This document shows positions 1 to 64,000 of a DNA stretch of 64,000 bases, piece after piece. A program made the translations under genes and the position numbers. The notes under the pieces were generated by a model. The model was not told the DNA's origin, ran no database searches, and saw only the letters and a list, made by a program, of their open reading frames with translations. The number at the start of each line of letters is the position of its first letter. The stretch's first letter is position 1. Source of the DNA: an archaeon (GTDB taxonomy: Archaea > Nanobdellota > Nanobdellia > Pacearchaeales > GW2011-AR1); contig DAOVXQ010000001.1 in assembly GCA_030636025.1 (NCBI GenBank), forward strand, positions 96,809-160,808. The letters are read 5' to 3'.

Positions 1-3
1 AAA

Positions 4-450
4 ATGAGAGACATTCCTTTATCTGAAATAACCTTAAGAAAATATGAGAAACCAGCAGGCTTAGAAAAAAGAGAACTCATAAGAAAAATTTGTTTATCTT
101 TAGGGCTTCTCCAGTTAGGCGACTCAAGAGATGTTATCGTCGATATCCTTATGGTTTTAATAAATGCAAATAAAGAAAGAAAAAATCTTTCTTCTGAAGA
201 AATAAAAATTCAGACAGAAGAATCAAGAAAAAAATATTCTTTAGAAACAAAAGGTTTGGCAGAATCAAATATTCGGCGACAATTAAAAAGATTAAGGGAC
301 GCAATGCTGATAGAAAAATCTGAAAATAAATATTACTTGACAGAACATTCTTCTTTGTCAGAAATTTTTGAAAACTCAATTGAAAAATTTATAATCCCTC
401 AAACAATTGAACGGATAAAGGAATATCTAACAGAGTTAGATAAACAATAA
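4..450 (+). CDS. Hypothetical DNA-binding protein, winged-helix-like
   Basis: Complete 148-aa ORF. The central segment looks like a winged-helix fold. No specific family recognised. Confidence 0.4.
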   Translation: MRDIPLSEITLRKYEKPAGLEKRELIRKICLSLGLLQLGDSRDVIVDILMVLINANKERKNLSSEEIKIQTEESRKKYSLETKGLAESNIRRQLKRLRDAMLIEKSENKYYLTEHSSLSEIFENSIEKFIIPQTIERIKEYLTELDKQ

Positions 451-500
451 AATTCTTTTCTCGACGATTAAAAATATAAAAAATAAAAATAAAAAACAAA

Positions 501-674
501 TTACCTTCTTTTTTTCTTAGCAGGTTTCTTTTTCTTAACAACTTTCTTTTTAACAACCTTCTTTTTTGGTTTTTTTCCTGCAGCTTTTTTTGCTTTTTCT
601 AATTTACTGACTTCTTTTTTCAATTTTTTTATTGCTACACTAAATTGTTTTGATGTCTTTGGTTTTTTTGCCAT
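501..674 (-). CDS. Small lysine-rich basic protein (57 aa), not in ORF track
   Basis: My translation is MAKKPKTSKQFSVAIKKLKKEVSKLEKAKKAAGKKPKKKVVKKKVVKKKKPAKKKRR. GGAGG lies about 6 nt upstream of the ATG (plus-strand 'cctcc' at 681-685). Confidence 0.45.
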   Translation of the reverse strand: MAKKPKTSKQFSVAIKKLKKEVSKLEKAKKAAGKKPKKKVVKKKVVKKKKPAKKKRR

Positions 675-804
675 TTTTTACCTCCTTCTCCCTTTTTGAA
701 TTTAAAAATTTATTTTTAAAATAAATTTTTTCTTATATTAAATAACAAATCATTATATTTAAATCTTTCTTAAACAAAATTTTTTAAAAATTTCCGTCGG
801 AAAA

Positions 805-2268
805 CTAGAAAATTGCAAAAAACCAACTAAACATTAGCAATATAAATATTCCTAAGATGAAATAAGTTGCAAGCTTATACATTAATTTTCCAAACTTTTC
901 ACTTTTAGTTATCCCCCACATTGTTAACATAAACATCCTTCCACCGTCGAAGATTCCCATCGGCAACATATTAACTAATGCAACACTGATATTAACAAGT
1001 GCAAGCCACCAAATCAAATTATAAACAAACACAATCAAATTCGAATTAAATCTCGGCTCATAATTTGTCGCAGGTTGTTTAAAGAAATTAAAAAACTCTG
1101 AAACTTTTCCAATAAGTCTTGTTTTTTGGCTTATGATTCCAATACCCATAATCGCCCGACCCTCTTCATTTGCATCCTCACCTAAAACCAAATCATATTC
1201 AAAAATCTCATCATCGTATTTTGTTTTAATATTTATTTCTTCGCCAGGGCGATAACCTTTCATGACCTCAACCAAATCCCCATAAGTTTTTATTTCATTT
1301 TCTTCAATAGAAATAATTGCTCCCCTTAAACCAACATTAATCGCAGGAAGGTCGTTATATAAAACAACATAATCCTCATTCGCCTCTAATTCTTCTTTCA
1401 AAATATCAATATTCATATAATAGGTTTTACCCTCGCTGATAATTTTAGTTAGATTTATAGAATTACCATTACCGCCCAAAATTAAATCATCTGTCAAATT
1501 ATTTTTATCAATCATGTCAATCAAGCCCTGATTCGTAGGATTCTCAACATCAATTCCATCAATCATACTGATACCATTGATATTTACTTTGCTAAGAGTA
1601 TAGGTATTAAACATTGCTCCTGCAGGAGAATATGTTAAAACAAAAAATCCAGAGAGCATTAAAAAAAACAAAATTGCCAAAATCAAATTAGTAAATGTCC
1701 CTGCAGCTAAAACAGATATTTGTTCAAACTTACTTGCCTTGTTCATTTGTTTTTCATCTTGTTCAACAAATGCTGCTAAAAAAGGTCCCAAAAAACCAAA
1801 CCCAGTGCTTTTAATTCCAATCCTATATCGTTTCATAAAAATTCCATGAGCAAATTCATGAAAAACCGCAATAACCGCTATCGCAATTATCCAATATGTA
1901 AAATAAAACGGAGGCAAAAAATCCAGTTTAAACAGCGACGGCAAATAAGGAATTAAAGGAAGCAGGGGAGGAATTTTTATTGCCCTGACAATATCTGGAT
2001 TTCTAACATAAATATAAGCTAATTGTCCCAATAAATAAACCATAATCGCCATTAAACAATAACCGCAAAAAATAGCAACATAACTCAAAAACTTTATTGT
2101 CTTTTTGTATTTCCCGCCGATATAATCTATAATTTTCATACCAACACTTGTCCGATACAAATACATCAACCCCTCTCTTTTCAAATTTCTCCGATTTCTA
2201 TAAAGAAAAATACCCACAATTAAACTAAATAATACTAAAAATATCAAATCATAATATACAAATTTCAT
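805..2268 (-). CDS. Site-2 protease family (M50) membrane metalloprotease
   Basis: HEFAHG (HExxH) sits in a hydrophobic segment, and the C-terminal NMLPMGIFDGGR motif is present. There are multiple TM helices and a large extracytoplasmic insert. Confidence 0.85.
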   Translation of the reverse strand: MKFVYYDLIFLVLFSLIVGIFLYRNRRNLKREGLMYLYRTSVGMKIIDYIGGKYKKTIKFLSYVAIFCGYCLMAIMVYLLGQLAYIYVRNPDIVRAIKIPPLLPLIPYLPSLFKLDFLPPFYFTYWIIAIAVIAVFHEFAHGIFMKRYRIGIKSTGFGFLGPFLAAFVEQDEKQMNKASKFEQISVLAAGTFTNLILAILFFLMLSGFFVLTYSPAGAMFNTYTLSKVNINGISMIDGIDVENPTNQGLIDMIDKNNLTDDLILGGNGNSINLTKIISEGKTYYMNIDILKEELEANEDYVVLYNDLPAINVGLRGAIISIEENEIKTYGDLVEVMKGYRPGEEINIKTKYDDEIFEYDLVLGEDANEEGRAIMGIGIISQKTRLIGKVSEFFNFFKQPATNYEPRFNSNLIVFVYNLIWWLALVNISVALVNMLPMGIFDGGRMFMLTMWGITKSEKFGKLMYKLATYFILGIFILLMFSWFFAIF

Positions 2269-2362
2269 ATAGTTTCATTACCTCTTTATCCTTAATTTTA
2301 AACTTACTTTTCTCGGAAAAGTTATTTTTTTGTTCAAACTTGTTTTTCCAAAAAAGTTTGCC

Positions 2363-2527
2363 TTATTTTTTCCGAACAGGTCTAAACACTTTTTTTAGAC
2401 ATTTTCTGCACCTGATTTTTCCTTCAATTATTTTTTTCGGGTCTGCCCTTAATTTCGCTTTGCAATGTTTACAAACAAACATATTATGATACAATCGTGC
2501 TTGAGCCGCAGGTAATTTTGTTGCCAT
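2363..2527 (-). CDS. rpl40e: Ribosomal protein eL40 (L40e), 54 aa, not in ORF track
   Basis: My translation is MATKLPAAQARLYHNMFVCKHCKAKLRADPKKIIEGKIRCRKCLKKVFRPVRKK, with the CxxC...CxxC zinc ribbon typical of archaeal L40e. It starts 1 nt after the aIF5A stop. Confidence 0.8.
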   Translation of the reverse strand: MATKLPAAQARLYHNMFVCKHCKAKLRADPKKIIEGKIRCRKCLKKVFRPVRKK

Positions 2528-2528
2528 A

Positions 2529-2918
2529 TTACAATTTCTTTTTAATTATTTTAGTTCCCTCAATATCCCAATATTCAACTTGGTCCTCTTCTTTAATTTG
2601 CCCTCTTAATTCTTCACTAATTAGAACATCAATTGTTTCAAAATTTTCTAAATCCATAATATTTGCATTATCTTCAGAAACCGACAAAACTTGTGCTTTT
2701 CTTTTATTAATCATAGGACATTCAAGTTTATCATGCCCTCCAATAACAAAAACTTTCTTTTTTCCGTCGATAAGATTAACTGCCTCAATTCTGCATTTTG
2801 AATGCCCGTGCCTTCCAGTTTTACTAATGTCATTAGATTTGATAATGCACGCAACACCCTCAACCAAGATAGTTGTTCCAGATTTCCCCTGAGTAGCATG
2901 AATTAATTTAAAAGCCAT
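2529..2918 (-). CDS. eif5a: Translation initiation factor 5A (aIF5A)
   Basis: Hypusine-loop motif SKTGRHGHSKCRI. I chose the internal Met (MAFKLIHATQGK) as the start, because the longer ORF-track version would run through the divergent FKBP promoter. Confidence 0.85.
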   Translation of the reverse strand: MAFKLIHATQGKSGTTILVEGVACIIKSNDISKTGRHGHSKCRIEAVNLIDGKKKVFVIGGHDKLECPMINKRKAQVLSVSEDNANIMDLENFETIDVLISEELRGQIKEEDQVEYWDIEGTKIIKKKL

Positions 2919-2967
2919 ACTGGAAAGAAAAAAAATACATTTATAAATGCTTCTAACAAAAACAATT

Positions 2968-3639
2968 ATGGAAATCACAAAGAAAAAGGATTTCATTGAA
3001 ATAGAATTCACAGGAAAGTCAAATTCACAAATATTTGATACAACCAGCAAGGAAGAAGCAAAATCAATCGGGTTACAGGCCGATGTTAAACCAATAATCG
3101 TCTCTGTCGGAAATGAAATGGTTTTAAAAGGTTTTGACAAATCTCTTGAAGGAAAAGAATTAAACAAAAAATATTCTGTTCATTTAAAACCTGAAGAGGC
3201 ATTTGGTCCAAGAAACCCGCAGTTAATTAAAACACTTCCAATAAAAGTTTTCAAGGAAAAAAACATCCAGCCAATGCCAGGCATGACATTTAATATGGAC
3301 AATCATATAGCAAAAATTCTTTCAGTTTCAGGAGGCAGAATTATTACGGATTTCAACAACCCCTTGGCAGGAAAAGAAATAGAGTATGATTTTATCATAA
3401 AAAGAAAAATAACCGATGACAAAGAAAAAATAAACGCACTTCAGGATTTTTTCTTTAAACAAAAATTTGAATTTGAAATCAAAGGCAAAAAAGTTATTTT
3501 CAAAAAACAAGAAATTAAACCACTTATAGAAATGATGAAGCAAAAATTCAAAGATATGACTGGATTTGAGTTTGAAGTTGAGGAAAAGAAAGAAGAAAAA
3601 TCAGAAAAAAAGAAAGAAAAAGTTGAAGAAAAAAAATAA
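2968..3639 (+). CDS. FKBP-type peptidyl-prolyl isomerase (SlyD-like) with K/E-rich tail
   Basis: FKBP/IF-domain layout: VLKGFDKSLEGKE..., then GGRIITDFNNPLAGKEIEYDFII. 'ttataaat' at 2941-2948 looks like a TATA box, so the ATG at 2968 is preferred over 2947. Confidence 0.75.
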   Translation: MEITKKKDFIEIEFTGKSNSQIFDTTSKEEAKSIGLQADVKPIIVSVGNEMVLKGFDKSLEGKELNKKYSVHLKPEEAFGPRNPQLIKTLPIKVFKEKNIQPMPGMTFNMDNHIAKILSVSGGRIITDFNNPLAGKEIEYDFIIKRKITDDKEKINALQDFFFKQKFEFEIKGKKVIFKKQEIKPLIEMMKQKFKDMTGFEFEVEEKKEEKSEKKKEKVEEKK

Positions 3640-3939
3640 TTATTTTCTTTTTGTATAAATATTATATGGTTGAGAAATTTTAAAATTCAAAAACTCTCCA
3701 TCCCTTTTTCCTAACTGAATATAGGAGTCTTCTTCTATTAGAATATTATTAATAGTTTTATCATATTCTTTTTTCATTCTTTTTTCGACTTCATTATTTT
3801 TCCATTGTCCTCCAACAGGAACTTTAATTTCAAAGAATTTAGGTTCAGGGGCACTTAAGAGAACTTCTTTATCATCTTCAGTTATTCCTATTAATCCTCT
3901 ATTTGTACTCTTAACTTCTTTCAATATTTTTCCTATCAT
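3640..3939 (-). CDS. Hypothetical protein
   Basis: 99-aa ORF with typical local codon composition. No recognisable motif. Confidence 0.4.
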   Translation of the reverse strand: MIGKILKEVKSTNRGLIGITEDDKEVLLSAPEPKFFEIKVPVGGQWKNNEVEKRMKKEYDKTINNILIEEDSYIQLGKRDGEFLNFKISQPYNIYTKRK

Positions 3940-4020
3940 AAAATTTTTACTAGTAATTAGTTAATAAAGATTATTGCATTTAATTAACCATATCCCCCAA
4001 AACAATCTTAAAACCACCAC

Positions 4021-4035
4021 AATCTTTAAAAATAA
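4021..4035 (+). promoter_or_regulatory. BRE/TATA-like promoter 'aatctttaaaaataa'
   Basis: Ends about 19 nt before the ATG at 4054. The same AATCTTTAWAWAT consensus recurs at 4417, 8239 and 9316. Confidence 0.55.
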
Positions 4036-4053
4036 TTCTAAATTATTAAAAGA

Positions 4054-4368
4054 ATGTCAAACAGATTATCAGATGTAGCAAACGATGGGGAGAGGAATAA
4101 ACTTTCAAATGTCTTTAACGAAAAAGTAATGAATTATCTTGAAAATCCTTCAAATGAAAATTATCAAATTTTAAAAAAAACTACAAAAAAATTCGATTCT
4201 ATTCCAGAAGGACATGAAAATTTTGGAGCAAGTAATATTTCTTCTGTTTTGGATAAAGGTTTAGAAAAATTAAAACAAAAAGACCCTGAATTTTGTAAGA
4301 GAATATTAAATTCAATTGAACATGTCCCAGATATTTACAAGAGATTTGAAAGATATTTGTCTAATTAA
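4054..4368 (+). CDS. Hypothetical protein
   Basis: 104-aa ORF behind a promoter module nearly identical to the ftsZ promoter. Confidence 0.4.
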   Translation: MSNRLSDVANDGERNKLSNVFNEKVMNYLENPSNENYQILKKTTKKFDSIPEGHENFGASNISSVLDKGLEKLKQKDPEFCKRILNSIEHVPDIYKRFERYLSN

Positions 4369-4416
4369 GGCAAAATTTAAATTCAATCATATTCTAAAAC
4401 AATCTTAAAACCCCAA

Positions 4417-4431
4417 CAATCTTTAAATATT
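4417..4431 (+). promoter_or_regulatory. BRE/TATA-like promoter 'caatctttaaatatt' of ftsZ
   Basis: Ends about 17 nt before the ATG at 4448 and matches the recurrent consensus. Confidence 0.55.
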
Positions 4432-4447
4432 AATTTAAGTTCTCCAG

Positions 4448-5614
4448 ATGATGGAAGAGGAATTTGAAAAAAGTAATTATGGTGAAGAGGTTCAATCTAA
4501 TTACGAAGAACCAAAACCAGTCTACGAAAATACTTCTCAGTTAGTCATTGATAAAGACCCAGAACTTAGTGAGATAGATAGGGAATTAGAAGAATTACTT
4601 AAAAAACAACACGCAAAAGTAAAAGTTTTCGGGGTCGGTGGCGGGGGCGGAAATACGATTTCTCGAATGAAAGAAATCGGAATCAAAGGCGGGCAATTTA
4701 TCGCAGTTAATACAGATGCACAGGATTTGCTTTATTCAAATGCAGATTCTAAAATTTTAATTGGAAGAGAATTAACACTCGGGCTTGGAGCAGGAAGCAA
4801 CCCAAAAATCGGAGAAGAAGCAGCTCACGAATCTGAACAAGATATTAAGAAAAAAATCAGTGGTTGCGACATGGTTTTCATAACCTGCGGGTTAGGCGGA
4901 GGAACAGGAACCGGTGCAGCACCAGTAATCGCAGAACTCGCAAAAAAACAAGGCGCCTTAACAATCGGGGTCGTAACATTACCTTTCACAATTGAAGGCA
5001 AAAAAAGAATAGAAAATGCAGAATACGGATTAGAAAGAATGGAATCAATAGTCGATACTTTAATTGTAATCCCAAATGACAAATTATTAGAAATTGCACC
5101 AGAATTACCACTGCAAACTGCTTTCAGAGTTGCAGACGAAATCCTGACAAATGCAGTTAAAGGAACAACAGAACTTGTAACGAAATCTGGTTTAGTAAAC
5201 TTAGATTTTGCAGATATAAAAGCAGTAATGTCAAACGGCGGCGTCTCATTAATGGGTATGGGTGAAGCAGATTCCCAAAATCGGGCACAAGAAGCAGTTG
5301 AAAAAGCATTAACAAATCCACTTTTAGATGTAGATATTTCAAATGCAACAGGAGCTTTAGTTAATATTATCGGGGGAAGTGATTTAAGTTTAGATGAAGC
5401 AAGAGAAATAATCTCTGCAGTTGGGGAAAAATTAAGTCCTGATGCAAAAATGATTTGGGGGGCCCAGCTAAGTCCTGAAATGGAAAAATCAGTTCGGGTT
5501 ATGATTATAATCACAGGAGTCCATAGCTCCCAAATTATCGGCACGAAATTATCACCAGAACTAACCAAACAAACTGGAATTTCTGATGAACTTGGGATTG
5601 AATTTTTAGATTAA
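4448..5614 (+). CDS. ftsZ: Cell division GTPase FtsZ
   Basis: Tubulin signature GVGGGGGNTISRM and GLGGGTGTGAAPVIAE. Full-length architecture. Confidence 0.95.
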   Translation: MMEEEFEKSNYGEEVQSNYEEPKPVYENTSQLVIDKDPELSEIDRELEELLKKQHAKVKVFGVGGGGGNTISRMKEIGIKGGQFIAVNTDAQDLLYSNADSKILIGRELTLGLGAGSNPKIGEEAAHESEQDIKKKISGCDMVFITCGLGGGTGTGAAPVIAELAKKQGALTIGVVTLPFTIEGKKRIENAEYGLERMESIVDTLIVIPNDKLLEIAPELPLQTAFRVADEILTNAVKGTTELVTKSGLVNLDFADIKAVMSNGGVSLMGMGEADSQNRAQEAVEKALTNPLLDVDISNATGALVNIIGGSDLSLDEAREIISAVGEKLSPDAKMIWGAQLSPEMEKSVRVMIIITGVHSSQIIGTKLSPELTKQTGISDELGIEFLD

Positions 5615-5615
5615 A

Positions 5616-5867
5616 ATGGAAGAGAAACCAAATTATACCCACAAAATATTAGTTTCATTTAATGCAGGAAATAGTAATGGTTCTCCTACACTTTATGAAT
5701 CTCTTTGTAAAAAAGACCAAAATCCAAGCACGATTTTAGACCCTCAGCCAATAAAAACTCCAGAAAGGAAATTGGGCTTTAAGGCAAGCAAAGACATTGC
5801 AAAAAAAGTGGAGGACGAATTAGAAAAATTAAATATACCTTATGAAATAACTCTTTTAAGTAGATAA
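5616..5867 (+). CDS. Hypothetical small protein translationally coupled to ftsZ
   Basis: 83-aa ORF whose ATG begins 1 nt after the ftsZ stop codon. Confidence 0.35.
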   Translation: MEEKPNYTHKILVSFNAGNSNGSPTLYESLCKKDQNPSTILDPQPIKTPERKLGFKASKDIAKKVEDELEKLNIPYEITLLSR

Positions 5868-5896
5868 TTTTAAAAACCCTCTATCTATTTAGTTTT

Positions 5897-6064
5897 ATGT
5901 TTAAGATAAAATCATTTTTTAATCAATGCGTCAGGGTTTGGAAACTTTTAAGAAAACCATCAAACACAGAATTCAAAACCGTCGCAAAAGTATCTGCACT
6001 TGGACTTGGTTTAATTGGTTTAATCGGATTTATAATTCAAATTCTTATGAGTTTTTTTCAATAA
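5897..6064 (+). CDS. secE: Preprotein translocase SecE / Sec61-gamma (55 aa), not in ORF track
   Basis: My translation is MFKIKSFFNQCVRVWKLLRKPSNTEFKTVAKVSALGLGLIGLIGFIIQILMSFFQ, with a single C-terminal TM helix. It sits in the conserved position upstream of spt5-rpl11. Confidence 0.7.
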   Translation: MFKIKSFFNQCVRVWKLLRKPSNTEFKTVAKVSALGLGLIGLIGFIIQILMSFFQ

Positions 6065-6098
6065 TAAAATTTATAAAGGGTTAACTTTAATAATTATA

Positions 6099-6497
6099 AT
6101 GAAAAACTTCACTCAAGATTCACTGGAAAAACTTAAAAAACTAGAACTTAGATTAGGGGATTTTGGAACTATAATTTCGTGTTCTGATTTAAATTATCCT
6201 GTTGGCGTAGCAGAAATTACAGTGACCCCCACAGCATTTAGACGTGAATATAATCTTTTTGACAAAGGATTTGTCAATACAAGAACTCAAAGAGTTTCTA
6301 AAGAAGAATATGAGAACTCAACATTTATTGCTTATATTTTTGGAACTACCAATAGTCTTAAAACTTGTAAGGACTCAGATTTAGTGCCAGATTTAGTTTA
6401 TGCACCTTCTAAAGAAGGAGAAGCATTCCCAATGATATATTTTATATCAACACAAGATATTGTGGACTATAAAACTAGAAACAGTATGCCCATTTAA
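6099..6497 (+). CDS. Hypothetical protein inserted between secE and spt5
   Basis: 132-aa ORF with 'tttataaa' about 25 nt upstream. No motif recognised. Confidence 0.4.
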   Translation: MKNFTQDSLEKLKKLELRLGDFGTIISCSDLNYPVGVAEITVTPTAFRREYNLFDKGFVNTRTQRVSKEEYENSTFIAYIFGTTNSLKTCKDSDLVPDLVYAPSKEGEAFPMIYFISTQDIVDYKTRNSMPI

Positions 6498-6680
6498 GGT
6501 TAATTTAATAATAAAAAATAAATAATAAAATTAACAACAAAATTTATAAACCCTAAATTTCAACTAATATTATCTAATTCTTAAGATGTTAAGAGTTAGT
6601 GGGCACACAATAAATTAAAAACACCTTTCAATGGCAAACAAAGTTACTCATAATAAATTAAATAAATGCAATAATTCAAA

Positions 6681-6794
6681 CCGAGTCTTAACTCAACATC
6701 CTGAAAATTCAAAAGAATTTTCAGTTAGCAATCGAAGATTGCACACTCAGGAAGATGACTTGTTAAGAAACCTGGGTTTCTTACGATTGTGAAA
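6681..6794 (+). promoter_or_regulatory. Structured leader element, copy 1 (upstream of spt5); lies inside short ORF 6631-6792
   Basis: Homologous to 7374-7481. Contains hairpins ctgaaaatt/aattttcag, gcaatc-gaa-gattgc and gaaacc-tg-ggtttc. The short ORF's stop codon (6790-6792) lies 2 nt before the spt5 ATG. Confidence 0.55.
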
Positions 6795-7364
6795 ATGATA
6801 TTCATAATAAAAGTAACAACAAATAAAGAAGACAAAGCAATGGAGCTAATCTCAGATAAAATCCGTAAAAAAGACCTGAGAGTTTACTCTCTCGCAAGAC
6901 CCCACGGACTTCGGGGATATATTTTCTTAGAATCCGAAGACAGAGAATCTGCAGAAGAAGCAGCATACAATTTGCCATATGTAAAAGGAATCATCGGGAA
7001 AACAGTTACATACGAGGAAATAAAAAACATGATTGAGCCAGTCTTAGAAGAAATCAACATAGAAAAAGGAGACATTGTTGAAATAATCGGAGAGCCCTTC
7101 AAAAAAGAAAAAGCAAAAGTAGTAAGAATAGACAAAACAAAAGGAGAAGTAGTTGTATCTTTATTAGCCGCAGTTGTCCCAATTCCAGTAACAGTAAAAC
7201 TAGATAATATAAAAGTTATCAGAAGAGAAAAAGAAGGAGAAGAAGAAACAGAAGAAAAATCAGAAACAATAAATAAACCTTCATCACAATCAGATGTTAG
7301 CCAACTAGAAATTAAACAAGACTATGAAGAACCAACAGGAGGATTAATCCCAGATGATTATTAA
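6795..7364 (+). CDS. spt5: Transcription elongation factor Spt5 (archaeal NusG)
   Basis: NGN-type N-terminus MIFIIKVTTNKEDKA and KOW motif GDIVEIIGEPFKKEKAKVVRID. The C-terminus is acidic. The ATG at 6795 is preferred over the GTG at 6789. Confidence 0.85.
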   Translation: MIFIIKVTTNKEDKAMELISDKIRKKDLRVYSLARPHGLRGYIFLESEDRESAEEAAYNLPYVKGIIGKTVTYEEIKNMIEPVLEEINIEKGDIVEIIGEPFKKEKAKVVRIDKTKGEVVVSLLAAVVPIPVTVKLDNIKVIRREKEGEEETEEKSETINKPSSQSDVSQLEIKQDYEEPTGGLIPDDY

Positions 7365-7373
7365 ATTAAACAA

Positions 7374-7481
7374 CCGAGCTTTAGCTACTTGGCATCCTGA
7401 AATACAAAGTATTTCAGTTAGCAATCGAAGATTGCACACTGAGGAAGGTTGCTTGGAGGAAACCTTAGGTTTCCTGTGATT
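7374..7481 (+). promoter_or_regulatory. Structured leader element, copy 2 (upstream of rpl11); lies inside short ORF 7354-7479
   Basis: Shares the invariant core 'tttcagttagcaatcgaagattgcacact' with copy 1, and its stem changes are compensated (ctgaaatac/gtatttcag). The short ORF's stop codon (7477-7479) lies 2 nt before the rpl11 ATG. Confidence 0.55.
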
Positions 7482-8153
7482 ATGATTATCAAATTACTTA
7501 TCGATGGCGGAGACATGAAACCAGGTCCAGCAATAGCTCAGCAATTAGGTCCAATGGGAATAAATATGGGCAAAGTAATCTCAGAGGTCAATGAAGCAAC
7601 AAAAAAATTCAAGGGAATGAAAGTCCCAGCAGAATTAAATATCGACGAAAAAACAAAAGAATTCACAATCAAAGCATTATCGCCCCCAACTTCAGAATTA
7701 CTAAAAAAAGAATTCAACTTAGAAAAAGGTTCTGCAGACCAGAAAGTAAGATTAGTAAATGCATCTATTGAAGACATTATTAAAATAACAAAAATAAAAC
7801 ATTCCAGTATGCTTGAAAAAGAATTCAAATCAGCAGTCAAATCAATTTTAGGAACTTGCGCAGCAATGGGAATAATGGTTGAAAACCGAGGAGCAAATGA
7901 ACTTGTTAAAGATATAGAAGAACATAATAAATTTCATAATGAAATTGAAGAACAATCAACAGAAACAAGCCCTGAAAAAAGGGAAAAACTAAAACAGTTT
8001 TTTGATAAAGTTAAGGCTGCTCAGGATGCTAAGGCAGAACAAGCAAAGAAAGAAGCAGAGGAAGCAGAAACAGCAAAAACAGAAGAAACAGCTAAACAAG
8101 AAGAAACGAAAGAAACCACAGAATCTGAAAAGAAAACAGAAGAAAAGAAATAA
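7482..8153 (+). CDS. rpl11: Ribosomal protein uL11 with about 70-aa E/K/A/T-rich C-terminal extension
   Basis: MIIKLLIDGGDMKPGPAIAQQLGPMGINMGKVISEVNEAT is a typical uL11 N-domain. The ATG at 7482 was chosen over the TTG at 7449. Confidence 0.9.
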   Translation: MIIKLLIDGGDMKPGPAIAQQLGPMGINMGKVISEVNEATKKFKGMKVPAELNIDEKTKEFTIKALSPPTSELLKKEFNLEKGSADQKVRLVNASIEDIIKITKIKHSSMLEKEFKSAVKSILGTCAAMGIMVENRGANELVKDIEEHNKFHNEIEEQSTETSPEKREKLKQFFDKVKAAQDAKAEQAKKEAEEAETAKTEETAKQEETKETTESEKKTEEKK

Positions 8154-8164
8154 TAATTAATATC

Positions 8165-8215
8165 CTAGATAAAAGGAAAATTGCGAGCCGAGCAATTTTC
8201 CCAAATTTTATCTAG
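8165..8215 (+). other. Long imperfect hairpin (20 bp, 4-nt bulge) after rpl11
   Basis: 'ctagataaaaggaaaattgc' pairs with 'gcaattttcc-caaa-ttttatctag'. The loop is 'gagccga'. Confidence 0.45.
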
Positions 8216-8238
8216 TCCGAATTCTGAATTAGACATGA

Positions 8239-8253
8239 CAATCTTTATAAATA
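8239..8253 (+). promoter_or_regulatory. BRE/TATA-like promoter 'caatctttataaata' of tRNA-Pro
   Basis: Centre is about 28 nt upstream of tRNA position 1 (8275). Confidence 0.55.
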
Positions 8254-8274
8254 CAAAAATTTTATTAAAATTAA

Positions 8275-8348
8275 GGGGATGTAGTCCAGCCTGGCTAAGA
8301 CTCGAGCTTTGGGAGTTCGCAACCCCAGTTCAAATCTGGGCATCCCCA
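8275..8348 (+). tRNA. tRNA-Pro (anticodon UGG)
   Basis: A manual cloverleaf fits. The acceptor stem is GGGGATG/CATCCCC. The anticodon stem is CGAGC/GTTCG with loop TTTGGGA. The T arm is CCCAG-TTCAAAT-CTGGG. G is at position 37, and no CCA is encoded. Confidence 0.85.
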
Positions 8349-8355
8349 TTTAATA

Positions 8356-8553
8356 ATGGAAAAAATATTGAACCAATTTGTTAAAAAACTTGAAAAAGAT
8401 AATATCCCTTGTTTTATATTTATGATTAAAGATAAGAAAGACAAACCAAAATTTATAGAGGTGATAGTGAAAAGACCATACAGATATACAAAACCAGAGC
8501 TAATCAAAAAAATTCCAAAAACTTATAAAGGAATAAAAATTAAAGCAATTTAA
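8356..8553 (+). CDS. Hypothetical small basic protein
   Basis: 65-aa ORF starting 8 nt after the tRNA and ending 4 nt before rpl37ae. Confidence 0.35.
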   Translation: MEKILNQFVKKLEKDNIPCFIFMIKDKKDKPKFIEVIVKRPYRYTKPELIKKIPKTYKGIKIKAI

Positions 8554-8557
8554 TAAC

Positions 8558-8776
8558 ATGAGAACAAAAAAAGTTAAATCAGCAGGAAGATTCGGTGCAA
8601 GATATGGTCGTAGAGTTAAAACCAAAATCGCAGACATAGAATCAAGGCAAAGAAAAAAACAAGATTGTTTATTTTGCAACGGGGCTGCAAAAAGATTATC
8701 CACAGGAATATGGCAATGCAATAAATGCAAAAAGAAATTCGCATCTCACGCATACTACTTACCTAAAAAAGAATAA
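8558..8776 (+). CDS. rpl37ae: Ribosomal protein eL43 (L37Ae)
   Basis: KKVKSAGRFGARYG followed by a CxxC...CxxC zinc ribbon (CLFCNG...WQCNKCKKKF). Confidence 0.9.
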   Translation: MRTKKVKSAGRFGARYGRRVKTKIADIESRQRKKQDCLFCNGAAKRLSTGIWQCNKCKKKFASHAYYLPKKE

Positions 8777-8806
8777 ATTTAAAAAACCTTAAAATCAATA
8801 AATAAA

Positions 8807-8944
8807 ATGGCAACATACAAATGTTTCAAATGCGGAAAAAAAGTAACAACTAATGTTCTGCAAAAAAGATTTATCTGCACTGGCTGTGGTGCTATAATCT
8901 TTTACAAACCAAGAAAATATGTTGCTAAAATAAAAGCAGTTTAA
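8807..8944 (+). CDS. rpoP: RNA polymerase subunit Rpo12/RpoP (45 aa), not in ORF track
   Basis: My translation is MATYKCFKCGKKVTTNVLQKRFICTGCGAIIFYKPRKYVAKIKAV. It has a zinc ribbon and sits in the conserved position after eL43. Confidence 0.75.
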   Translation: MATYKCFKCGKKVTTNVLQKRFICTGCGAIIFYKPRKYVAKIKAV

Positions 8945-8952
8945 TCATTCTC

Positions 8953-9285
8953 ATGAAAAACATAGACAAAGAAACACAGGAAAAAATTCAAGAATTACAG
9001 GCAGGAGAACAAACAATCCAGCAAATGCTAATGCAAAAACAGGCCTTCCAAATGGAATTATCTGAAACAGAAAACGCACTGTCAGAAATCGCAAAATCAA
9101 AAGACGATGTTTTTAAAATAATCGGACAGATAATGATTAAATCAAAAAAAGAAACTATTGAACAAGAACTAAAAAAGAAAAAAGAATTACTTTCATTACG
9201 GCTTCAGTCAATGGAAAAACAAGAAGAAACCCTGACAGAACAATCAAACAAATTAAGAGAAGAAATCATGAAAAAGATTAAATAA
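8953..9285 (+). CDS. pfdB: Prefoldin beta subunit
   Basis: 110-aa coiled-coil/beta-hairpin/coiled-coil layout. It sits in the conserved eL43-rpoP-pfdB position. Confidence 0.8.
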   Translation: MKNIDKETQEKIQELQAGEQTIQQMLMQKQAFQMELSETENALSEIAKSKDDVFKIIGQIMIKSKKETIEQELKKKKELLSLRLQSMEKQEETLTEQSNKLREEIMKKIK

Positions 9286-9315
9286 TGTCATTGAATTTCT
9301 CCAATTAAACCACAG

Positions 9316-9330
9316 AAATCTTTATAAACT
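9316..9330 (+). promoter_or_regulatory. BRE/TATA-like promoter 'aaatctttataaact' of sepF
   Basis: Ends about 21 nt before the ATG at 9351 and matches the recurrent consensus. Confidence 0.5.
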
Positions 9331-9350
9331 TGAGTCAATAATTTTTATTT

Positions 9351-9743
9351 ATGGTATTTGATAGATTAAAAAAGACATTTTCAGGTGCATTAGGTGAGGC
9401 AGAACCAGATTACATTGAAATTGATTTAGGAAGAGAAGTTAAAAAAGCCAAGGTCATGGTGAGGCCATTTGTTTTGCGAAGTTTCGAGGATGTAACCCCG
9501 ATTTTAAATTCATTAAGAGAAGGATATACAATTGCAGTCATCGACATAAAACCAATAAAATCAAAAGACATTATTGAATTAAAAAGGGCAATTTCAAAAA
9601 TCAAAAAAACCGCCGACGCATTAGAAGGGAGCATTGCAGGTTTTGGCGAAAGCATAATAATTGTAACTCCGCAATTTGCAGATATTTACAAATCTCCTGT
9701 TAGCAAACCATCAAATTCTGCAAATAAGATTATTGGGGGGTAA
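9351..9743 (+). CDS. sepF: Cell division protein SepF (archaeal FtsZ anchor, DUF552)
   Basis: The N-terminus MVFDRLKKTFSG looks like a membrane-targeting helix. The core is VRPFVLRSFEDVTPILNSLREGYTIAVIDI. Confidence 0.75.
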   Translation: MVFDRLKKTFSGALGEAEPDYIEIDLGREVKKAKVMVRPFVLRSFEDVTPILNSLREGYTIAVIDIKPIKSKDIIELKRAISKIKKTADALEGSIAGFGESIIIVTPQFADIYKSPVSKPSNSANKIIGG

Positions 9744-9860
9744 AAAAATCTTCCAAGAATTTTTTTAACTAATTTCTAATAATTTTTTATATCTTATGAT
9801 AACTTCTTAATCTACTCATCTCAAAAACTCTCCAAATTTACAAATATAAATATTAGTCGT

Positions 9861-9888
9861 ATTTGGGTTAGCCTATGGCTTCCCAAAT
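9861..9888 (+). repeat. Conserved hairpin family, member a
   Basis: atttggg-TTAGCCtatGGCTT-cccaaat. It lies 8-10 nt downstream of the TATA-like 'atataaatatt'. Confidence 0.6.
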
Positions 9889-9935
9889 TCCAAAAAATCC
9901 GCAAACCCTAAAAACCCTTTTCCCCACATATTTCT

Positions 9936-10640
9936 ATGAAAGAATACTTGAAGAGTCTATTAAAAGAGAAGGTTACGGAAGGAAACCGCAAGATGTCCTT
10001 GCTATTCATCCCATCAAAACTAAAAAACCTAAAATCTAACCTTCCAAATTCAGAGATAGCCAAATTACCTGAAAAAATTTTCTTAGCTTATTCTATTCAA
10101 TACAAGGAACTTGCCTATAATATAGCTGAACAATTAAAAAAACAAAAAATCCATGTCCAGAAGATACAGCAAGTTCTTGGTTGCACAAAACTAAACACAA
10201 AGCTTCCCGTATTATTAATCGGGCAAGGCAGATTTCACGCAATTAACCTTTATTTGCAATCTCCTATTATATATAAGCTTGAAAACAACAAAATAATTCA
10301 AATTCCCCAAAAAGAAATACAAACAATAAAAACAAAAAGAAAAACAGCCCTTATGAAATTCTTAAATGCAAAAACAATTGGAATCTTAGTTTCAACAAAA
10401 CCAGGGCAACAATTTCAAGGGAAAGTTAAGCGAAGAAAACCGTTAGGTTGTCTTGGCCATGCCATCAAACTAAAAAACAAACTCAAAAAACAAAACAAAC
10501 AAGTTTATGTTTTTCTTTCTAATAATATAGGCATAAATCAATTTGAAAATTTTAAAATAGATTCGTGGGTAAACACAGCTTGTTCTGGGTTGGCTTTAGA
10601 CAATCCAAAAATAATAAACTTCTCAGAATTAATTAAATAA
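9936..10640 (+). CDS. dph2: Short Dph2-like protein (diphthamide synthesis, 2-(3-amino-3-carboxypropyl)histidine synthase family)
   Basis: Motifs LLIGQGRFHAINL, GILVSTKPGQQ and VNTACSGLAL. At 234 aa it is shorter than typical Dph2. The true start may be the Met at residue 20. Confidence 0.55.
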   Translation: MKEYLKSLLKEKVTEGNRKMSLLFIPSKLKNLKSNLPNSEIAKLPEKIFLAYSIQYKELAYNIAEQLKKQKIHVQKIQQVLGCTKLNTKLPVLLIGQGRFHAINLYLQSPIIYKLENNKIIQIPQKEIQTIKTKRKTALMKFLNAKTIGILVSTKPGQQFQGKVKRRKPLGCLGHAIKLKNKLKKQNKQVYVFLSNNIGINQFENFKIDSWVNTACSGLALDNPKIINFSELIK

Positions 10641-10672
10641 TAAATAAAAACAATAAAAAAATAAAAACAAAA

Positions 10673-11026
10673 CTATTCTTTAGAAATCTGGAACATTGCT
10701 TTTAATGCCACGATTATTACTGCAGGTATGAATAATACCAACAAGGCATTAAGAATTGCTCCGATTTGAGGTATGATTGATAATGTTGTCTGTCCAAAGA
10801 AAGACACAACAACTAATACTGCTCCTGCCAACAAAAATCCAGAACCCTCCTTAACATTAACATTCAATAAACCTACAATTATTCCTAATACAATCAGCAC
10901 AAAGAGAATTATTTTATATGTTTCTGCTCCCAAATAACTGCTAAACAATCCGATTGCAATAGCCAAAAGCACACCGATTAAAAATCCCCAAGCACCAATT
11001 AAATTCTTTGATTTTTTCTTAACCAT
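10673..11026 (-). CDS. Small integral membrane protein (4 TM)
   Basis: GGAGG lies 5-9 nt upstream of the internal ATG (MVKKKSK...). The rest of the protein is hydrophobic. Confidence 0.5.
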   Translation of the reverse strand: MVKKKSKNLIGAWGFLIGVLLAIAIGLFSSYLGAETYKIILFVLIVLGIIVGLLNVNVKEGSGFLLAGAVLVVVSFFGQTTLSIIPQIGAILNALLVLFIPAVIIVALKAMFQISKE

Positions 11027-11194
11027 TTTACCTCCTTTCACCTAAAAACATTAACCAAAACATTTTTATAAATGTTTTGTTTTGAAATTATCGAGGGGAA
11101 AACACAAACCAACAACAAAAAATATAAATTTTATTATATATTTTAAGAAACAGCAAACTTTATAAAGGTGTCATAACTCGAAAATTGTAACAAA

Positions 11195-13078
11195 ATGAAA
11201 TCAAAAATATTCACATTATTTTTATTGACTACAATTCTATTATCAGTTGGGATGATTAGTGCTGTAAGTTTAGCTGAATGGAGTTTTGAAGCTGAAAATT
11301 TAAACCCGTCAGTAGATATTACTTCAAGTGCATCATTAGCAGTAAACACTGATGGAACCATATCTTATATTGCTGGAAATGACCCATCACCATTGAAAGC
11401 TTTAAATTCTAATAATTGGAATTTAGAGGATAATTTTGAGATAAGTATTGATACGACAAGTTATGAAGATTTAATTTTAATTTTTGATAGTAAAGCATCA
11501 TCAACAGGTCCTACTGAGTTTAAAATACAATATAGTTCTGATGGAACAACTTTTGTTGATTTATCTGGAAGCACTACTTCAATATCTAACACATTTACTG
11601 AAAATCCAATGCACACATTTGACATTTCAAGTATAACTGCGATAGATAATAATGCGAATGTAAAAATTAAAATAGTTTCTGACGAAGCAGGGAGTGGTTC
11701 TGGCACATTTACAATAGATAATTTAAAAATTGAAGCGACAGAATCAACTACAACAACAGAAGATTCTTTCTGTTCAATTCCAAATATGGAAGGAGATTTA
11801 AGAATAAAAAAAGTTAAAATAGTTAATCATGGTCCAAGTAATGATGGAGAAGATGAAAAATGGTTCCCATTAGACAGAATAACTGTTCAAGTAGAACTTG
11901 AAAATGATGGAGAAGTAGAAATAGAAGACATGGTTTTCCAATTAGGATTATTTGAAAAAGATTCAACTACAGATATCGCAGAAGATATGTTCTGGATAAG
12001 TGATGATGACGAAGAAATAGAAATCGGAGATATAGAAGAACATGGAGAAGATGATGAATTAGAACACACTTTTGAATTTAGAGTAAACCCTGAAGACTTA
12101 GAAGAAGGAAATTATGTTCTTAAAATCAAAATATATTCAGATGATTTAGGTGAGGATAATGCTTGCATAGATTATGCAGATGATTTAACAGATTTCGGAA
12201 CTTCTGAATTTTATGCAGAAATAGATATTGATAAAGAAGAAGAAGACGAGGGAAGAGCAGTTGTTGTTGATACTAAGAAATTACCTCCAATACTTGAAGC
12301 AGGATGCAATGACGAGGTTTTATTGGACTTAGATGTATGGAACATTGGCGATGCAGACCAGGACCAAGTTAAAGTAACACTATACAACTCAGAATTAGGA
12401 ATAGACATGGAATACACAATCAGAGAAAGCATGGACATGGGCGATGATAAAGAAGAAGTAGATTTCAATTTTATAATCCCAAAAGATGCAGAAGAAAAAA
12501 CTTACACTTTAGAATTAAGAACACTTTATGATTACGATGACGACGATGATTTATACGACGAACAATCAGATGTCTTTTTAGTATTCCTTAGAGTAGAAGG
12601 AAACTGCAGACCAGAAGTTTCAGATGCAGTGATAATTGCCGAATTAGACCCAGAAACACCTGAAGCAATCGCAGGAAAACAAGTTATAATCCGAACAACT
12701 ATTACAAACCCTGGAGATGCAGAAGCAACTTACTCTATTTCAATAGAAGGCAACAGTGCTTGGTCAAGTTTAGGTGCAATCGACCCGCAAACAATCACAT
12801 TAACAGCAGGAGCATCACAAGATGTAAGCATTTACCTTAACCTAAACACTGATGCAGAAGGAGAAAAAGAATTCACAATAAAAGCAACATCTATCGAAGG
12901 TTCTGTTAAAGAACAAAAAGTAGCACTAACAATTAAAAAAGGATTATCTCAGGACAAAGTTGTAGAACACATAAAAAACAACTGGTTCATTTACGCAATA
13001 GTTATAATCAATTTAATTTTAATCATAGCAATAATTTCTGTTGTTAAAAGAATAGCAGGAAAGCCAATTGCTATGTAA
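11195..13078 (+). CDS. Acidic cell-surface protein with signal peptide and C-terminal TM anchor
   Basis: N-terminal signal MKSKIFTLFLLTTILLSVGMISA. Asp/Glu-rich repeats with a beta-sandwich-like pattern. The C-terminus is NNWFIYAIVIINLILIIAIISVVKR. Confidence 0.6.
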   Translation: MKSKIFTLFLLTTILLSVGMISAVSLAEWSFEAENLNPSVDITSSASLAVNTDGTISYIAGNDPSPLKALNSNNWNLEDNFEISIDTTSYEDLILIFDSKASSTGPTEFKIQYSSDGTTFVDLSGSTTSISNTFTENPMHTFDISSITAIDNNANVKIKIVSDEAGSGSGTFTIDNLKIEATESTTTTEDSFCSIPNMEGDLRIKKVKIVNHGPSNDGEDEKWFPLDRITVQVELENDGEVEIEDMVFQLGLFEKDSTTDIAEDMFWISDDDEEIEIGDIEEHGEDDELEHTFEFRVNPEDLEEGNYVLKIKIYSDDLGEDNACIDYADDLTDFGTSEFYAEIDIDKEEEDEGRAVVVDTKKLPPILEAGCNDEVLLDLDVWNIGDADQDQVKVTLYNSELGIDMEYTIRESMDMGDDKEEVDFNFIIPKDAEEKTYTLELRTLYDYDDDDDLYDEQSDVFLVFLRVEGNCRPEVSDAVIIAELDPETPEAIAGKQVIIRTTITNPGDAEATYSISIEGNSAWSSLGAIDPQTITLTAGASQDVSIYLNLNTDAEGEKEFTIKATSIEGSVKEQKVALTIKKGLSQDKVVEHIKNNWFIYAIVIINLILIIAIISVVKRIAGKPIAM

Positions 13079-13088
13079 TTTTATTTAA

Positions 13089-13718
13089 TTATTTAATTAA
13101 TTTTAATTTTCTCATTATCTTAAAACCAATCTTATGTTTTTCTTCAACTAAAACTATCAAGTAACCAATCATATATCCAATCACTGCCCCTATTAAAACA
13201 TCAGACAAATAATGAACTCCAAAATAAATCCTTGAGCACGCAACCAAAAGGGCAAAAACAAGCCAGATATATTTGAATTTCTTGAATTCTTTATTAAGAA
13301 TTGGCAAGGCAGAAAATACAAGAACTGCCTGAAAACTTGGAAATGAAAAATTCCAAGTATTAAAATTATCTTTCATAAAATGAAAAGCGATTTGCAAAAC
13401 AGAAATTGATTCAGCTTGAAACGGCCTCGGTCTTGCAACAAAAACCTTAAGCAGATAACTAATTCCAACAGCCATAAAACTCGTCAACCACAACGGCAGC
13501 ACCCACCTTCTTTTATTTTCATTCCATAAAAATAAACTCGTCAAAAAAAAGAAAATAATAAACACATTACTGGCAAAAGTCACACTCAAAAAAACATAAT
13601 CCAAAAAATCATTCCTCAACAAACTTATAAATTTTATAATTCCTGAGTCATATAAAAAACTAATCCCTGCAAGAATAATTCCCATCAGCAAAATCACAAT
13701 AATATCTCTCTTTTTCAT
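13089..13718 (-). CDS. PAP2-family lipid phosphatase (polyprenyl-diphosphate phosphatase-like)
   Basis: PAP2 motifs KVFVARPRP, SFPS and SRIYFGVHYLSDV. About 6 TM helices. Confidence 0.8.
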   Translation of the reverse strand: MKKRDIIVILLMGIILAGISFLYDSGIIKFISLLRNDFLDYVFLSVTFASNVFIIFFFLTSLFLWNENKRRWVLPLWLTSFMAVGISYLLKVFVARPRPFQAESISVLQIAFHFMKDNFNTWNFSFPSFQAVLVFSALPILNKEFKKFKYIWLVFALLVACSRIYFGVHYLSDVLIGAVIGYMIGYLIVLVEEKHKIGFKIMRKLKLIK

Positions 13719-13766
13719 AATTTACATTAGGATTAATTATTTAAATAAGTTTCTTTTCTTATTTTA

Positions 13767-14456
13767 ATGAAAAAAAACACAAATTTAAAATTTATCAAGA
13801 TATTAGCAGGCATAATTTTAATTTTTCTTGGAATAATCGGCCTATTTTTACCATTGATTCCCGGAACAGTATTAATTATTTTTGGAATTATTTTTTTGAC
13901 AAACAAAGAATTCATAGATTATTTAAAAAAATCAGCAAGAAAAAACAAAAAAATAATCTTAATAACACTAAGATACATTATTTTATTAATTTTAGCCGTA
14001 TCATTATTTTTATTTTATAAAGTCCTAACCCCATTAACAGTTTATTCAACAGCATATTTCTTAAAATTATTTTATTCAGTTTCAATCCTAAAAGATTTAA
14101 TTATAGTAAATTCAAAAACTTTTATCCAGATAATTCCTGCATGCGTCGCTGGTTCTGCCTATCTGTTTTTATTAATATTAAATTTACTAACCCCAATGAA
14201 GCCAAAACAAAGAATCTATTCAATTCTATTTTCAATCTCCTTGCTTTTCATAATCAACCTCTTAAGAATTATAACCCTTTCTTTTTTCGTTATTCATGAT
14301 TCACAATTCTTTGATTTCACCCATAAATTATTCTGGTATTTGTTAAGCACAGTTTTTATCGTCGGAATTTGGCTTTTAACAATAAAACTTTTTAAAATAA
14401 AAAACATCCCCGCACACACAGATATAAAATATTTAATAAAAAACATTAAAAAATAA
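13767..14456 (+). CDS. Exosortase/archaeosortase-family-like membrane protein with extra N-terminal 2-TM module
   Basis: Ordered candidate catalytic residues in TM context: IIPACVAGSAY (Cys), NLLRIITLS (Arg) and FDFTHKLFWY (His). The N-terminus PLIPGTVLIIFGIIFL resembles DUF454/YbaN. Confidence 0.45.
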   Translation: MKKNTNLKFIKILAGIILIFLGIIGLFLPLIPGTVLIIFGIIFLTNKEFIDYLKKSARKNKKIILITLRYIILLILAVSLFLFYKVLTPLTVYSTAYFLKLFYSVSILKDLIIVNSKTFIQIIPACVAGSAYLFLLILNLLTPMKPKQRIYSILFSISLLFIINLLRIITLSFFVIHDSQFFDFTHKLFWYLLSTVFIVGIWLLTIKLFKIKNIPAHTDIKYLIKNIKK

Positions 14457-15323
14457 TTACTTTCTCTCAACAATACTGACAATTCCAATACCTAAAACAA
14501 GAAAACAAAATATGCCAATAATATTTAATGTTGTAAAAGGCCCATTTATGAAAATTCTTTTTATTGGGATGCCCAATGCTCCAATCACAAGTCCGAAAAG
14601 AAAGTAAAGAGTTTTGCACCGATATTTCTTAAAAAGAAACGAAACAATTCTTGAAATAGTAAATGCACCCAATATAACTCCCAAAGCAAAACCAAAAAAA
14701 TAATTTAAATGCCCTGGAAGGTCTTTTAAAACTTCCAGCATAAATTCATACAACCCCATAATAAGTAATATAAATGCCCCGGAAATTCCAGGCAAAAGCA
14801 TTGCATTAATAGCTAAAAAACCCCCTAAAACAACATAACTAAAATTAGGAATAATAGTCACTGGAATAATAAATGCAAGTAAAATACCAAACATAAAACC
14901 AAAAACACCAAAGACAATTGTTTTAAAATCATGATTTTGAATTTTATTAAAAATTATTTTTGAAGAAGCTAAAATCAAACCAATAAAAAAAGCCATCGTA
15001 TATATAAAATGGCTGTCCAGCAAAAACTTAACAACCCGCGAACCAATTATAATTGCACTTAAAATTCCTGCAATCAATGTCAGCAAAAACATCAAGTCCA
15101 ATTCTTTAAGATTTACCTTTAATTTATCGAGATTTTTTCTTCGTCTTAAAATTCCACCAAAAACAAGATTATAAAATAACTGGGGAGAAACAGCTTTCAC
15201 AGCATTTATCAGTCGTTCATAAATTCCAGTTATAAAAGCAATTGTCCCTCCAGAAATCCCCGGAACCAAGTCGCAAATTCCCATTAAAATTCCCTTCAAA
15301 AATATCAAAATCCCGCCTTTCAT
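14457..15323 (-). CDS. DUF368 membrane protein (PopT-type polyprenyl-phosphate translocase family)
   Basis: Duplicated signature VPGISGGTIAFITGIYERL and LPGISGAFILLIMGLYE. About 8 TM helices. Confidence 0.8.
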   Translation of the reverse strand: MKGGILIFLKGILMGICDLVPGISGGTIAFITGIYERLINAVKAVSPQLFYNLVFGGILRRRKNLDKLKVNLKELDLMFLLTLIAGILSAIIIGSRVVKFLLDSHFIYTMAFFIGLILASSKIIFNKIQNHDFKTIVFGVFGFMFGILLAFIIPVTIIPNFSYVVLGGFLAINAMLLPGISGAFILLIMGLYEFMLEVLKDLPGHLNYFFGFALGVILGAFTISRIVSFLFKKYRCKTLYFLFGLVIGALGIPIKRIFINGPFTTLNIIGIFCFLVLGIGIVSIVERK

Positions 15324-15357
15324 AAATATTATAGAAATTTGTCATTTAAATAATTAC

Positions 15358-16065
15358 TTATTTTTTAACAAAACCTTTCATATAGCCCTTAATAATTTCC
15401 AAAATAAATTTTTCACTAACTTCAATTACCTCACAATCTTTAAATTCCAAGGTATAACAATCAGGACTTGTTTGAATTATTCTTGTTTCATTTCCTTCAA
15501 TTACATTAATTACCGTATTTTTAGGGCTATTAAAACAAGTAATATATGGAAACCCGGTTTCATTTGCAATCTCTTTATCACCCATCGCACTGCTAACATT
15601 CATCAAGGCAAATTGCCTTAAAAAACCAGACAATGTTAATGTCGCGACAATTCCTTCATGACAATTCCTTTCCATTTTGCCTGTAGAAATATAAACAACT
15701 TTATCCCTTGTAAAAATTGGCATCGTCGTTGTTTTTTTCATATTAATCTCTTCATCTAATTTCCGAGGGTCATTTCTAAAATTAATAAAAAAATTCCCAA
15801 CATAATTACCAAACTCATCAGGTTGCCCTGCAGGAATTCTCGTAGAATAATAATCAATTTCTCCTAATTTAGTTTTCTGCCAATCAAGTTTTGCATAAAC
15901 AAATTTCCCTAACTGAACCTTTATAATTGGAACCAAAATAACAACCATAAGAACACTAACCATCAAAATAACCGCCCACATTATCTGCTTATTTTGATTT
16001 TTAGTCAAACCAATTTTTTTAATTTTCTCTTCTTTATTCTCTTCATCCTTTTTTTCATTATCCAT
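15358..16065 (-). CDS. Hypothetical membrane-anchored extracellular protein
   Basis: Charged N-terminus, one TM (IMWAVILMVSVLMVVILVPII), then a Cys-containing ectodomain. Confidence 0.5.
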   Translation of the reverse strand: MDNEKKDEENKEEKIKKIGLTKNQNKQIMWAVILMVSVLMVVILVPIIKVQLGKFVYAKLDWQKTKLGEIDYYSTRIPAGQPDEFGNYVGNFFINFRNDPRKLDEEINMKKTTTMPIFTRDKVVYISTGKMERNCHEGIVATLTLSGFLRQFALMNVSSAMGDKEIANETGFPYITCFNSPKNTVINVIEGNETRIIQTSPDCYTLEFKDCEVIEVSEKFILEIIKGYMKGFVKK

Positions 16066-16132
16066 ATTATGACTTGTAAATTTTAGTTTTTAAATATATC
16101 GGAACTATAAAATGATTTATCGACGACACTTT

Positions 16133-16702
16133 TTATATCCCCAATATCTTAAATAAAAATGCATCTGCATAAATAGTTTGGTTTTCAAAACTTGAACTTA
16201 TAAAAACGCAGTTATCCTCAATATAAATCTCTTCTTGCTCTGACTCTTCAAAAACAACCACATTATCAACAGAGCAATTTTTAATTGGAAAATCTCCCGA
16301 ACAATTTTCATCCAAACACGCTTCCTGAATTCGCAAAACATATTTCCCTAAATTTCTCGCAATCTCATAATTTACCTCAGAAGCCCCCCCAACAAAATAT
16401 AACGGCTCATCCATATAATCATTAATAGACAAATAACTAAAAAAAGAAACATTCGCAGTTTCTTCAGGATTATATTTTGTAACAAATTCCTGATTGCTAA
16501 TCATAAATCTCCATTCACCAGAACTATCTTGCTCAAAATTTATACCTTTATATTCAATTTTCTTAGAATCTCCCTCACTCCGATTTCCAACTGCAAATCC
16601 AATTGTGCTAAATAACATAACCACTATCAAAATCCCCCCGATAATTAACTGATTTTTCTTATCCTTTTTAGATTGTTTATCTCGAGTTATTATTTTTTTC
16701 AT
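16133..16702 (-). CDS. Hypothetical membrane-anchored extracellular protein
   Basis: One N-terminal TM (LIIGGILIVVMLFSTIGFAV) and an ectodomain with paired cysteines. It lies directly downstream of the S-layer gene. Confidence 0.5.
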   Translation of the reverse strand: MKKIITRDKQSKKDKKNQLIIGGILIVVMLFSTIGFAVGNRSEGDSKKIEYKGINFEQDSSGEWRFMISNQEFVTKYNPEETANVSFFSYLSINDYMDEPLYFVGGASEVNYEIARNLGKYVLRIQEACLDENCSGDFPIKNCSVDNVVVFEESEQEEIYIEDNCVFISSSFENQTIYADAFLFKILGI

Positions 16703-16815
16703 ATTAAATAAAAAGAGTTTTAGTTTAAATATTTTGTTCTTACAAAATATTTAACAATTAAAGCTATCGCTTAACAATAAAAACAAAAAAGAAAAAAAAG
16801 AAAAAAATAAAAACC

Positions 16816-19221
16816 TTATACTGTAGCAGGTCCAATTATTGCAGCAGCACTAGCATCTAATGATAAACTATCATCAACAACTCTCTGAGCAGCACTAGTA
16901 GTTTCAGCAGCTTCGTATCCAGCTACCAACATAGCGATTTTCCCACTATCTGCAGCAGCATATGGAGAAGCAAATGTATCAATTATATAGCTTCCTGCTC
17001 CAACATTTGTTTTAGCAGTAAATGCAGCCCCACATAATGGAACCTCACTTCCTAATAATTTAGCAGCAACACTATTAATACAACTTCCACCAACAACAAC
17101 TAAGTTCTTGTCTTTAACACTATCAATTGCTGAATCAGCAACAACAGGAGACAAACCACCAGAAGCAGTTGTTCCAGCTGTAACAGCACCCGAAGTAATA
17201 TGTATTATCGGTGTTACAGCAGATTCTGGAATATTTAATACAATATTTGCCGGCGAACCAGATGGATTACTATAATCAATCTCTACACCATAGTTATCTA
17301 TAAATGTAGAATGAGTACTATCCTCTGGATCTGCAATCCAATTTGAGTATTCTCCACCACTATATGTACTTGCAATTTCATCATCTGTACTATTCTTATA
17401 CTGTGCATAAAATAGGACTCTTGGCATATTAGTAAGTGTATACTTGTCTCCATCTTTCTGAGTATCATCAAGAGTTGCATTTACTCTTATTGCAGATTCT
17501 GCAGCAGTAATTGTCGAATTCTGAGTAAAATTAGTTTGCAAGTCTGTAATGTTAATTAAAACATTATTCTTTGTTCTTATATAATTACTCTTACTACCTC
17601 CAGATGTCTCTCCATCAGTATCATTATACTGCGTAGTTGTTAATTTTAACTTACAATTAGCAACATGACAATTACTTGCATTAGCAAATGCAAAATCTTT
17701 TCCACCTAATGTAAGTGTAGCCGCACCTGCAGCACTTAATGTAACATCGTGGGTAGTTCCCCCTAGGACTTTAAACTTTGCCTTTTCATTACTTCCATCA
17801 AGGTCATCTGTTCCTAGAAATTGAACTACAAAACTTCTTGCATTATCTCCATTAGCAACAGTAGTTGGCTCAGCAGTATTTAAAATAAAATACTGATATC
17901 TCTTCAACCCTATTGGGTTATTAGGATCTAAAACCAATCTATAACCATTTTTATATCCAGGATAAGCACTTGTAGCATTTACAAATACTAATGGGAATTT
18001 AACAGTATTGCCATCATAATCAACAAACTCTAAGTCCATTCTACTATCTGTAGATTTCTTTACTGAAAGTTCATTATAAGTTGTATCTTCTAATCCAGAA
18101 TATACAATATCCCAATTTTGAGTAATTAAAACTTCTGGTTCAGCTAAATCTGCAGCAGCACTTAATTTCCCACCTTCCTTAACATACAAATCTGCCTCAG
18201 CAGTCATATTAATCGAAATTCGAGAGATTGAAATATCTCCAGCAGAATGAGTTTCAGTAATGTTAACATTAGTGTAACTAATTGCATCACCATTTACAGT
18301 CATACTATTCCCATCTCTTAACTCAATTTTATCTGCACCAAGATAAGCAGTTGCCTGCATTAATCCGCCTGCAAAATTTTGATAAGTAATGTCTGAAACA
18401 CCTAAATAACTTCCATCAGCTAATTTAGCAGTTCCACCATCAGCCAATTTGCTTGTAGTTTCACCATCAACAGTAAATCTCGCTTCATTTGTAGCAGTAA
18501 CTAATACACTTACTGTTTTACCACCAACAGTTAATTCTTCACCATTTGAGATAGTAATTTTATTAGCACCACTCATTAATGTTAAATCAGTAACACTTGT
18601 TGAAGTATTTTTTGCACTAGTTATAGCATATGTTTTTCCTAATAAAGTAATTTCTTTATCTTCAATATCCTCTAAATCACTTGAACTAGTTACATCTGAT
18701 TCAAGATATGTAGTAAACTCCATTCTATATTCAACAATTCCTTCAGAACCAACTATCTTATAAAATAATCCTACATTTTCATCATCATCTTGTTGATATG
18801 CAACAGTCCCTGATGCAGGATTAGAAGGTGTTGGAGTTTCAAAATAAAAGAACTGATTATATACTGCAGTCCCCTTTTCAGTTGAAATTGTTCCGCCTTC
18901 TAAAATAGGTAATTCATCTTTATCAATAGATGAAATAACTTCACTAAAACTTTCATTTAGTTCTAAATCATCAGAACTAGTTGCAACTTGCCAAGAACCA
19001 GCAGGAACTCCTGCAGGTGTACCTTCTATTTGACCAATAGCAGTCTGAATATTTACAGCAGCCGCCATATCTACCTGAACATTTCCACTTGCACCATAAA
19101 CAATAGCAGAACCACTGTCAAATGGGGCTGGGAAAGTTGCAGCAGCAGCAAAACCAATTGTGCTCGCTAACATAACTCCGCTTGCGAATACCGAAGCCAC
19201 TTTTTTAAAATTAAATTTCAT
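16816..19221 (-). CDS. Probable S-layer protein
   Basis: Signal peptide MKFNFKKVASVFASGVMLASTIGFAAAATFPAPF. The 801-aa protein is Thr/Ser/Ala/Gly/Asn-rich with almost no Cys except in the C-terminal NLVVVGGSCINSVAAKLLG...PLCG motif. GGAGG lies before the ATG, and about 440 nt of non-coding sequence lies upstream. Confidence 0.7.
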   Translation of the reverse strand: MKFNFKKVASVFASGVMLASTIGFAAAATFPAPFDSGSAIVYGASGNVQVDMAAAVNIQTAIGQIEGTPAGVPAGSWQVATSSDDLELNESFSEVISSIDKDELPILEGGTISTEKGTAVYNQFFYFETPTPSNPASGTVAYQQDDDENVGLFYKIVGSEGIVEYRMEFTTYLESDVTSSSDLEDIEDKEITLLGKTYAITSAKNTSTSVTDLTLMSGANKITISNGEELTVGGKTVSVLVTATNEARFTVDGETTSKLADGGTAKLADGSYLGVSDITYQNFAGGLMQATAYLGADKIELRDGNSMTVNGDAISYTNVNITETHSAGDISISRISINMTAEADLYVKEGGKLSAAADLAEPEVLITQNWDIVYSGLEDTTYNELSVKKSTDSRMDLEFVDYDGNTVKFPLVFVNATSAYPGYKNGYRLVLDPNNPIGLKRYQYFILNTAEPTTVANGDNARSFVVQFLGTDDLDGSNEKAKFKVLGGTTHDVTLSAAGAATLTLGGKDFAFANASNCHVANCKLKLTTTQYNDTDGETSGGSKSNYIRTKNNVLINITDLQTNFTQNSTITAAESAIRVNATLDDTQKDGDKYTLTNMPRVLFYAQYKNSTDDEIASTYSGGEYSNWIADPEDSTHSTFIDNYGVEIDYSNPSGSPANIVLNIPESAVTPIIHITSGAVTAGTTASGGLSPVVADSAIDSVKDKNLVVVGGSCINSVAAKLLGSEVPLCGAAFTAKTNVGAGSYIIDTFASPYAAADSGKIAMLVAGYEAAETTSAAQRVVDDSLSLDASAAAIIGPATV

Positions 19222-19661
19222 TTCTTTTTATTAACCTCCTTTCAACAGTCATAAATATTATGCCTCTTTTCATAACAATATAGGGTACTGTTATTTTAGA
19301 CACCTCATTCTGTAATCCCTATTAGATTTCTGTTTTTACTGGCCAGTTTTCTTTTGCTATTTAATTTAATAAACAACAATTATAATTATCAAATTTTATT
19401 TAAAAAGCTTTCGACAATTTTTCTAAAAATATTCATCAAACCCTTTTATTTTAACTATTCTTTTATAAAACTTTCGGTGTCACTAAATTATTAATACATA
19501 TTTTAGATATTTATTTAAAATCTATAAAATCATTAATTTCTTTCATACCCTATTTTTCAAAACATATATTGTATAAAATAACCTACATTAATAATATATA
19601 TGTTCGTCATATATGGAAAAATTTATATAGTATCCTTTGTTAGTATAATTACTCATTAAAT

Positions 19662-20018
19662 ATGGTAAAAAAAACAATTAAAACAAGGACAATTACACTG
19701 TCTGAAAAAGAAGGAACATTCTCAACAATTTTTCATAGATTCAAAGGAAACAAAAAACAAGTTTCAGAAATAGCTAATCTTAGAAGCTTGTTAAGTAATG
19801 AAAAAGCAAGACTTATACATATAATTAAAACAAAACAACCTGCTTCAATATATGAACTAACTAAACTTTTAGGAAGAGATTTTAAGGCAGTAAGGCAAGA
19901 TATAAGATTATTAGAAAAATTCGGTTTCATAGAGCTTATTTCATCGCATAAACACGGCAGAGAACTTCTAAGGCCTGTCGTAGATGTGGATAAATTAGTA
20001 ATTAATATTAATCTATGA
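19662..20018 (+). CDS. Winged-helix transcriptional regulator
   Basis: HTH segment ASIYELTKLLGRDFKAVRQDIRLLEKFGFIEL. Divergent from the S-layer gene. Confidence 0.6.
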   Translation: MVKKTIKTRTITLSEKEGTFSTIFHRFKGNKKQVSEIANLRSLLSNEKARLIHIIKTKQPASIYELTKLLGRDFKAVRQDIRLLEKFGFIELISSHKHGRELLRPVVDVDKLVININL

Positions 20019-20139
20019 CATTTCCCCAATATCTTAATAAACAGCATATTAATCACTTTTTATATTTAAACAAAGAGAGTAATTACAAATCCCAAAACCC
20101 TATGAACCTCCCAATCAAAAAACAATTTACCGACGACAA

Positions 20140-20979
20140 TTAATCTTCTTTCTCTAATTTCTCTAATTCTGCTTTATCTTTCTCAAACCTTTTTTTAGTT
20201 TCTTCTAATTTACCCTTCCTATTTTTAATATCATCTAACTCTTCTTTTGCTTCCCCTAATTTTTTCTCTGCATCTGCAAGCTCATCATCTTTATTCATAC
20301 TTGGCATACGTGGTTTAACCTTAAAATCAATATATGTCCCACCCTTTCTTGATTTTAATTTTTTCTTAGCAACAAAAATAATCATCAGAGCAATTAAAAA
20401 TCCACCAAGAACATAGTAGGTTATTTTTGAACTAACAACAGATTTAGTAGTATCCTTAATAGAAAACCCTGTCAACATCCCTGATTCTTTTGTTTCTTCA
20501 ACAACTTCACTTTCTTCCACAATCTCCTCAGGCTCTTCTTCATCAGATACATTTACTGCAACCTCGACCCTATTAGTTTCTGTCTCATTAATTTCTTCTC
20601 CTGAATAAGCATCAACAGTAGGATTAAGTGTATTAAGGTTAATATCAACAAATTTATTTAAAATTAAATTCGGTATAAAAATTGATTCTTTTTCATTTAA
20701 AAAAGTAAGATAAGCCCCATTATCTTGTTGAGCCATAAATCCCATTTTAATTCTTATTGGCTCTAAATTATAATTAAAAATAACTTCTCCTTTTTCATCC
20801 GTAGTTTCTGTAAATGTCCCTTCAGGTAATGTTTTCCCAGTGTCTGGGTCAGCCACCTTCAAAATTATTAGGGTATCTGGATGCCCAGTTTGAACACTAA
20901 TTGTGCTTTCATATGCAAAAACATTTACAACTAACGCCAAAATTGTAAAAACCATAATCATACTAACCGCTTTTTTCAT
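20140..20979 (-). CDS. Secreted, TM-anchored protein with cytoplasmic coiled-coil tail
   Basis: I chose the internal start MKKAVSMIMVFTILALVVNVFA (a signal peptide). It also has an acidic linker, a TM (YYVLGGFLIALMIIFVA) and a K/E coiled coil. Confidence 0.5.
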   Translation of the reverse strand: MKKAVSMIMVFTILALVVNVFAYESTISVQTGHPDTLIILKVADPDTGKTLPEGTFTETTDEKGEVIFNYNLEPIRIKMGFMAQQDNGAYLTFLNEKESIFIPNLILNKFVDINLNTLNPTVDAYSGEEINETETNRVEVAVNVSDEEEPEEIVEESEVVEETKESGMLTGFSIKDTTKSVVSSKITYYVLGGFLIALMIIFVAKKKLKSRKGGTYIDFKVKPRMPSMNKDDELADAEKKLGEAKEELDDIKNRKGKLEETKKRFEKDKAELEKLEKED

Positions 20980-21051
20980 AAGATTATGAAAACTTTTTTG
21001 TTTATAAACTTTTGTATAAAAATTAATAAACCTTAGAATTGTCATAATTGT

Positions 21052-21846
21052 ATGAATCAATGTCCAAAAATTCTAGTCGCAAGTCCAACTTATCAGGGAA
21101 TGCAATATTGCCAGAAACAATTTTTAAAAACCATAAATAATTTTAATTATAATAATTATGATGTTTTAATCGTCGACAATTCTGAAGAAGACAAGAATTT
21201 TAATATGCTAAAAGAAAACAAAAGCATCAATGTAATCTGGAATAAATCCTCTGAAAAAAATAAATTATTGCGTTTAGTAAACAGCAGAAATAAAATAATT
21301 AATTATGCATTGGAAAATAATTATGATTATATTTTAATGATGGATTCAGATGTAATTCCCCCAAAAAATATCCTTCAAGAATTAATAGATTGCAATAAAG
21401 ATATTGTTTCAGGGTTATATTCTAATTATTTTATTATTGACGGAAAAACACAATATCTCCCTGTTGCTTGGACTGCATTAACAGAAAAGGAATTTGAAGA
21501 AATCAAACAAAAAATTCAATTACCTGATTTTGTTAAATCTCATTTGGATTTAAGGGCGCATTTAACAAATAAAGAAGCTAATTCCGATAAGTTAATACAA
21601 GTTGTGATTCCTTCTGCAGGATGCATGTTAATAAACAAAAAGGTATTTTCTAAAATAAAATATAATTTGATAAATACACAAGATATGAATAATATAATGA
21701 CTACAGATGATATTGGTTTTGTTTTAGAAGCAAGAAAATTAGGGTTTAATGCATATTGCAATACAAAAGTTAAATGTGAACATTTAATTAAAGAAAAATT
21801 TAGAAAAGATGAGCAAGGAACTTATTACCATCCAATATATGAATAA
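21052..21846 (+). CDS. GT-A fold glycosyltransferase (family 2-like)
   Basis: ILVASPTY..., VLIVDNSEED and MMDSDVIP (DxD-like) motifs. Confidence 0.6.
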   Translation: MNQCPKILVASPTYQGMQYCQKQFLKTINNFNYNNYDVLIVDNSEEDKNFNMLKENKSINVIWNKSSEKNKLLRLVNSRNKIINYALENNYDYILMMDSDVIPPKNILQELIDCNKDIVSGLYSNYFIIDGKTQYLPVAWTALTEKEFEEIKQKIQLPDFVKSHLDLRAHLTNKEANSDKLIQVVIPSAGCMLINKKVFSKIKYNLINTQDMNNIMTTDDIGFVLEARKLGFNAYCNTKVKCEHLIKEKFRKDEQGTYYHPIYE

Positions 21847-21862
21847 AATTAATTAAAGAAAT

Positions 21863-23428
21863 TTACCTTTTTTTCTTAACACCATAACCAACCCCAATTA
21901 AAACTACTGCTACAATAATTACAATCCACAACCAAGTTAAATTCTTTGATTCTAATTCTTCTTCTGCCTGACTATCTGCAGATTCTTGTTTTTGTTGTTC
22001 TTGTGCTATAGTTTCTGCAGTAACTTTCTCATGTATTGATTTAATAGTAACATCTGCTTTATTACTTTCAATTTTATTAAGTTTAACATACACATCATAA
22101 TAATCATCTGCATCAACATCAAATCTTCTTTCATCTCCTACAGATAAGGTTGCTTCCTGAGGTGTTGAAAATATACTTAAAGTTGCTGTTGTAGAAGTTA
22201 ATCCAGTAACCCCCACATTATGAGTTTTTCCATCAACTTTAATTCTTATTTTCTCATTCTTTTTAACTTGCTTAGTATAACCTTCTATGAATTGTTCATC
22301 AGTTACAACATAAGTTTTAGTATAAGTTGTTCCGCCACCATTGCTTATAGCAACACCTGAACCAGTAACAGTATAATCTAAACTAGTGCTCGCATTATTT
22401 CCTGCATAATCAACTGCACTGCAATATGCTTTTAAATTATCTGCAGAAGTTGTAGAAGGGTTTATAGCATAACTTACTGCTCCACTTACTCCAGAAGTAG
22501 CATCACTAGCACTACAGGTACAAGTTATAGTGTCCCCAACATTTACTAAGGCATGGTCACATGAAAAAGCAAGGGTTGGAGCAACTCTATCCAAGGTAAT
22601 ATTAAGTACTATGGAATCATTTTTATTTCCCTGAGTATCATTTACAGTAGCATTTATCATATAATCTCCATCAGCTAATCCTGTAAAATTAATAAACGCA
22701 GAAGATGTAGAAGATACATTTAAAAGAGTATAATTAAGGGATGAATTTAAATAAGTTACATTATATGCTGAAGTATAATTATATAATGAAATATTAATAG
22801 AACTAAGCCATTTTCCTGTATCAGTCCCTTCATCAGTTACAGTTATCTTAATCGGAATTGAATTTTGTGATAAATTTGCACCCTGAGTAGTTAGTCCAGG
22901 ACTAACAAAAGCTACCGCAGTCGGTGCAGTAGTATCATTAATTATTACAGATACGTTTGAAGTAGTTATTGTTGTTCCATTAGTAAGAATAACATCTACT
23001 ATAAAATTATAAGTTCCAGGAGTAGATGCAGTAGCATTAAAAGCAAAATAAGTTTGATTTAATGTAAGTTGAGATGAATTTATTAAAGAAACAATAGTAT
23101 CATTTGTCCAACTAAGAATACTGCCAATACTTGAAAAATTAACAGAAACTGCCTCATTAGGTACATTACTTACATTAGTTATATTTGAATTATTTTCAAA
23201 AGTAAATCCGGTTGGTAAAGTAATATTAACCCGAGTTACATTTTTTAATTGAACATCAGTAATATCAATAGTTATATTATAAATCTGAGAGTCTGTTTCA
23301 TTAAAACTAAATGAAGTTCCTCCCTGAGTTATCCAAGCAACTGATGCAAAAACAACCCCAACACCAATTAACAATAATAAAACCAACAAAACACTTTTTT
23401 CAATCATCACACAATCTTTTTTTACCAT
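21863..23428 (-). CDS. Sequon-dense surface glycoprotein with C-terminal TM anchor
   Basis: Signal/TM at the N-terminus. More than 25 N-x-S/T sequons by eye. Ig-like repeats. The C-terminus is NLTWLWIVIIVAVVLIGVGYGVKKKR. Confidence 0.6.
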   Translation of the reverse strand: MVKKDCVMIEKSVLLVLLLLIGVGVVFASVAWITQGGTSFSFNETDSQIYNITIDITDVQLKNVTRVNITLPTGFTFENNSNITNVSNVPNEAVSVNFSSIGSILSWTNDTIVSLINSSQLTLNQTYFAFNATASTPGTYNFIVDVILTNGTTITTSNVSVIINDTTAPTAVAFVSPGLTTQGANLSQNSIPIKITVTDEGTDTGKWLSSINISLYNYTSAYNVTYLNSSLNYTLLNVSSTSSAFINFTGLADGDYMINATVNDTQGNKNDSIVLNITLDRVAPTLAFSCDHALVNVGDTITCTCSASDATSGVSGAVSYAINPSTTSADNLKAYCSAVDYAGNNASTSLDYTVTGSGVAISNGGGTTYTKTYVVTDEQFIEGYTKQVKKNEKIRIKVDGKTHNVGVTGLTSTTATLSIFSTPQEATLSVGDERRFDVDADDYYDVYVKLNKIESNKADVTIKSIHEKVTAETIAQEQQKQESADSQAEEELESKNLTWLWIVIIVAVVLIGVGYGVKKKR

Positions 23429-23636
23429 CTCAACTCTTTTTGTAATATATATTTATACTACCTATTATAGATTAGCCTTTATAAATCTTTTTCTTATTAA
23501 TTATAAAACAAAATTTTATTTTTTCTACTTAAAAATTTATTTTATCGACGATGATTTTATAATCCCAAAAGTTTCATAATAAAAAAAACATTTTTTTCTA
23601 TTTTAAAAATAAAATTTCTCCAATTTTTTCTCTCCT

Positions 23637-24140
23637 TCACTCCTTACAAACATCTAACTCAACCCAGATATTTCCTTCACCATAATTAAATGGAATCATA
23701 TGGCTTGCTCCTTTGATAGAACTGCAATTTGCAAAAACACCGTCGCTGATTTCAACAAAATTTTCTCTAAAATCAGATTCAAAATAAATCGTAAGATTGT
23801 AGGCATCACCGAGATTTGAAATATTCATTAATTTTTCTAATTCAAAATCAAGTGAATTGCAAAAAGTTGTCTCGTCAAAGCAAGTTTCTAATTCACTATC
23901 TCTATGTTCATAACATGACTTAATTAAATTCTGCAGATTTTCATAATTCACAGGATAATTAATTTCGCAGTCTGTAGTAGAATACATACTTGCTTCTAAA
24001 AAATGCGAGATTTCAACACTTGTTGTTTTAAGTGTTTCCCCTCGTCCAATACTTAATGAAAGAAAAACAATTCCAATTACAGTTACAACTAAAATTATTA
24101 ATACAAATCCCACAATTTCCTGCTGTGCTTTTGCTTTCAT
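23637..24140 (-). CDS. Type IV pilin-like (class III signal-like) protein
   Basis: The N-terminus is MKAKAQQEIVGFVLIILVVTVIGIVFLSL, a short basic stretch and A-Q followed by about 22 hydrophobic residues. Last gene of a 5-gene operon. Confidence 0.5.
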   Translation of the reverse strand: MKAKAQQEIVGFVLIILVVTVIGIVFLSLSIGRGETLKTTSVEISHFLEASMYSTTDCEINYPVNYENLQNLIKSCYEHRDSELETCFDETTFCNSLDFELEKLMNISNLGDAYNLTIYFESDFRENFVEISDGVFANCSSIKGASHMIPFNYGEGNIWVELDVCKE

Positions 24141-24589
24141 ATTTTTAAATCCATTTCATAACGAACTATTTTAAATCCTAATTTTTTATATAATTTTAAA
24201 GCATTTTTATTTTTGATATTTGCCCCTAACCTACATTTTTTTATTCCTTTAACCTTTAAAATTTTTATAAATTCTTTAATTAGATTGGAAGCGAGTCTGT
24301 TTTTTCTGAATTTCTTTAATACAAAAACATCATCGATATATCCACTATTTTGCCATATATTTTTTATTATAGAACCTATTAAAAAACCGATTAAGTTTTT
24401 ATCATTATTAAGGACAAGAACAATATTATTTTTAGAAGAAATCATCTTATAAAATTCTTTTTTTATTTGTTCTTCTTTAGCATTTATTTTTTCTTTAATT
24501 AAATTAGAATATTCTTTAATACTTTCTTTTTTTAATTTTAAAAAATCTTCAAAATCTTTTCTTTTTGCTTTCCTTATTTTAATCATCAT
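24137..24589 (-). CDS. GNAT-family N-acetyltransferase
   Basis: Acetyl-CoA binding region VFVLKKFRKNRLASNLIKEFI and NKNALKLYKKLGFKIV. It has 4-nt overlaps with both neighbouring genes. Confidence 0.8.
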   Translation of the reverse strand: MMIKIRKAKRKDFEDFLKLKKESIKEYSNLIKEKINAKEEQIKKEFYKMISSKNNIVLVLNNDKNLIGFLIGSIIKNIWQNSGYIDDVFVLKKFRKNRLASNLIKEFIKILKVKGIKKCRLGANIKNKNALKLYKKLGFKIVRYEMDLKI

Positions 24590-25116
24590 TTTCTCTCACT
24601 CCCTGCCCAAATTTTAGCAATCTCACATTTATCATAAATCCGATTGTTCTCACTTTCCTTCCTACACAAAGCAACAAATGTTTTTTTAATTGTCTCATCT
24701 TTATTTTTATCAAATACAACAATTTTGTCGCAATCAGGATAATTTCCTTTTGTGCATTCAATCATCTCACTTTCTTTTTTATTCAAACCACTCTCAGTAA
24801 CAATAACCAAACTTGAAAAACTCCAGAATTTTTTATAAACTCCTGATTGTTCACTTGCCAATGCAATTAATTTATCTGCATCAATGCAATTTGGTTTTCC
24901 ACATGAAAATTCTGCACTGCCTGCCAAATTCATAATCGCAGAATATGTTTTTTCTTCTTCAATCTGCGTTGCTGATTTGTGTAAATTAGAATATATCATA
25001 GAAACCGCAAACAAACCCGCCAAAATAAAAAACAACACAACTGCAATTAACATAAACGACATTTCTTGAATTTTCAACTGCCCCTTCTTCCCAAATAATT
25101 TTTTTCTTTTTTTCAT
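24586..25116 (-). CDS. Type IV pilin-like protein
   Basis: N-terminus MKKRKKLFGKKGQLKIQEMSFMLIAVVLFFILAGLFAV. Confidence 0.5.
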   Translation of the reverse strand: MKKRKKLFGKKGQLKIQEMSFMLIAVVLFFILAGLFAVSMIYSNLHKSATQIEEEKTYSAIMNLAGSAEFSCGKPNCIDADKLIALASEQSGVYKKFWSFSSLVIVTESGLNKKESEMIECTKGNYPDCDKIVVFDKNKDETIKKTFVALCRKESENNRIYDKCEIAKIWAGSERK

Positions 25117-26049
25117 TTAATACAACCTGCACATAACATTTTTATTTTTTAAATCAGCTATTTTTGATGCTTGAGAAATCATTGACAAATCTTCAGAAGA
25201 GTCCAAATCACTAGCCAACCTTTTCAAATTAATTAAATCTCCCTCAATATTTGAACCACAACCCTGCATTCTAATAATATCTATTTTCCCAATATAAACA
25301 TCTGCCAAGATACCAAATTTTTTCATTAATCTTTTAACATTGCATTCGTAAATGTCTGGCGACGACATAATTGCTGCATAAAATAAATTATCCACATAAT
25401 ATAATTCTTTTGAACCTTTTTTTACAAAACCCTCTCCATTTAATGAGCCTGAAACCCGAACATCACAATTAGTATCTGAAACAAAACAAACCTTTGTCCC
25501 ATCGCAATTTTCTCCAACAGAAATAATTTCAATGTTTTCAATTCCCATTTCCCTAATTTCATTTTCAATTTCAGTTCCCGCCCCTGCAAAACAATAATTT
25601 TCACTAGAAGCAACAATTATATCAGCGACTTTAAATGGCATAGAAAATGGCATTGAAAATAAATGCAAGTCACCCTCAACAACTTCTTCTGCAAAAACAT
25701 ATTTATTATAAACAGCAATTTCTTCTCCTGGCTCACCCCATTTACCAAAAGATTTGTCTGCAAAAGCAATTGTTTGTTTCCCAAAATCCCCCCTTTCGCT
25801 GCAGGAAAAATAAATTCTTGTGTCTTTTTTAAATTCTATTTTTGAATATTTTCCCGACGCTATTCCGGATTCAGCAGGGTCCAGCAATGCAGAAAGTTTA
25901 GCAGCACTTTCTGTGCTGGTTATTTGATTTCCAACACCAATAAATTTTGTCGCCCCGTAAATCGCAAGAAACAAAATAAACACCCCCGCAATAATCGCAA
26001 ACAGCCAGGTAAAAGACATACCAATTGCTTTAGTATTTTTAATTCTCAT
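25117..26049 (-). CDS. Membrane-anchored extracellular protein of the pilin-like operon
   Basis: The N-terminus is MRIKNTKAIGMSFTWLFAIIAGVFILFLAIYGA. The G-MSF motif is shared with the two flanking genes. Confidence 0.5.
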   Translation of the reverse strand: MRIKNTKAIGMSFTWLFAIIAGVFILFLAIYGATKFIGVGNQITSTESAAKLSALLDPAESGIASGKYSKIEFKKDTRIYFSCSERGDFGKQTIAFADKSFGKWGEPGEEIAVYNKYVFAEEVVEGDLHLFSMPFSMPFKVADIIVASSENYCFAGAGTEIENEIREMGIENIEIISVGENCDGTKVCFVSDTNCDVRVSGSLNGEGFVKKGSKELYYVDNLFYAAIMSSPDIYECNVKRLMKKFGILADVYIGKIDIIRMQGCGSNIEGDLINLKRLASDLDSSEDLSMISQASKIADLKNKNVMCRLY

Positions 26050-26603
26050 TTCAACCCAACAAGAGCATTTCTATACTCTTTATTAATATCAATAGAAATT
26101 TTCCCATTTTCAACAGGAACACAATACGGATTTTCATCCCCAGTAATTTTTTCAATATCAATATACTTCAAATTATAATAAGGCATATCACACGCATTTT
26201 TCATAGGATAAAAAAACATATTTGCATTTTCATATTCATAAAAAGAAATTTCATCTGCAACAGTTCCTGAATCCAAAGAAACAGACAAATCAGCAAAACA
26301 AACAAACTCCAGATTTGAAGGCAAACTCGCATCAAATTCAAAACTCGCCTTATCAGAATCTTTCGCCCTCTCAACTTCATTTTCCAAATCATTAATAAAC
26401 AAACCAACTTGCGCGCATTTTTTCATATCTAAAAAATAATTAACCACCATAATCGCAGTGACAATAAAGAATATAATTAATATAATTGAAAATATCATTC
26501 CAAACGACATCCCGAAAACAGTCTGCGAGCGTTTTGACTTTGAACAAATTGTATTTTTAACAACAAAGTTAAAACGCGAGTTTGCCTTTTTACCTCTTTT
26601 CAT
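26046..26603 (-). CDS. Type IV pilin-like protein with long conserved pre-sequence
   Basis: KKANSRFNFVVKNTICSKSKRSQ-TVFGMSFGMIFSIILIIFFIV. The pre-sequence is nearly identical to that of ORF 37350-38204. Confidence 0.55.
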   Translation of the reverse strand: MKRGKKANSRFNFVVKNTICSKSKRSQTVFGMSFGMIFSIILIIFFIVTAIMVVNYFLDMKKCAQVGLFINDLENEVERAKDSDKASFEFDASLPSNLEFVCFADLSVSLDSGTVADEISFYEYENANMFFYPMKNACDMPYYNLKYIDIEKITGDENPYCVPVENGKISIDINKEYRNALVGLK

Positions 26604-26646
26604 AAATTAAATAAATATAAAGAATATATAAATGTTTTATTTTATT

Positions 26647-26676
26647 AACAAACTGTAACAAACTGTAACAAACTGT
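26647..26676. repeat. Perfect tandem repeat (aacaaactgt)x3
   Basis: Read directly from the sequence. It lies in the divergent intergenic region between 26603 (-) and 26736 (+). Confidence 0.9.
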
Positions 26677-26735
26677 TAGGTAAGTCAATTTTTCAATACA
26701 TAAAAGATTATAAAGGGGGAATTTATTAGTTTTTT

Positions 26736-27215
26736 ATGGCAAATAAAGATTTAGAAGGAAAAACTGCAAAAGATATTATTTTAGATATGAAGGACATGTC
26801 TGCCCGCCCAGAATATTATAGTGGATGTGGGGCTACTTGTTCTGATTTGGATAGTGGAAAACTTGAAAGAATTTATAAGCAAGTTACAAAAGAACATGGG
26901 GAAGGCGCAGGTAATCAATTCATACAAATGGTCGCAGATATTCCTGTTTTATCAGCTACAGATTTTTTATTATCTTTTTACAAATTAGGAAATCAAGGTT
27001 GGGAATGGAATAAAGGTCTTTTGGGAAATGAAAAAGGAATTGATGTTGGACAAGATTATGGTGATGGTAGAAGAGAAGCAATAGGTATGGCAACAATTGC
27101 ATCAGGATTAGATTGGAATAATATTGATGAAACCCCTGCAATTCGAGTGCCATTTTTAAAAAAGCATGGAATTGAACTTCCTGAAGATATAAACGATTTC
27201 TATAGGCGTAAATAA
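26736..27215 (+). CDS. Hypothetical soluble protein
   Basis: 159-aa ORF with 'gattataaagg' about 25 nt upstream. It is the only plus-strand gene inside the minus-strand envelope cluster. Confidence 0.45.
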   Translation: MANKDLEGKTAKDIILDMKDMSARPEYYSGCGATCSDLDSGKLERIYKQVTKEHGEGAGNQFIQMVADIPVLSATDFLLSFYKLGNQGWEWNKGLLGNEKGIDVGQDYGDGRREAIGMATIASGLDWNNIDETPAIRVPFLKKHGIELPEDINDFYRRK

Positions 27216-27236
27216 TATAAATTTATCCTTAATTTT

Positions 27237-29402
27237 CTAAACAACATCAACCTGCTCAAGCAAGTCATAAGGCCTCACAGTTATTGAACACGCATTTGAA
27301 TTTGGCTGATTGTCATATTCATCTTTGCACCTTATATAATAGGTCTGTTTTGTATCCCAATCAATAGTATGAATCTTTTCATCACCTATTATTGAAATCC
27401 CGTCCTCAATCTCAAAATTACAATCAAGATTAGAATAACTGCAAACAGCATCTTCATTAGTTAAAATTTTCAACTTATCTCTCTCCCCATATACCCTCAC
27501 AACTATCGGGGTTTCTCTATCTGTTTCAATACTAAATGAAGTTGTTTCATAATCTGCATTTCCACCCAAATCAACACATTTGATGTAATAAGTATAATCT
27601 CCTGCAGGAAGGTCTTGTCTCTGGCTGTGTGCAGTTCCCAAATTTTCTGCAAACTCAAGATAGTCTACCTCACTGCCGGTTATAGAATAATAACAAAGAG
27701 ACTCTCCGTTGTTATATCCATTATCTGTTTTAACTTTCAAATAAACAGGAACCACATTAGTCGCCCCGAAAATTGCCTCATTTGGCTCAACATCTAAAAT
27801 ATTCAATGTCTGAGTTCCAACAACAACATATTCCTTGCTTTCAGAATTAACATTTCGATTAACCTCGTCAGAATTCGGCTGGTCCTTGCACCTGATAAAA
27901 TACTTATTTTCTTTTCTATCTTCAATCCCTATTAAAGTCGTCCTGCAAGTATAAACCAAATTCGCATTCATATTCCAAATTTGTTTATCACAAGTCATTT
28001 CATTTTCCATATTATTATAATCACTATCAGTTCGAGACCATTTGCATTCAGAAGGTTCATTTACATAAACCTCTAAATTTAATTCAGTTGTTTCATACTG
28101 GACAGGAGATTCACTTGGAATATTAAATCCTTCAATCTTTGGCGGAGTTGTGTCTGGTCCTGGTTCAACACAGAATCTTACTGAAAATGCATCCTGGTTA
28201 AAATTACCATTAGCATCTCTGCACCGAACATACAAAGTATAAGTCCCGTCATTTTCCAACTCAGGAGCAATATCATTTAAGGCATCAGGACCCGGCAAGG
28301 ACATTTTCTCTGTATGATTATAACTATACAAATTACTGCCCCCGACAAAATAAGACATTTCCTCAAAACGATCTACTAAATTATAATCAACCTTGCACTG
28401 AGCAGGTTCATTAGTTGCAACCAAAAATTCAAGAGGTGTAAATGCCTTGAGGCATTCCTGATTATCTGGTTTTATTACAACCCCTGTTGCAGGCGGCCGC
28501 ACAGACCTGTCAGGAATAGATTTATGTCCAGAACTAACTTCACTAATCATAATCTTCGGACTTGTAACATCATTTGGTGCAACCCAATCACACAACTCAT
28601 CCTCTGTCCCTGCATTAAGAAGTTCACATGCCTGCCCCAAACTCTTACATCTATATTCAGTGCATCCAAGTTTATCATCATTACACTTCTCACAATCTCT
28701 GCCACCCAAAGGCGGTTCATAAGGATAACAATTAAACTCAACAATTTCATATTCTATTTTTTCATACATGATAACAAAAATTGCTGCTGCAATTCCGATG
28801 CCCATAACTCCGCCCCATTTAGCCCCCCAAGTTCCTTTTCCAGCTCCTAAAAATTCTGTAAATCCTCCAAGCAATCCTTCATTACCATAAGCCCCACTAA
28901 GAATTTGAGCAGTAAATGTTCCAGCAGCAAAAGCACCAGCCATAACAATATCAGCATTTCCACCAACAAACCCTCCAATCATAAATCCAAGTCCTGCTAC
29001 CATTCCAACTTGCATAAAATTTTTTAGAGCATCCTTGCCAATGAAACTGAGGATGTCTTTGCCTGCCCCCCCGCTTGTTCCTCCGCCACCCCCCCTTGCA
29101 GTATCTTCGACAGTTTTTTTTGTAACTTCTTCTGTGACCTTTTTTGTAACCTCTTCAGTCAATGAATTAGTGGAAACTCTGCTAGGGTTAACAGAATTTG
29201 TAACTCTACCAAGTTCACTAGTTGGTTTATGACTACTTGAAAAAAAAGCACTGTCGGAATCACTCTCCCAACTGGATATCTTTCCACTTACAACTCCAAC
29301 ATTCCCCATCAAAAAAGCAAACGCAAACACAGAAATTATCATTAAAGACATCTCAGAATATGCCTGTATCTTCACTCCTTTTTTTATCTCTTTGTTTTTC
29401 AT
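27237..29402 (-). CDS. Envelope protein, paralog of the C-terminal half of the giant protein (glycine-zipper membrane region, Cys knot, about 4 Ig-like repeats)
   Basis: CTEYRCKSLGQACELLN matches CSEYRCKSLGLACEFVN, and HTIDWDTKQTYYIRCKDEYDN matches HTIYWDVDKTYYIKCEDGLGN in ORF 33413-37348. Confidence 0.6.
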   Translation of the reverse strand: MKNKEIKKGVKIQAYSEMSLMIISVFAFAFLMGNVGVVSGKISSWESDSDSAFFSSSHKPTSELGRVTNSVNPSRVSTNSLTEEVTKKVTEEVTKKTVEDTARGGGGGTSGGAGKDILSFIGKDALKNFMQVGMVAGLGFMIGGFVGGNADIVMAGAFAAGTFTAQILSGAYGNEGLLGGFTEFLGAGKGTWGAKWGGVMGIGIAAAIFVIMYEKIEYEIVEFNCYPYEPPLGGRDCEKCNDDKLGCTEYRCKSLGQACELLNAGTEDELCDWVAPNDVTSPKIMISEVSSGHKSIPDRSVRPPATGVVIKPDNQECLKAFTPLEFLVATNEPAQCKVDYNLVDRFEEMSYFVGGSNLYSYNHTEKMSLPGPDALNDIAPELENDGTYTLYVRCRDANGNFNQDAFSVRFCVEPGPDTTPPKIEGFNIPSESPVQYETTELNLEVYVNEPSECKWSRTDSDYNNMENEMTCDKQIWNMNANLVYTCRTTLIGIEDRKENKYFIRCKDQPNSDEVNRNVNSESKEYVVVGTQTLNILDVEPNEAIFGATNVVPVYLKVKTDNGYNNGESLCYYSITGSEVDYLEFAENLGTAHSQRQDLPAGDYTYYIKCVDLGGNADYETTSFSIETDRETPIVVRVYGERDKLKILTNEDAVCSYSNLDCNFEIEDGISIIGDEKIHTIDWDTKQTYYIRCKDEYDNQPNSNACSITVRPYDLLEQVDVV

Positions 29403-29411
29403 TTTTTATCT

Positions 29412-29741
29412 TTAAGGTTTTATTTCTAAAACTGCATTTTTTAATTCACTTAAATTATCTTCAATAAAACTCCAAATTAAATTATAATTTACAGCAGCAT
29501 ATTTATGACTTATGATATTTCTCAATTTTTCAAATTTTTTCCATTTAATTTCTTTATTTTTTCTTTTTAAATTTAATGGGATTTTCTTTATATTCTCTCC
29601 AATAACCTGAAGTCTCATTAATGTTGCATCCTGTAATTCTGAATCTTTTAAAAAATCCTCTTTGTTTAATTTAAATATAGAACTCTCTATTTTTTCAATA
29701 ATTTCCAAAATAACATTTATATATAATTTATAATCTAACAT
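29412..29741 (-). CDS. HEPN (DUF86) toxin-like protein
   Basis: RNIISHKY (Rx4H) motif. Overlaps the upstream nucleotidyltransferase gene. Confidence 0.8.
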   Translation of the reverse strand: MLDYKLYINVILEIIEKIESSIFKLNKEDFLKDSELQDATLMRLQVIGENIKKIPLNLKRKNKEIKWKKFEKLRNIISHKYAAVNYNLIWSFIEDNLSELKNAVLEIKP

Positions 29742-30036
29742 ATTCTGCTTCCTCCCTTACATAAGCCATTTCAGGTCTTAAACTTGATTCAATTATCATA
29801 TCAATTTTTCTTTTAAACATATTTTCCAATAATATCATAACTTCCGCATAATTATCAAAAGAAAGATCATCAAAATTTATTAAAATATCTATATCGCTCT
29901 TTTTTGTTTGTTTTCCTTTTAAAATTGAGCCAAATATTCCTATTTTTTTAACCCCCCTGTTTTTTAATTTATTTTTATTTTTTTCTATTTGTTCCAAAAT
30001 TTTTCCTTTATCCATTTTTAGTGTTTGTTTCTTCAT
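29728..30036 (-). CDS. Minimal nucleotidyltransferase (MNT antitoxin-like)
   Basis: IGIFGSILKGKQTKKSDIDILINF (GS...DxD) motif. Confidence 0.8.
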   Translation of the reverse strand: MKKQTLKMDKGKILEQIEKNKNKLKNRGVKKIGIFGSILKGKQTKKSDIDILINFDDLSFDNYAEVMILLENMFKRKIDMIIESSLRPEMAYVREEAEYVRL

Positions 30037-30329
30037 ATTATCCTTACCTCCTCATCAGGTATATTCTTTTTTAATAAATGATTAATCCCGCCATAAGTTA
30101 ATAAATCAACATTTTTTTTCAATTTCTTCTTTAATTCTATTTCTATTTTAATTACATCTAATAAAGTTCCATCAACATCAATCAAAATATCAATATCACT
30201 ATTTTTCTTTTCATCTCCTCGAGCATAACTTCCAAATATCCCTACCTTTTTTACATTATGTTTTTTTAAAATATTTATAATTATTTTTTTCATTTTGCTA
30301 ATTTTATTTTCTGCTTTTAACATCTTCAT
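30033..30329 (-). CDS. Minimal nucleotidyltransferase (MNT), second copy
   Basis: VGIFGSYARGDEKKNSDIDILIDV motif. Confidence 0.8.
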   Translation of the reverse strand: MKMLKAENKISKMKKIIINILKKHNVKKVGIFGSYARGDEKKNSDIDILIDVDGTLLDVIKIEIELKKKLKKNVDLLTYGGINHLLKKNIPDEEVRII

Positions 30330-30347
30330 TCTATAGTTATTACTATT

Positions 30348-30596
30348 TCAATAAATCCTCCCTCTTTTATCTATATGAACAATTTGAATTAATTCATTAC
30401 TATGAACTTCATACAAAATCCAATAATCCCCGATTCTCACTCTAAAAACCTGCCCTTTTTCTCCCTGAATTCTTTTTGTATCTTGAGGAAAGCAATTTTC
30501 AGATAGCTCATTAATTTTTTTAATTACCCTCAAATAAATTTCTTTCTCACAATTTCTAAGAAATTTTTCAGCCCTTTTAGAAAACTTAATTTTCAT
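30348..30596 (-). CDS. RelE/ParE-family toxin
   Basis: FRVRIGDYWILYEV...IVHIDKRGRIY pattern. Confidence 0.75.
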   Translation of the reverse strand: MKIKFSKRAEKFLRNCEKEIYLRVIKKINELSENCFPQDTKRIQGEKGQVFRVRIGDYWILYEVHSNELIQIVHIDKRGRIY

Positions 30597-30783
30597 CTAA
30601 ATCTTTTTTTAAATCTTCAAGTGAAACGCATTTGCCTTCTTCAAGTTCTTTTCTTGATTCTTCTAAAATGATTTGTTCGTCTCCACTTAAAAAAGAATCT
30701 TCAAAAGATTCTTGAAGTGAACTAACCATGTGCGTCAAAATTTCAAGCTTTTTATTAACGCTTTTTAATTCTTCTTGTTCCAT
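30586..30783 (-). CDS. Putative antitoxin of the RelE/ParE pair
   Basis: 65-aa acidic ORF overlapping the toxin start by 11 nt. Confidence 0.5.
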   Translation of the reverse strand: MEQEELKSVNKKLEILTHMVSSLQESFEDSFLSGDEQIILEESRKELEEGKCVSLEDLKKDLDEN

Positions 30784-30836
30784 TTTGCATTCAAAATCTT
30801 AAAGATATTTAAACTTTCCTCCTTTCATTATTTTCA

Positions 30837-32588
30837 TCATGCCCCTGCCCTCGCTTTTATTTCATCCATAAATCCTTGTATTAAACTTAAATCATACTTT
30901 TTGCCCTTAACTTTCCATTCAGCCCCGCCATCTGTATATCTTCCAACATAATTAACATAAGCACCGCAATCACCCAACGACGAGCAGACCCTGTTCATTT
31001 TCTGAGCATATCCAACTTCTAAACATTCGCAATTATCAACACACTTTCCCCCGCCAGTTAATTTTTCTTCATATTTAACAACACAAACAGAACTCCCATA
31101 ATTGCAGACACTCTGAGCATCCCCTTGATTCCAGAACATTAATCCAGCAGGAATTTCAGGAAGACAAATTCCCCCCCCCAACTGAGCACCAGCAGGAGAT
31201 TTTTCTGGTCCGTCTTCTTCACTTGCTCTTCCAGTTATTGGTGCAATCGCCTGTCCAGTAATTCCTCCTTCAAATCCGCCTGTTGAACCTCCGCTAAACC
31301 CTCCAGTTGAACCACTACCAAAAACACCAGAAGTCGAAGTATCACTTTGAGTAGTTGTTGCAACACCAACACCACTCCAAAAAACACCTTCCAACCAATA
31401 ACAATCCCGCCTGTCTGTATTCAAACAATCCTCTTCCTCTTTCTGGTCCAAACAATCTCTCCATCTATTAATCCTGCAAGCCGCCTCTGTAAAATCACCA
31501 CTTGAAGTTTCAATAAAATCCTGAATACAAACCTCATTTCTATAATCAGCACATGGTTCAATAGTTATCTCGCCATTCATACAAACATACCGAAAATGTT
31601 TACTTCCCACAGCATCAGAACCCTCGCCAATTTTTCCATCATAAACACACCACGACTCTCCATTTTTCCATTTATTTCCTTCATCATCTTTACATTCTAA
31701 ATTTCTGCAATTATAATCTCCATAAGTTGCACTTCCTTTACCACAAATTGAACTACCAAAATAATCACAGTTCCCGCATTTAGGGTCTCCTGATTTACTT
31801 AAACTGCAACTATCTGCCTTACTAACAATCTTGTTCCAATAAACAGCATCATCAACTTTAGACGAATCATAAATATTTGCAGGATTACCGCAACTATCTA
31901 CAAAATAAACCTCGTCTTTTCCATCAATGCACATTGTTCTGGTTGTCTTGCCGCAATTTGTAGCCAGTTCTTCTGCAGAACACAAATAATCTTTTTTAAA
32001 TTCAGAATTTTCTATATTCAAACACTCGCCTCTTGTTGTAAATCTGCAAGTCCGTTCAAACTCGTCTGTCTCATAAACACACGCCCCCTTGTCCTGCGAC
32101 TGAGCAATTCCAATACAACTAATTTCATCACCAACATTTGTTCTAAAGTCAGTATTTAACCCATAAATATTAGACAATCTTTTGCATCTTGTTAAAGTTA
32201 CAAAACTTGCTTGGTCTCCTATGATGCAACAACCTAATTCGCATTGAGGAATATTACATTGAGCATCATCACTCCAAACCCCTCCTGCATTCTCGCAAAC
32301 TTTTTGAGGCGTGCCTTCCATACATAAACCATCTTTACTATCAAAACAACAACCCTTCTTGCAAAAACTCGTTGCCTCGCACGAAGTCGGCGTCATCCTC
32401 AAATTTCCAGAAGTATCACAATTTTCTTCCAAAGTATCCTGACACCAAGCCCCCCCAATAGTTTTCTCACAGCAAACATTAAATGCAGGAAATATAGATG
32501 CATCTGCACTAACAAACCCAAGAGAAAAAATAAATCCCGCTACAATCAAACAAATTTCAAAACCAACCTGCAATTTTTTATTTTTCAT
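30837..32588 (-). CDS. Cysteine-rich secreted protein, paralog of the N-terminal half of the giant protein
   Basis: VYFVDSCGNPANIY matches VYWFDSCGNRENIY. NGESWCVYDG...PCADYRNEVCIQD matches NGESWCVYDG...PCLDYRNQVCIQG. LGDCGAYVNY is found in both. Confidence 0.6.
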   Translation of the reverse strand: MKNKKLQVGFEICLIVAGFIFSLGFVSADASIFPAFNVCCEKTIGGAWCQDTLEENCDTSGNLRMTPTSCEATSFCKKGCCFDSKDGLCMEGTPQKVCENAGGVWSDDAQCNIPQCELGCCIIGDQASFVTLTRCKRLSNIYGLNTDFRTNVGDEISCIGIAQSQDKGACVYETDEFERTCRFTTRGECLNIENSEFKKDYLCSAEELATNCGKTTRTMCIDGKDEVYFVDSCGNPANIYDSSKVDDAVYWNKIVSKADSCSLSKSGDPKCGNCDYFGSSICGKGSATYGDYNCRNLECKDDEGNKWKNGESWCVYDGKIGEGSDAVGSKHFRYVCMNGEITIEPCADYRNEVCIQDFIETSSGDFTEAACRINRWRDCLDQKEEEDCLNTDRRDCYWLEGVFWSGVGVATTTQSDTSTSGVFGSGSTGGFSGGSTGGFEGGITGQAIAPITGRASEEDGPEKSPAGAQLGGGICLPEIPAGLMFWNQGDAQSVCNYGSSVCVVKYEEKLTGGGKCVDNCECLEVGYAQKMNRVCSSLGDCGAYVNYVGRYTDGGAEWKVKGKKYDLSLIQGFMDEIKARAGA

Positions 32589-33349
32589 TTTCCGCTAAAT
32601 CCTGCAGGAAGCACCAAACTCCTTGATGCAAACTGAAATTTATTTAATGAAACTCTGTCTGTCAAAATATAAATCGTCGTGCCGTCCCCTTGTTTTTTCT
32701 TTTCAACTTTTATTGAAGGATAAAAAATCATATAGCTCATTGTTTCAGAATCGCCATAACGTGCCTCCCAGTTTGCAATCGAGCTCGCAATCATAACCAA
32801 CTCATAAATCTTAGAACCCACATCAGTTTTAATAGATTTATATGATTCTGTCGTGTCTTTTGTTATTGTCAAATCACTTTTAGTCTCAACAAAAATATTC
32901 CCTGAAATTAAATCAACAGAATTTTCAACCTCGCCAAAACCGACCACATAACCCTCTCTTTCCAAATTTGCCTTGACAGAATTAAAACAACTCTCAACTT
33001 TGTCGTCGATATAATTTTCAATTTCCTCCTCAATAGATTTTCTCAGCAATGGTTTTTGCATCACACAAGTTTCATAATATTCATCTGTATAACACAAATA
33101 ATCTATTTTATCTCCTTTATATTCAAAATAAAATTCAGGATTAATACTCCCCCCTTGCAACGCCAAAACATCAACAGCTTCTTCAACCGCTTCTTCAACA
33201 CAATCTTGAATTTGGGTTACAGGACTTTTACCCCCAATAAACTGCATAAAATTTCCGCCTCTAAACAACAAAAATAAAATTAACACCATCGCTAATGCTA
33301 ATATGATGAATATCGTAATCTGCCCTTTTTTATTTACACCTTTTTCCAT
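32585..33349 (-). CDS. Type IV pilin-like protein (module B partner)
   Basis: The N-terminus is MEKGVNKKGQITIFIILALAMVLILFLLF (KKG-Q). It is a paralog of 37350-38204: EEEIENYIDDKVESCF matches EEEIENYIDRKVDSCF. Confidence 0.6.
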   Translation of the reverse strand: MEKGVNKKGQITIFIILALAMVLILFLLFRGGNFMQFIGGKSPVTQIQDCVEEAVEEAVDVLALQGGSINPEFYFEYKGDKIDYLCYTDEYYETCVMQKPLLRKSIEEEIENYIDDKVESCFNSVKANLEREGYVVGFGEVENSVDLISGNIFVETKSDLTITKDTTESYKSIKTDVGSKIYELVMIASSIANWEARYGDSETMSYMIFYPSIKVEKKKQGDGTTIYILTDRVSLNKFQFASRSLVLPAGFSGK

Positions 33350-33412
33350 TCTAGTTTCTTTGACTCCTAAATCCTTTCTTTTCTAAAGAAAGTATTTAGT
33401 ATTTATAAAACT

Positions 33413-36400
33413 TCATAAATCCCTCAACGTTTGGACAACTCTCTTGCCACCAGGATTTCCAAGTCCATCCTCGCATTTTATATAATAAGTTTTATCAACA
33501 TCCCAATAAATCGTGTGCTCTTTTCCTAAACCAATCATTTCTTCCCATTCTTCATTATCTTCTGAATACTCACATTTCCCATCCTCACTTGTCATGATTT
33601 TCAAACTTCCTGCATCATAATACATTCTTGTAATTATCGGTCCAGTGTTATCAACACTAATTGTAAAAGAAACGGAATCTTCTGCAATGTTGCCTGCAAT
33701 GTCTGTGCATTTGACAGAAAGATTGTGTTCTCCCTCATATAATGAAAATCCAGTCTGCCTATGTCTATTTGTCCAAACATCTAAAAAAGCATTAGAAGTA
33801 AATTCAAAAGGAATTAAATTACCATAGGCCTCATAACTGCAAACAGATTCCCCATTATCAACTCCCCCAGAAGTTTCAACCTCTAAATCAATAACCATAA
33901 AATCATTGCCTGTGAAAAATTCATTACCATAGCTTTCAGAATCTTTAACTTTTAAGCTATCAATTTTTAAATCAAACTCAGCAACATTCAAAACATATTC
34001 AAAAGGACTTTCCATTGCATTTCTCAAACTCTCATTCTCAGGGAAATACCACGGATTATCTTTGCATTTAATGTAAAATTTATTCTCTCCTTTTTCAAGC
34101 CCTGTTAATGTAGTATTGCAAACCAAGGCACTTTCTATTGAAGTTTCACAATCCATTTGATGAACCACATCATCCCGCATATCATCATATTCTGTAAACT
34201 CATCAAGCCCCCATCTGCAATACGCAGGTTCATTCATCCAGATTTTCAACTCTTTCTCTTCAACACCTTTTTTAACATAACCTCCACTTAAAGGAAATGC
34301 CTGTTTCACATAAGGCGCATCTCTATCTCTGCCTTTTTTAACACACATTTGTATAATATATTGAGGAGAGCTTTCCAATCCATAAGCCCCCTTACATTTA
34401 ACATACAATCTCAAATCACCATATTTTTCAATTATTGTTTCAGTTGGAATTGGGTATTGATTAACTAATGATGCAACACTTGGTGCCATAAAATTCAAAG
34501 TATGATTATACAAAAGTAAACTACTCCCAAAATAACTACTCCCCATTTCATCAAAGCCAACATCCTCAAAAGAATATCTGCAAATAGTTGGCTTATTTTC
34601 TGTTTTAATTCTCATACTAAATGCGGTATTTTCCGGGATGCATTCACCTGAATCTGAAATCCCTGCCCCATAAGTCTGTTCTCTAAATTCAAAATCATTT
34701 GAAATCTCTCCAAAAGAAATTATCGGAATCAGACCATCATCTTGCATAGGCACACACAATGGATTATCACTATTTTCATTAACAAATTCACACGCAAGAC
34801 CCAAGCTCTTGCACCTATACTCAGAACACTGTTGCAATAAATCCCCCTCATTATCCATCTCTCCCTGATTGCACAAATCACAATTCTCTGCACCAAACTC
34901 TGGCTTCCAAGGAAGGCACTGAAAATGAACTGATTTTTTGCTTACATCTCCAATTCCAAAACCAAATTTTAAAAGAGCACCGATTGCTACTCCAATGGCT
35001 GCACCAATAAGTCCTCCTGCTAAAAATCCTAACTTCGTAAAGATTACTAAAACTACCGCACCTACAATTGCAAACCCCATTGATGCCCACATAACATCTG
35101 CTGAAAATCCTAATAGCATCCCGATTATTGTAGTTAATCCAACTGCAATTCCAACAGCTAATCCTGCATTAACAATCCCTGCGATAACAACTCCTAAATT
35201 TGAACCTGCCGCCGCAACTACTCCTGCAGTGGCTACTCCTTCTAATGCTACAATAAATCCTCCTAATGTTCCTGCAGATGCTGCCAAAGCCCCCCCAACA
35301 ACAGCAAGACCATAAACCCCCATACCAATCTTCCCCATAGCACCAGCAACTTTCCCACCATCACCAAAATCATCTTCACTTATCCCCAAAGCACTACTCA
35401 AATATCCTTTTTTAACAAGATAATCCACAACATCCATAGACTCTATTTTTTCTCCTGCAATTGGCTCAGCATTTCTCACATATGCATTTTCCATTTGACT
35501 AAAAAAAGCAGGATTGCCCCAAATTCTAAGAAGTTCTCCAAGATTAAAATTATTCACAGCAAAACCCTCTGTTGAAAAATCCCCTTCATAATTAACATAT
35601 GCCCCGCAATCGCCCAAGCTAACACACCATTCATTCATTAATTTCACTGCATTTGCATTTGAACAATGAGTGTTAATTTTTTTATCTTTGCCTATTCTTT
35701 TAACCTTGATAATCTGGCAACTTTGCGTCGCCATGCTACAAATATTTTCATTAGTCTGTCCAGAACCCTGTTCAGCAACATTGCCAAAATCAAAACCAGG
35801 AGGATATTTAGGTGTGCAGGTATTAAAATAAAACTTAGTATCAATATAAGTGGACTTGACATAACAAAAAGGATTTTCATCACATTCTTCAAGTGCTTCT
35901 GCGTGTTCCGAAGCTGTTTCGCCCTGAGTATTATATACTAAACAATTCTGCCACGGGTTTGCAATGCAGTTCGCAGAAGAAAAAATCTCCCCATTATCTA
36001 ATTCTTGGTCCCCCTGAATGCAAACCTGATTTCTATAATCTAAACAAGGGTTTGATTTTACTTCTCCATCTTCACAATAAAATTTCCAATGTCTGCTTCC
36101 AACAGTATCTCTTGAAAATGGATTTGCAGAATCAAAATCTACTCCAACAGCCCCATCATAAACACACCAACTTTCTCCATTTCTTTTTGTCACTTCCTGC
36201 CCGTCAATTAAAACATCCGGGCAATTCAAATCTTTGCAAACTGCCTCACCACTTTCTTCACTACAAATACTCCCGGCATACCTTAAGCAATTCCCACAAT
36301 CTTCTGAATTCGCATTTGCATCCTCAGAATCAACACCACAACTTTCCCCCTTAGACAAAACCATTCCATTATTCCAGCTTTCATCCAAATCACTTGAATA

Positions 36401-37348
36401 AATATTCTCTCTATTTCCACAACTATCAAACCAATAAACCTCGTCTTTTCCTAAAACACATCCAGTATAATTCTGTTTTGTGCAAATAGTGTCTAATACA
36501 GAATTAGAACATAATTTTTGAGAATTAAAATTACCTCCTCTTGAATAACATTCAGAACCAGTTATAAATCTGCAATTCCCGTCATTAAAAACACAAGCAC
36601 CCTCTATCTCTGCCTCTACCAAAATCAAACACTCTTGTTCAGTTGTTATTTCAGGTTTAAACTCTTCTTCAACACCCAACATCTCTCCCCACCACTCACA
36701 ATTTTTTTCAGTAGTAAATTTAACACCACTACCTAAAACACAACACGATTTTTGGCACCTTGACGAAGTGCAGGAAACATCTCCCTCATCAAACTCTCCT
36801 GCCCCACATCCTTTTCTTTGCGAAATAGAACAAGTCCCTTCCTCACTATCATAACAACAACCAGACTTACAATTAAAATTATTATCACACGCAACAGGAA
36901 CAATATTTTCTCTATCGCAATTTTGTTCTATATCTGAAGCAGGATAATCCTGGCAAAGCACCCCATCACTCTCTTCGCAACAATGCACTGCAAAATCCTC
37001 TGGATTCAAATCTTGTGCAGAAACACTTCCCAACAAAGGCGTCTTCAACCTCTCAATAAACTTCTCAATCATTTTCTCAAAAAACGACTTCTGATTTTCT
37101 TCATACTCCAGAAAATTATTCACAATTTCATCTTGTTCTTCCCTTTGCTTCTCCAAACTCTTCTCAATTATCTGGTCCATAATTAAATCTTTTCTAAGGT
37201 TCTCAGAATTTTTCAAATCTCCCAAAACCTCCTCAATCGCATCAGACGAATCACTATAAATATAAGAAAATGCAAACATTGCCACCATCAAAATCAAAAT
37301 CTCTGAGTAACAAATCCCTGCATTTTTTGTCAAATATTTTTTCTCCAT
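33413..37348 (-). CDS. Giant (about 1311 aa) cysteine-rich envelope protein
   Basis: The domain order is an N-terminal hydrophobic anchor, a Cys-rich half, a Gly/Ala-rich multi-helix membrane region, a Cys knot, then Ig-like repeats. It equals ORFs 30837-32588 plus 27237-29402 fused. The start was set at MEKKYL (37348), 1 nt after the upstream stop; ATGs at 37360 and 37387 are alternatives. Confidence 0.65.
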   Translation of the reverse strand: MEKKYLTKNAGICYSEILILMVAMFAFSYIYSDSSDAIEEVLGDLKNSENLRKDLIMDQIIEKSLEKQREEQDEIVNNFLEYEENQKSFFEKMIEKFIERLKTPLLGSVSAQDLNPEDFAVHCCEESDGVLCQDYPASDIEQNCDRENIVPVACDNNFNCKSGCCYDSEEGTCSISQRKGCGAGEFDEGDVSCTSSRCQKSCCVLGSGVKFTTEKNCEWWGEMLGVEEEFKPEITTEQECLILVEAEIEGACVFNDGNCRFITGSECYSRGGNFNSQKLCSNSVLDTICTKQNYTGCVLGKDEVYWFDSCGNRENIYSSDLDESWNNGMVLSKGESCGVDSEDANANSEDCGNCLRYAGSICSEESGEAVCKDLNCPDVLIDGQEVTKRNGESWCVYDGAVGVDFDSANPFSRDTVGSRHWKFYCEDGEVKSNPCLDYRNQVCIQGDQELDNGEIFSSANCIANPWQNCLVYNTQGETASEHAEALEECDENPFCYVKSTYIDTKFYFNTCTPKYPPGFDFGNVAEQGSGQTNENICSMATQSCQIIKVKRIGKDKKINTHCSNANAVKLMNEWCVSLGDCGAYVNYEGDFSTEGFAVNNFNLGELLRIWGNPAFFSQMENAYVRNAEPIAGEKIESMDVVDYLVKKGYLSSALGISEDDFGDGGKVAGAMGKIGMGVYGLAVVGGALAASAGTLGGFIVALEGVATAGVVAAAGSNLGVVIAGIVNAGLAVGIAVGLTTIIGMLLGFSADVMWASMGFAIVGAVVLVIFTKLGFLAGGLIGAAIGVAIGALLKFGFGIGDVSKKSVHFQCLPWKPEFGAENCDLCNQGEMDNEGDLLQQCSEYRCKSLGLACEFVNENSDNPLCVPMQDDGLIPIISFGEISNDFEFREQTYGAGISDSGECIPENTAFSMRIKTENKPTICRYSFEDVGFDEMGSSYFGSSLLLYNHTLNFMAPSVASLVNQYPIPTETIIEKYGDLRLYVKCKGAYGLESSPQYIIQMCVKKGRDRDAPYVKQAFPLSGGYVKKGVEEKELKIWMNEPAYCRWGLDEFTEYDDMRDDVVHQMDCETSIESALVCNTTLTGLEKGENKFYIKCKDNPWYFPENESLRNAMESPFEYVLNVAEFDLKIDSLKVKDSESYGNEFFTGNDFMVIDLEVETSGGVDNGESVCSYEAYGNLIPFEFTSNAFLDVWTNRHRQTGFSLYEGEHNLSVKCTDIAGNIAEDSVSFTISVDNTGPIITRMYYDAGSLKIMTSEDGKCEYSEDNEEWEEMIGLGKEHTIYWDVDKTYYIKCEDGLGNPGGKRVVQTLRDL

Positions 37349-37349
37349 T

Positions 37350-38204
37350 TTAAATCCCATGTTTCGGCGCAAAATTCCTAATCGCAAACTGAAACTTTAA
37401 TTGAGTAATTTTATCTTTAATTATATAAATTCTAGTATCATCCTTGGTTTCATCAAATTCATCGTCGTCTCTTTGTTTCATTGTAATTTCATATCCCGGA
37501 TAAAAAATATTATATCCTTGTGTCTGAAACCCTCCAAATCTAATCTCTTGATTAACAATCTCCCTCGCAATATCTGCCAGATTATAAATTGGATGATTCA
37601 AACTAAATTTAAATTTCTTAAACTCTTCCGACTCTTTCTTACTCATTTTAAAATCCTTTTCAATATTAATAAAAATTTTACTGCTAATCAAATTAACTTC
37701 CAATTCTTTACCTGTTTCCATCACAACCTCGTAATTCTTTTTTTCCAAACCAAGTTTCAAACCATCAAAACAACTATCTACTTTTCTATCTATATAATTT
37801 TCAATTTCTTCTTCAAGATGTTTAATTAATATTGGCTCTTGATTTACACATGGCTGAAGATAATTCCTATTGTAACATAAATAACTAATTTTTTCATCTT
37901 TGTAAGTTTTAAAATTTGTTGGTTCTAAATACCCGCCTTGCTTCATTAAAAGTTCAACAGCTTCTTCAACCCTCTCTTTAACGCAACTTTCAATATACTG
38001 TTGAGGATTTTCCTCGTCGGCAACAGAAACTTTAATTCCAGCCCCCCTAAAAACTACAAAAAGAATTGCAATAATCACAACTAACAATAAACCTAAGATT
38101 ATAAAGATCGTTACTTGCGAGGTTTTTGACTTTGAACAAATGTTATTTTTAAAAACAAAGTCAAGGCGCGAGTTTGCTTTCTTGTTTTGCCCTCGACGAT
38201 TCAT
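37350..38204 (-). CDS. Type IV pilin-like protein with long conserved pre-sequence (module A partner)
   Basis: NKKANSRLDFVFKNNICSKSKTSQ-VTIFIILGLLLVVIIAILFVVF. Confidence 0.6.
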   Translation of the reverse strand: MNRRGQNKKANSRLDFVFKNNICSKSKTSQVTIFIILGLLLVVIIAILFVVFRGAGIKVSVADEENPQQYIESCVKERVEEAVELLMKQGGYLEPTNFKTYKDEKISYLCYNRNYLQPCVNQEPILIKHLEEEIENYIDRKVDSCFDGLKLGLEKKNYEVVMETGKELEVNLISSKIFINIEKDFKMSKKESEEFKKFKFSLNHPIYNLADIAREIVNQEIRFGGFQTQGYNIFYPGYEITMKQRDDDEFDETKDDTRIYIIKDKITQLKFQFAIRNFAPKHGI

Positions 38205-38344
38205 TTTATTTCCCTCTCTTTTTTTAATAATTCAATTGCTTTTTCAATTATGTGAGATTTATTTCTGTAATCCCCATCCTTTAATAAAGAATTTAAAATC
38301 CTTTCTGTTTCTTTGCTTATTGTTGCAGATATTCTTAATTTCAT
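38201..38344 (-). CDS. Ribbon-helix-helix (CopG/Arc-like) protein, 47 aa, not in ORF track
   Basis: My translation is MKLRISATISKETERILNSLLKDGDYRNKSHIIEKAIELLKKEREIK. Its TGA overlaps the ATG of the next gene (ATGA). Confidence 0.6.
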   Translation of the reverse strand: MKLRISATISKETERILNSLLKDGDYRNKSHIIEKAIELLKKEREIK

Positions 38345-38471
38345 TTTTCAAAAGTATTATTTCATATTACAAAATAATTTTCTATATGATTAAATATTCT
38401 TTTATATTATTTAGTATTACCCTTATTTAAAGCTTATCATTTAGATAATTAATAGAAAATTAAATGGTTTT

Positions 38472-38843
38472 CTAATCAACAAATTCCAATTTTTTTGAAT
38501 TAAGCCCTCTTGTTAAAACTTTTCCAAATCGAGTTTGTAATTCATAACCTTGTAATACAAGATAATCATTGCTCTGATTTGAACCATAAAATCCTCGAAG
38601 AGTTTGTCCAACTAATGCAGGTATAGGCATATTTTTTTGGTCTTGCCACCAAATTTCTTTTTCTTGATTATCTAATTTAAGGCCCAAACAAGAACCATAT
38701 CCAGTAGACCTTGTTTCAGAAAAAACTATCTCCCCCATAATTTCATTTAACTTAACAAAACCTTTTTTATCAATTACTTCTTCCAAATAATCTCCTCTAG
38801 AAAAATTTCTTTTATTTCCTTGAACATATTTTGCAGGTTCCAT
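38472..38843 (-). CDS. Hypothetical protein coupled to PCNA
   Basis: The internal ATG (MEPAKYVQGNK) lies 1 nt after the PCNA stop. 123 aa. Confidence 0.45.
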   Translation of the reverse strand: MEPAKYVQGNKRNFSRGDYLEEVIDKKGFVKLNEIMGEIVFSETRSTGYGSCLGLKLDNQEKEIWWQDQKNMPIPALVGQTLRGFYGSNQSNDYLVLQGYELQTRFGKVLTRGLNSKKLEFVD

Positions 38844-38844
38844 T

Positions 38845-39576
38845 CTAATCTTCACTATCAACCCTCGGTGCAAGAATAAATCCCAACTCAATTAAGGGAG
38901 TATTAAAGTCAAGCCGAAGAGGATAATCATCTGAAAAATTAACAATAACTTTGTCTGTAATCTTTGTTGCCTTCATCATTTTTTGCAGATATTCCAGCGA
39001 ATATTTTGAGGTTGCTTCTTGTGCCTGAATATTTAATTCATCTGATGAAAACTGAGATTTAAATGAATTCAAAGAGCCCTTTGCCTGAATAATAAATTTG
39101 TCTGGCTCTGAAACAAATGCGCACGAATCAGCCACAACCGCGCAATCTTCAATCGCTGCAGAAAAATCCCCCGCAGACATTTCAATTTTCGCTACAAAAT
39201 CCAAACTCGGAATCTCTTTCTCCTCGCCGTCAACATCAATCAGCGAAAGATTAAACTCTCTTTTAATTCTATCAATAATCTCAAGCTTCAAAGAATTTTC
39301 TTCTTTAGTAATAATCAAAACACTTCCAGCACCGCACCGCCTTAAAACCGCCTTCAAACTTTCCAGACTGACTCCCAAAACTTCATTGCCCTCAACTTCA
39401 AATTCAGAAAAAGCACTCGACGGCAATTTAAACGAAATCATCGCCACATTCGCAGGGTCAACAGCAACAATACTCATTCCCTCCCTATCTACTTTTATCC
39501 TTACTTCCAAAACTAACTCAGAAATTATCCCAATAACATCTGAAAACAACTTTGGATGTTCTAATTTCAATAACAT
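38845..39576 (-). CDS. pcn: DNA sliding clamp PCNA
   Basis: 243 aa with the typical two-domain PCNA pattern (LVLEVRIKVDREGMSIVAVDPANVAMISFKLPSSAF...). Confidence 0.9.
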   Translation of the reverse strand: MLLKLEHPKLFSDVIGIISELVLEVRIKVDREGMSIVAVDPANVAMISFKLPSSAFSEFEVEGNEVLGVSLESLKAVLRRCGAGSVLIITKEENSLKLEIIDRIKREFNLSLIDVDGEEKEIPSLDFVAKIEMSAGDFSAAIEDCAVVADSCAFVSEPDKFIIQAKGSLNSFKSQFSSDELNIQAQEATSKYSLEYLQKMMKATKITDKVIVNFSDDYPLRLDFNTPLIELGFILAPRVDSED

Positions 39577-39660
39577 TCTAATAATATACCAGAACGACTT
39601 TTAAAGATTATTATAATTGAGGATAAGATAGTATATAAAATTTAAATTACATTATATTTT

Positions 39661-41205
39661 ATGCCTCCTTCAATAAATGAGAAAAGAATCAGAGAAATTA
39701 TTATTGTGTATTATTCAAGACAAGATGTTAGAAAAACAATGTTTGAATTTTCAAAAAACAGAGAATGTGTTCCGAGTTACATGATGAAAAGTTTTGGCAA
39801 ACGCCCAGATGCATTCCAATATGAATCAGATATTTTCGAACATGTTAAAAGAGGAGCAACCTCTTTCCATTGCTCAGAAGAAATCTGGAAAGACCCGCTG
39901 GAAATCTCAACAGAACTCTCTCAAAAAGAATTTGACGAACTAAGAATCGGCTGGGATTTGCTACTGGACATAGATTCACCTTATTTAGAATACAGCAAAA
40001 TTTATGCAGACCTATTAATCAAGACATTGAAATTTCACGGAATAAAAAATTTAGGTATAAAATTCAGCGGAAGCAAAGGTTTCCATATAATCATTCCCTG
40101 GAAAGCATTTCCAAAAGAAATTTACGGACAGCAGACAAAAGACATGTTCCCAGAATGGCCAAGATTAATCTGCGAATATTTAACAGATATTATCCAGCCA
40201 AAACTCGCAGACAAAATTTTTGAAGAGCAAAGTTTAAAAGACTTGGCTAAAAAAACAGGGCAAAAGGAAGAAGAACTTTTAATAACAGAATGCCTTGGAT
40301 GTAACCGCCCAGCTGTAAAAAAAGAATTAGTAGATTGGTTCTGTTCTTTTTGCAAAACAGAAATACAAAGAATAAGAAAAAAGAAAGGAATCCCAAAATG
40401 CCCAAATGAAAATTGCAGAAAAGATTTAATCGAAAAATCCTCAAAAGAAATTTATTCCTGCGAATTTTGTAATATAAACTCTGAAAAAAATTCAGAAATG
40501 TTTGCAAAAACAAGAGAAAAAACAGAAAAATTAATTGAAGCAGATTTAATTTTAGTTTCCCCCAGGCATTTATTTAGAATGCCTTATTCCCTCCACGAAA
40601 AAACTGCCTTGGCATCAATTGTTTTAAACCAAGACAAAATTTTAGAATTTCAGATTCAAGATGCAAAACCATTTAAAGCAGAAATCAAAAACTTTTATCC
40701 AGATGCAGTTGAAAACGAAGCAAAAGAATTATTGCTTCAAACTTTAGATTGGAAAGAACAAAAAAACAAGCAAGAAACTCATAAAAGACGAATTAAAAAT
40801 GAAATCGCCCCGAAAATTCAAAGCAAAGACTTCAAACAAATCCAAATCCAAAACCCGTCAGAAGATTTATTCCCTCCCTGCATAAAAATTTTACTAAAAG
40901 GGGTTAAACAAGACGGAAGAAAAAGAGCACTTTTTTTACTAATCAATTTTTTTAAATCATTAGGAATCTCAATTAATGAAATAGAAAAAAAAATAACAGA
41001 ATGGAATAAAAAAAATTACAACCCACTGAAACAAGGTTATATTCAGTCTCAATTAACCTGGTATCAGAAAAATCCAACACGACTTCCCCCAAACTGCGAC
41101 AAGCCAAATTACAGAGAACTCAACATCTGCAAACCAGACCAACTTTGCAGGCAAATAAAAAACCCTCTAAATTACGCAGTAAAAACATATTTCAGAAAAA
41201 AATAA
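39661..41205 (+). CDS. Fused DNA primase: PriS catalytic domain, zinc ribbons, and PriL C-terminal Fe-S-like domain
   Basis: The PriS motifs are WDLLLDIDSP (DxD) and KFSGSKGFHIIIPW. A CxxC cluster follows (CLGCN...CSFCK...CPNENC...CEFCN). The C-terminal part, FPPCIKILLKGVKQDGRKRALFLLINFFKSLG...PPNC...C...C, resembles PriL-CTD. Confidence 0.7.
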   Translation: MPPSINEKRIREIIIVYYSRQDVRKTMFEFSKNRECVPSYMMKSFGKRPDAFQYESDIFEHVKRGATSFHCSEEIWKDPLEISTELSQKEFDELRIGWDLLLDIDSPYLEYSKIYADLLIKTLKFHGIKNLGIKFSGSKGFHIIIPWKAFPKEIYGQQTKDMFPEWPRLICEYLTDIIQPKLADKIFEEQSLKDLAKKTGQKEEELLITECLGCNRPAVKKELVDWFCSFCKTEIQRIRKKKGIPKCPNENCRKDLIEKSSKEIYSCEFCNINSEKNSEMFAKTREKTEKLIEADLILVSPRHLFRMPYSLHEKTALASIVLNQDKILEFQIQDAKPFKAEIKNFYPDAVENEAKELLLQTLDWKEQKNKQETHKRRIKNEIAPKIQSKDFKQIQIQNPSEDLFPPCIKILLKGVKQDGRKRALFLLINFFKSLGISINEIEKKITEWNKKNYNPLKQGYIQSQLTWYQKNPTRLPPNCDKPNYRELNICKPDQLCRQIKNPLNYAVKTYFRKK

Positions 41206-41237
41206 AGTTTTAAATACCTCTATTAATTATAATCTTT

Positions 41238-43385
41238 ATGAAACAAAAAAGAGCAGTATTAGCAATAATTTTAATCCTGACATTCTCAATATTTTTAGTT
41301 AATGCAACAGAAGAAGAAGCATACGAATGTTTAAAAGATATTGTCGGAACTTCCTGCGAAAAAGCAACAACAACAGAAAAAGCAGGATTCAGCTTGCTCG
41401 CACTTTCTTATAATTCATCCTACCAAACAGTATGCAGAGATAAATTAATGGATTTAAAAAACTCTAATAAAGCTTGCTGGGGAGAAACCGCATCTGCAAC
41501 TTGTGATTTAAAATCAACAGCACTCGCAGTTTTAGCATTAGATTATATCGACAAAGATACGAATAATTACACTGACTGGTTAGAGGCCCAAAAACAAACT
41601 TCAACAGCATTGGATTGGTATTTAGAAATAGACCAGATAGGCGTGAGCGAAGAAATGAGGTGCGAGATTTACATGGACGATGCAAGCACATTTGATGTCT
41701 TCACAATTAATGCAGACAAAACAATAACAGGCACAGACACAACCTGCCTTGAAAAAGCAGTTGGAGACTATTTCCTGAAAATAGACAAAAACTGCTACGA
41801 AAAAATTTACTCAATTTATTGCGATAAAAATTTCTTAACAACCTTAATATACACAAAACAAGGAGAAAACACTTTTTACCTTTCAAGTAAAACTAATAAG
41901 GCAGATGCAGGAGAAGGAACAGAAGAGCAGATAAATTCAGTCTGCCTTGGAGATTCTGAATGCGATTACGAGGGAAGTTTATGGGCTGCATTTGCATTAA
42001 GAATAACAGGCAACGACATAGAAGATTTACTGCCTTACTTAAACGCAGAAAAAACCAATAATCTTGCAATACTCCCTTCAGCATTATTATATAGAATAAC
42101 TGCCCATTCAGAGTTTTTAGATGACTTGCTCAAAAAACCAACACCATTTAAAAAAATAGGTTCTTTAAGAGACCCAAAAGCTTACTGGCTGGCGTCATCA
42201 GCAAACAATGAATTTTACGACACTGCACTCGCACTTTTAGGATTGCAAAGAAGAAGTGTGGACGAGAAAGATTATGCAAAAACATATTTATTAGCTGAAC
42301 AAGATGATTCCGGATGCTGGAATAGCGACAATCTAAGAGACACCGCATTTATCTTATACTCTGCATGGCCAAGATTGCCTTCTGAAGGAGATGACGACGA
42401 AGAACCACCAACTTGCTCAGACCATTCTGATTGCTCAGAAGTAGGAAGTTTTTGTGATGGAGATACTCCTTACAATTGCACATTAGGTTCTGATGGATGT
42501 TTAGATAGGATTAGTGCAAATGAATGCACAGGTGATTTTTATTGCGACAATGGAATTTGCATAGACGATATTACTGAATGCGAGAATGAGTGTGATACTA
42601 TTGGTGTCCTGAAATGTTTTGGTAAAAATTTAAAAACTTGCGGAAATTATGACGACGACGATTGTTTAGAATGGGGGAATTCAACTACTTGCGAGGATAT
42701 TTGCGAGGGCGGAGAATGTGTGGAGGGAGATGACGATGATGGCTCTGGAGGAGAAGGAGAAACAGACACTCGTTCAGATTGTGTAGATTCTGGCAATTAT
42801 TGTGTCTTAATGGGGCAATGTGATTCTGGAAATACATTAAGCAAAACAGATTACAAATGTTATTGGGAAGATTTAGGTGATGTATGTTGTAAAACTAAAT
42901 ATCTCGAAGAGGATACTGATGACGACGATGACGACACAGATGATGACGATGAAGAAGAAACAGAATGCGAAGGAGATTATGAGTATAATTGCAGAGTTTC
43001 TTGTGATGATGATGAAGTAGAAAAATCATATGATTGCGATTATGGGGACAAATGCTGTGCACCTAAATCAATAACAGAGAAAAGCAACTGGCTGTTGATT
43101 ATTTTATTAGTTGCCTTAATAATTCTTACAATCCTTGCAATCGTCTTTAGGAATCAGTTAAAGATTTGGTTATTTAGAATTAAGAGCAAATTTAAATTTG
43201 GGAAAGGCCCGAGCCAGACAAAAAGGCCTCCAATGCCTCCGCCAGGTTTTAGTCCAAGACCATTAAGACCAAGACAAATCATTCCAAGAGGGGCTCGTCC
43301 AGTAAGAAGAAGGCCTGCACCAAAAGTTTCAAAAGATACTGCATTTGACGAGACAATGAAAAAATTAAGAGATATGACTAAATAA
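41238..43385 (+). CDS. Surface protein with four parts: alpha/alpha-repeat domain, Cys/Asp-rich domain, TM, and Pro/Arg-rich cytoplasmic tail
   Basis: It has a signal peptide. Repeated motifs (GFSLLALSYN, STALAVLALDY, LWAAFALRITG, DTALALLGLQ, DTAFILYSAW) recall prenyltransferase/terpene-cyclase-type toroid repeats. Poly-Asp runs are present. The tail is KRPPMPPPGFSPRPLRPRQIIPRGARPVRRRPAPK. Confidence 0.55.
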   Translation: MKQKRAVLAIILILTFSIFLVNATEEEAYECLKDIVGTSCEKATTTEKAGFSLLALSYNSSYQTVCRDKLMDLKNSNKACWGETASATCDLKSTALAVLALDYIDKDTNNYTDWLEAQKQTSTALDWYLEIDQIGVSEEMRCEIYMDDASTFDVFTINADKTITGTDTTCLEKAVGDYFLKIDKNCYEKIYSIYCDKNFLTTLIYTKQGENTFYLSSKTNKADAGEGTEEQINSVCLGDSECDYEGSLWAAFALRITGNDIEDLLPYLNAEKTNNLAILPSALLYRITAHSEFLDDLLKKPTPFKKIGSLRDPKAYWLASSANNEFYDTALALLGLQRRSVDEKDYAKTYLLAEQDDSGCWNSDNLRDTAFILYSAWPRLPSEGDDDEEPPTCSDHSDCSEVGSFCDGDTPYNCTLGSDGCLDRISANECTGDFYCDNGICIDDITECENECDTIGVLKCFGKNLKTCGNYDDDDCLEWGNSTTCEDICEGGECVEGDDDDGSGGEGETDTRSDCVDSGNYCVLMGQCDSGNTLSKTDYKCYWEDLGDVCCKTKYLEEDTDDDDDDTDDDDEEETECEGDYEYNCRVSCDDDEVEKSYDCDYGDKCCAPKSITEKSNWLLIILLVALIILTILAIVFRNQLKIWLFRIKSKFKFGKGPSQTKRPPMPPPGFSPRPLRPRQIIPRGARPVRRRPAPKVSKDTAFDETMKKLRDMTK

Positions 43386-43406
43386 ATTAATTTTTATGTG
43401 GGTCAA

Positions 43407-43439
43407 ACTTCATCTTAGGTCTTATTGAGAAGATGAGGT
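43407..43439. terminator. Hairpin between convergent genes (10-bp stem with one G-U pair, 13-nt loop)
   Basis: 'acttcatctt' pairs with 'aagatgaggt'. It lies between the stops of 41238-43385 (+) and 43450-44412 (-). Confidence 0.3.
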
Positions 43440-43449
43440 GGTCGATTAA

Positions 43450-44412
43450 TTAAGGCATAAACAAAAACTTATGTTCTTTAAACCATAATAGATGATGATA
43501 TTTCTTTATATTCTTTCCAAAAATATTTCTTATTTCGTTTAATACTTTTCTGAAATCTTCATAGCTCTGAACCTCTAATTCTACCTCAATATCATTATCA
43601 CTAATTGTTTCATAAGCATAGATAATATTTGGGTGATTATGAAAATAATTTAACATTTTTGGTTTGATATTTAAATTACTTAATTGCATTTCTATTTTAT
43701 ACCAATAATATCCTATTTTCTCTAAATCAATCATAACTCTAAAGTCTTTAATAATTCCTTTTTCAACCATTTTTTTAATTCTATAATTAATATTTGTAAC
43801 ACTAATCTTAGTTTTATTTGAAATTTCTACAGAACTCCTTCTTGAATTTGGAGCAATTAATCTTAATATTTGGATATCTTTATTGTCAAAATCTGCTTTT
43901 TCTGGAAAGAACATTACTTTTATTTCAGGAATAGGCTTTTTTTTATCATTTAAAAGATAGGTTCTTTTGTAAATATAAAATTTATAGTAGATTGATATAT
44001 CCAAATCATAAATATATTTTCCAAATCTTTTTGTCAAATCTTCTTTAATTTCATAAAATTCATACATATCTTTCACCCAACAAGCTATTCCCAAATCTCT
44101 AAATCCATCGATACTATCAACCCACCAAAATTTAGGATGTTTTTTGTAATATTCAATTATTTTGTTTTCTTGTTCAGGAGAATCTTTTTGAAATTTTATA
44201 AAAAATCTACAATTAAGATAACCTAATTTACTTATATCAATTAATGTCTGATAACCTTTAATTATCCCTTTCTTTTCTAATTGTTTAATTCTATATTGCA
44301 CAACTTCTCTACTCAAACCTACCTTTCTAGCAATTTGATTAAAACTCTGCCTACTATTTAGATCTAATTGATACAATATTTTCCTATCTTTCTTATTTAA
44401 TTTATATGCCAT
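43450..44412 (-). CDS. Tandem-duplicated Lrp/AsnC-family transcriptional regulator
   Basis: Two HTH-plus-effector-domain units: DRKILYQLDLNSRQSFNQIARKVGLSREVVQYRIKQLEKKGIIKGY, and a second DIQILRLIAPNSRRSSVEISNKTKISVTNINYRIKKMVEKGIIKDF. Confidence 0.75.
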   Translation of the reverse strand: MAYKLNKKDRKILYQLDLNSRQSFNQIARKVGLSREVVQYRIKQLEKKGIIKGYQTLIDISKLGYLNCRFFIKFQKDSPEQENKIIEYYKKHPKFWWVDSIDGFRDLGIACWVKDMYEFYEIKEDLTKRFGKYIYDLDISIYYKFYIYKRTYLLNDKKKPIPEIKVMFFPEKADFDNKDIQILRLIAPNSRRSSVEISNKTKISVTNINYRIKKMVEKGIIKDFRVMIDLEKIGYYWYKIEMQLSNLNIKPKMLNYFHNHPNIIYAYETISDNDIEVELEVQSYEDFRKVLNEIRNIFGKNIKKYHHLLWFKEHKFLFMP

Positions 44413-44522
44413 ATTTTTACTAATTTATTATTATTTATAAATATTTTGGTTATAATGTAAAAAATATAATGAAAGATTTTATATATTTTCTATTAACTAT
44501 TATTTTCAAGTAAATAATTAAA

Positions 44523-44843
44523 ATGGTAAAAAAATTAATAATCTCTGTAATGGGGGAGGATATCACTAAAAAACCCGTTTACTGTGGGAATGGAAATTTT
44601 ATTAGATGGAAAAAAAAGGTGGGCAAAAAAATAATATCTGGAAAAAAATATCTGATTCATGAAATTTCAAATGAAGGTCCTTATGGGATGCCTTGGTTTC
44701 AGGTTAGGAGCTTAGTGACAACCCCGGAGGAGTTTAAGGATTATGCTTTAAATGGAGGGTGTAGTGATAAAATCCAAACAATAGGATTTGAATTAAATAA
44801 AAAAACAAAAAAGATTCTTGAAGACATTAGTTTGGGGGCATAA
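44523..44843 (+). CDS. Hypothetical protein
   Basis: 106-aa ORF with no motif recognised. Confidence 0.4.
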   Translation: MVKKLIISVMGEDITKKPVYCGNGNFIRWKKKVGKKIISGKKYLIHEISNEGPYGMPWFQVRSLVTTPEEFKDYALNGGCSDKIQTIGFELNKKTKKILEDISLGA

Positions 44844-44994
44844 TAATTATTTCTAATCTTTTTTTATTCTATAAACAAAACCCCCCTCTAATCAAAACCA
44901 TCAACCAATCAACAGAAACCCCAACACAATCCTTCTAAAATCCACAAACAGAAAATTTTAAATACTATAGCGTCTTATAATTTATTATAATAAA

Positions 44995-45201
44995 ATGCCT
45001 ACAACAATACAAATATCTAATAATGTAAAACAAACTCTCGAGAAAATGAAGATATTCGAAAGAGAAACTTATAATGAGATAATTGAAAATATGATAGAAG
45101 ATAATCTGGAATTAAATGAAAAAACTAAAAGAGAAATAAAAGAGGCAAAAAATCAAAAAACTTTTTCTCATGAAGAAGTTGGAAAAATACTTGGTTTATA
45201 A
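44995..45201 (+). CDS. Putative antitoxin
   Basis: 68-aa ORF whose stop overlaps the start of a RelE/ParE toxin gene (ATAATG). Confidence 0.55.
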   Translation: MPTTIQISNNVKQTLEKMKIFERETYNEIIENMIEDNLELNEKTKREIKEAKNQKTFSHEEVGKILGL

Positions 45202-45446
45202 TGATATTAGAATGGAAAGAGGCAGCAATTAAAGAATTAGCAAAACTTGAAAAAAACATAGCTTCTAGGATTTATAAAAAAATTTCTAATTTAGCTCAAA
45301 ATTTCAATCAGATAAACATTAAAAGATTACAAAATTCAGATTTATTTAGATTAAGGATTGGAGATTTTAGAGTTTTATTTGAGATTAAAAATGATTTAAT
45401 TACTATTTTAAAAATTTCACATAGAAAAAATATTTATAAGAGATAA
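45201..45446 (+). CDS. RelE/ParE-family toxin
   Basis: FRLRIGDFRVLFEIKNDLITILKISHRKNIYK pattern. Confidence 0.75.
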   Translation: MILEWKEAAIKELAKLEKNIASRIYKKISNLAQNFNQINIKRLQNSDLFRLRIGDFRVLFEIKNDLITILKISHRKNIYKR

Positions 45447-45451
45447 CAAAA

Positions 45452-45658
45452 ATGAATTCATACATACAAAACAAACTATACAATTCTCCTCCTGCAGAAT
45501 GGATTAAAGATATGGTTAATTTTCATAATGAAAATATGCATTACAGGGCAGGAGATTTATTAAAGCTCCTCGGAGAACCAACAAGAGGAGTTACTCTCCC
45601 AACAACACCAATAAATAAAGAAAATCTAAAAGATTTCTTACCTACAAACATTTATTAA
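45452..45658 (+). CDS. Hypothetical small protein
   Basis: 68-aa ORF immediately after the toxin gene. Confidence 0.3.
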   Translation: MNSYIQNKLYNSPPAEWIKDMVNFHNENMHYRAGDLLKLLGEPTRGVTLPTTPINKENLKDFLPTNIY

Positions 45659-45679
45659 TATTATTTTTCTAATTCTACT

Positions 45680-47089
45680 ATGAAAAAAACTACATTATTT
45701 ATTTTAATCTTTTTATTAATCCCATTTATCTCAGCAGTAGATATTTCATTGTCAAATCAAAACTACCAGCCACAAGAAACATTGCAGGCAGAAATCACAG
45801 GAAACTTTCCAGAAGGATTAGAACTAGAGAATATTTATTTATACAAACAAGGAACACCAAGGCCAATGCCAGTTATCTACGACCTAAAACAATATCAGGG
45901 GATTTATTATCTTTATATGGTTCTCCCAAATCAGGAAGCAAACTTTTCTGTTCAGATTGAAAACACAAAATATATCGAGGCAGGAGTTTCAAAAACAGAC
46001 ACAATAAGAAAAGAATTTATTGTCCAAAAAACAAACGCGCCTGCAATTTCAATAAACAAGGGATTTGTTTCAGCAACCAAAGATTTTTTTATTAAAATAA
46101 CTGGTTTATATGCTGGGCAAGAAGTCAATGTAGAATTACAGGCATCTGAAGAAAGTTTTGGATTTTTTTTGCCAGATGGCATAGAAGAAGAACTCGAATT
46201 TTCAATCAAAGATTTAGAATCTCAAAAAACTATCCTAAAAATTAATGATTACAATATTCCTATTTTTATAACTCAGATTTTAAATGAAACAGAAGAAGAT
46301 GAAGAAGAAGTAATCGATGAAGATGAAGAGGACGAGCAACAGGAAACAGAAGATGAAGTTGATGAAGAAAAAACAGATGGTGAGGATTTAGGTGTTGAAG
46401 AAACAGGAGAAGAAAAAGAAACAAAATTAGAATTTCAGAGAACAGATATTTCTTTAATTAAATCTTTAACAGCGAGGATAATGGTTGAAGAAGATACTTT
46501 GCTTCAGATAATTTTAAAAAATATCGGAGAAAAAGATGTGGAAGATATTAAAATTTCTGCGGATTTTAAAACTAAAATTGAGCCAAAAAAATTAGATTTA
46601 AAAAAAGGAGAGCAGGTTGTAATTAATATGACTGTTAATCTTGATGAATTTGATGTAGATGCAAAAAACAGAATGTCTGGGAAAATTAAAGCAGAAATTG
46701 AAAATCAGGAATTTGTTTTTCCAATTTTTTTAGAAATAACTTACAATGAATCCGAAGTTGTTTTAACAGGAACAAGCACAACAGATTCCTCACACTGTTC
46801 TGACATTGGCGAAATATGCTCAGAAGACAAAGTCTGCGACGGATACAAAAAGTCAAGTTTAGAAGGTCCTTGCTGTATTGGAAAATGTATAGAAAAAAAG
46901 AAACCTGCCTCAAAATGGATGATTGGACTTTTTATTATCTCAATTATTTTAGTTTTAGTTGCACTTGTTTATTTTAGAATAAAAAGAAAACCAAAAATAA
47001 GTCCAAAACAACTTTTAGAAAAAAAGACAAATCAATTTCGCACAAGAATGAAAGGTGACGAAGTTCGTGGCGGATTAGGTAATGTTTAA
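45680..47089 (+). CDS. Acidic surface protein with a membrane-proximal Cys motif and TM anchor
   Basis: Signal peptide MKKTTLFILIFLLIPFISA. A poly-acidic linker (EEDEEEVIDEDEEDEQQETEDEVDEE). CSDIGEICSEDKVCDG...GPCCIGKC lies before the TM KWMIGLFIISIILVLVALVYF. Confidence 0.55.
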   Translation: MKKTTLFILIFLLIPFISAVDISLSNQNYQPQETLQAEITGNFPEGLELENIYLYKQGTPRPMPVIYDLKQYQGIYYLYMVLPNQEANFSVQIENTKYIEAGVSKTDTIRKEFIVQKTNAPAISINKGFVSATKDFFIKITGLYAGQEVNVELQASEESFGFFLPDGIEEELEFSIKDLESQKTILKINDYNIPIFITQILNETEEDEEEVIDEDEEDEQQETEDEVDEEKTDGEDLGVEETGEEKETKLEFQRTDISLIKSLTARIMVEEDTLLQIILKNIGEKDVEDIKISADFKTKIEPKKLDLKKGEQVVINMTVNLDEFDVDAKNRMSGKIKAEIENQEFVFPIFLEITYNESEVVLTGTSTTDSSHCSDIGEICSEDKVCDGYKKSSLEGPCCIGKCIEKKKPASKWMIGLFIISIILVLVALVYFRIKRKPKISPKQLLEKKTNQFRTRMKGDEVRGGLGNV

Positions 47090-47718
47090 TTTTTTAATAT
47101 ATCTAATAACTCATCTAATCTACTAATTTTATATTTTGCAATTTTATTTAATTCCTCATTTTCAGAATCAAATGCAATTATTGTTCCTAATTCTGCAGAG
47201 GGAATAGCAGTAACAGATTCCCCAACAATATAAGTATCTTCTTTAGATAAATTATTTTTTTCCATAAATTTTTTTATTTTCTCAACCCTATCATATCTAT
47301 CTACTTTTTCTTTTAATTTTCCTGTAGCAATTCTATTTTCAAATTCTAAAATATTCCCGCAAATATCATCTAAATTTAATTCATCCTTTAAAACATTATT
47401 AATATTGATTAATTCACTTGTATAGTTTACAACTAAATATCGTTTTTCTTTAATCTCATTAATTATTTCTTTAGCCCCTGCCTTTAATTTTTCTTTAACT
47501 ATTTTTTTAGATTTTTCATTAATTTCTTGCTCTGAAACTCCTTTATATAATTCTGCAAGATTTTTTAATCCCAATGGTTTTTCTTGTTTAATTTTATCAT
47601 ATTCTTCTTTTTGTTTTAACATTTCTTCTTCTTTTCCTAATTCAATTAAAAGAAGTCTAATTCCTGCTAAATCAGAATTTAATAAAATTCCAGAGCCATT
47701 AAATATAAGTGCTTTCAT
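47086..47718 (-). CDS. HAD-superfamily (SerB-like) protein with degenerate nucleophile motif
   Basis: The layout resembles phosphoserine-phosphatase-like HAD proteins, but motif I reads FNGSG instead of DxDxT. Confidence 0.4.
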   Translation of the reverse strand: MKALIFNGSGILLNSDLAGIRLLLIELGKEEEMLKQKEEYDKIKQEKPLGLKNLAELYKGVSEQEINEKSKKIVKEKLKAGAKEIINEIKEKRYLVVNYTSELININNVLKDELNLDDICGNILEFENRIATGKLKEKVDRYDRVEKIKKFMEKNNLSKEDTYIVGESVTAIPSAELGTIIAFDSENEELNKIAKYKISRLDELLDILKN

Positions 47719-47729
47719 ATAATCCTGAG

Positions 47730-48221
47730 TTAAGTATCTTTTTTAACTTTTTCTGTTTTCTTCCCACCCTTAATCTCACTCTCAAAACCATTAATCTTCT
47801 CTTCAGCTTCTTGCAATTTTTTCATCAAAGTATTTCTTTCTATAACAAGCCCTTTTGCAATCTCATCATATTTATGAAGTTTAACCGTTAGTTCACTAAG
47901 CATAGAACTTATATCAAAATTTTTAAATCTTAATTCACGAGGTTCAAGTATTTCAACATGAGCAGGAAGCATATGAAACACAATCAACAAAAGATTATTT
48001 AATTCATCAGCGTTAACTTCAACTTCTGCAAAACTCGTGAACAAATTTTCAACACCTTCTTTTTCAACTGGCTTAGCATCATGAATAGTTTTGTTATCTA
48101 TGCTAATCCCTGGAATTTTTTCAAGTTTATCAATCAAGTCAGACAAAGTCTCTTTAATATGTTCAGGCGGTCTGCCAAGTATTTCAAAAACAAACAACGC
48201 CTTAATTTTATTTTCTGTCAT
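47730..48221 (-). CDS. Hypothetical protein with C-terminal coiled coil
   Basis: 163-aa ORF with a 1-nt overlap with the upstream gene. Confidence 0.45.
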   Translation of the reverse strand: MTENKIKALFVFEILGRPPEHIKETLSDLIDKLEKIPGISIDNKTIHDAKPVEKEGVENLFTSFAEVEVNADELNNLLLIVFHMLPAHVEILEPRELRFKNFDISSMLSELTVKLHKYDEIAKGLVIERNTLMKKLQEAEEKINGFESEIKGGKKTEKVKKDT

Positions 48222-49216
48222 TATAATTTCTCCCTTATCAACAGCACACTAAGCAAAACACATAGTAATGCAAAACCAAACATAGAATATTTTTTAATTT
48301 TCTCTACATCAGATTCATAAATAACTGGATTTTTCCTTTTTATATCTTCTGTTTTTGCAGATGCACCAAGCTTAATCACATTCCCTGTTATCGAAGGTTT
48401 AGTTTCAATAAACTCCCCCTCATTAGTTATTTCAGGTTCTATTTCTTCATCTATCTCCCCCTCTAAAATTTCCATCCCCTTCTCAATTTCAAATCCGTTT
48501 CTTAATTTAAAAAATATTTTAACATCTCCATAAAAATCTTTATAATCCTCTCTAATTCTCAATTTAATTTCCTCAGTTTTATTTCCTGCACCAGAAAAAA
48601 ATTCATTAACATAATATCTGCCTGATTTCCATTCCTCATTTTCCTCATCATATCTGTCAGAAATAACACTATCATTTTCATCAAACTCAATCCAAATTTT
48701 AACATCATGCTTCTCATCCTCAAGATTAAATCCCAGAACATTAATCTCAAATTCTTTTCCATTTACAATATCCTCTTCATCCCAATTCATTTCAAGATAA
48801 ACTCCAACATCCGCAGGCTCGGTTTCATTATTTTCAGTTTCAAGAATACTAATATTTATTTGATATTCCTTAAATATCCAATTCTCTGTATCATTTTTTA
48901 TCTCAACAATAATCTCATCAACACCAACATAATCTCCAATTAAATTAAACTTAAAACTCTGATTATTTGTTTCAGAAACATTCACTGAATTTTCAATCCA
49001 ATCTGCAACAATCCATTCTCCACCCCAATACATTTCAACCTTGCCATTATTAAAATTAATTTTAAAATCATAAATTTCTTCAGAAAAATTATTCAAAACA
49101 AGGGTGATATTAAATTCCTCCCCAATATTAACTTCCTCGGGATAAATTAAATCAATTGTTTCAGCACCAACAACACTAATCATTAAAATAAATAAAATTA
49201 TCAAGCTCTTTTTCAT
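48221..49216 (-). CDS. Acidic surface protein with signal peptide and C-terminal TM
   Basis: MKKSLIILFILMISVVGA signal, Glu/Asp/Asn-rich beta-type repeats, and C-terminus YSMFGFALLCVLLSVLLIREKL. Confidence 0.5.
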   Translation of the reverse strand: MKKSLIILFILMISVVGAETIDLIYPEEVNIGEEFNITLVLNNFSEEIYDFKINFNNGKVEMYWGGEWIVADWIENSVNVSETNNQSFKFNLIGDYVGVDEIIVEIKNDTENWIFKEYQINISILETENNETEPADVGVYLEMNWDEEDIVNGKEFEINVLGFNLEDEKHDVKIWIEFDENDSVISDRYDEENEEWKSGRYYVNEFFSGAGNKTEEIKLRIREDYKDFYGDVKIFFKLRNGFEIEKGMEILEGEIDEEIEPEITNEGEFIETKPSITGNVIKLGASAKTEDIKRKNPVIYESDVEKIKKYSMFGFALLCVLLSVLLIREKL

Positions 49217-49229
49217 TCAAATCAAAATC

Positions 49230-49799
49230 CTAAAGAGTTTTTAAAGATTTATTCTCGCTAACATATTTAATCTTTTTCCCATACTTTTCTGAGAAGTCAT
49301 CGTATCCAATTTCAATTCTCCTGCCTTTTTTTATTGCCTTTGCAATCCAAATTTCTGAGAAGATTTTATTTTTCAAGTACCAGGCACATTTTTCTTTTTC
49401 TATTTTAGAGAGAATACCATTAATTTTCACTTCAACCCCTATAACACTATATGCTCCTTCATAGATGTGTTTAATTGAAACAAAATCTGGGAAACCAGTG
49501 CCTATAACCATGGCTTTTCGAAAAGGATTGTATTTTCTTTTGGCAGAAACTATTTCCCCCTTTTCTAAGTCTATATTATTAGACCATTTATCAACGACTC
49601 TTCCCTTATCTTCCAAATCTTTTCGAACTTTTAATTCAAATCTGCTTCCTGCAGCCCGAGATTTTTTGCCTTTTTGAATATTTAATTTCTTCTTAGATTT
49701 TCCAATCCCGTTTTCCCAAGAAGTTTCATATTTTTCACTTCCTGCTTTTTCAATTAAATCCATAATTTTTCTCTCATTCTCTTTCTTTATTCTTTTCAT
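49230..49799 (-). CDS. Hjc-like PD-(D/E)xK nuclease (Holliday junction resolvase-like)
   Basis: GSRFELKVRKDLEDKG ... GFPDFVSIK ... VIGVEVKINGILSKIEKEK matches the E...PD...ExK arrangement of archaeal Hjc. Confidence 0.5.
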   Translation of the reverse strand: MKRIKKENERKIMDLIEKAGSEKYETSWENGIGKSKKKLNIQKGKKSRAAGSRFELKVRKDLEDKGRVVDKWSNNIDLEKGEIVSAKRKYNPFRKAMVIGTGFPDFVSIKHIYEGAYSVIGVEVKINGILSKIEKEKCAWYLKNKIFSEIWIAKAIKKGRRIEIGYDDFSEKYGKKIKYVSENKSLKTL

Positions 49800-49854
49800 A
49801 GAAATATAAAATCAAATAACTATTTAAAATTATTTACAATAATTTCTTAAATTC

Positions 49855-50550
49855 TTATGTTGATTCTATCACAGGAATTTTCTTCATCTTTTCAGGATAT
49901 TTATCTTCAAATTTTCCCCTTAGAGCATGATGCCTATGATCTGCATACATTTCATCCTCTCCACCATACTTTCCATCAAATTCATCATATTGATCTTGGT
50001 ATATTGCTCCTCCAATAAATAATCCAATTGGTGCTCCAATCATTGCTGTTAATGGAATTACATCTGGATTGATTTTATATCCTAAAAAACCGCCCAAAAA
50101 AACTCCCGCACATAAACCAATGCCCATATGTAAACCTAAATTTAAAAACCCCCTATTTTCTACTTTATTCTTTGTTCTAACATTTTCTTTATAAATTTCT
50201 TCTTTAGAAAATCCATTAGTTTCAAGTATTTGACATAAAAACTCTAATTTTTTTTTCATAGAATTTATACCTTTCCCTCTTAACCAAATTTTTTTTAGTT
50301 TACCTAGGCTTTCTGCAGTTTTTTTAGCTTCATCATATAATTTATTAGGAACTTCTGATTCGTTCCTTGTAGTTCCAAAAACTTCACTAAAAGAGTTTTC
50401 TGCATTTTTTCTAATAAGAGAATAACCATCCTTTTCTCTTTTTGCTTTAAGAGTATAATGTTCTTGCCCAAAAATTCCACTTCCAACAATTCTATAATGT
50501 GCCAAATTTCCTTGTGAACCTTCTATTAATTCAAGGTTAATCTTTTTCAT
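49855..50550 (-). CDS. Hypothetical protein with glycine-zipper TM hairpin
   Basis: GLHMGIGLCAGVFLGGFLGY ... AMIGAPIGLFIGGAIY. Confidence 0.45.
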   Translation of the reverse strand: MKKINLELIEGSQGNLAHYRIVGSGIFGQEHYTLKAKREKDGYSLIRKNAENSFSEVFGTTRNESEVPNKLYDEAKKTAESLGKLKKIWLRGKGINSMKKKLEFLCQILETNGFSKEEIYKENVRTKNKVENRGFLNLGLHMGIGLCAGVFLGGFLGYKINPDVIPLTAMIGAPIGLFIGGAIYQDQYDEFDGKYGGEDEMYADHRHHALRGKFEDKYPEKMKKIPVIEST

Positions 50551-50601
50551 AATATTTGCATAGTTTCTTTCTTTTTAAATATTGGGTGACTATAAAATAT
50601 A

Positions 50602-50641
50602 TTACAAATCCCTCGCCAGCAAAGTCTTTGTTTTATTTGCC
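50602..50641 (-). pseudogene. Relic copy of the 3' end of histone-fold gene 51505-51693
   Basis: 'ttacaaatccctcgccagcaaagtc' matches 51505-51530 at 25/26 positions. It translates to ...ANKTKTLLARDL*, versus ...ANQRRTLLARDL* in the intact gene. Confidence 0.6.
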
Positions 50642-50715
50642 ACACTATATATTACAAAAAAGGGTTTTTATATTTTTATGGATAAATTTATAAGATTTAT
50701 AAAATTAAATTATTT

Positions 50716-51501
50716 ATGGAGGAAATTCATTATTTATTGGGGAATTCATGCAATCTTAATTGCGACTTTTGTTTTTGGGATATTAAAATGCCTGATGTTT
50801 CATTAGATTTTAAAAAGAAAATTATTAATGAAATCGTAAACTCAGGGATTAAAAAAGTCACAATTAGCGGGGGCGAACCCCTTTGCACAAACAACTTTTT
50901 AGAGATATTAGAATATATACATAAACAAAAATTAGAAATTATTCTTCATACAAATGGGATAAAAATTGACAAAACTTTGGCGCAAAAAATTGCCCCACTT
51001 ATTTCGAGAATTAGTCTAACTATGGATGCAATTGAGGGTAACACTCAATTTAAAATGAGAAAAAATAATAAAATCACCAACCATACAATAAATTTAATCA
51101 AAATTTTCCATAATTTGAATGTTTTAATTAATGTAAAAACACTTATTACAAAAATTAACAAGAATGAAATTATTAGAATTGGAAAAATTTTAGATGACCT
51201 ACCAATAGCATATTGGTCTCTCTTAGAATTTATCCCCCTGAACAAAGGGAAAATCAACCAAAATAATTTCTTAATTGAACAAAATGAATTCGATGAAATT
51301 TGTTCCAACATTAAAAACAAATTTCCTTTAATCAAAATACAAATAAGAAAATTTACAGACACTAAAAATAAATATTGTTTTATTGCTCCAAATGGAGATG
51401 TTTATACTTATGTTAAGAATAAGGGAGATATTCTAATAAATAATATTAATACAAAAAAACTTGATTTGATTATGTCTGAAATTGAAAATAAGAATCAATA
51501 A
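50716..51501 (+). CDS. Radical SAM enzyme, small (261 aa), subfamily unassigned
   Basis: CNLNCDFCFW (CxxxCxxC) and ISGGEPL motifs. There are no SPASM cysteines. The C-terminus is FIAPNGDVYTY. Confidence 0.75.
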   Translation: MEEIHYLLGNSCNLNCDFCFWDIKMPDVSLDFKKKIINEIVNSGIKKVTISGGEPLCTNNFLEILEYIHKQKLEIILHTNGIKIDKTLAQKIAPLISRISLTMDAIEGNTQFKMRKNNKITNHTINLIKIFHNLNVLINVKTLITKINKNEIIRIGKILDDLPIAYWSLLEFIPLNKGKINQNNFLIEQNEFDEICSNIKNKFPLIKIQIRKFTDTKNKYCFIAPNGDVYTYVKNKGDILINNINTKKLDLIMSEIENKNQ

Positions 51502-51504
51502 CTC

Positions 51505-51693
51505 TTACAAATCCCTCGCCAACAAAGTCCGCCTCTGATTTGCTTTTGCCCTTTTAACACCATCCCCGATAATCTCCTCAACCTTAAACTCTAAAGCTTC
51601 TTCAACTTCTTCAGCAACATTATTAATAATTCCATCACTGTCTAATTTTTTAACTATCTCTCTTATTTTAGATTTAATTATTATGCCTGCCAT
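51505..51693 (-). CDS. Single histone-fold protein (DUF1931-like)
   Basis: MAGIIIKSKIREIVKKL...VAEEVEEALEFKVEEIIGDGVKRAKANQRRTLLARDL. It overlaps the lysS 3' end by about 20 nt. Confidence 0.5.
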   Translation of the reverse strand: MAGIIIKSKIREIVKKLDSDGIINNVAEEVEEALEFKVEEIIGDGVKRAKANQRRTLLARDL

Positions 51694-53173
51694 CTTTTTT
51701 TTTCTCAACCTCTTCTAGCCTAACCAACGGAAACATAACACACTCTCTAATTGGTTTACCCATTAAATAGGAAAATAATCTTTCAGAAAAACCAAACCCG
51801 CACGTCGGAGGCATGCCCTGTTTCAATGCTTCAACAAATCCTTTATCATGTTCCTGTGCATCTGCATCTCCCTTTTCTTTTAACTTTGACTGCTCAATAA
51901 ATCTTTGTTCTTGGTCAAGAGGGTCATTTAATTCACTATAACCATTTCCTAATTCAGTCCCCCCGATAATCACCTGAAACTGCTCAACCTTTTTCAAATC
52001 CTTTTTATTTCTTTTTGCCAATGGAGAAATTTCAACCGGCTGATTAATCAAAAATCCCGGCCCAGTTATTTTCCTCCGGCAATATTTCCACAAACTATCA
52101 ATCAACTTCCATTTATCCACTCCATCATATTTAACTTTCAAAGAATCAAGCTTCTTTTTTATTGCTTTCACATCTGCAGAATAAATATCCACATTAGTAT
52201 ATTTCTTAATTGTTTTTTCATAATCATATTTGCCCCATTTCTTCCCAAAATCAACATTATAACCATGTATTTTAAATTTTAATGTCCCAAAAACTTTTTC
52301 CGCAATTTTTTTATACATCTCTTCAACAAGTTTCATCCCGTCGTTATAATCTGCATAAGCCCAATAAAATTCCATCTGAGTGTAATCCTGCAAATGCTCC
52401 ATATCTATTCCTTCATTTCTAAACTGCCGTCCAATTTCAAAAGTTTTTTCATACCCTGCAATCATTAATTTTTTCTGCCATAATTCTCCCATTGAAATCC
52501 TCAAAAAAACATCAATATCTAAGGCATTATGATGTGTTGCAAAAGGTGTTGCAGATGCCCCGCCAGCAGAAGTTTCCAAAATCGGAGTTTCCACCTCTAA
52601 AAATTCATTATCTAATAAAAATTCTCTCACAACATTCCAAAACTTCGCTTTTTTCAAAAAAATTTCCCTAACCTCTGGATTAATCAAAATATCCAAATAT
52701 CTTTTTCTATATCTCTCTTCTTCATCTTTTAACCCATGATATTTTTCAGGCAATGGCAATAATGATTTAGATAAAATTTCTAAATTTTTAACTAAAACAG
52801 AAACCTCCCCTGTTCTTGTTTTCATAACAATTCCTTTAGCACCAACAAAATCTCCAGAATCAATATATTTTTTGAATAATTCGAAATCTTTTTTTTCAGT
52901 TTCATCTTTTTGCAAAATTATCTGAATTTTGCCCTGCCCATCTTGAACTGTAGCGAAAATTAATTTTCCAATATCTCTTTTAGTAATTAATCTCCCAGCA
53001 ACACTAACTTTTGTTTTATTCCTTTCATTGCTTTTCAATTTAGAAAATTTTCCCTTAATTTCTGCGGAAAAATTTTCCCTATCAAACTTTGAAGGATAAG
53101 GATTAATCCCTTTTTCTCTAAGTTCTTCAAGTTTCCTCTTTCTCTCACCAACAATCTGTTCTTCTCTTCCCAT
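51674..53173 (-). CDS. lysS: Lysyl-tRNA synthetase, class II
   Basis: OB-fold N-domain plus class II core (FEIGRQFRNEGIDMEHLQDYTQMEFYWAYADY, and GGTELGNGYSELNDP). Confidence 0.9.
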   Translation of the reverse strand: MGREEQIVGERKRKLEELREKGINPYPSKFDRENFSAEIKGKFSKLKSNERNKTKVSVAGRLITKRDIGKLIFATVQDGQGKIQIILQKDETEKKDFELFKKYIDSGDFVGAKGIVMKTRTGEVSVLVKNLEILSKSLLPLPEKYHGLKDEEERYRKRYLDILINPEVREIFLKKAKFWNVVREFLLDNEFLEVETPILETSAGGASATPFATHHNALDIDVFLRISMGELWQKKLMIAGYEKTFEIGRQFRNEGIDMEHLQDYTQMEFYWAYADYNDGMKLVEEMYKKIAEKVFGTLKFKIHGYNVDFGKKWGKYDYEKTIKKYTNVDIYSADVKAIKKKLDSLKVKYDGVDKWKLIDSLWKYCRRKITGPGFLINQPVEISPLAKRNKKDLKKVEQFQVIIGGTELGNGYSELNDPLDQEQRFIEQSKLKEKGDADAQEHDKGFVEALKQGMPPTCGFGFSERLFSYLMGKPIRECVMFPLVRLEEVEKKKDGRHNN

Positions 53174-53374
53174 ATTATATTAGTTTTGGTCAAGCTTTTG
53201 TTAAAAACTTATTTTTTTGACTGAACTTTTTTTAAAAAAGTTCTTTTTTACGTCAACGCTTTTGTCTCAAAAGGGTTGTTTTGTTCCTCTCTTTCCATAA
53301 ATTATTTAAACGAAATTAGTTTATATATCTTTTCGAACATTAAAGTTTATAAATCTGTGATTATTATTAAAAAA

Positions 53375-53788
53375 ATGACGAATGATATATTTGAACAAAT
53401 GGAAATGATAATGGCTTCGCATAGTTTAGATATTTCTATGGACTATTTAAATAGAACTTTAAAAGAAAAAGGTTCAAGAGATAAAAGGGAAAGAGCAATG
53501 AAGATAAATAATTTAACTATGTTAGTTAGTAGATTTGTGCGAGAAAATTGTGCGTCTGTTACTGAAGTAAAAAAATTACTCCCTTTACTTAAAAGAGCTT
53601 ACAAGGTAGTTGAATTAATAAATCTCCCTGCTAAAAACTTTCTAGGAGATTACCCTGTAACCCTTCAAGAAAATATTCAGTACAGAATAGATAATCTTGA
53701 AGACTATCTAAGCGGACTGCCACAAAGGTTAGATCCTAGAATGGCTGAGATGATGGCTAAGAATGCCCCGAAAATTTGGCACCAATAA
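53375..53788 (+). CDS. Hypothetical protein
   Basis: I chose the internal ATG with 'tttataaat' about 25 nt upstream. 137 aa. Confidence 0.4.
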   Translation: MTNDIFEQMEMIMASHSLDISMDYLNRTLKEKGSRDKRERAMKINNLTMLVSRFVRENCASVTEVKKLLPLLKRAYKVVELINLPAKNFLGDYPVTLQENIQYRIDNLEDYLSGLPQRLDPRMAEMMAKNAPKIWHQ

Positions 53789-53816
53789 AACTTTAAAAAT
53801 ACTTCTTAATGGGAGA

Positions 53817-54089
53817 TTACCCTCTCAATATTTTGAAACCATCAAATCCCTGATGTTTAATTTCTTCAACTTCAACTTCCTTAATTTCTGAATGTGCAGG
53901 CCCTTGTTTGCAAACGTCTATCATTTCATTAGTATTTTCATCTTTGCCCTCGATAACAACTTCAACATTTCCATTTTCTAAATTTCTCACAAAACCCCTC
54001 AAGCCAAGCCCCTCTGCCTTTTCCTGAATAAATTTTCTAAAAAATACTCCTTGCACAGTTCCATTAATATTTATTTTAAGTGTTTTCAT
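53817..54089 (-). CDS. acyP: Acylphosphatase
   Basis: INGTVQGVFFRKF and GLRGFVRNLENGNVEVVIEG signatures. Confidence 0.85.
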   Translation of the reverse strand: MKTLKININGTVQGVFFRKFIQEKAEGLGLRGFVRNLENGNVEVVIEGKDENTNEMIDVCKQGPAHSEIKEVEVEEIKHQGFDGFKILRG

Positions 54090-54119
54090 AATTATAATAA
54101 AATCTTTGAATATTTAAAT

Positions 54120-54740
54120 CTACTCAAATTCTCTCCTATCCATCTCATTTTGAATAATCGTCATTGTCTGCGATGCAAAATACATTTGCTTTCCAACACT
54201 TATTTTTTCAACGCCCAATTTCTTTAATTTTTTCAATTCTGATTTTGGAATCCCATCTTGGTCTCCAATAATAAAAACACTATTCTCAATTTCATCATCC
54301 TCCAAATTACGAATATCCTTTCCCTTTCTATCTAAAATATAAATTTTCTTCCCATCATTAATCATTTCTTCAACCAAATTTACAAAATTCTTTTTCTCAA
54401 CAGAATAACCAGGCGCAACTTCTTTTCTCTCTCCTTTCTTAACTTTATACAACATTTTTTTAATCAACCCTGCAATATCTTTCTTACTAATGTCAATTTG
54501 TCCTTTAATGTCTGCGAATTGTTTATTTTCACCAGGAAACATTTCAATATGCACTGGAGAATTTGGAGGCCCATTAAAAATCATATGTAACTTAACATCA
54601 TCCCTCATATGATGACTTACAAAAAAACCCATGATAATTATCTGACACGCAATATCCAACCTCCCTGCTTTCATTAAATTATTAACATCAAAATTACCAG
54701 ACGTTCTCGCATTCTCAGAATAATAAATAAATTCTCTCAT
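54120..54740 (-). CDS. trmY: tRNA (pseudouridine54-N1)-methyltransferase TrmY (SPOUT, DUF358)
   Basis: MREFIYYSENARTSGNF...AGRLDIACQIIIMGFFVSHHMRDDV matches the archaeal TrmY N-terminal pattern. Confidence 0.65.
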   Translation of the reverse strand: MREFIYYSENARTSGNFDVNNLMKAGRLDIACQIIIMGFFVSHHMRDDVKLHMIFNGPPNSPVHIEMFPGENKQFADIKGQIDISKKDIAGLIKKMLYKVKKGERKEVAPGYSVEKKNFVNLVEEMINDGKKIYILDRKGKDIRNLEDDEIENSVFIIGDQDGIPKSELKKLKKLGVEKISVGKQMYFASQTMTIIQNEMDRREFE

Positions 54741-54777
54741 ATTAAAACTATTAAGAAAAAAACCTTTAAATTATTAA

Positions 54778-55248
54778 CTATTCATAAACACTGCTCTCAA
54801 GACATTCTTCCCCAACACCATAAAAAAATTCTTTCCCAACAATATGAATACCTTTTCTATGTAAAAATTCTGATTCAGACATAAAAACCTCGCCCTCTAA
54901 TTCATTTTCAGAAGCAATTAATTCTTCAGCAATTTCAATTTCTTCTTGTAAATCCAATCGCCTTTGATATTCTAAAACTTTTTCTGGAACAACATATCCG
55001 TCTTCATCAACACCCCGACTATCTAAATAATCCTTTATCTCTTCTGAATATCTTATTTCATTAAGATTTCTTAAATCACGGCAAAGAGTTCCATCAGCAT
55101 TTAATGTCGGTGTTGCTCCAAAATAATTTAAATGTGGTGGATTTTGACCTAAATTTAATCTGCCATGATTCCTCTTAGAAGGTTTACCAAGTAACTTTAT
55201 TTTTGGTCTTTGATGTACCGACCTTGGCGTATAATTTCTTCTTCTCAT
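54778..55248 (-). CDS. Hypothetical protein
   Basis: 156-aa ORF with a basic N-terminus. Confidence 0.4.
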   Translation of the reverse strand: MRRRNYTPRSVHQRPKIKLLGKPSKRNHGRLNLGQNPPHLNYFGATPTLNADGTLCRDLRNLNEIRYSEEIKDYLDSRGVDEDGYVVPEKVLEYQRRLDLQEEIEIAEELIASENELEGEVFMSESEFLHRKGIHIVGKEFFYGVGEECLESSVYE

Positions 55249-55311
55249 TTCATTATTAAAAATTCATTCCTTTATAAATATTATTGAGATTTCAAACAAG
55301 TTATAGAAATA

Positions 55312-56028
55312 TTAACTAAACAAGTTCTCAAAAAATCCAACCCTCTGCCCTAATTTTTGCTTTCTTATTATTCTCAATTTAGTCATCCGTTCTGTTGCAT
55401 AACTAAAAGTAATCGACGGCATATTAATATTTTTCAAAATAAATTTCCCAACCTGTTTTGGTTTTTCTTTTCCCGCCTCCCTCAATACCCACCCTGTCGC
55501 TTTTTGTATATATGGCTGTTTGTCCGCGATATATTTTTCCGCTAACTTCATAGACAATTTAATATTTCCTTTTTTAACCAATGGAAGGGTCGAAACAATC
55601 GCAATTCTTCTCATCCAAAAATCTTTGTTTTCAGATAATTTTAATATTTCTTTTTCAAACACCGGATATTTCAAAAGAATTTTCCCAACAACCCTCGTAG
55701 AAATCGCATCTATCTGGTCCCAGCTTTTCATATCTTTTAATTTTGGTTTGATAAACTTCCAAGTTTTCAAATCAAACTCGTCTCCGTATAATTGAAGTGC
55801 ATAAATTGCAAGAGACATTTCTTCATGATATCCAGAACCCCAAAGCTTATCAAATGTTTTATAAAAATCCTTTAAGATATATTCTTCATGCAATTTTTTT
55901 GCTAATGTCCTCAATTCTGGCGCCCTTATACCATAAAATTCATAAGGCGACCGAATATATTTTTTAACATCTTCTGCAAATTGCTTATCACTTAATTTTT
56001 TTAACTGCTTCTTTATTTTATGTTCCAT
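55312..56028 (-). CDS. DNA alkylation repair protein (AlkD-like HEAT-repeat glycosylase family)
   Basis: Helical-repeat protein with FAEDVKKYIRSPYEFYGIRAPELRTLAKKL and WMRRIAIVSTL patterns. Confidence 0.65.
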   Translation of the reverse strand: MEHKIKKQLKKLSDKQFAEDVKKYIRSPYEFYGIRAPELRTLAKKLHEEYILKDFYKTFDKLWGSGYHEEMSLAIYALQLYGDEFDLKTWKFIKPKLKDMKSWDQIDAISTRVVGKILLKYPVFEKEILKLSENKDFWMRRIAIVSTLPLVKKGNIKLSMKLAEKYIADKQPYIQKATGWVLREAGKEKPKQVGKFILKNINMPSITFSYATERMTKLRIIRKQKLGQRVGFFENLFS

Positions 56029-56033
56029 TTTAA

Positions 56034-56585
56034 TTATCGAGACAATGTCTTTCTCTGAAACTGCACATTCTTCTCACCAGAAACATGTTTTTGCTCTTTA
56101 GCTTTTTGCTTTGAGATTTTCAATCCTTCTTCCATCGAAGCCATCTCTTTTTCTTTTGCATCCTCTGTCTCTTCTTTAGATTTTTCTTCCTCTGGCTTTT
56201 TCTCTTCAACTTTTTCTTCAACTGTCTTTTTTATTTGTGCCTTTTTCTTCTCTTCTCTTAATCTCTCAAATTTAATATGTTCAGGAATATTAACAAGTTC
56301 AACTCTCACAATTCCACTATCTAATTTCTTTGCAATAACTTTAATTTTCGCAGGAGGTTTTCTCATTCCTCTGAATCTTATTTCATTATTAAGAATTATG
56401 TCTACCTTAATTTTTCTCAAATCCCTGTCATAAACTTTCATATGTTTTGCAATAAATTGCTTCAAAGTTTTAACTGCCTTGTTCGCCCGCTTATATTCAG
56501 GAACTTTCAACCAGCCCTGTCTAAGCGGAACAATATACTCTCGCTCCAAAACGATTTTCGATTCTGTTTTTTTTGCTTTTGCCAT
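56034..56585 (-). CDS. rpl31e: Ribosomal protein eL31 with K/E-rich C-terminal extension
   Basis: EREYIVPLRQGWLKVPEYKRANKAVKTLKQFIAKHMK. Confidence 0.85.
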   Translation of the reverse strand: MAKAKKTESKIVLEREYIVPLRQGWLKVPEYKRANKAVKTLKQFIAKHMKVYDRDLRKIKVDIILNNEIRFRGMRKPPAKIKVIAKKLDSGIVRVELVNIPEHIKFERLREEKKKAQIKKTVEEKVEEKKPEEEKSKEETEDAKEKEMASMEEGLKISKQKAKEQKHVSGEKNVQFQRKTLSR

Positions 56586-56586
56586 A

Positions 56587-56853
56587 TTATGCTACTTTTA
56601 CTAATTCAAAATTCTTTATTGCATTTTCTAATCTTGATTTAATTTTATTTATTTTATGTTCTTTACCAAATATTCTCACACAAGTTTGAGAATCCTCTTT
56701 ATCAACAAAAACCCCAACATCTCCGAAATTATAACCATCTGTATTCCCATTAAAAAAAGAAGATTTTTCACCATATTTTCTCATCATAGCTGTTCTAAAG
56801 CTTAAATTTTCTTTGTTAGTTCCAATTACTTCATAAATTTTTATTTTTCTCAT
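56587..56853 (-). CDS. Hypothetical protein embedded in the ribosomal protein operon
   Basis: 88-aa ORF with 1-nt spacers to eL39 and eL31. Confidence 0.45.
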   Translation of the reverse strand: MRKIKIYEVIGTNKENLSFRTAMMRKYGEKSSFFNGNTDGYNFGDVGVFVDKEDSQTCVRIFGKEHKINKIKSRLENAIKNFELVKVA

Positions 56854-56854
56854 T

Positions 56855-57058
56855 TTATCCTAAATGTTGTTTCCTCTGTCTTCTTGGTTTAATTTTTAAT
56901 TTTGTTCTTCTCCAGTGTCTTTTAACATGAGTTACTGCCGACGGATGCGCTTTTTTACCTGCTCCAAATTTTTTCAAAACAACCCAAAACGGAGCCCACC
57001 GAGTTCTCCTATTTGCCTTGCTTAATTTAATTTTCTTTTGATATTTTGGCTTCGCCAT
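56855..57058 (-). CDS. rpl39e: Ribosomal protein eL39
   Basis: KLSKANRRTRWAPFWVVLKKFG motif. Confidence 0.85.
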   Translation of the reverse strand: MAKPKYQKKIKLSKANRRTRWAPFWVVLKKFGAGKKAHPSAVTHVKRHWRRTKLKIKPRRQRKQHLG

Positions 57059-57059
57059 T

Positions 57060-57497
57060 TTATTTAATCCCCTCCAAAAATTCTTTTCCTTTTTCGGTTA
57101 TTTTTCTCCCAGCCCTTTTCCCAGAAACATTATGCTTTTCTAAAAAACCAGCACTTTCAGCTTGCTGTAAAATTGTTCTGATAATTTTCCCAGAAGATTT
57201 TTTAAATCTCTCAGGTTTAACTCCCCTGTTTTTTTTGCTCCCATATCTTGTTCTTAATCTATTTACTCCAACAACTTTATGAATATAAATTTGCCTTAAA
57301 ATACTCGCCGCTCGCTTATGCCAGAAATCCAGCTCCTGAGGCGGTCTGTCTTTTGCAACACCTGTTTTAACATAAAAACTCCATTCAGGTTGCTCAAATT
57401 CAGGCATACTTTTCAGTAGCTCTGCTAATTTTAAATTATATTCGTCTGCAGGCAATTCATAAACCGGATTTATTTTGTTTTCCATTTTAATAGTCAT
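57060..57497 (-). CDS. rps19e: Ribosomal protein eS19
   Basis: PEWSFYVKTGVAKDRPPQ...WHKRAASILRQIY...RGVKPERFKKSSGKIIR. Confidence 0.9.
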   Translation of the reverse strand: MTIKMENKINPVYELPADEYNLKLAELLKSMPEFEQPEWSFYVKTGVAKDRPPQELDFWHKRAASILRQIYIHKVVGVNRLRTRYGSKKNRGVKPERFKKSSGKIIRTILQQAESAGFLEKHNVSGKRAGRKITEKGKEFLEGIK

Positions 57498-57644
57498 TCC
57501 TTTCGGAATTAGAACAGCTTATGCTGTTAAACTAAATTTATGTAAGAAAAAGGGTTTATAAATATAACTCTTTTATTTTACTAGAATCCTAACAATATTT
57601 TTGTTTACAATAATCTTTAAATAGTTTTTCTGAGATATATTAAA

Positions 57645-57851
57645 ATGCCACAAGGAAGTTTAATACAAAAAGCAAACCGGGAATTTTATAGAAGACCAAT
57701 CCAACCCCTAAAATGCAATACTAATTCAAATTATTGTAAAAGTTATGAAACATCATGCTGTAATTTTTCATGCCCTTATGCTCAAAAACAAAAACAAGAT
57801 GAAATCTTAACAAGAGAAAATAGAAACCCTTTATTAGAAAATATATTTTAA
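57645..57851 (+). CDS. Doubtful small Cys-rich ORF
   Basis: 68-aa ORF with 'tttaaata' about 25 nt upstream. No homolog recognised. Confidence 0.25.
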   Translation: MPQGSLIQKANREFYRRPIQPLKCNTNSNYCKSYETSCCNFSCPYAQKQKQDEILTRENRNPLLENIF

Positions 57852-58096
57852 CCCCGAGCTTTCCGCCACTTTTTTAAAAAAATTGAAAAACCCAAAACCC
57901 GATAGGTAAACCTTTCTCCCAACTTCTCAATTAATTCTTCTGCATATTTCTTAACATCGGCCTTACTTTCACGAGCACTCGCCAAAACCGAAATCTTAAT
58001 ATTAACATTCGACTGCTTCCCAACCCGTTTCTCAATATCTCTAACAAAATCCTCAGTCAGACCTTTTTTCCCTAATTGCATATCAATTTGTTTCAT
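57848..58096 (-). CDS. CRM-domain (YhbY-like) RNA-binding protein
   Basis: MQLGKKGLTEDFVRDIEKRV...NIKISVL pattern. Confidence 0.7.
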   Translation of the reverse strand: MKQIDMQLGKKGLTEDFVRDIEKRVGKQSNVNIKISVLASARESKADVKKYAEELIEKLGERFTYRVLGFSIFLKKWRKARG

Positions 58097-58104
58097 TTAT
58101 TATC

Positions 58105-58698
58105 TCATTTAACATCTAATTTATCACTCGGAATCGCCTGCATAATTTCTTCTCTGGAAACAGGAAAATCAAATTTATCCCTGATATTTTTCGCAATTTT
58201 CTCAGAAGCTTGTTCTTTATTCAATTTCCCCTGTTTAATCTCTCCCAATATCTTATTTTTTCCATCTGCAGGAACCGCCCGCAATTTTCCTTTTTGTATA
58301 ATCAAAATCAATTTTGGTTTAACTTTCATCTGTTCTTTCTTGCCTTTAACACCAAAAGTCCCCAATTTCATACCCTTTTTCTTATAAATCTGCTCTCCTT
58401 TAAAAACATCCACATCAATTTTTTGGCTTTTAGAAACTTTTTTCCATTGCTGAGAAAAACACCCGCAAAAAATTCCTGTTTCATCTAAATCTTTTTTACT
58501 CGGATTATCAGATTGAATAATCATAAAAGGGCTCCCTGGCTTAACAGTATGCATAACAGTATAATTTGGCTTTAAAAAATTCTTAATTGCTAATTCATTT
58601 TGTTCATCAGATTTCCCGCCAACTACAAGGGTTCCATCTGAAGTAAAAAACCACCGATAATTTCTATAATTCTTTTGTGGGTTTAGTAATTTAAACAT
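58105..58698 (-). CDS. NFACT-R/DUF814 domain protein
   Basis: VVGGKSDEQNELAIKNFLKPNYTVMHTVKPGSPFMIIQ. Confidence 0.65.
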   Translation of the reverse strand: MFKLLNPQKNYRNYRWFFTSDGTLVVGGKSDEQNELAIKNFLKPNYTVMHTVKPGSPFMIIQSDNPSKKDLDETGIFCGCFSQQWKKVSKSQKIDVDVFKGEQIYKKKGMKLGTFGVKGKKEQMKVKPKLILIIQKGKLRAVPADGKNKILGEIKQGKLNKEQASEKIAKNIRDKFDFPVSREEIMQAIPSDKLDVK

Positions 58699-58732
58699 TA
58701 AAATATGAGAAAAAGCGAGTTTTAAAATGTTT

Positions 58733-59170
58733 CTAAATCAACTTTTTCAATTCTCTAACCCTTTGAACATACTCTTTATCTGAATAAATTTTTCTCTTTT
58801 TCCAATTAATATCCCGACTCCCAATTTGCATATCAGGAATAAGATGATAATGAATATGGTCAATTGATTTCCCGACCTCTTTTTTATTCCCTTCCCTGTA
58901 AAGAACACTCACATTCGCATATTTTTTATGAAGTTTTTTCAAACCATAACAAATTAGTTTCTCAAAAGCATCTTTTTGCTCCTGTGTCAATGAATTAAAC
59001 TTAACAACATGTTTTTTAGAAACAACTAAAAGATGGTCTTTTGTATAGGGGGCTTTTGCAAGAGTTAAAATCGCATATTTGTTTTGTTTGAGAATCTCAT
59101 TTTTTTCAAGAGTGCAAAACGGACAGGTTTTCATAGTCTTAAGATATTTTTGGTATAACATTATCCCCAA
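58733..59170 (-). CDS. HIT-family nucleotide hydrolase/transferase
   Basis: Histidine triad HIHYHLIP and N-terminal CPFC. Confidence 0.8.
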   Translation of the reverse strand: MGIMLYQKYLKTMKTCPFCTLEKNEILKQNKYAILTLAKAPYTKDHLLVVSKKHVVKFNSLTQEQKDAFEKLICYGLKKLHKKYANVSVLYREGNKKEVGKSIDHIHYHLIPDMQIGSRDINWKKRKIYSDKEYVQRVRELKKLI

Positions 59171-60414
59171 AACTCCAAGGCATCTTTTAATTCAATGTGG
59201 TCTTGAGAATATTTCTTCAAAGAAATATTTTGCATAGTTGCTTCTAAAGCTTGTCTCGCTGCAATTGCTCCTCTCAAAGTTCCTTTTGGATGCCCGTGCA
59301 CGCCACCCCCCATTTGAACCACAATATCTTTCCCAAGATGTTTAATCAAAAAAGGAACATGTCCTGGATGCAACCCTCCAGAACTAACAGACAAAACAGA
59401 TTTAATTTTTCCCCAATCCTGAGCCAATCTTTTCCGCGTTGCTTTAACACTCTTTCTTTCCATTTCTTCATTTAATGAACTAACTAATTCTAAATCTCCC
59501 TCTAATTTTCCAATAGCAGTTCCAATATGCAGTTGGTCTACTCCAATTAAACGAGCAAAATCAGCTAAAACCATCATGCTTATTCCATGTTTTTCATTTC
59601 TTGTAAAAGCAGCATGCATTGCTCTGTGCGCATGAATTGCCATTTTAAAATTCGCCTCCCTCAAAGTCTGCAATGCAGAAAAACCAGCAGTAACAATATC
59701 GATCATAACATACTTACCCCCCTGTGCCTCAACCAACTGCGCCCGTTTTATCATTTCCTTTGTCTCATCAGTTATATTAATCAGATATGCTTTCTCTTCA
59801 CCTGTCTGGCTTTTAGCTTTATCAGCAACCTCTAAACATTTAGACAATCTTTTTTCAAATTTATTAAATTTCTGACTACTAAGATTTTCATCATCCTTAA
59901 CCAAATCACAACCACCTATCCAAGAATCATAAGCAATCGCAGTATGGTCTTTTGTTTTCAATCCAAGTTTTGGTTTTACAATTGTTCCAATCAAAGGACG
60001 AGTTTTTATTTTCATTAATTTTCTAATTCCCGCAATTCCATATTTTGGTCCAAGAAAAGAATTCAAAATATCTTTCGGAATTTTAATATCTTCTAATCTA
60101 AGATTTTTCACAGCTTTCATTCCGAAAATATTTCCTACAATAGAACTCAAAATGTTCGGAGCATTTCCCATTTCAAATAATTCCTGCGGATAAGCAATTT
60201 TAACCATATTGCCTTTTATAGAAAAAACTTTAGCAGCTAATTTATTAACATATTTTTTTTCATGAACATCTGTCCATGTCCCGACACTGCTTTCCAAAGC
60301 AACCGTCGCTGCCGCCTTTCTCATACTAATTTTATTCGGCTCAACTCTAAACAAACAAACCAAATCCTTCCCAGAAGGTTTATACTTTAAATCAACAAAT
60401 TGTTCTGGTTTCAT
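59161..60414 (-). CDS. rbcL: Ribulose-1,5-bisphosphate carboxylase large subunit, form III
   Basis: 417 aa with GTWT, GNIFGMKAVKNLRLEDIKIP, TIVKPKLGL, GGCDLVKDDENL, and GGVHGHP near the C-terminus. No small-subunit gene is present. Confidence 0.9.
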   Translation of the reverse strand: MKPEQFVDLKYKPSGKDLVCLFRVEPNKISMRKAAATVALESSVGTWTDVHEKKYVNKLAAKVFSIKGNMVKIAYPQELFEMGNAPNILSSIVGNIFGMKAVKNLRLEDIKIPKDILNSFLGPKYGIAGIRKLMKIKTRPLIGTIVKPKLGLKTKDHTAIAYDSWIGGCDLVKDDENLSSQKFNKFEKRLSKCLEVADKAKSQTGEEKAYLINITDETKEMIKRAQLVEAQGGKYVMIDIVTAGFSALQTLREANFKMAIHAHRAMHAAFTRNEKHGISMMVLADFARLIGVDQLHIGTAIGKLEGDLELVSSLNEEMERKSVKATRKRLAQDWGKIKSVLSVSSGGLHPGHVPFLIKHLGKDIVVQMGGGVHGHPKGTLRGAIAARQALEATMQNISLKKYSQDHIELKDALEFWG

Positions 60415-60427
60415 TTTCCCTCTTTTT

Positions 60428-60634
60428 TCATTTTTCTAATAATTTTAAAATTTTTTCAAGACAATTCTTACCCAAATCATGATGAACATGAAATGTTTCT
60501 GACCAGTGAGTTCCCCCTTCATTATGGTCATATCCATAACCCTGTATGCTTATAGTCGCCATATATATCTCTTGATGCCCTTTTTCTATTTCTTCACCAC
60601 ATACATTACATTTATAATTAGTTTCCTGCGTCAT
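60428..60634 (-). CDS. Hypothetical small protein with N-terminal CxxC
   Basis: 68-aa ORF, YKCNVCGEEI.... Confidence 0.4.
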   Translation of the reverse strand: MTQETNYKCNVCGEEIEKGHQEIYMATISIQGYGYDHNEGGTHWSETFHVHHDLGKNCLEKILKLLEK

Positions 60635-60752
60635 TTTTTCATCTCTTAATATTAATTAATAGCCAAGAACTTTTATAAATATATCCCAATCTAATTTTGG
60701 GGCATATCCTGCAGACATATATCCCTTCTAAAATAACTTACTCACCTATCAA

Positions 60753-60777
60753 ACTTAGGAGCTTCGCCAACCTAAGT
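60753..60777 (-). repeat. Conserved hairpin family, member b (reverse orientation)
   Basis: Its reverse complement, acttagg-TTGGCGAAGCT-cctaagt, matches member d at 24/25 positions. Confidence 0.6.
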
Positions 60778-60845
60778 TTGTTCTTCTCTCAAAACCATAA
60801 ATACTAATAAGAAATTAAAAAGAGTAAGATATAAATAAAAAGAAA

Positions 60846-60870
60846 TTTTTGGTTAGTGAAACTCCAAAAA
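60846..60870 (+). repeat. Conserved hairpin family, member c
   Basis: tttttgg-TTAGTGAAACT-ccaaaaa, 8 nt after 'tataaata'. Confidence 0.6.
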
Positions 60871-60979
60871 TTCCATAGAATATCGCAAAACTAATTTTCG
60901 GTTGCTCACGACATATGTCTGGTGGTCGCACACTAATCTAATTCAGAATTTTTTTGTTGTTAAATCAATTAAATTCATT

Positions 60980-61099
60980 TTACTTCCCGCAACTCGTCTT
61001 CTCCCCCCTAGCATGATGATATTCCTGACACTCAGAACATTTTCCATGTCTTGGGCAATCCCAAGTGCAAGGGCAATCTTCATTAATTTCTTGTTCCAT
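60980..61099 (-). CDS. Small Cys/His-rich protein (39 aa), not in ORF track
   Basis: My translation is MEQEINEDCPCTWDCPRHGKCSECQEYHHARGEKTSCGK. Confidence 0.45.
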   Translation of the reverse strand: MEQEINEDCPCTWDCPRHGKCSECQEYHHARGEKTSCGK

Positions 61100-61256
61100 A
61101 ATTTTAATTAGTTTTTGACTTTTTATATTTTCCTAAATAATATTTTAATTAAGGTCATCTGTCTCTTGTAAAAGGAGCAAAAAATCAAAGATTTTGAGAG
61201 TTAAAATTAATTATTTCGTGAGAACTTAATTTAATAATGAGAAATGCGATTTGAGA

Positions 61257-61706
61257 TTAAGTTTTAGAGTTTGCTAATGCTTCTAGTTCTGACGTTGTTC
61301 TTATAAGTTCGCTAGGTTTGGGAGTTAAAAGGCTTGGAAACAGGGATGCATAATTAGATTTAAATTCATCAAATTCTTTGGGAGTTAATAAAGAATATTT
61401 TAGTGATTTTAAATTTTTTGTAAAATCTTTAGTGGTTACCAAAAATTTCACTTCTCCATTTAACTTTCCATAAAGCTCTAGTGCTAAAGTGCTCTGATTA
61501 AATTCATGGTTCTTATTTATTTTTCCTTCATTACTAACCACTTGATAAATAGCTAATGTAGAATCTTTATAGACTAATCCAACGGGTAATTGTGTACCCA
61601 TTGGCATGTTTACATGTGCCCTTGCTTCTTCATATGAACATTCAAGTCTATTATTACATTTAGGACATTCATACATTTCTATTTTAATTGGCTCATCATT
61701 TACCAT
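61257..61706 (-). CDS. Hypothetical protein with N-terminal zinc ribbon
   Basis: YECPKCNNRLECSYEE...; 149 aa. Confidence 0.45.
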   Translation of the reverse strand: MVNDEPIKIEMYECPKCNNRLECSYEEARAHVNMPMGTQLPVGLVYKDSTLAIYQVVSNEGKINKNHEFNQSTLALELYGKLNGEVKFLVTTKDFTKNLKSLKYSLLTPKEFDEFKSNYASLFPSLLTPKPSELIRTTSELEALANSKT

Positions 61707-61768
61707 ATTAATTTCTCTCAGAATTATCTGAGGTATTCACCTCTTATTTTGCTAAAGAAAACCCCTTT

Positions 61769-62212
61769 TTAAGCCTTTTGGGAGTGTTTCTTCCTGATGG
61801 GATGTTCGAGAACTTTTAAAGTTTTTGACATTAAATAAAAAATCAAACCCAAAACAATAACTATCCCAAATACAAAAAAAGTATTATAAAAATTCGCATT
61901 ATAATTAATTATTTCTTCAATCCGAGTATTACTCTTAAATAATCTCGATATAAAACTATCTAAAATACTTCCTAATCCAAACCCGATTAACCCAACAAAT
62001 AAATTATTTTGTTCATAAAATAAATACAATAATAAAAAAAATGTCAAAATAATAATCCCAAAATGATAATGGTGAATTGTTAATCCTGTTACAGCTCGGA
62101 TAATTGAAACAGAACCGCCACTATAAAAAAACAAAACTCGCAATCTCCAATAAATAAAAGATAAAATTAATCCAAGAAAAAATACAATCAATCTTTTTTT
62201 AGGTTCATCCAT
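61769..62212 (-). CDS. Hypothetical integral membrane protein (4 TM)
   Basis: Hydrophobic 147-aa ORF. Confidence 0.45.
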   Translation of the reverse strand: MDEPKKRLIVFFLGLILSFIYWRLRVLFFYSGGSVSIIRAVTGLTIHHYHFGIIILTFFLLLYLFYEQNNLFVGLIGFGLGSILDSFISRLFKSNTRIEEIINYNANFYNTFFVFGIVIVLGLIFYLMSKTLKVLEHPIRKKHSQKA

Positions 62213-62270
62213 TTAACAAGTTCAATTAATTAGATTATAAAGTTTTTTTCAATAGATTATAGATATTAAA

Positions 62271-63638
62271 TTATATCTTACTTATCTTTACCTCTTCAGA
62301 ACCATCATCAATTTTAAAACCAAGTTTTCGGATTTTCTGCCGAAGAAAATCCGCCTTCGCCCAATCTTTTTTATTTCTCGCATCTTCCCTTTCATCAATC
62401 AATTTTTTAACTTCAACAGGGATAACAATTTTTTCTTTTTTCAATAAATCCAAACAAAAAACTTCATCCATTTTTTTTATTGCCCCAATCTTTCCAGAAG
62501 CAGTTTTATCCCGAACCAATCTCCACAAAACAGCGAGGGCATTTGGCATATCTAAATCATTATTAATCGCTTTTTCAAAATCAACCAAATATTTTTTATT
62601 AATTTTTTTATCATCTTTAATTTCTGAAATTATATTCTTTAATCTTCGCAAAGAATTTTTAGCATTATCCAAATTTTTCAATGAAAAATTTAACTGACTT
62701 TTATAATGTGCAGTCAATATAAAATACCTATAATCTAAAGCAGAGTAGCCCTTTTTTTCTAAATCTTCAATTGTTGCAATTTTCCCAGAACTCTTTGACA
62801 TTTTTTTACCCTCAAAAATTAAAAAAGCTCCATGAACCCAGTAATTTACCCACGGTTTTTTCCCAAAAGCAGATTCTGATTGTGCAATCTCATTTGTATG
62901 ATGAACAGGAATATGGTCCTCCCCCCCAGTATGAATATCAAATTTTTCTCCTAAATATTTTGAAGACATTGCAGAACATTCAAGATGCCACCCTGGAAAA
63001 CCAACCCCCCAGGGACTCTTCCATTCCTGTTGCCTCTCCCCCAACTTTTCAGAAAACTTCCACAAAGCAAAATCAGTTTTATTTTTCTTATCCCAAATTT
63101 TCACCCTCGCACCTGCCTTTAAATTTTCAATTTTAAGTTTCGCCAACTTTCCATAATCCTTAACCCTGCGAGTATCAAAATAAATCCCATCAGAAGTTTT
63201 GTAACTAAAACCTTTCTTTTCTAATTTTTTAATCAATTCAATCTGCTCTTTAATATGCTCTGTCGCCTTGCACCAAATTTCTGGCTCACTAATATTTAAT
63301 TTTTTAAAATCCTGTTTAAAAATCTTCAAATAAAAATCAGAGATTTCTTTAGCAGTTTTATGCTCTTTTTTCGCAGCCATTTCAATTTTATCCTCGCCAA
63401 CATCTGAATCAGAACTAAGATGTCCAACATCTGTCACATTCATAACCTGTTTCACATTATATTTATTATAAATCAAAACCTTTTTCAAAATATCTGCAAA
63501 AATATAACTCCTCAAATTCCCAATATGCTGATACCAATAAACAGTAGGACCGCAAGTATAAATCCCAACTTGCCCCTTTTTTATCGACTTAAAAATCTCT
63601 TTTTTCCTTGTCAAAGTATTATATAATTTTAATACCAT
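62271..63638 (-). CDS. cysS: Cysteinyl-tRNA synthetase
   Basis: YTCGPTVYWYQHIGNLRSY (HIGH region) and KMSKS. Confidence 0.95.
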   Translation of the reverse strand: MVLKLYNTLTRKKEIFKSIKKGQVGIYTCGPTVYWYQHIGNLRSYIFADILKKVLIYNKYNVKQVMNVTDVGHLSSDSDVGEDKIEMAAKKEHKTAKEISDFYLKIFKQDFKKLNISEPEIWCKATEHIKEQIELIKKLEKKGFSYKTSDGIYFDTRRVKDYGKLAKLKIENLKAGARVKIWDKKNKTDFALWKFSEKLGERQQEWKSPWGVGFPGWHLECSAMSSKYLGEKFDIHTGGEDHIPVHHTNEIAQSESAFGKKPWVNYWVHGAFLIFEGKKMSKSSGKIATIEDLEKKGYSALDYRYFILTAHYKSQLNFSLKNLDNAKNSLRRLKNIISEIKDDKKINKKYLVDFEKAINNDLDMPNALAVLWRLVRDKTASGKIGAIKKMDEVFCLDLLKKEKIVIPVEVKKLIDEREDARNKKDWAKADFLRQKIRKLGFKIDDGSEEVKISKI

Positions 63639-63758
63639 AAATAATAATGAGAAATATAGTTTTTAATTTTATCTTTTTAAAATAATCCATAATATAATCT
63701 TATTCCATTTACTCATCTCCAAAACCCCCCAAATTTATTAGATATTAATATTCGTTGT

Positions 63759-63783
63759 ACTTAGGTTAGCGAAGCTCCTAAGT
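63759..63783 (+). repeat. Conserved hairpin family, member d
   Basis: acttagg-TTAGCGAAGCT-cctaagt, preceded by 'gatattaatatt'. Confidence 0.6.
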
Positions 63784-63805
63784 TTTAAAGAGCATAATTA
63801 ACCAA

Positions 63806-64000
63806 CTAAAAAAATCCTTTTTTAAGAACCTGAATTGTGAAAGATTCTTTTCCTAAACTATCTGAACCATCTTTAACTTCAATAATTACTTTTTGAGTGC
63901 ATTTTGGAGTTGTATCTGGAACACTTATTCCAATTCTAACCCCTGCAACATTATCATTAGCATCTGTGAATTCTAATTCCTCTCCAATTTTTTGCTCAAA
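63806..64000 (-). CDS. C-terminal fragment of a gene truncated by the window edge (possible surface protein)
   Basis: An open frame runs to the window end. My translation is ...GVRIGISVPDTTPKCTQKVIIEVKDGSDSLGKESFTIQVLKKGFF*. Confidence 0.35.
   Translation of the reverse strand, partial: FEQKIGEELEFTDANDNVAGVRIGISVPDTTPKCTQKVIIEVKDGSDSLGKESFTIQVLKKGFF

Follow-up and report, generated by a model that had tools for sequence, protein, structure and literature searches.

The genes spt5 and rpl11 follow one another in the 64-kb stretch of archaeal DNA analyzed here (the window), and directly in front of each lies a similar short segment that folds into hairpins and is crossed by a short open reading frame. 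This arrangement raises the question of what such a segment does at the start codons of two core genes. It could be a regulatory RNA, a coding sequence, a small repeat, or a leader through which ribosomes reach the next gene. To our knowledge, translation control in the DPANN archaea, which are uncultured, is almost unknown. Most DPANN mRNAs look leaderless. The element described here separates core genes (those for Spt5, uL11, eL42, and PheRS-beta) from their initiation signal, directly in front of the start codon, and it offers a concrete, testable case of how a gene may be kept translated in DPANN archaea after its start has been displaced.

The repeated element upstream of spt5 and rpl11

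Pairwise alignment showed that approximately 6674-6794 is homologous to approximately 7366-7481 on the same strand, which gives an element of about 115 nt, and both copies end 2 nt 5' of the start codons of spt5 and rpl11, respectively (Table 1). The 64-kb window contains just two exact occurrences of the 29-mer TTTCAGTTAGCAATCGAAGATTGCACACT (6719-6747 and 7412-7440), each on the + strand, and no match to it was found in 100 dinucleotide shuffles, even with three mismatches permitted. The folding z-scores against shuffles were -3.5 and -3.7 for the two copies. A first-pass annotation of this DNA had proposed two homologous segments in the same orientation, and the alignment, the 29-mer, and the shuffles confirmed the proposal. 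The TGTGA placed 2 nt before ATG in both copies, the two short ORFs of 53 and 41 amino acids, and the three hairpins that it listed (the 9-bp hairpin P3, the GCAATC-GAA-GATTGC hairpin P4, and the start-proximal hairpin P5) were all found, and the indels of 3, 3, and 6 nt between the copies were reproduced in a MAFFT alignment.

The spt5 unit has a TATA-like box as its putative promoter, and the same box and spacing are present in L024, L026, and L030. The native spt5 5'UTR motif that follows lies outside the repeated element and marks the site where the element was added. A homologous hairpin followed by UAG(Y)UGGRGC, with other stem sequences, is located upstream of spt5 in relatives that have no element. 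The sequence of copy 2 is identical in an independent assembly (L051), and its orthologues in L024, L025, and L030 carry compensatory changes. An orthologue of the spt5 copy, with other P3 and P4 alleles, is present in L030. The search of relatives suggested by the first-pass annotation did return homologous elements.

Table 1. Positions of the features around the two copies of the element, numbered within the window.
Feature	Position	Strand	Remarks
TATA-like box (tttataaa)	6543..6550	+	5' of native spt5 leader and copy 1; putative promoter
Native spt5 5'UTR motif	6574..6611	+	Hairpin 6574-6584/6589-6599 (inverted repeat), then GUUAGUGGGCACAC
uORF1, 53 codons	6631..6792	+	Spans copy 1; TGA 6790-6792, 2 nt before spt5 ATG 6795
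Element copy 1 (spt5-type flanks)	6673..6794	+	Covariance-model match 101.9 bits, E=9e-18
Copy 1 P1	6681-6686/6758-6762	+	CCGAGT (5' strand)/ACTTG (3' strand)
Copy 1 proximal alternative	6683-6686/6691-6694	+	GAGT/ACTC
Copy 1 P3	6701-6709/6716-6724	+	CTGAAAATT/AATTTTCAG
Copy 1 P4	6728-6733/6737-6742	+	GCAATC-GAA-GATTGC
Copy 1 P5, start-proximal hairpin	6764-6772/6775-6783	+	
Copy 1 TGTGA	6788-6792	+	Followed by ATG 6795
spt5 (NusG-like; Spt5-NGN domain)	6795..7364	+	Pfam PF03439, E=7e-14
uORF2, 41 codons	7354..7479	+	ATG overlaps spt5 stop (ATGATTATTAA); TGA 7477-7479, 2 nt before rpl11 ATG 7482
Element copy 2 (rpl11-type)	7366..7481	+	Covariance-model match 143 bits, E=5e-26
Copy 2 P1	7374-7379/7451-7456	+	CCGAGC (5' strand)/GCTTGG (3' strand)
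Copy 2 proximal alternative	7374-7378/7388-7392	+	CCGAG/CTTGG
Copy 2 P3	7397-7405/7409-7417	+	CTGAAATAC/GTATTTCAG
Copy 2 P4	7421-7426/7430-7435	+	GCAATC-GAA-GATTGC
Copy 2 P5, start-proximal hairpin	7457-7465/7467-7475	+	
Copy 2 TGTGA	7475-7479	+	Followed by ATG 7482
rpl11 (uL11)	7482..8153	+	Lys/Glu/Ala-rich C-terminal tail; homologues carry PF03946 and PF00298

Structure of the RNA

From 5' to 3', the module is composed of an AT-rich start region (containing AAAUUAAAU), a 5' helix, P3, P4, P5, YGUGA, and the host AUG. P3 and P4 are free in sequence and length and are held by the conserved linkers AUC-P3-UUA-P4-ACUNAGRAAR-GRU. P4 has five different stem/loop sequences among the copies, and the P3 loop reads CAAAAG, AAA, CUUUAG, AAG, CUU, or UUA, among others. 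P5 is formed by GAAACC/GGUUUC, after which come YGUGA and, 2 nt later, the host AUG.

In alignments that were fitted to the model, 91-92% of the pair cells were paired, compared with 82-85% in shuffles (none of 500 reached the observed value) and 28-56% with slid partners. By helix, pairing was 100% in P3, 86% in P4 (five of its six pairs covary), and 91% in P5. Ten pairs change on both sides, and P3, P4, and P5 are strongly supported, with the apparent covariation inflated because the 12 distinct sequences come from few lineages and recombine with one another. G.U pairs in the hairpins indicate that the transcribed strand is the sense strand. The proposal of a conserved structured RNA on the sense strand is therefore upheld by the pair counts.

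The 5' helix is ambiguous. CCGAG forms either a proximal hairpin with CUUGG or a distal pairing with GCUUGG, and these two mutually exclusive pairings are equally supported and kept in all types. The outer helix described earlier (CGAGT/ACTTG versus CGAGC/GCTTG) is thus present, but the proximal hairpin competes with it on equal terms. The main AUG is free in the predicted folds, which means that no simple on/off mechanism is visible in them.

Several other candidates were considered and rejected. A UCCU/AGGA helix would share nucleotides with the base of P3, and its pairing is lost in three types. Box C/D, H/ACA, K-turn, and hammerhead motifs were looked for by eye, and the candidate boxes (GAUGA, CUGA, and ACA) vary among the copies. 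A BHB intron, also judged by eye, was discarded because the host N-termini are intact without splicing. Likeness to tRNA or tmRNA was dismissed with ARAGORN, whose sole tRNA/tmRNA call is a tRNA-Pro at 8275-8348.

Distribution of the family and its host genes

Across six gene contexts there are 12 distinct copies; each lies on the sense strand and runs up to the start codon of its host gene. Besides spt5 and rpl11, the element stands directly 5' of pheT, encoding PheRS-beta (L029, L037, and L043), of rpl44e, encoding eL42 (L034-L036), of a Rad50/SMC-like ATPase gene (L044/L045), and of a membrane-protein gene without an assigned function (L039-L042). The idea of a leader belonging to spt5 and rpl11 alone does not survive this distribution. 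In somewhat more distant relatives the element is absent from rpl11 (L001, L003, and L026) or from spt5 (L024), L005 carries a truncated copy, and presence/absence polymorphism is seen among close relatives. These copies constitute a lineage-specific family of leader modules of 115-180 nt in a subgroup of Pacearchaeota-like DPANN archaea.

When the window and its flanks (about 68 kb) were scanned with the covariance model, no copies beyond the two were obtained. Neither pheT nor rpl44e is in the window, and other ribosomal-protein genes (S19e, L31e, and L37ae) and aminoacyl-tRNA synthetase genes (CysRS and AspRS) of the same genome have no element. A scan of viral contigs found no copies, and a literature search found no description of such an element. 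Comparison with Rfam, proposed in the first-pass annotation, yielded no matching model. Of 4227 models, none hit the element at E<=10 in a cmscan of 6400-7700, including LSU rRNA and the ribosomal leaders, and none at E<=1 in a cmscan of seven loci; there was likewise no match on the element at the Rfam gathering thresholds.

A few matches were set aside as chance. The string TTTCCTGTGAAT at approximately 3007-3018 (minus strand) is antisense inside an FKBP gene, the weak model matches in L013 and L018 fall within rpl3 coding sequence, and the pattern matches in L032 and L038 fall within long ORFs of unrelated organisms.

Constraint and recombination between copies

The element diverges by 8.6% from its counterpart in L024 and by 11% from that in L025, compared with 31% and 45%, respectively, at the 4-fold sites of the adjacent rpl11. 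It evolves 3-4 times slower than these sites, and its hairpins and linkers experience purifying selection as RNA.

The relationship between the copies is more fluid. L030 has an rpl11 that is 99.9% identical to that of the window at the nucleotide level, and its spt5 copy carries a different P4 hairpin. Compared with L030, the two copies in the window have traded their P3 alleles, and the rpl11-type P4 is copied into the spt5 element of the window. Since the spt5 copy of this near-identical strain differs in its hairpin alleles, the shared 29-nt core is, judging from these alleles, a recent gene-conversion tract. The "invariant core" of the first-pass annotation is accordingly exact as an identity, but it does not reflect deep conservation. 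More generally, the family appears to spread and to be homogenized through duplication and ectopic recombination among its copies, and in this respect the element illustrates a way for a structured leader to spread from gene to gene.

The upstream reading frame and the stop/start junction

In nine of the 12 distinct copies, the frame of the upstream ORF (uORF) is open and its stop abuts the main ATG, with 2-5 stops in the other frames, and in the remaining three copies the frame is broken or shifted. In uORF1 of the window, there are no stops in its own frame and 2 and 3 stops in the other two. Indels among the intact copies are 3, 3, 6, 6, and 54 nt, all multiples of three. The junction reads UGAnnAUG in most copies and UGAUG in L041. 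In L025 (truncated) and L037 (frameshifted), the uORF already stops within the P5 loop, 16 nt short of the AUG. The eL42 copies (L034-L036; two of the 12 distinct sequences) have no uORF through the element and keep the whole RNA, including UGUGA, which indicates that translation through the element is not obligatory. An upstream ORF that usually spans the element and stops against the next start is thus borne out, but not as a feature of every copy.

The putative start of the uORF is found in several settings. Its ATG overlaps the spt5 stop in the window (7354), stands 1 nt past an upstream ORF in L029, overlaps an upstream ORF in L043, and is placed about 20-30 nt past a TATA-like box in L041 and L044. 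In L001 and L003, the ATG that starts uORF2 in the window is the start of rpl11 itself, in the stop/start overlap ATGATTATTAA. The rpl11 module bridges a 117-nt spacer at the point where relatives have this overlap. Unrelated uORFs also abut the rpl11 start in L007 (TAATG) and L009 (TAAtcATG). Most genes of the window look leaderless and have no Shine-Dalgarno sequence, which suggests that internal or displaced starts need coupling. The GUGA before the start could be a weak Shine-Dalgarno sequence, as the retention of UGUGA in the eL42 copies without a uORF would fit, but L041, in which no spacer separates the motif from the AUG, makes this reading less likely.

A possible relay of ribosomes to the downstream gene

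Together with these data, it is plausible, though short of probable, that the element is a portable, structured, translated relay leader, from which ribosomes are passed to the downstream gene by termination-reinitiation. A ribosome would start at the AUG of the module. This AUG occupies the place that the host initiation signal would otherwise have: it closely follows a TATA box, overlaps or abuts the stop of the preceding gene, or comes after the native leader of spt5. As the open frame and the indels in multiples of three suggest, it would then read 40-62 codons through the hairpins and terminate at the UGA 2 nt before the main AUG, or at a UGA overlapping it, in the stop/start layout seen in the sequence. 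Experiments in Haloferax and E. coli suggest, by analogy, that the ribosome may subsequently reinitiate on the main ORF. Our guess is that ribosome flux is probably set or modulated by the hairpins and linkers, either through the stability of the structure or through a factor bound to it.

In published experiments, termination-reinitiation worked in archaea and collapsed when the gap reached about 20 nt (PMC6728339; PMC10666635). The gene pairs coupled in Haloferax volcanii and E. coli have the same arrangement as the element, with the upstream stop 2 nt before the AUG or a 1-nt overlap (PMC6728339; PMC10666635), and the relatives have a classical overlap of the ATGA type at the spt5/rpl11 junction. 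In contrast to such pairs, the upstream frame here is a non-gene, neutral as to its peptide, that runs through a multi-hairpin module recurring before unrelated genes. A bridging role does not by itself explain why there are hairpins at all.

A stronger version of the relay reading can be formulated, and we consider it unlikely. It holds that the family is a new class of relay-leader cassettes in leaderless-translating DPANN archaea, which copy themselves to the start codons of essential genes and force ribosomes through their own frame to reinitiate at the host AUG, so that expression is kept or tuned. The conserved junction might then sense a factor or ligand and make the element a mobile translational regulator.

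Alternative explanations

The element may instead be a selfish or neutral small repeat whose insertions at gene starts persist only if a read-through frame and an abutting stop leave the host gene expressed. Its hairpins would then serve its own propagation or be relics, with no regulatory benefit to the host. We regard this as somewhat unlikely. In its favor, presence is patchy (no spt5 copy in L024, no rpl11 copy in L001, L003, and L026, and a truncated one in L005), the six host genes are unrelated, the copies are mosaics that swap hairpin cassettes, and two contigs (L051 and L003) end at the element, as is usual for assemblies that run into a repeat. Flanking repeats were also found, a 15-nt direct repeat at the rpl11 copy (ATGATTATTAAATTA at 7354-7368 and ATGATTATCAAATTA at 7482-7496) and an 18-nt repeat of 83% identity at the spt5 copy. 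In a comparison of cognate with non-cognate flanks, only rpl11 was significant, where 11 of the 15 nt are forced by the spt5/rpl11 overlap, and the cognate flank similarity at spt5, pheT, and eL42 does not exceed that of non-cognate controls. The hairpins are internal, with no terminal inverted repeats, only two copies occur in about 68 kb, and no transposase is located nearby in the annotated part of the window. All copies point the same way and stand at precisely the same place with respect to the start codon. The orthologous copies evolve slowly, and compensatory changes have preserved their stems since insertion, which argues for constraint at the level of the host.

Small structured repeats within or beside genes include the Rickettsia palindromic elements, which are in-frame and translated, the Neisseria Correia elements, pneumococcal BOX, enterobacterial ERIC/RU, and prokaryotic MITEs in general. 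The element resembles them in its length (about 100-180 nt), its modular and hairpin-rich build, its strain-patchy occurrence, the recombination between copies, its predicted co-transcription with a neighbor, and its compatibility with translation. It differs in the lack of terminal inverted repeats or a demonstrable target duplication, its low copy number in the available sequence, its strictly sense orientation, its fixed distance to the start codon, and the purifying selection at orthologous sites.

Under another explanation, which is distinctly unlikely, the element is a sensor RNA, either riboswitch-like or a site for a trans-acting protein, whose three-way junction P2'/P3/P4 controls a small regulon, while the uORF only delivers ribosomes. 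Conserved linkers around hairpins of free sequence and length are the usual pattern of an aptamer, the 3-bp AUC/GRU helix (P2') that would close the junction is compatible with 97% of cells, the two exclusive 5' pairings in all types could act as a switch, and the element is under purifying selection. Against this, P2' has no double covariation, and the predicted folds contain no expression platform that hides the start. The products Spt5, uL11, PheRS-beta, eL42, the Rad50-like protein, and the membrane protein share no common pathway, the genes for S19e, L31e, L37ae, CysRS, and AspRS in the same genome are without the element, and the element is unrelated to any Rfam family. Riboswitches and protein-binding aptamers built on three-way junctions likewise combine conserved joining nucleotides with peripheral hairpins that vary and with alternative 5' pairings. 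Unlike them, the element would usually be translated through and has neither a coherent regulon nor a predicted sequestration of the start site.

It is very improbable that the short ORFs encode a functional protein of 40-60 amino acids or a stalling leader peptide (RALATWHP ... LGFL) to which the hairpins are secondary. The frame is open in nine of 12 copies and kept across a 54-nt insertion, and RALATW(H/Y/D)P is common to four gene contexts. However, variable sites among rpl11-type copies are 4 of 37 at third codon positions, versus 8 of 36 and 10 of 37 at positions 1 and 2, and those across types are 12 of 33, versus 20 of 33 and 21 of 34. Third positions are the least variable in both comparisons, which shows that the peptide itself is not conserved, and the conserved upstream ORF proposed earlier finds no support as a protein. 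In the codons GCT TTA GCT ACT TGG there is no synonymous variation, and a different hairpin allele always brings an entirely different peptide. The RNA persists without the ORF in the eL42 copies, and the ORF is frameshifted in L037 and truncated in L025. In addition, a profile search of 5.8 billion proteins matched only these upstream ORFs.

The first-pass annotation had also suggested an autoregulatory mimic of 23S rRNA, loosely recalling its H43-H44 region. In this reading, uL11, uL10/P0, or uL1 would repress the spt5-rpl11 operon at a mimic of H42-H44 (the GTPase-associated center). Structured leaders bound by ribosomal proteins include the bacterial L10 leader (RF00557), the L11-operon leader bound by L1, and the L1-operon site of Methanococcus; in the 23S rRNA 1051-1108 domain, the loops are the conserved uL11-binding part. 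The element shares with such leaders a structured RNA immediately 5' of a ribosomal-protein gene, it directly precedes rpl11 as well as the gene that opens the operon, and its two adjacent hairpins include strings loosely like UUAG...GCACACU. This reading is nevertheless largely refuted and barely credible: the element matches neither LSU rRNA nor known ribosomal leaders in Infernal at E<=10, its loops and P4 sequence are freely replaced, GCACACU occurs only in rpl11-type copies and the converted spt5 copy of the window, in this genome rpl11 is not followed by rpl1, rpl10, or rpl12, none of which belongs to this operon, most relatives have no element before rpl11, and the same element precedes pheT, the rad50-like gene, and the membrane-protein gene.

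A tempting but wrong annotation as an L11 autoregulatory rRNA mimic is thereby removed. The family is a candidate addition to Rfam and flags these short ORFs to annotators as non-genes. Another mosaic upstream ORF was observed on a 103-kb contig (P0124).

The repeated element and its genomic setting

The source of the window is a DPANN archaeon with AT-rich DNA; in a uL11 similarity search, its nearest uL11 proteins are labelled Candidatus Pacearchaeota or Woesearchaeota. Around the element the gene order is aIF5A, FKBP, FtsZ, SecE, an unknown 132-aa ORF, spt5, rpl11, tRNA-Pro, L37ae, RpoP, prefoldin-beta, SepF and Dph2; rpl1, rpl10 and rpl12 are absent downstream of rpl11 in the window, where tRNA-Pro and L37ae are found instead. 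uL11 has a Lys/Glu/Ala-rich C-terminal tail (about 65 aa, window 7950-8150), and its close homologues are long too (207-254 aa). A TATA-like box ends about 25 nt 5' of the ATG in most window genes (e.g., starts 6099, 13767, 21052 and 39661) and no Shine-Dalgarno sequence was found before most of them; the mRNAs therefore look mainly leaderless, which suggests mainly leaderless translation in this organism.

A hairpin-rich element precedes both spt5 and rpl11. The homology of the two segments, proposed in the first-pass annotation, spans about 115 nt and stops 2 nt short of either start codon. The shared 29-mer TTTCAGTTAGCAATCGAAGATTGCACACT lies at 6719-6747 and 7412-7440, with no third site in the window and no match in shuffled sequences. 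Both copies fold better than shuffles (z-scores -3.5 and -3.7), and the sequence shows the described hairpins, TGTGA-NN-ATG strings and pair of short ORFs. A covariance-model scan of the 64-kb window and a few kb of flank found no further copies, and the S19e, L31e, L37ae, CysRS and AspRS genes of this genome are without the element.

Genes and element features of the window, and loci (L numbers, from relatives and metagenomes) in which each host gene is preceded by the element
Feature	Window coordinates	Loci with element	Remark
Element copy 1	6673-6794		before spt5
Upstream ORF of spt5	6631-6792		
spt5	6795-7364	window, L030	
Element copy 2	7366-7481		before rpl11
Upstream ORF of rpl11	7354-7479		
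rpl11	7482-8153	window, L024, L025, L030	
tRNA-Pro	8275-8348		
pheT (PheRS-beta)		L029, L037, L043	
rpl44e (eL42)		L034, L035, L036	identity confirmed
Rad50/SMC-like ATPase		L044, L045	AAA_23 domain
189-aa membrane protein		L039-L042	function not assigned

Distribution among relatives

Relatives' loci were collected by uL11 similarity, the short-ORF peptide profile was searched against 5.8 billion proteins, and metagenome contigs were scanned once with a degenerate DNA pattern. Together with the covariance model R1, whose search of relatives returned homologous elements, these sources gave 12 distinct copies, all in sense orientation with the 3' end at the host start codon. Host genes include not only spt5 and rpl11, as first claimed, but also pheT, rpl44e, Rad50/SMC-like and membrane-protein genes. 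The element is missing upstream of rpl11 in L001, L003 and L026 and upstream of spt5 in L024; in L001 and L003, spt5 and rpl11 overlap as ccagATGATTATTAA. L005 has a shortened version 5' of rpl11, and L003 a diverged 3' half 5' of spt5. Weak model matches within rpl3 coding sequence (L013 1720-1828 and L018 1774-1881, minus strand; TCCTGAAtt...TTTTCAGTTAG) were judged to be chance. Two independent contigs, L051 and L003, have position 1 exactly at or within the element; since assemblers break contigs at repeats, this hints at further copies in those genomes.

RNA structure and exchange between copies

In model-fitted alignments, 91-92% of cells are paired, against 82-85% in shuffles (observed value reached in 0/500) and 28-56% in slid controls, with 10 pairs changed on both sides. 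Because the counts favour the modelled structure and come from a small set of related sequences, only the hairpins P3, P4 and P5 are taken as established. All P3 cells are paired (100%), as are 91% of those of the start-proximal P5, and P4 occurs as five unrelated stems (GCAAUC, AGAUUUUC, GGAGUUUUC, CAAUUC and UAAUUCU), every one a hairpin. The outer helix is ambiguous: CCGAG has two possible partners that exclude each other, a distal GCUUGG (86% of cells) and a proximal CUUGG (90%). A three-way junction closed by a 3-bp AUC/GRU helix fits the data, but this helix does not covary. The G.U pairs assign the structure to the transcribed strand. In the Rad50-associated copies (L044 155-215, also L045), an insertion of 54 nt after the outer helix and before P5 contains a perfect 13-bp hairpin (CATTTGCATTTGA/TCAAATGCAAATG), with the upstream ORF still open.

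The near-identical strain L030 matches the window at 99.9% (rpl11), 99.3% (spt5) and about 95% (ftsZ) nucleotide identity, and differs in its hairpin alleles. The P4 of its spt5 copy, AGAUUUUC-AAA-GAAAAUCU, is that of the L043 pheT copy. The short P3 of the window rpl11 copy is found in L030 at spt5, and the long P3 of the window spt5 copy is found there at rpl11. The independent assembly L051 confirms the rpl11 copy of the window. Hairpin cassettes are therefore exchanged between copies. The 29-mer, first regarded as an invariant core, is a conversion tract, and the three supposedly compensated pairs of the 9-bp hairpin are two P3 alleles swapped between the strains. The secE-spt5 spacer also differs by strain (window 6065-6530, L030 1800-2880): a 132-aa ORF without a Pfam match (6099-6497) stands in the window and a 254-aa ORF in L030, though the genes on either side are 95-99.9% identical.

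The upstream open reading frame

Frame 0, that of the upstream ORF, is stop-free in 9 of the 12 copies (the other two frames have 2-5 stops each), and indels among intact copies measure 3, 3, 6, 6 and 54 nt. The ORF ends in UGA 2 nt 5' of the host AUG, or as UGAUG in L041. In L037 the ORF is frameshifted, and in L025 it ends within the loop of P5. The eL42 copies keep the RNA intact, yet have no ORF through it. The proposed conservation of this ORF holds for the frame but not for the peptide, and a functional peptide fails as an explanation: variation is lowest at third codon positions, both in the rpl11 type (4/37 vs 8/36 and 10/37 at the other two) and across types (12/33 vs 20/33 and 21/34), and a change of hairpin allele replaces the encoded peptide wholesale. 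The ORF thus matters as a frame.

Its start appears to occupy the site expected for the host gene's own initiation signal. The rpl11 upstream-ORF ATG overlaps the spt5 stop, and the identical ATG starts rpl11 itself in L001 and L003; the pheT upstream ORF begins 1 nt past the preceding ORF or overlaps it, and those of L041 and L044 begin shortly 3' of a TATA-like box. Unrelated hairpin-containing short ORFs of 28 and 19 codons lie between spt5 and rpl11 in L007 (~2650-2790) and L009 (~2900-3000), with stops overlapping the rpl11 ATG (TAATG) or ending 2 nt before it (TAAtcATG). A short ORF abutting the start is, to judge from these loci, a recurrent way of feeding rpl11.

Proposed mechanism and rival explanations

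Of the readings considered, a structured relay leader that is translated has the best support. As read from the sequence, ribosomes would enter at the module's AUG and terminate adjoining the host AUG; in between they would read through the hairpins, and they may then re-initiate at the host AUG. Termination-reinitiation works in archaea and fails when the stop-start gap grows to about 20 nt (PMC6728339; PMC10666635). Bridging alone leaves hairpin and linker conservation unaccounted for; modulation of ribosome flux or factor binding is a guess.

The main rival is a selfish repeat merely tolerated by the host, as the patchy distribution, unrelated host genes and mosaic copies would allow. However, orientation and position are fixed, no terminal inverted repeats were found and target duplication is not demonstrable. 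The element is also under purifying selection, since orthologous rpl11-type copies diverge from the window copy by 8.6% (L024) and 11% (L025), against 31% and 45% at 4-fold sites of the neighbouring rpl11. The constraint lies at the RNA level. A riboswitch-like sensor is a further rival to the relay leader. The suggested rRNA mimic fails on the distribution over hosts, the variable loops and the absence of a match in Rfam searches, where the element fits no family.

No published description was found in the literature searched. The ingredients are of known kinds (structured leader, coupled upstream ORF, recombining small repeat); their combination and occurrence in DPANN archaea are new. A separate spt5 5'UTR motif, just 3' of the TATA box at window 6574-6611, is more widely conserved (also L001, L002, L005, L016, L021, L024 and L026). 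It is a hairpin with a lineage-specific stem sequence followed by UAG(Y)UGGRGC, in which GGAG may be a Shine-Dalgarno sequence, and the ancestral leader of spt5 is this motif and not the repeated element.

What the first reader, a model, noticed from the sequence alone, without database searches (positions are those of the whole stretch)
27237..38344. Two paralogous modules pairing a pilin-like gene with a giant cysteine-rich envelope protein (one fused, one split), headed by an RHH gene
All genes are on the minus strand.

Module A consists of an RHH gene (38201-38344), a pilin-like gene (37350-38204) and a 1311-aa ORF (33413-37348). The first junction is an ATGA overlap and the second is a 1-nt gap.

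Module B follows 63 nt later. It consists of a pilin-like paralog (32585-33349), a 583-aa Cys-rich ORF (30837-32588, ATGA overlap), a toxin-antitoxin island, and a 721-aa ORF (27237-29402).

The 583-aa protein aligns with the N-terminal half of the giant protein:
- VYFVDSCGNPANIY matches VYWFDSCGNRENIY.
- NGESWCVYDG is found in both.
- PCADYRNEVCIQD matches PCLDYRNQVCIQG.
- LGDCGAYVNY is found in both.

The 721-aa protein aligns with the C-terminal half:
- Both have a Gly/Ala-rich multi-helix membrane region.
- CTEYRCKSLGQACELLN matches CSEYRCKSLGLACEFVN.
- Both have about four repeats ending in a YYI[RK]C[KE]D..[GD]N-type motif.

The combined architecture is a hydrophobic N-anchor, a domain with dozens of cysteines, a glycine-zipper membrane segment, a Cys knot and Ig-like repeats. 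I do not recognise it as any characterised family. Its fixed pairing with a dedicated pilin-like partner suggests a surface or cell-cell contact apparatus, plausibly host attachment in an episymbiotic archaeon.
Basis: partly seen in the sequence, partly recalled or inferred. Interest (0 to 1): 0.85.

Follow-up and report, generated by a model that had tools for sequence, protein, structure and literature searches.

The report
Conserved DPANN cell-envelope gene cluster
This is a real gene cluster, shared by Pacearchaeota and Woesearchaeota, that pairs small prepilin-like proteins with two giant cysteine-rich membrane proteins; no part matches a characterised family, and it is a good candidate for their cell-surface or cell-contact apparatus.

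Summary
All ORFs, junctions and quoted motifs are as described. The paralogy is far beyond chance: giant vs 583-aa E 1e-59, giant vs 721-aa 6e-68, partner vs partner 1e-63.

The layout is not a local accident. In 79 species-representative genomes of Pace-/Woesearchaeota the order is primase, PCNA, small regulator, partner, giant 1, partner, giant 2 N-half, giant 2 C-half. Four more small prepilin-like genes and the S-layer gene follow in about half the loci.
- 150 of 159 giant genes have a partner gene directly upstream.
- The two giants form separate orthologous groups, so the duplication is old.
- Giant 2 is split in 45 of 48 loci, so the split predates the toxin-antitoxin island.

Pfam, NCBIfam and PDB sequence searches place none of the cluster proteins. 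The partner's confident model has no structural neighbour. The giant's C-half is an Ig-like domain array. I could not search its N-domain separately.

The best reading is a membrane-anchored surface complex, plausibly an adhesion module related to type IV filaments. No assembly genes lie nearby, and function remains inferred.

The parts
38201..38344 (-). 47-aa ribbon-helix-helix protein heading the operon; likely operon regulator
   Evidence: RHH_1 E 0.0034 (sub-threshold) and ParD-like E 7e-4. ATGA overlap with the next gene. The RISATID...YRNKSH motif is conserved in about 17 loci. About 24 loci carry a 61-aa wHTH gene in the same overlapping position instead.
37350..38204 (-). Partner A (P1), 284 aa: basic leader, hydrophobic helix, disulfide-bearing alpha/beta ectodomain
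   Evidence: 42% identical to P2. 100 homologs, all unnamed. K[GA]Q plus hydrophobic stretch in 62 of 77 orthologs. 4 invariant Cys. AF2 pLDDT 88, pTM 0.78. No PDB neighbour: best E 0.02, TM 0.16 or less.
33413..37348 (-). Giant 1 (G1), 1311 aa, always a single ORF in relatives
   Evidence: 851 homologs, best E 1e-233, about 35% identity over the full length, all hypothetical. About 55 invariant Cys. Model pLDDT 78.
37256..37324 (-). G1 N-terminal hydrophobic anchor (residues 9-31)
   Evidence: Hydropathy scan. Only 16 of 77 orthologs show a [KR][GA] prepilin-type site.
35549..36991 (-). G1 Cys-rich N-domain (about residues 120-600), beta-rich
   Evidence: pLDDT 80-95. 46 Cys in the paralogous 583-aa protein. 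Most conserved region, majority-residue fraction 0.61. No Pfam, NCBIfam or PDB sequence match.
34949..35368 (-). G1 Gly/Ala-rich hydrophobic segment (about residues 661-800); probably 2-4 membrane helices
   Evidence: 36 G and 27 A in 165 residues. pLDDT 25-50. Orthologs have 120-140 uncharged residues, the last ~50 the most hydrophobic. GxxxG only weakly enriched.
34739..34936 (-). Membrane-proximal Cys-rich module (about residues 805-870: C.PW..P.GG.DC..CN...C..YRC.SLG.AC)
   Evidence: 7 invariant Cys. Conservation 0.65. pLDDT 80-93.
33416..34738 (-). G1 C-terminal array of about 4 Ig/FN3-like beta-sandwich domains
   Evidence: Foldseek E 1e-11 to 1e-8 to tandem Ig arrays of adhesins, receptors and an S-layer protein and to phage FN3/tail proteins. 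Big_13 and Y_Y_Y just under Pfam cut-offs. Conserved N-x-S/T sequons at 948, 966 and 1267.
32585..33349 (-). Partner B (P2), 254 aa, KKG|QITIFII N-terminus
   Evidence: K[GA]Q plus hydrophobic stretch in 71 of 80 orthologs. ATGA overlap with G2N.
30837..32588 (-). Giant 2 N-half (G2N), 583 aa, 46 Cys, ordinary Sec-type signal peptide (..GFVSA|DA); probably secreted
   Evidence: Family of 1,565 cluster representatives at E 1e-3 or better. Orthologous to the short forms in other loci (71 of 72 best hits).
29412..30783 (-). Inserted toxin-antitoxin island: 65-aa ORF, ParE (30348-30596), MNT (30033-30329), MNT (29728-30036), HepT (29412-29741)
   Evidence: Pfam E 2.5e-9, 2.3e-15, 1.1e-12 and 4.6e-22. 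MNT/HepT pairs sit at junctions of this cluster in at least 10 other loci.
27237..29402 (-). Giant 2 C-half (G2C), 721 aa: own N-terminal anchor, low-complexity linker, Gly-rich segment, Cys module, Ig-like array
   Evidence: Collinear with residues 659-1284 of a fused 1287-aa relative, while G2N matches its residues 63-586.
26046..26603 (-). S1, 185-aa prepilin-like protein
   Evidence: Found in 23 loci. [KR][GA] plus hydrophobic stretch in 21 of 22 orthologs.
25117..26049 (-). S2, 310-aa prepilin-like protein
   Evidence: Found in 22 loci. K(K/R)G|FEFSFAWLFAII N-terminus in 17 of 20 orthologs. N-terminal 80 residues related to S1 (hhalign probability 94%).
24586..25116 (-). S3, 176-aa prepilin-like protein (KKGQLKIQEMSFMLIAV)
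   Evidence: Found in 19 loci. [KR][GAS]Q in 19 of 19 orthologs.
23637..24140 (-). S4, 167-aa prepilin-like protein (KAQQEIVGFVLII)
16816..19221 (-). S-layer protein gene, the usual downstream neighbour of the cluster
   Evidence: S_layer_C 24.9 bits against a cut-off of 23.9. It follows the cluster in at least 11 loci.

Best explanation
The region is the core of a conserved, vertically inherited envelope operon of Pacearchaeota and Woesearchaeota. It builds a membrane-anchored surface complex.

Shown:
- A small DNA-binding protein gene heads the operon.
- Each giant gene is overlapped or abutted by a dedicated partner gene.
- The partner-giant pair was duplicated before these lineages diverged.
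- In the second copy the giant is normally two genes.
- In the window and in about half of the loci, four small genes with prepilin-type N-termini follow.

Inferred:
- All products are exported.
- Each giant sits in the producer's membrane by its N-terminal anchor and by 2-4 helices of the Gly/Ala-rich segment.
- The disulfide-rich N-domain lies near the membrane, and the array of about four Ig-like domains projects outward as a stalk.
- Each partner binds its own giant as a subunit or assembly chaperone.
- The six proteins with K[GA]Q N-termini (P1, P2, S1-S4) are cut by a class III signal peptidase encoded elsewhere. They then form a short pilus-like or pseudopilus scaffold, analogous to the four minor pilins plus large adhesin that prime and tip bacterial type IV pili.
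- The likely function is attachment to a partner cell or surface.
For: - Paralogy and junctions.
- Synteny across 79 species-representative loci plus two long contigs.
- A partner gene lies upstream of 150 of 159 giant genes.
- Long and short giants best-hit their own type in other loci (87 of 91 and 71 of 72). Within-locus identity is 36%, against 54-66% between loci.
- Prepilin-type N-termini are conserved in 80-100% of P1, P2, S1, S3 and S4 orthologs.
- G2N has a Sec-type signal.
- The giant's C-half matches Ig-array ectodomains of adhesins, receptors and S-layer proteins.
- About 55 invariant Cys and conserved sequons argue for an extracellular location.
- The S-layer gene is adjacent.
- Woesearchaeota express archaellins highly, so they should possess a class III peptidase and filament machinery (PMC11606122).
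Against: - No Pfam or NCBIfam pilin model matches any of 73 S-family members or the partners.
- In the partner model the membrane helix is separated from the globular part by a low-confidence linker. Foldseek finds no pilin.
- No filament ATPase, platform protein or prepilin peptidase lies in the 64-kb window or in the 10-kb flanks of L001 and L003.
- S1-S4 are adjacent in only about half of the loci that extend far enough.
- Both ectodomains are evenly and fairly strongly conserved. That suits a housekeeping structure better than a host-specificity adhesin.
- Membrane topology was not predicted with a dedicated tool.
Confidence: 0.45

Rival explanations
1. It is an S-layer-associated housekeeping complex. 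The giants are membrane-anchored stalks or pillars that tether, space or help assemble the S-layer. The partners and small proteins are plain signal-anchored accessory subunits. No filament machinery is involved.
For: - Conserved adjacency to the S-layer gene, with an archaeosortase-like gene nearby.
- Core-genome position next to PCNA and primase in nearly all loci.
- Even, fairly high conservation of both ectodomains.
- One of the Foldseek hits is the Deinococcus HPI S-layer protein.
- No filament genes nearby.
- No pilin family match.
Against: - The K[GA]Q motif just before the hydrophobic helix is conserved across five unrelated small families. A plain anchor would not need it.
- Extra modules in some genomes (L011, L028, L048, L063, L069) are more typical of adhesin-like expansion.
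- No sequence similarity to known S-layer anchors.
Confidence: 0.3
2. It is an intercellular channel, translocon or fusion device. The Gly/Ala-rich hydrophobic segment inserts into a host membrane, or forms an oligomeric pore, to move lipids or metabolites between symbiont and host.
For: - A long Gly/Ala-rich hydrophobic segment is conserved in composition.
- GxxxG is weakly enriched.
- There is a faint, non-significant profile match of this segment to the type III translocator AopB (E 0.22).
- Small genomes that cannot make many metabolites need such a route (PMC8204110).
Against: - The AopB match is not significant and is probably compositional.
- The segment is the least conserved part of the protein (0.39).
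- It is flanked by domains that look like ordinary ectodomains.
- Such a hydrophobic stretch would be captured by the producer's own membrane during export.
- No fusogen-like hit appeared among the top 50 Foldseek matches listed.
Confidence: 0.1
3. It is an extracellular enzyme or metal/redox module. The Cys-rich N-domain binds metals or carries a catalytic site, and the rest is an anchor.
For: - Vicinal CC pairs.
- Invariant non-Cys residues in tight motifs: FDSCGN, GESWC.Y, GSRHW, DYR.
- The N-domain is the most conserved region.
Against: - No match to any enzyme or metal-binding family.
- The even number and spacing of Cys residues fit disulfide knots.
- The N-domain fold could not be searched on its own.
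Confidence: 0.07
4. The pairing or the split is a lineage-specific accident, or a gene broken by the toxin-antitoxin insertion.
For: - The island sits exactly between the two halves.
- The closest relatives of G2N in the representative search are fused proteins of 1287-1456 aa.
Against: - The second giant is split in 45 of 48 species-representative loci, often with no insert at all.
- Both halves keep intact ORFs with their own export signals.
- The pairing is conserved in 150 of 159 cases.
Confidence: 0.02

Closest known systems
Bacterial type IV pilus priming/tip module (four minor pilins plus the large adhesin PilY1), and the archaeal filament subsystem 4A said to carry a PilY-like adhesin (bioRxiv 10.64898/2026.04.22.720090)
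   Same: An operon of several small proteins with prepilin-type N-termini, one of them about twice the size of the others, encoded next to very large non-pilin surface proteins.
   Different: No sequence or structural match to any pilin or to PilY1. The giants carry their own membrane segments. There are two paralogous giants, each with a dedicated partner. No ATPase, platform or peptidase gene is linked.
Archaeal class III signal-peptide proteins that are not filament subunits (e.g. Sulfolobus sugar-binding proteins of the bindosome; from my own knowledge)
   Same: A short basic leader ending in K/R-G/A, followed by a hydrophobic helix, on otherwise unrelated exported proteins.
   Different: Different domains. 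No link to transporters. Processing is untested here.
Tandem Ig/FN3-domain surface proteins: GhpA grappling hook of Aureispira, Deinococcus HPI S-layer protein, the Marinomonas ice adhesin, cadherins (Foldseek hits)
   Same: The giant's C-terminal 500 residues form a chain of beta-sandwich domains (E 1e-11 to 1e-8).
   Different: The match is generic (TM 0.15 or less, 10% identity). The Cys-rich N-domain, the Gly-rich segment and the membrane-proximal Cys module have no counterpart.
Predicted archaeal secretion / S-layer-associated complex around arCOG01314 (Makarova et al. 2015, PMC5898192)
   Same: A neighbourhood of membrane proteins with 2-4 helices and Ig-like ectodomains next to S-layer-like genes, predicted from context only.
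   Different: That system is defined by a MoxR ATPase, vWA proteins and DUF4350/DUF1616 families. None of these is present here.
'Module 98': 51 protein families shared by Pacearchaeota and Woesearchaeota, mostly of unknown function (PMC8204110)
   Same: Same taxonomic range, and a predicted membrane or extracellular location. These families are probably counted in that module.
   Different: That paper lists families statistically. It does not describe this cluster, the pairing or the architecture. I could not confirm membership because the supplementary table is truncated.

Membership tests
Archaeal type IV pilins / class III signal-peptide proteins | Short basic leader ending in [KR][GA], directly followed by a hydrophobic helix of about 20 residues | tested here: met
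   Counts of orthologs with the feature: P1 62/77, P2 71/80, S1 21/22, S2 17/20, S3 16/19, S4 6/8. Gln is the usual +1 residue. It is not met by the giants (G1 16/77, G2C 14/39, G2N 3/64).
Archaeal type IV pilins / class III signal-peptide proteins | Match to a curated pilin/archaellin model (Pfam Pilin_N, Class_IIIsignal, Arch_flagellin; NCBIfam) | tested here: not met
   One of 73 S-family members hits Pilin_N, at E 0.036. Nothing else matches.
Archaeal type IV pilins / class III signal-peptide proteins | Pilin fold: N-terminal helix continuing into a globular beta-rich head | tested here: inconclusive
   In the P1 model the membrane helix (27-52) is followed by a low-confidence linker and then an alpha/beta domain. 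No pilin appears among the Foldseek hits.
Type IV filament systems | Linked assembly ATPase, platform protein and prepilin peptidase | tested here: not met
   None in the 64-kb window or in the flanks of L001 and L003. Their presence elsewhere in these genomes could not be tested.
Type IV filament systems | Cleavage of the leader and polymerisation | not testable with these tools
   Needs proteomics or biochemistry.
PilY1-type tip adhesin | C-terminal beta-propeller, often with an N-terminal vWA domain | tested here: not met
   No Pfam match. The listed Foldseek hits are Ig/FN3 arrays only.
Bacterial Ig-like domain families (Big_13, Y_Y_Y) | Score above the Pfam gathering threshold | tested here: inconclusive
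   G2C scores 26.5 bits for Big_13 (cut-off 27) and 24.2 for Y_Y_Y (cut-off 26.6). G1 scores 21.1 for Big_13. The fold is supported by Foldseek.
Glycine-zipper membrane proteins | Repeated GxxxG packing motifs beyond what composition gives; match to Gly-zipper Pfam families | tested here: inconclusive
   Median z 1.2 against shuffles, with 20-26% of orthologs above z 2. No Pfam Gly-zipper hit.
CopG/RHH transcription factors | RHH_1 model above threshold | tested here: inconclusive
   17.7 bits against 20.5. ParD-like at E 7e-4. The motif is conserved in about 17 loci, and wHTH or AbrB-like genes replace it elsewhere.
Type II toxin-antitoxin modules (ParDE; MNT-HepT) | Toxin and partner domains in adjacent small genes | tested here: met
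   ParE E 2.5e-9, NTP_transf_2/Polbeta E 1e-12 to 2e-15 (two genes), HepT-like E 4.6e-22. The 65-aa ORF upstream of ParE has no match.

The most novel reading that the evidence does not exclude
The cluster encodes a surface machine of a previously undescribed kind, specific to the Pace-/Woesearchaeota radiation. It consists of two ancient paralogous giant proteins with new-fold partners. They would form the physical contact apparatus with the host cell (anchor, channel or fusion site), independent of known filament or secretion systems.
Probability: 0.2. Interest if true: 0.85.

Novelty: new variant of a known kind. Interest (0 to 1): 0.62.

Why it matters
Pacearchaeota and Woesearchaeota are among the most abundant uncultured archaea in groundwater and sediments. 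They are presumed symbionts, but neither their hosts nor their means of attachment are known.

This locus is one of the few large, lineage-wide, purely extracytoplasmic gene sets in their tiny genomes. It gives named targets for metaproteomics, antibody or cryo-ET work, and complex modelling: two giants, their partners and four prepilin-like proteins. It also offers a clean natural example of an ancient fused/split gene pair whose junction has become a landing site for toxin-antitoxin genes.

Tried and rejected
- Pfam, NCBIfam and PDB searches, by single sequence and by profile, returned nothing significant for the giants, the partners or S1-S4.
- Foldseek with the whole giant model, against PDB and against viral structures, returned only generic Ig/FN3 arrays. 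These swamp any signal from the N-domain, and no further structure jobs were available to model that domain alone.
- The AopB translocator match (E 0.22) was rejected as compositional.
- The MltG hit of P2 (20 bits against a cut-off of 103) was rejected, and Foldseek found no such fold.
- The idea that the giants themselves carry prepilin signals was dropped after counting.
- The idea that the toxin-antitoxin island caused the split was dropped.
- hhalign between the P and S families gave only weak N-terminal relations.
- Literature searches found no description of the locus.
- The supplementary table that might list the families is truncated.
- Not used: the third homolog search, the metagenome scan and the viral-contig scans. 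They would have returned more unnamed relatives.

Full report
**1. The observation**

The ORF list reproduces every gene of the finding at the stated coordinates on the minus strand. Reading the junctions confirms the ATGA overlaps at RHH/partner A and partner B/583-aa. It also confirms the 1-nt gap between partner A and the giant's ATG, and the 63-nt spacer before module B.

BLASTP gives:
- giant vs 583-aa: 37% identity over 380 aa, E 1e-59, plus a second segment covering the LGDCGAYVNY motif;
- giant vs 721-aa: 30% over 607 aa, E 6e-68;
- partner A vs partner B: 42%, E 1e-63.

The island between the two halves holds a ParE toxin, two MNT nucleotidyltransferases and a HepT RNase.

**2. The setting**

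The window is 30% G+C and carries FtsZ, form III RuBisCO, aminoacyl-tRNA synthetases, PCNA and primase. This is a Pacearchaeota-type DPANN genome. It holds no type IV filament ATPase, platform protein or prepilin peptidase.

**3. The families**

- The giant has 851 homologs. The best score E 1e-233 at only about 35% identity over the full length. They are 1150-1390 aa long, all 'hypothetical', and come from Pacearchaeota, Woesearchaeota and Nanoarchaeota assemblies.
- An exhaustive search with the 583-aa protein finds 1,565 cluster representatives at E 1e-3 or better, and 800 at 1e-30 or better.
- The partner has 100 unnamed homologs.
- Alignments show about 55 invariant cysteines in the giant and four in the partner.
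- Pfam, NCBIfam and PDB sequence searches give nothing above threshold. Only Big_13 and Y_Y_Y scores just under cut-off appear, in the C-terminal repeats.

**4. Conservation of the layout**

A scan of one genome per GTDB species found at least 512 stretches encoding a relative. The best 79 loci were kept, all from Pace-/Woesearchaeota.

Mapping the window's proteins onto these loci and onto two long contigs gives one recurrent order: primase(-), PCNA(+), small regulator, partner, giant 1, partner, giant 2 N-half, giant 2 C-half. In about half of the loci that extend far enough, four small genes and the S-layer gene follow.

- Of 159 giant genes with enough upstream sequence, 150 have a partner gene directly upstream.
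- N-domains of long giants best-hit long giants of other loci (87 of 91), and short ones best-hit short ones (71 of 72).
- Within a locus the two are 36% identical. Orthologs between loci reach 54-66%.

The duplication of the partner-giant pair therefore predates the divergence of these lineages. Some genomes carry a third module (L011, L028, L048, L063, L069).

**5. Fused versus split**

Giant 1 is always one ORF. Giant 2 is two ORFs in 45 of 48 loci and fused in three: L003, L018 and L069.

- In about 15 loci the two halves abut or overlap.
- In at least 19 of 31 loci with a gap (about 25 by eye), a divergent lipobox-type lipoprotein gene sits just upstream of the C-half.
- Several loci hold MNT/HepT pairs there, and three hold about 5 kb of unrelated genes.

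The window's toxin-antitoxin island therefore occupies a recurrent insertion site. It did not create the split.

The nearest relatives of the window's N-half are, oddly, fused proteins of 1287-1456 aa. The window's two halves are collinear with residues 63-586 and 659-1284 of one of them. The C-half's own 108-residue anchor and linker have no counterpart there. The direction of change in this sub-lineage is open.

**6. Anatomy**

*Partners and small proteins.* Partner A models confidently (pLDDT 88, pTM 0.78). It has a membrane helix, a short disordered linker and an alpha/beta domain. It has no structural neighbour in the PDB (best E 0.02, TM 0.16 or less).

The partners and S1, S3 and S4 have a short basic leader ending in [KR][GA], then Gln and a hydrophobic helix, in 80-100% of orthologs. 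S2 has the same with Phe, Ile or Tyr at +1. This is the signature of archaeal class III (prepilin) signal peptides.

No curated pilin model matches any of 73 members, and the families are related to each other only weakly and only at the N-terminus.

*Giants.* The giants mostly lack the prepilin signature. The N-half of giant 2 has an ordinary Sec signal.

The giant 1 model (residues 112-1311, pLDDT 78) shows:
- a confident beta-rich Cys-rich domain;
- a low-confidence Gly/Ala-rich hydrophobic segment of about 130 residues;
- a Cys-rich membrane-proximal module;
- about four beta-sandwich domains.

Foldseek matches only the last of these, to generic Ig/FN3 arrays of adhesins, receptors, an S-layer protein and phage tail proteins.

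Conserved N-x-S/T sequons and the invariant cysteines argue that the C-half is outside the cell. The hydrophobic segment should then cross the membrane an even number of times. Its sequence is the least conserved part, and its GxxxG periodicity is only weakly above composition.

**7. Regulation**

The small gene overlapping the first partner gene is an RHH protein in the window and in about 17 loci. It is a 61-aa winged-helix protein in about 24 loci, and an AbrB-like protein in one. A DNA-binding gene kept at this position through non-orthologous replacement points to a dedicated operon regulator.

**8. Interpretation**

Shown: a conserved, ancient, co-duplicated pairing of exported proteins, with adhesin-like Ig stalks and prepilin-type small proteins, beside the S-layer gene.

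Inferred: a physical partner-giant complex, processing by a class III peptidase, a pseudopilus-like scaffold, and an attachment role.

Woesearchaeota express archaellins highly (PMC11606122), so the needed peptidase and machinery plausibly exist elsewhere in the genome. I rate the filament-related adhesion module at 0.45. The rivals are:
- an S-layer-associated housekeeping complex, 0.30. It is favoured by the even conservation, the core-genome position and the lack of linked machinery;
- a channel or fusion device, 0.10;
- an enzyme or metal module, 0.07;
- an accident, 0.02.

**9. Literature**

No paper found describes this locus.
- A protein-family survey reports a module of 51 mostly unknown families shared by Pace- and Woesearchaeota (PMC8204110). 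It probably includes these families.
- Reviews note that DPANN pilins escape similarity searches (PMC6393860).
- A 2026 preprint on archaeal filament systems mentions PilY-like adhesins in subsystem 4A (10.64898/2026.04.22.720090).
- The context-predicted arCOG01314 system is a different gene set (PMC5898192).

**10. Verdict**

This is a real and well-conserved locus made of uncharacterised families. It is best filed as a new variant of archaeal surface or filament-associated adhesion loci. There is a one-in-five chance that it is a new kind of contact machine.

Noticed in passing
window 38201-38344; L001:9049-9231, L003:9004-9195, L072:980-1144: The small regulator gene overlapping the first partner gene is replaced non-orthologously. 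It is RHH in about 17 loci, a 61-aa winged-helix protein (VTSSEIAK..SWNTAEKYLLEL) in about 24, and AbrB-like in one.
   Followed up: partly
window 29412-30783; e.g. L017:8809-9322 and 11110-12160, L031:14402-14930 and 16482-17113, L033:15761-17022: MNT/HepT (and HEPN) pairs recur inside this cluster in at least 10 loci, at the partner|N-half or N-half|C-half junctions. The junctions look like a preferred landing site, or the pairs may have a cluster-linked role.
   Followed up: partly
L053:16232-16885, L070:17046-17687, L073:13979-14776, L025:21700-22059 and others: A very divergent lipobox-type lipoprotein gene lies directly upstream of the giant-2 C-half in at least 19 (about 25 by eye) of 31 loci with a gap. 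It is absent from the window.
   Followed up: partly
window 24137-24589 (-): A GNAT acetyltransferase gene is embedded by 4-nt overlaps between the prepilin-like genes S3 and S4. The same placement occurs in L009, and there is a copy between partner and giant in L010. It may modify the cluster's proteins.
   Followed up: no
window 41238-43385 (+): A 715-aa secreted Cys- and Asp-rich protein with a C-terminal membrane helix and a Pro/Arg-rich tail. It has no Pfam match and is conserved just beyond primase in 37 related loci.
   Followed up: partly
window 26736-27215 (+): A 159-aa ORF on the opposite strand between the giant-2 C-half and S1. It has no Pfam match and no homolog in any related locus.
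   Followed up: partly
window 13767-14456 (+), 16816-19221 (-), 21863-23428 (-): An exosortase/archaeosortase-like gene, the S-layer gene, and a 521-aa protein with membrane helices at both ends and a weak Ig-like hit. Together they form an envelope-gene neighbourhood downstream of the cluster.
   Followed up: no
L067:14151-17055, L079:15159-18283: In these loci the giant-2 C-half is followed by a further partner-like gene (248 aa, K[RK]AQ.S..III) and a 718-793-aa protein. This may be a third, different module.
   Followed up: no
window 38472-38891 (-): A 139-aa TTG-start ORF overlaps the 3' end of PCNA. It has no Pfam match and no homolog in related loci, so it is doubtful as a gene.
   Followed up: partly
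L040, L047, L055: In these loci the giant-2 N-half is followed directly by S1-S4, with no C-half gene in between.
   Followed up: no
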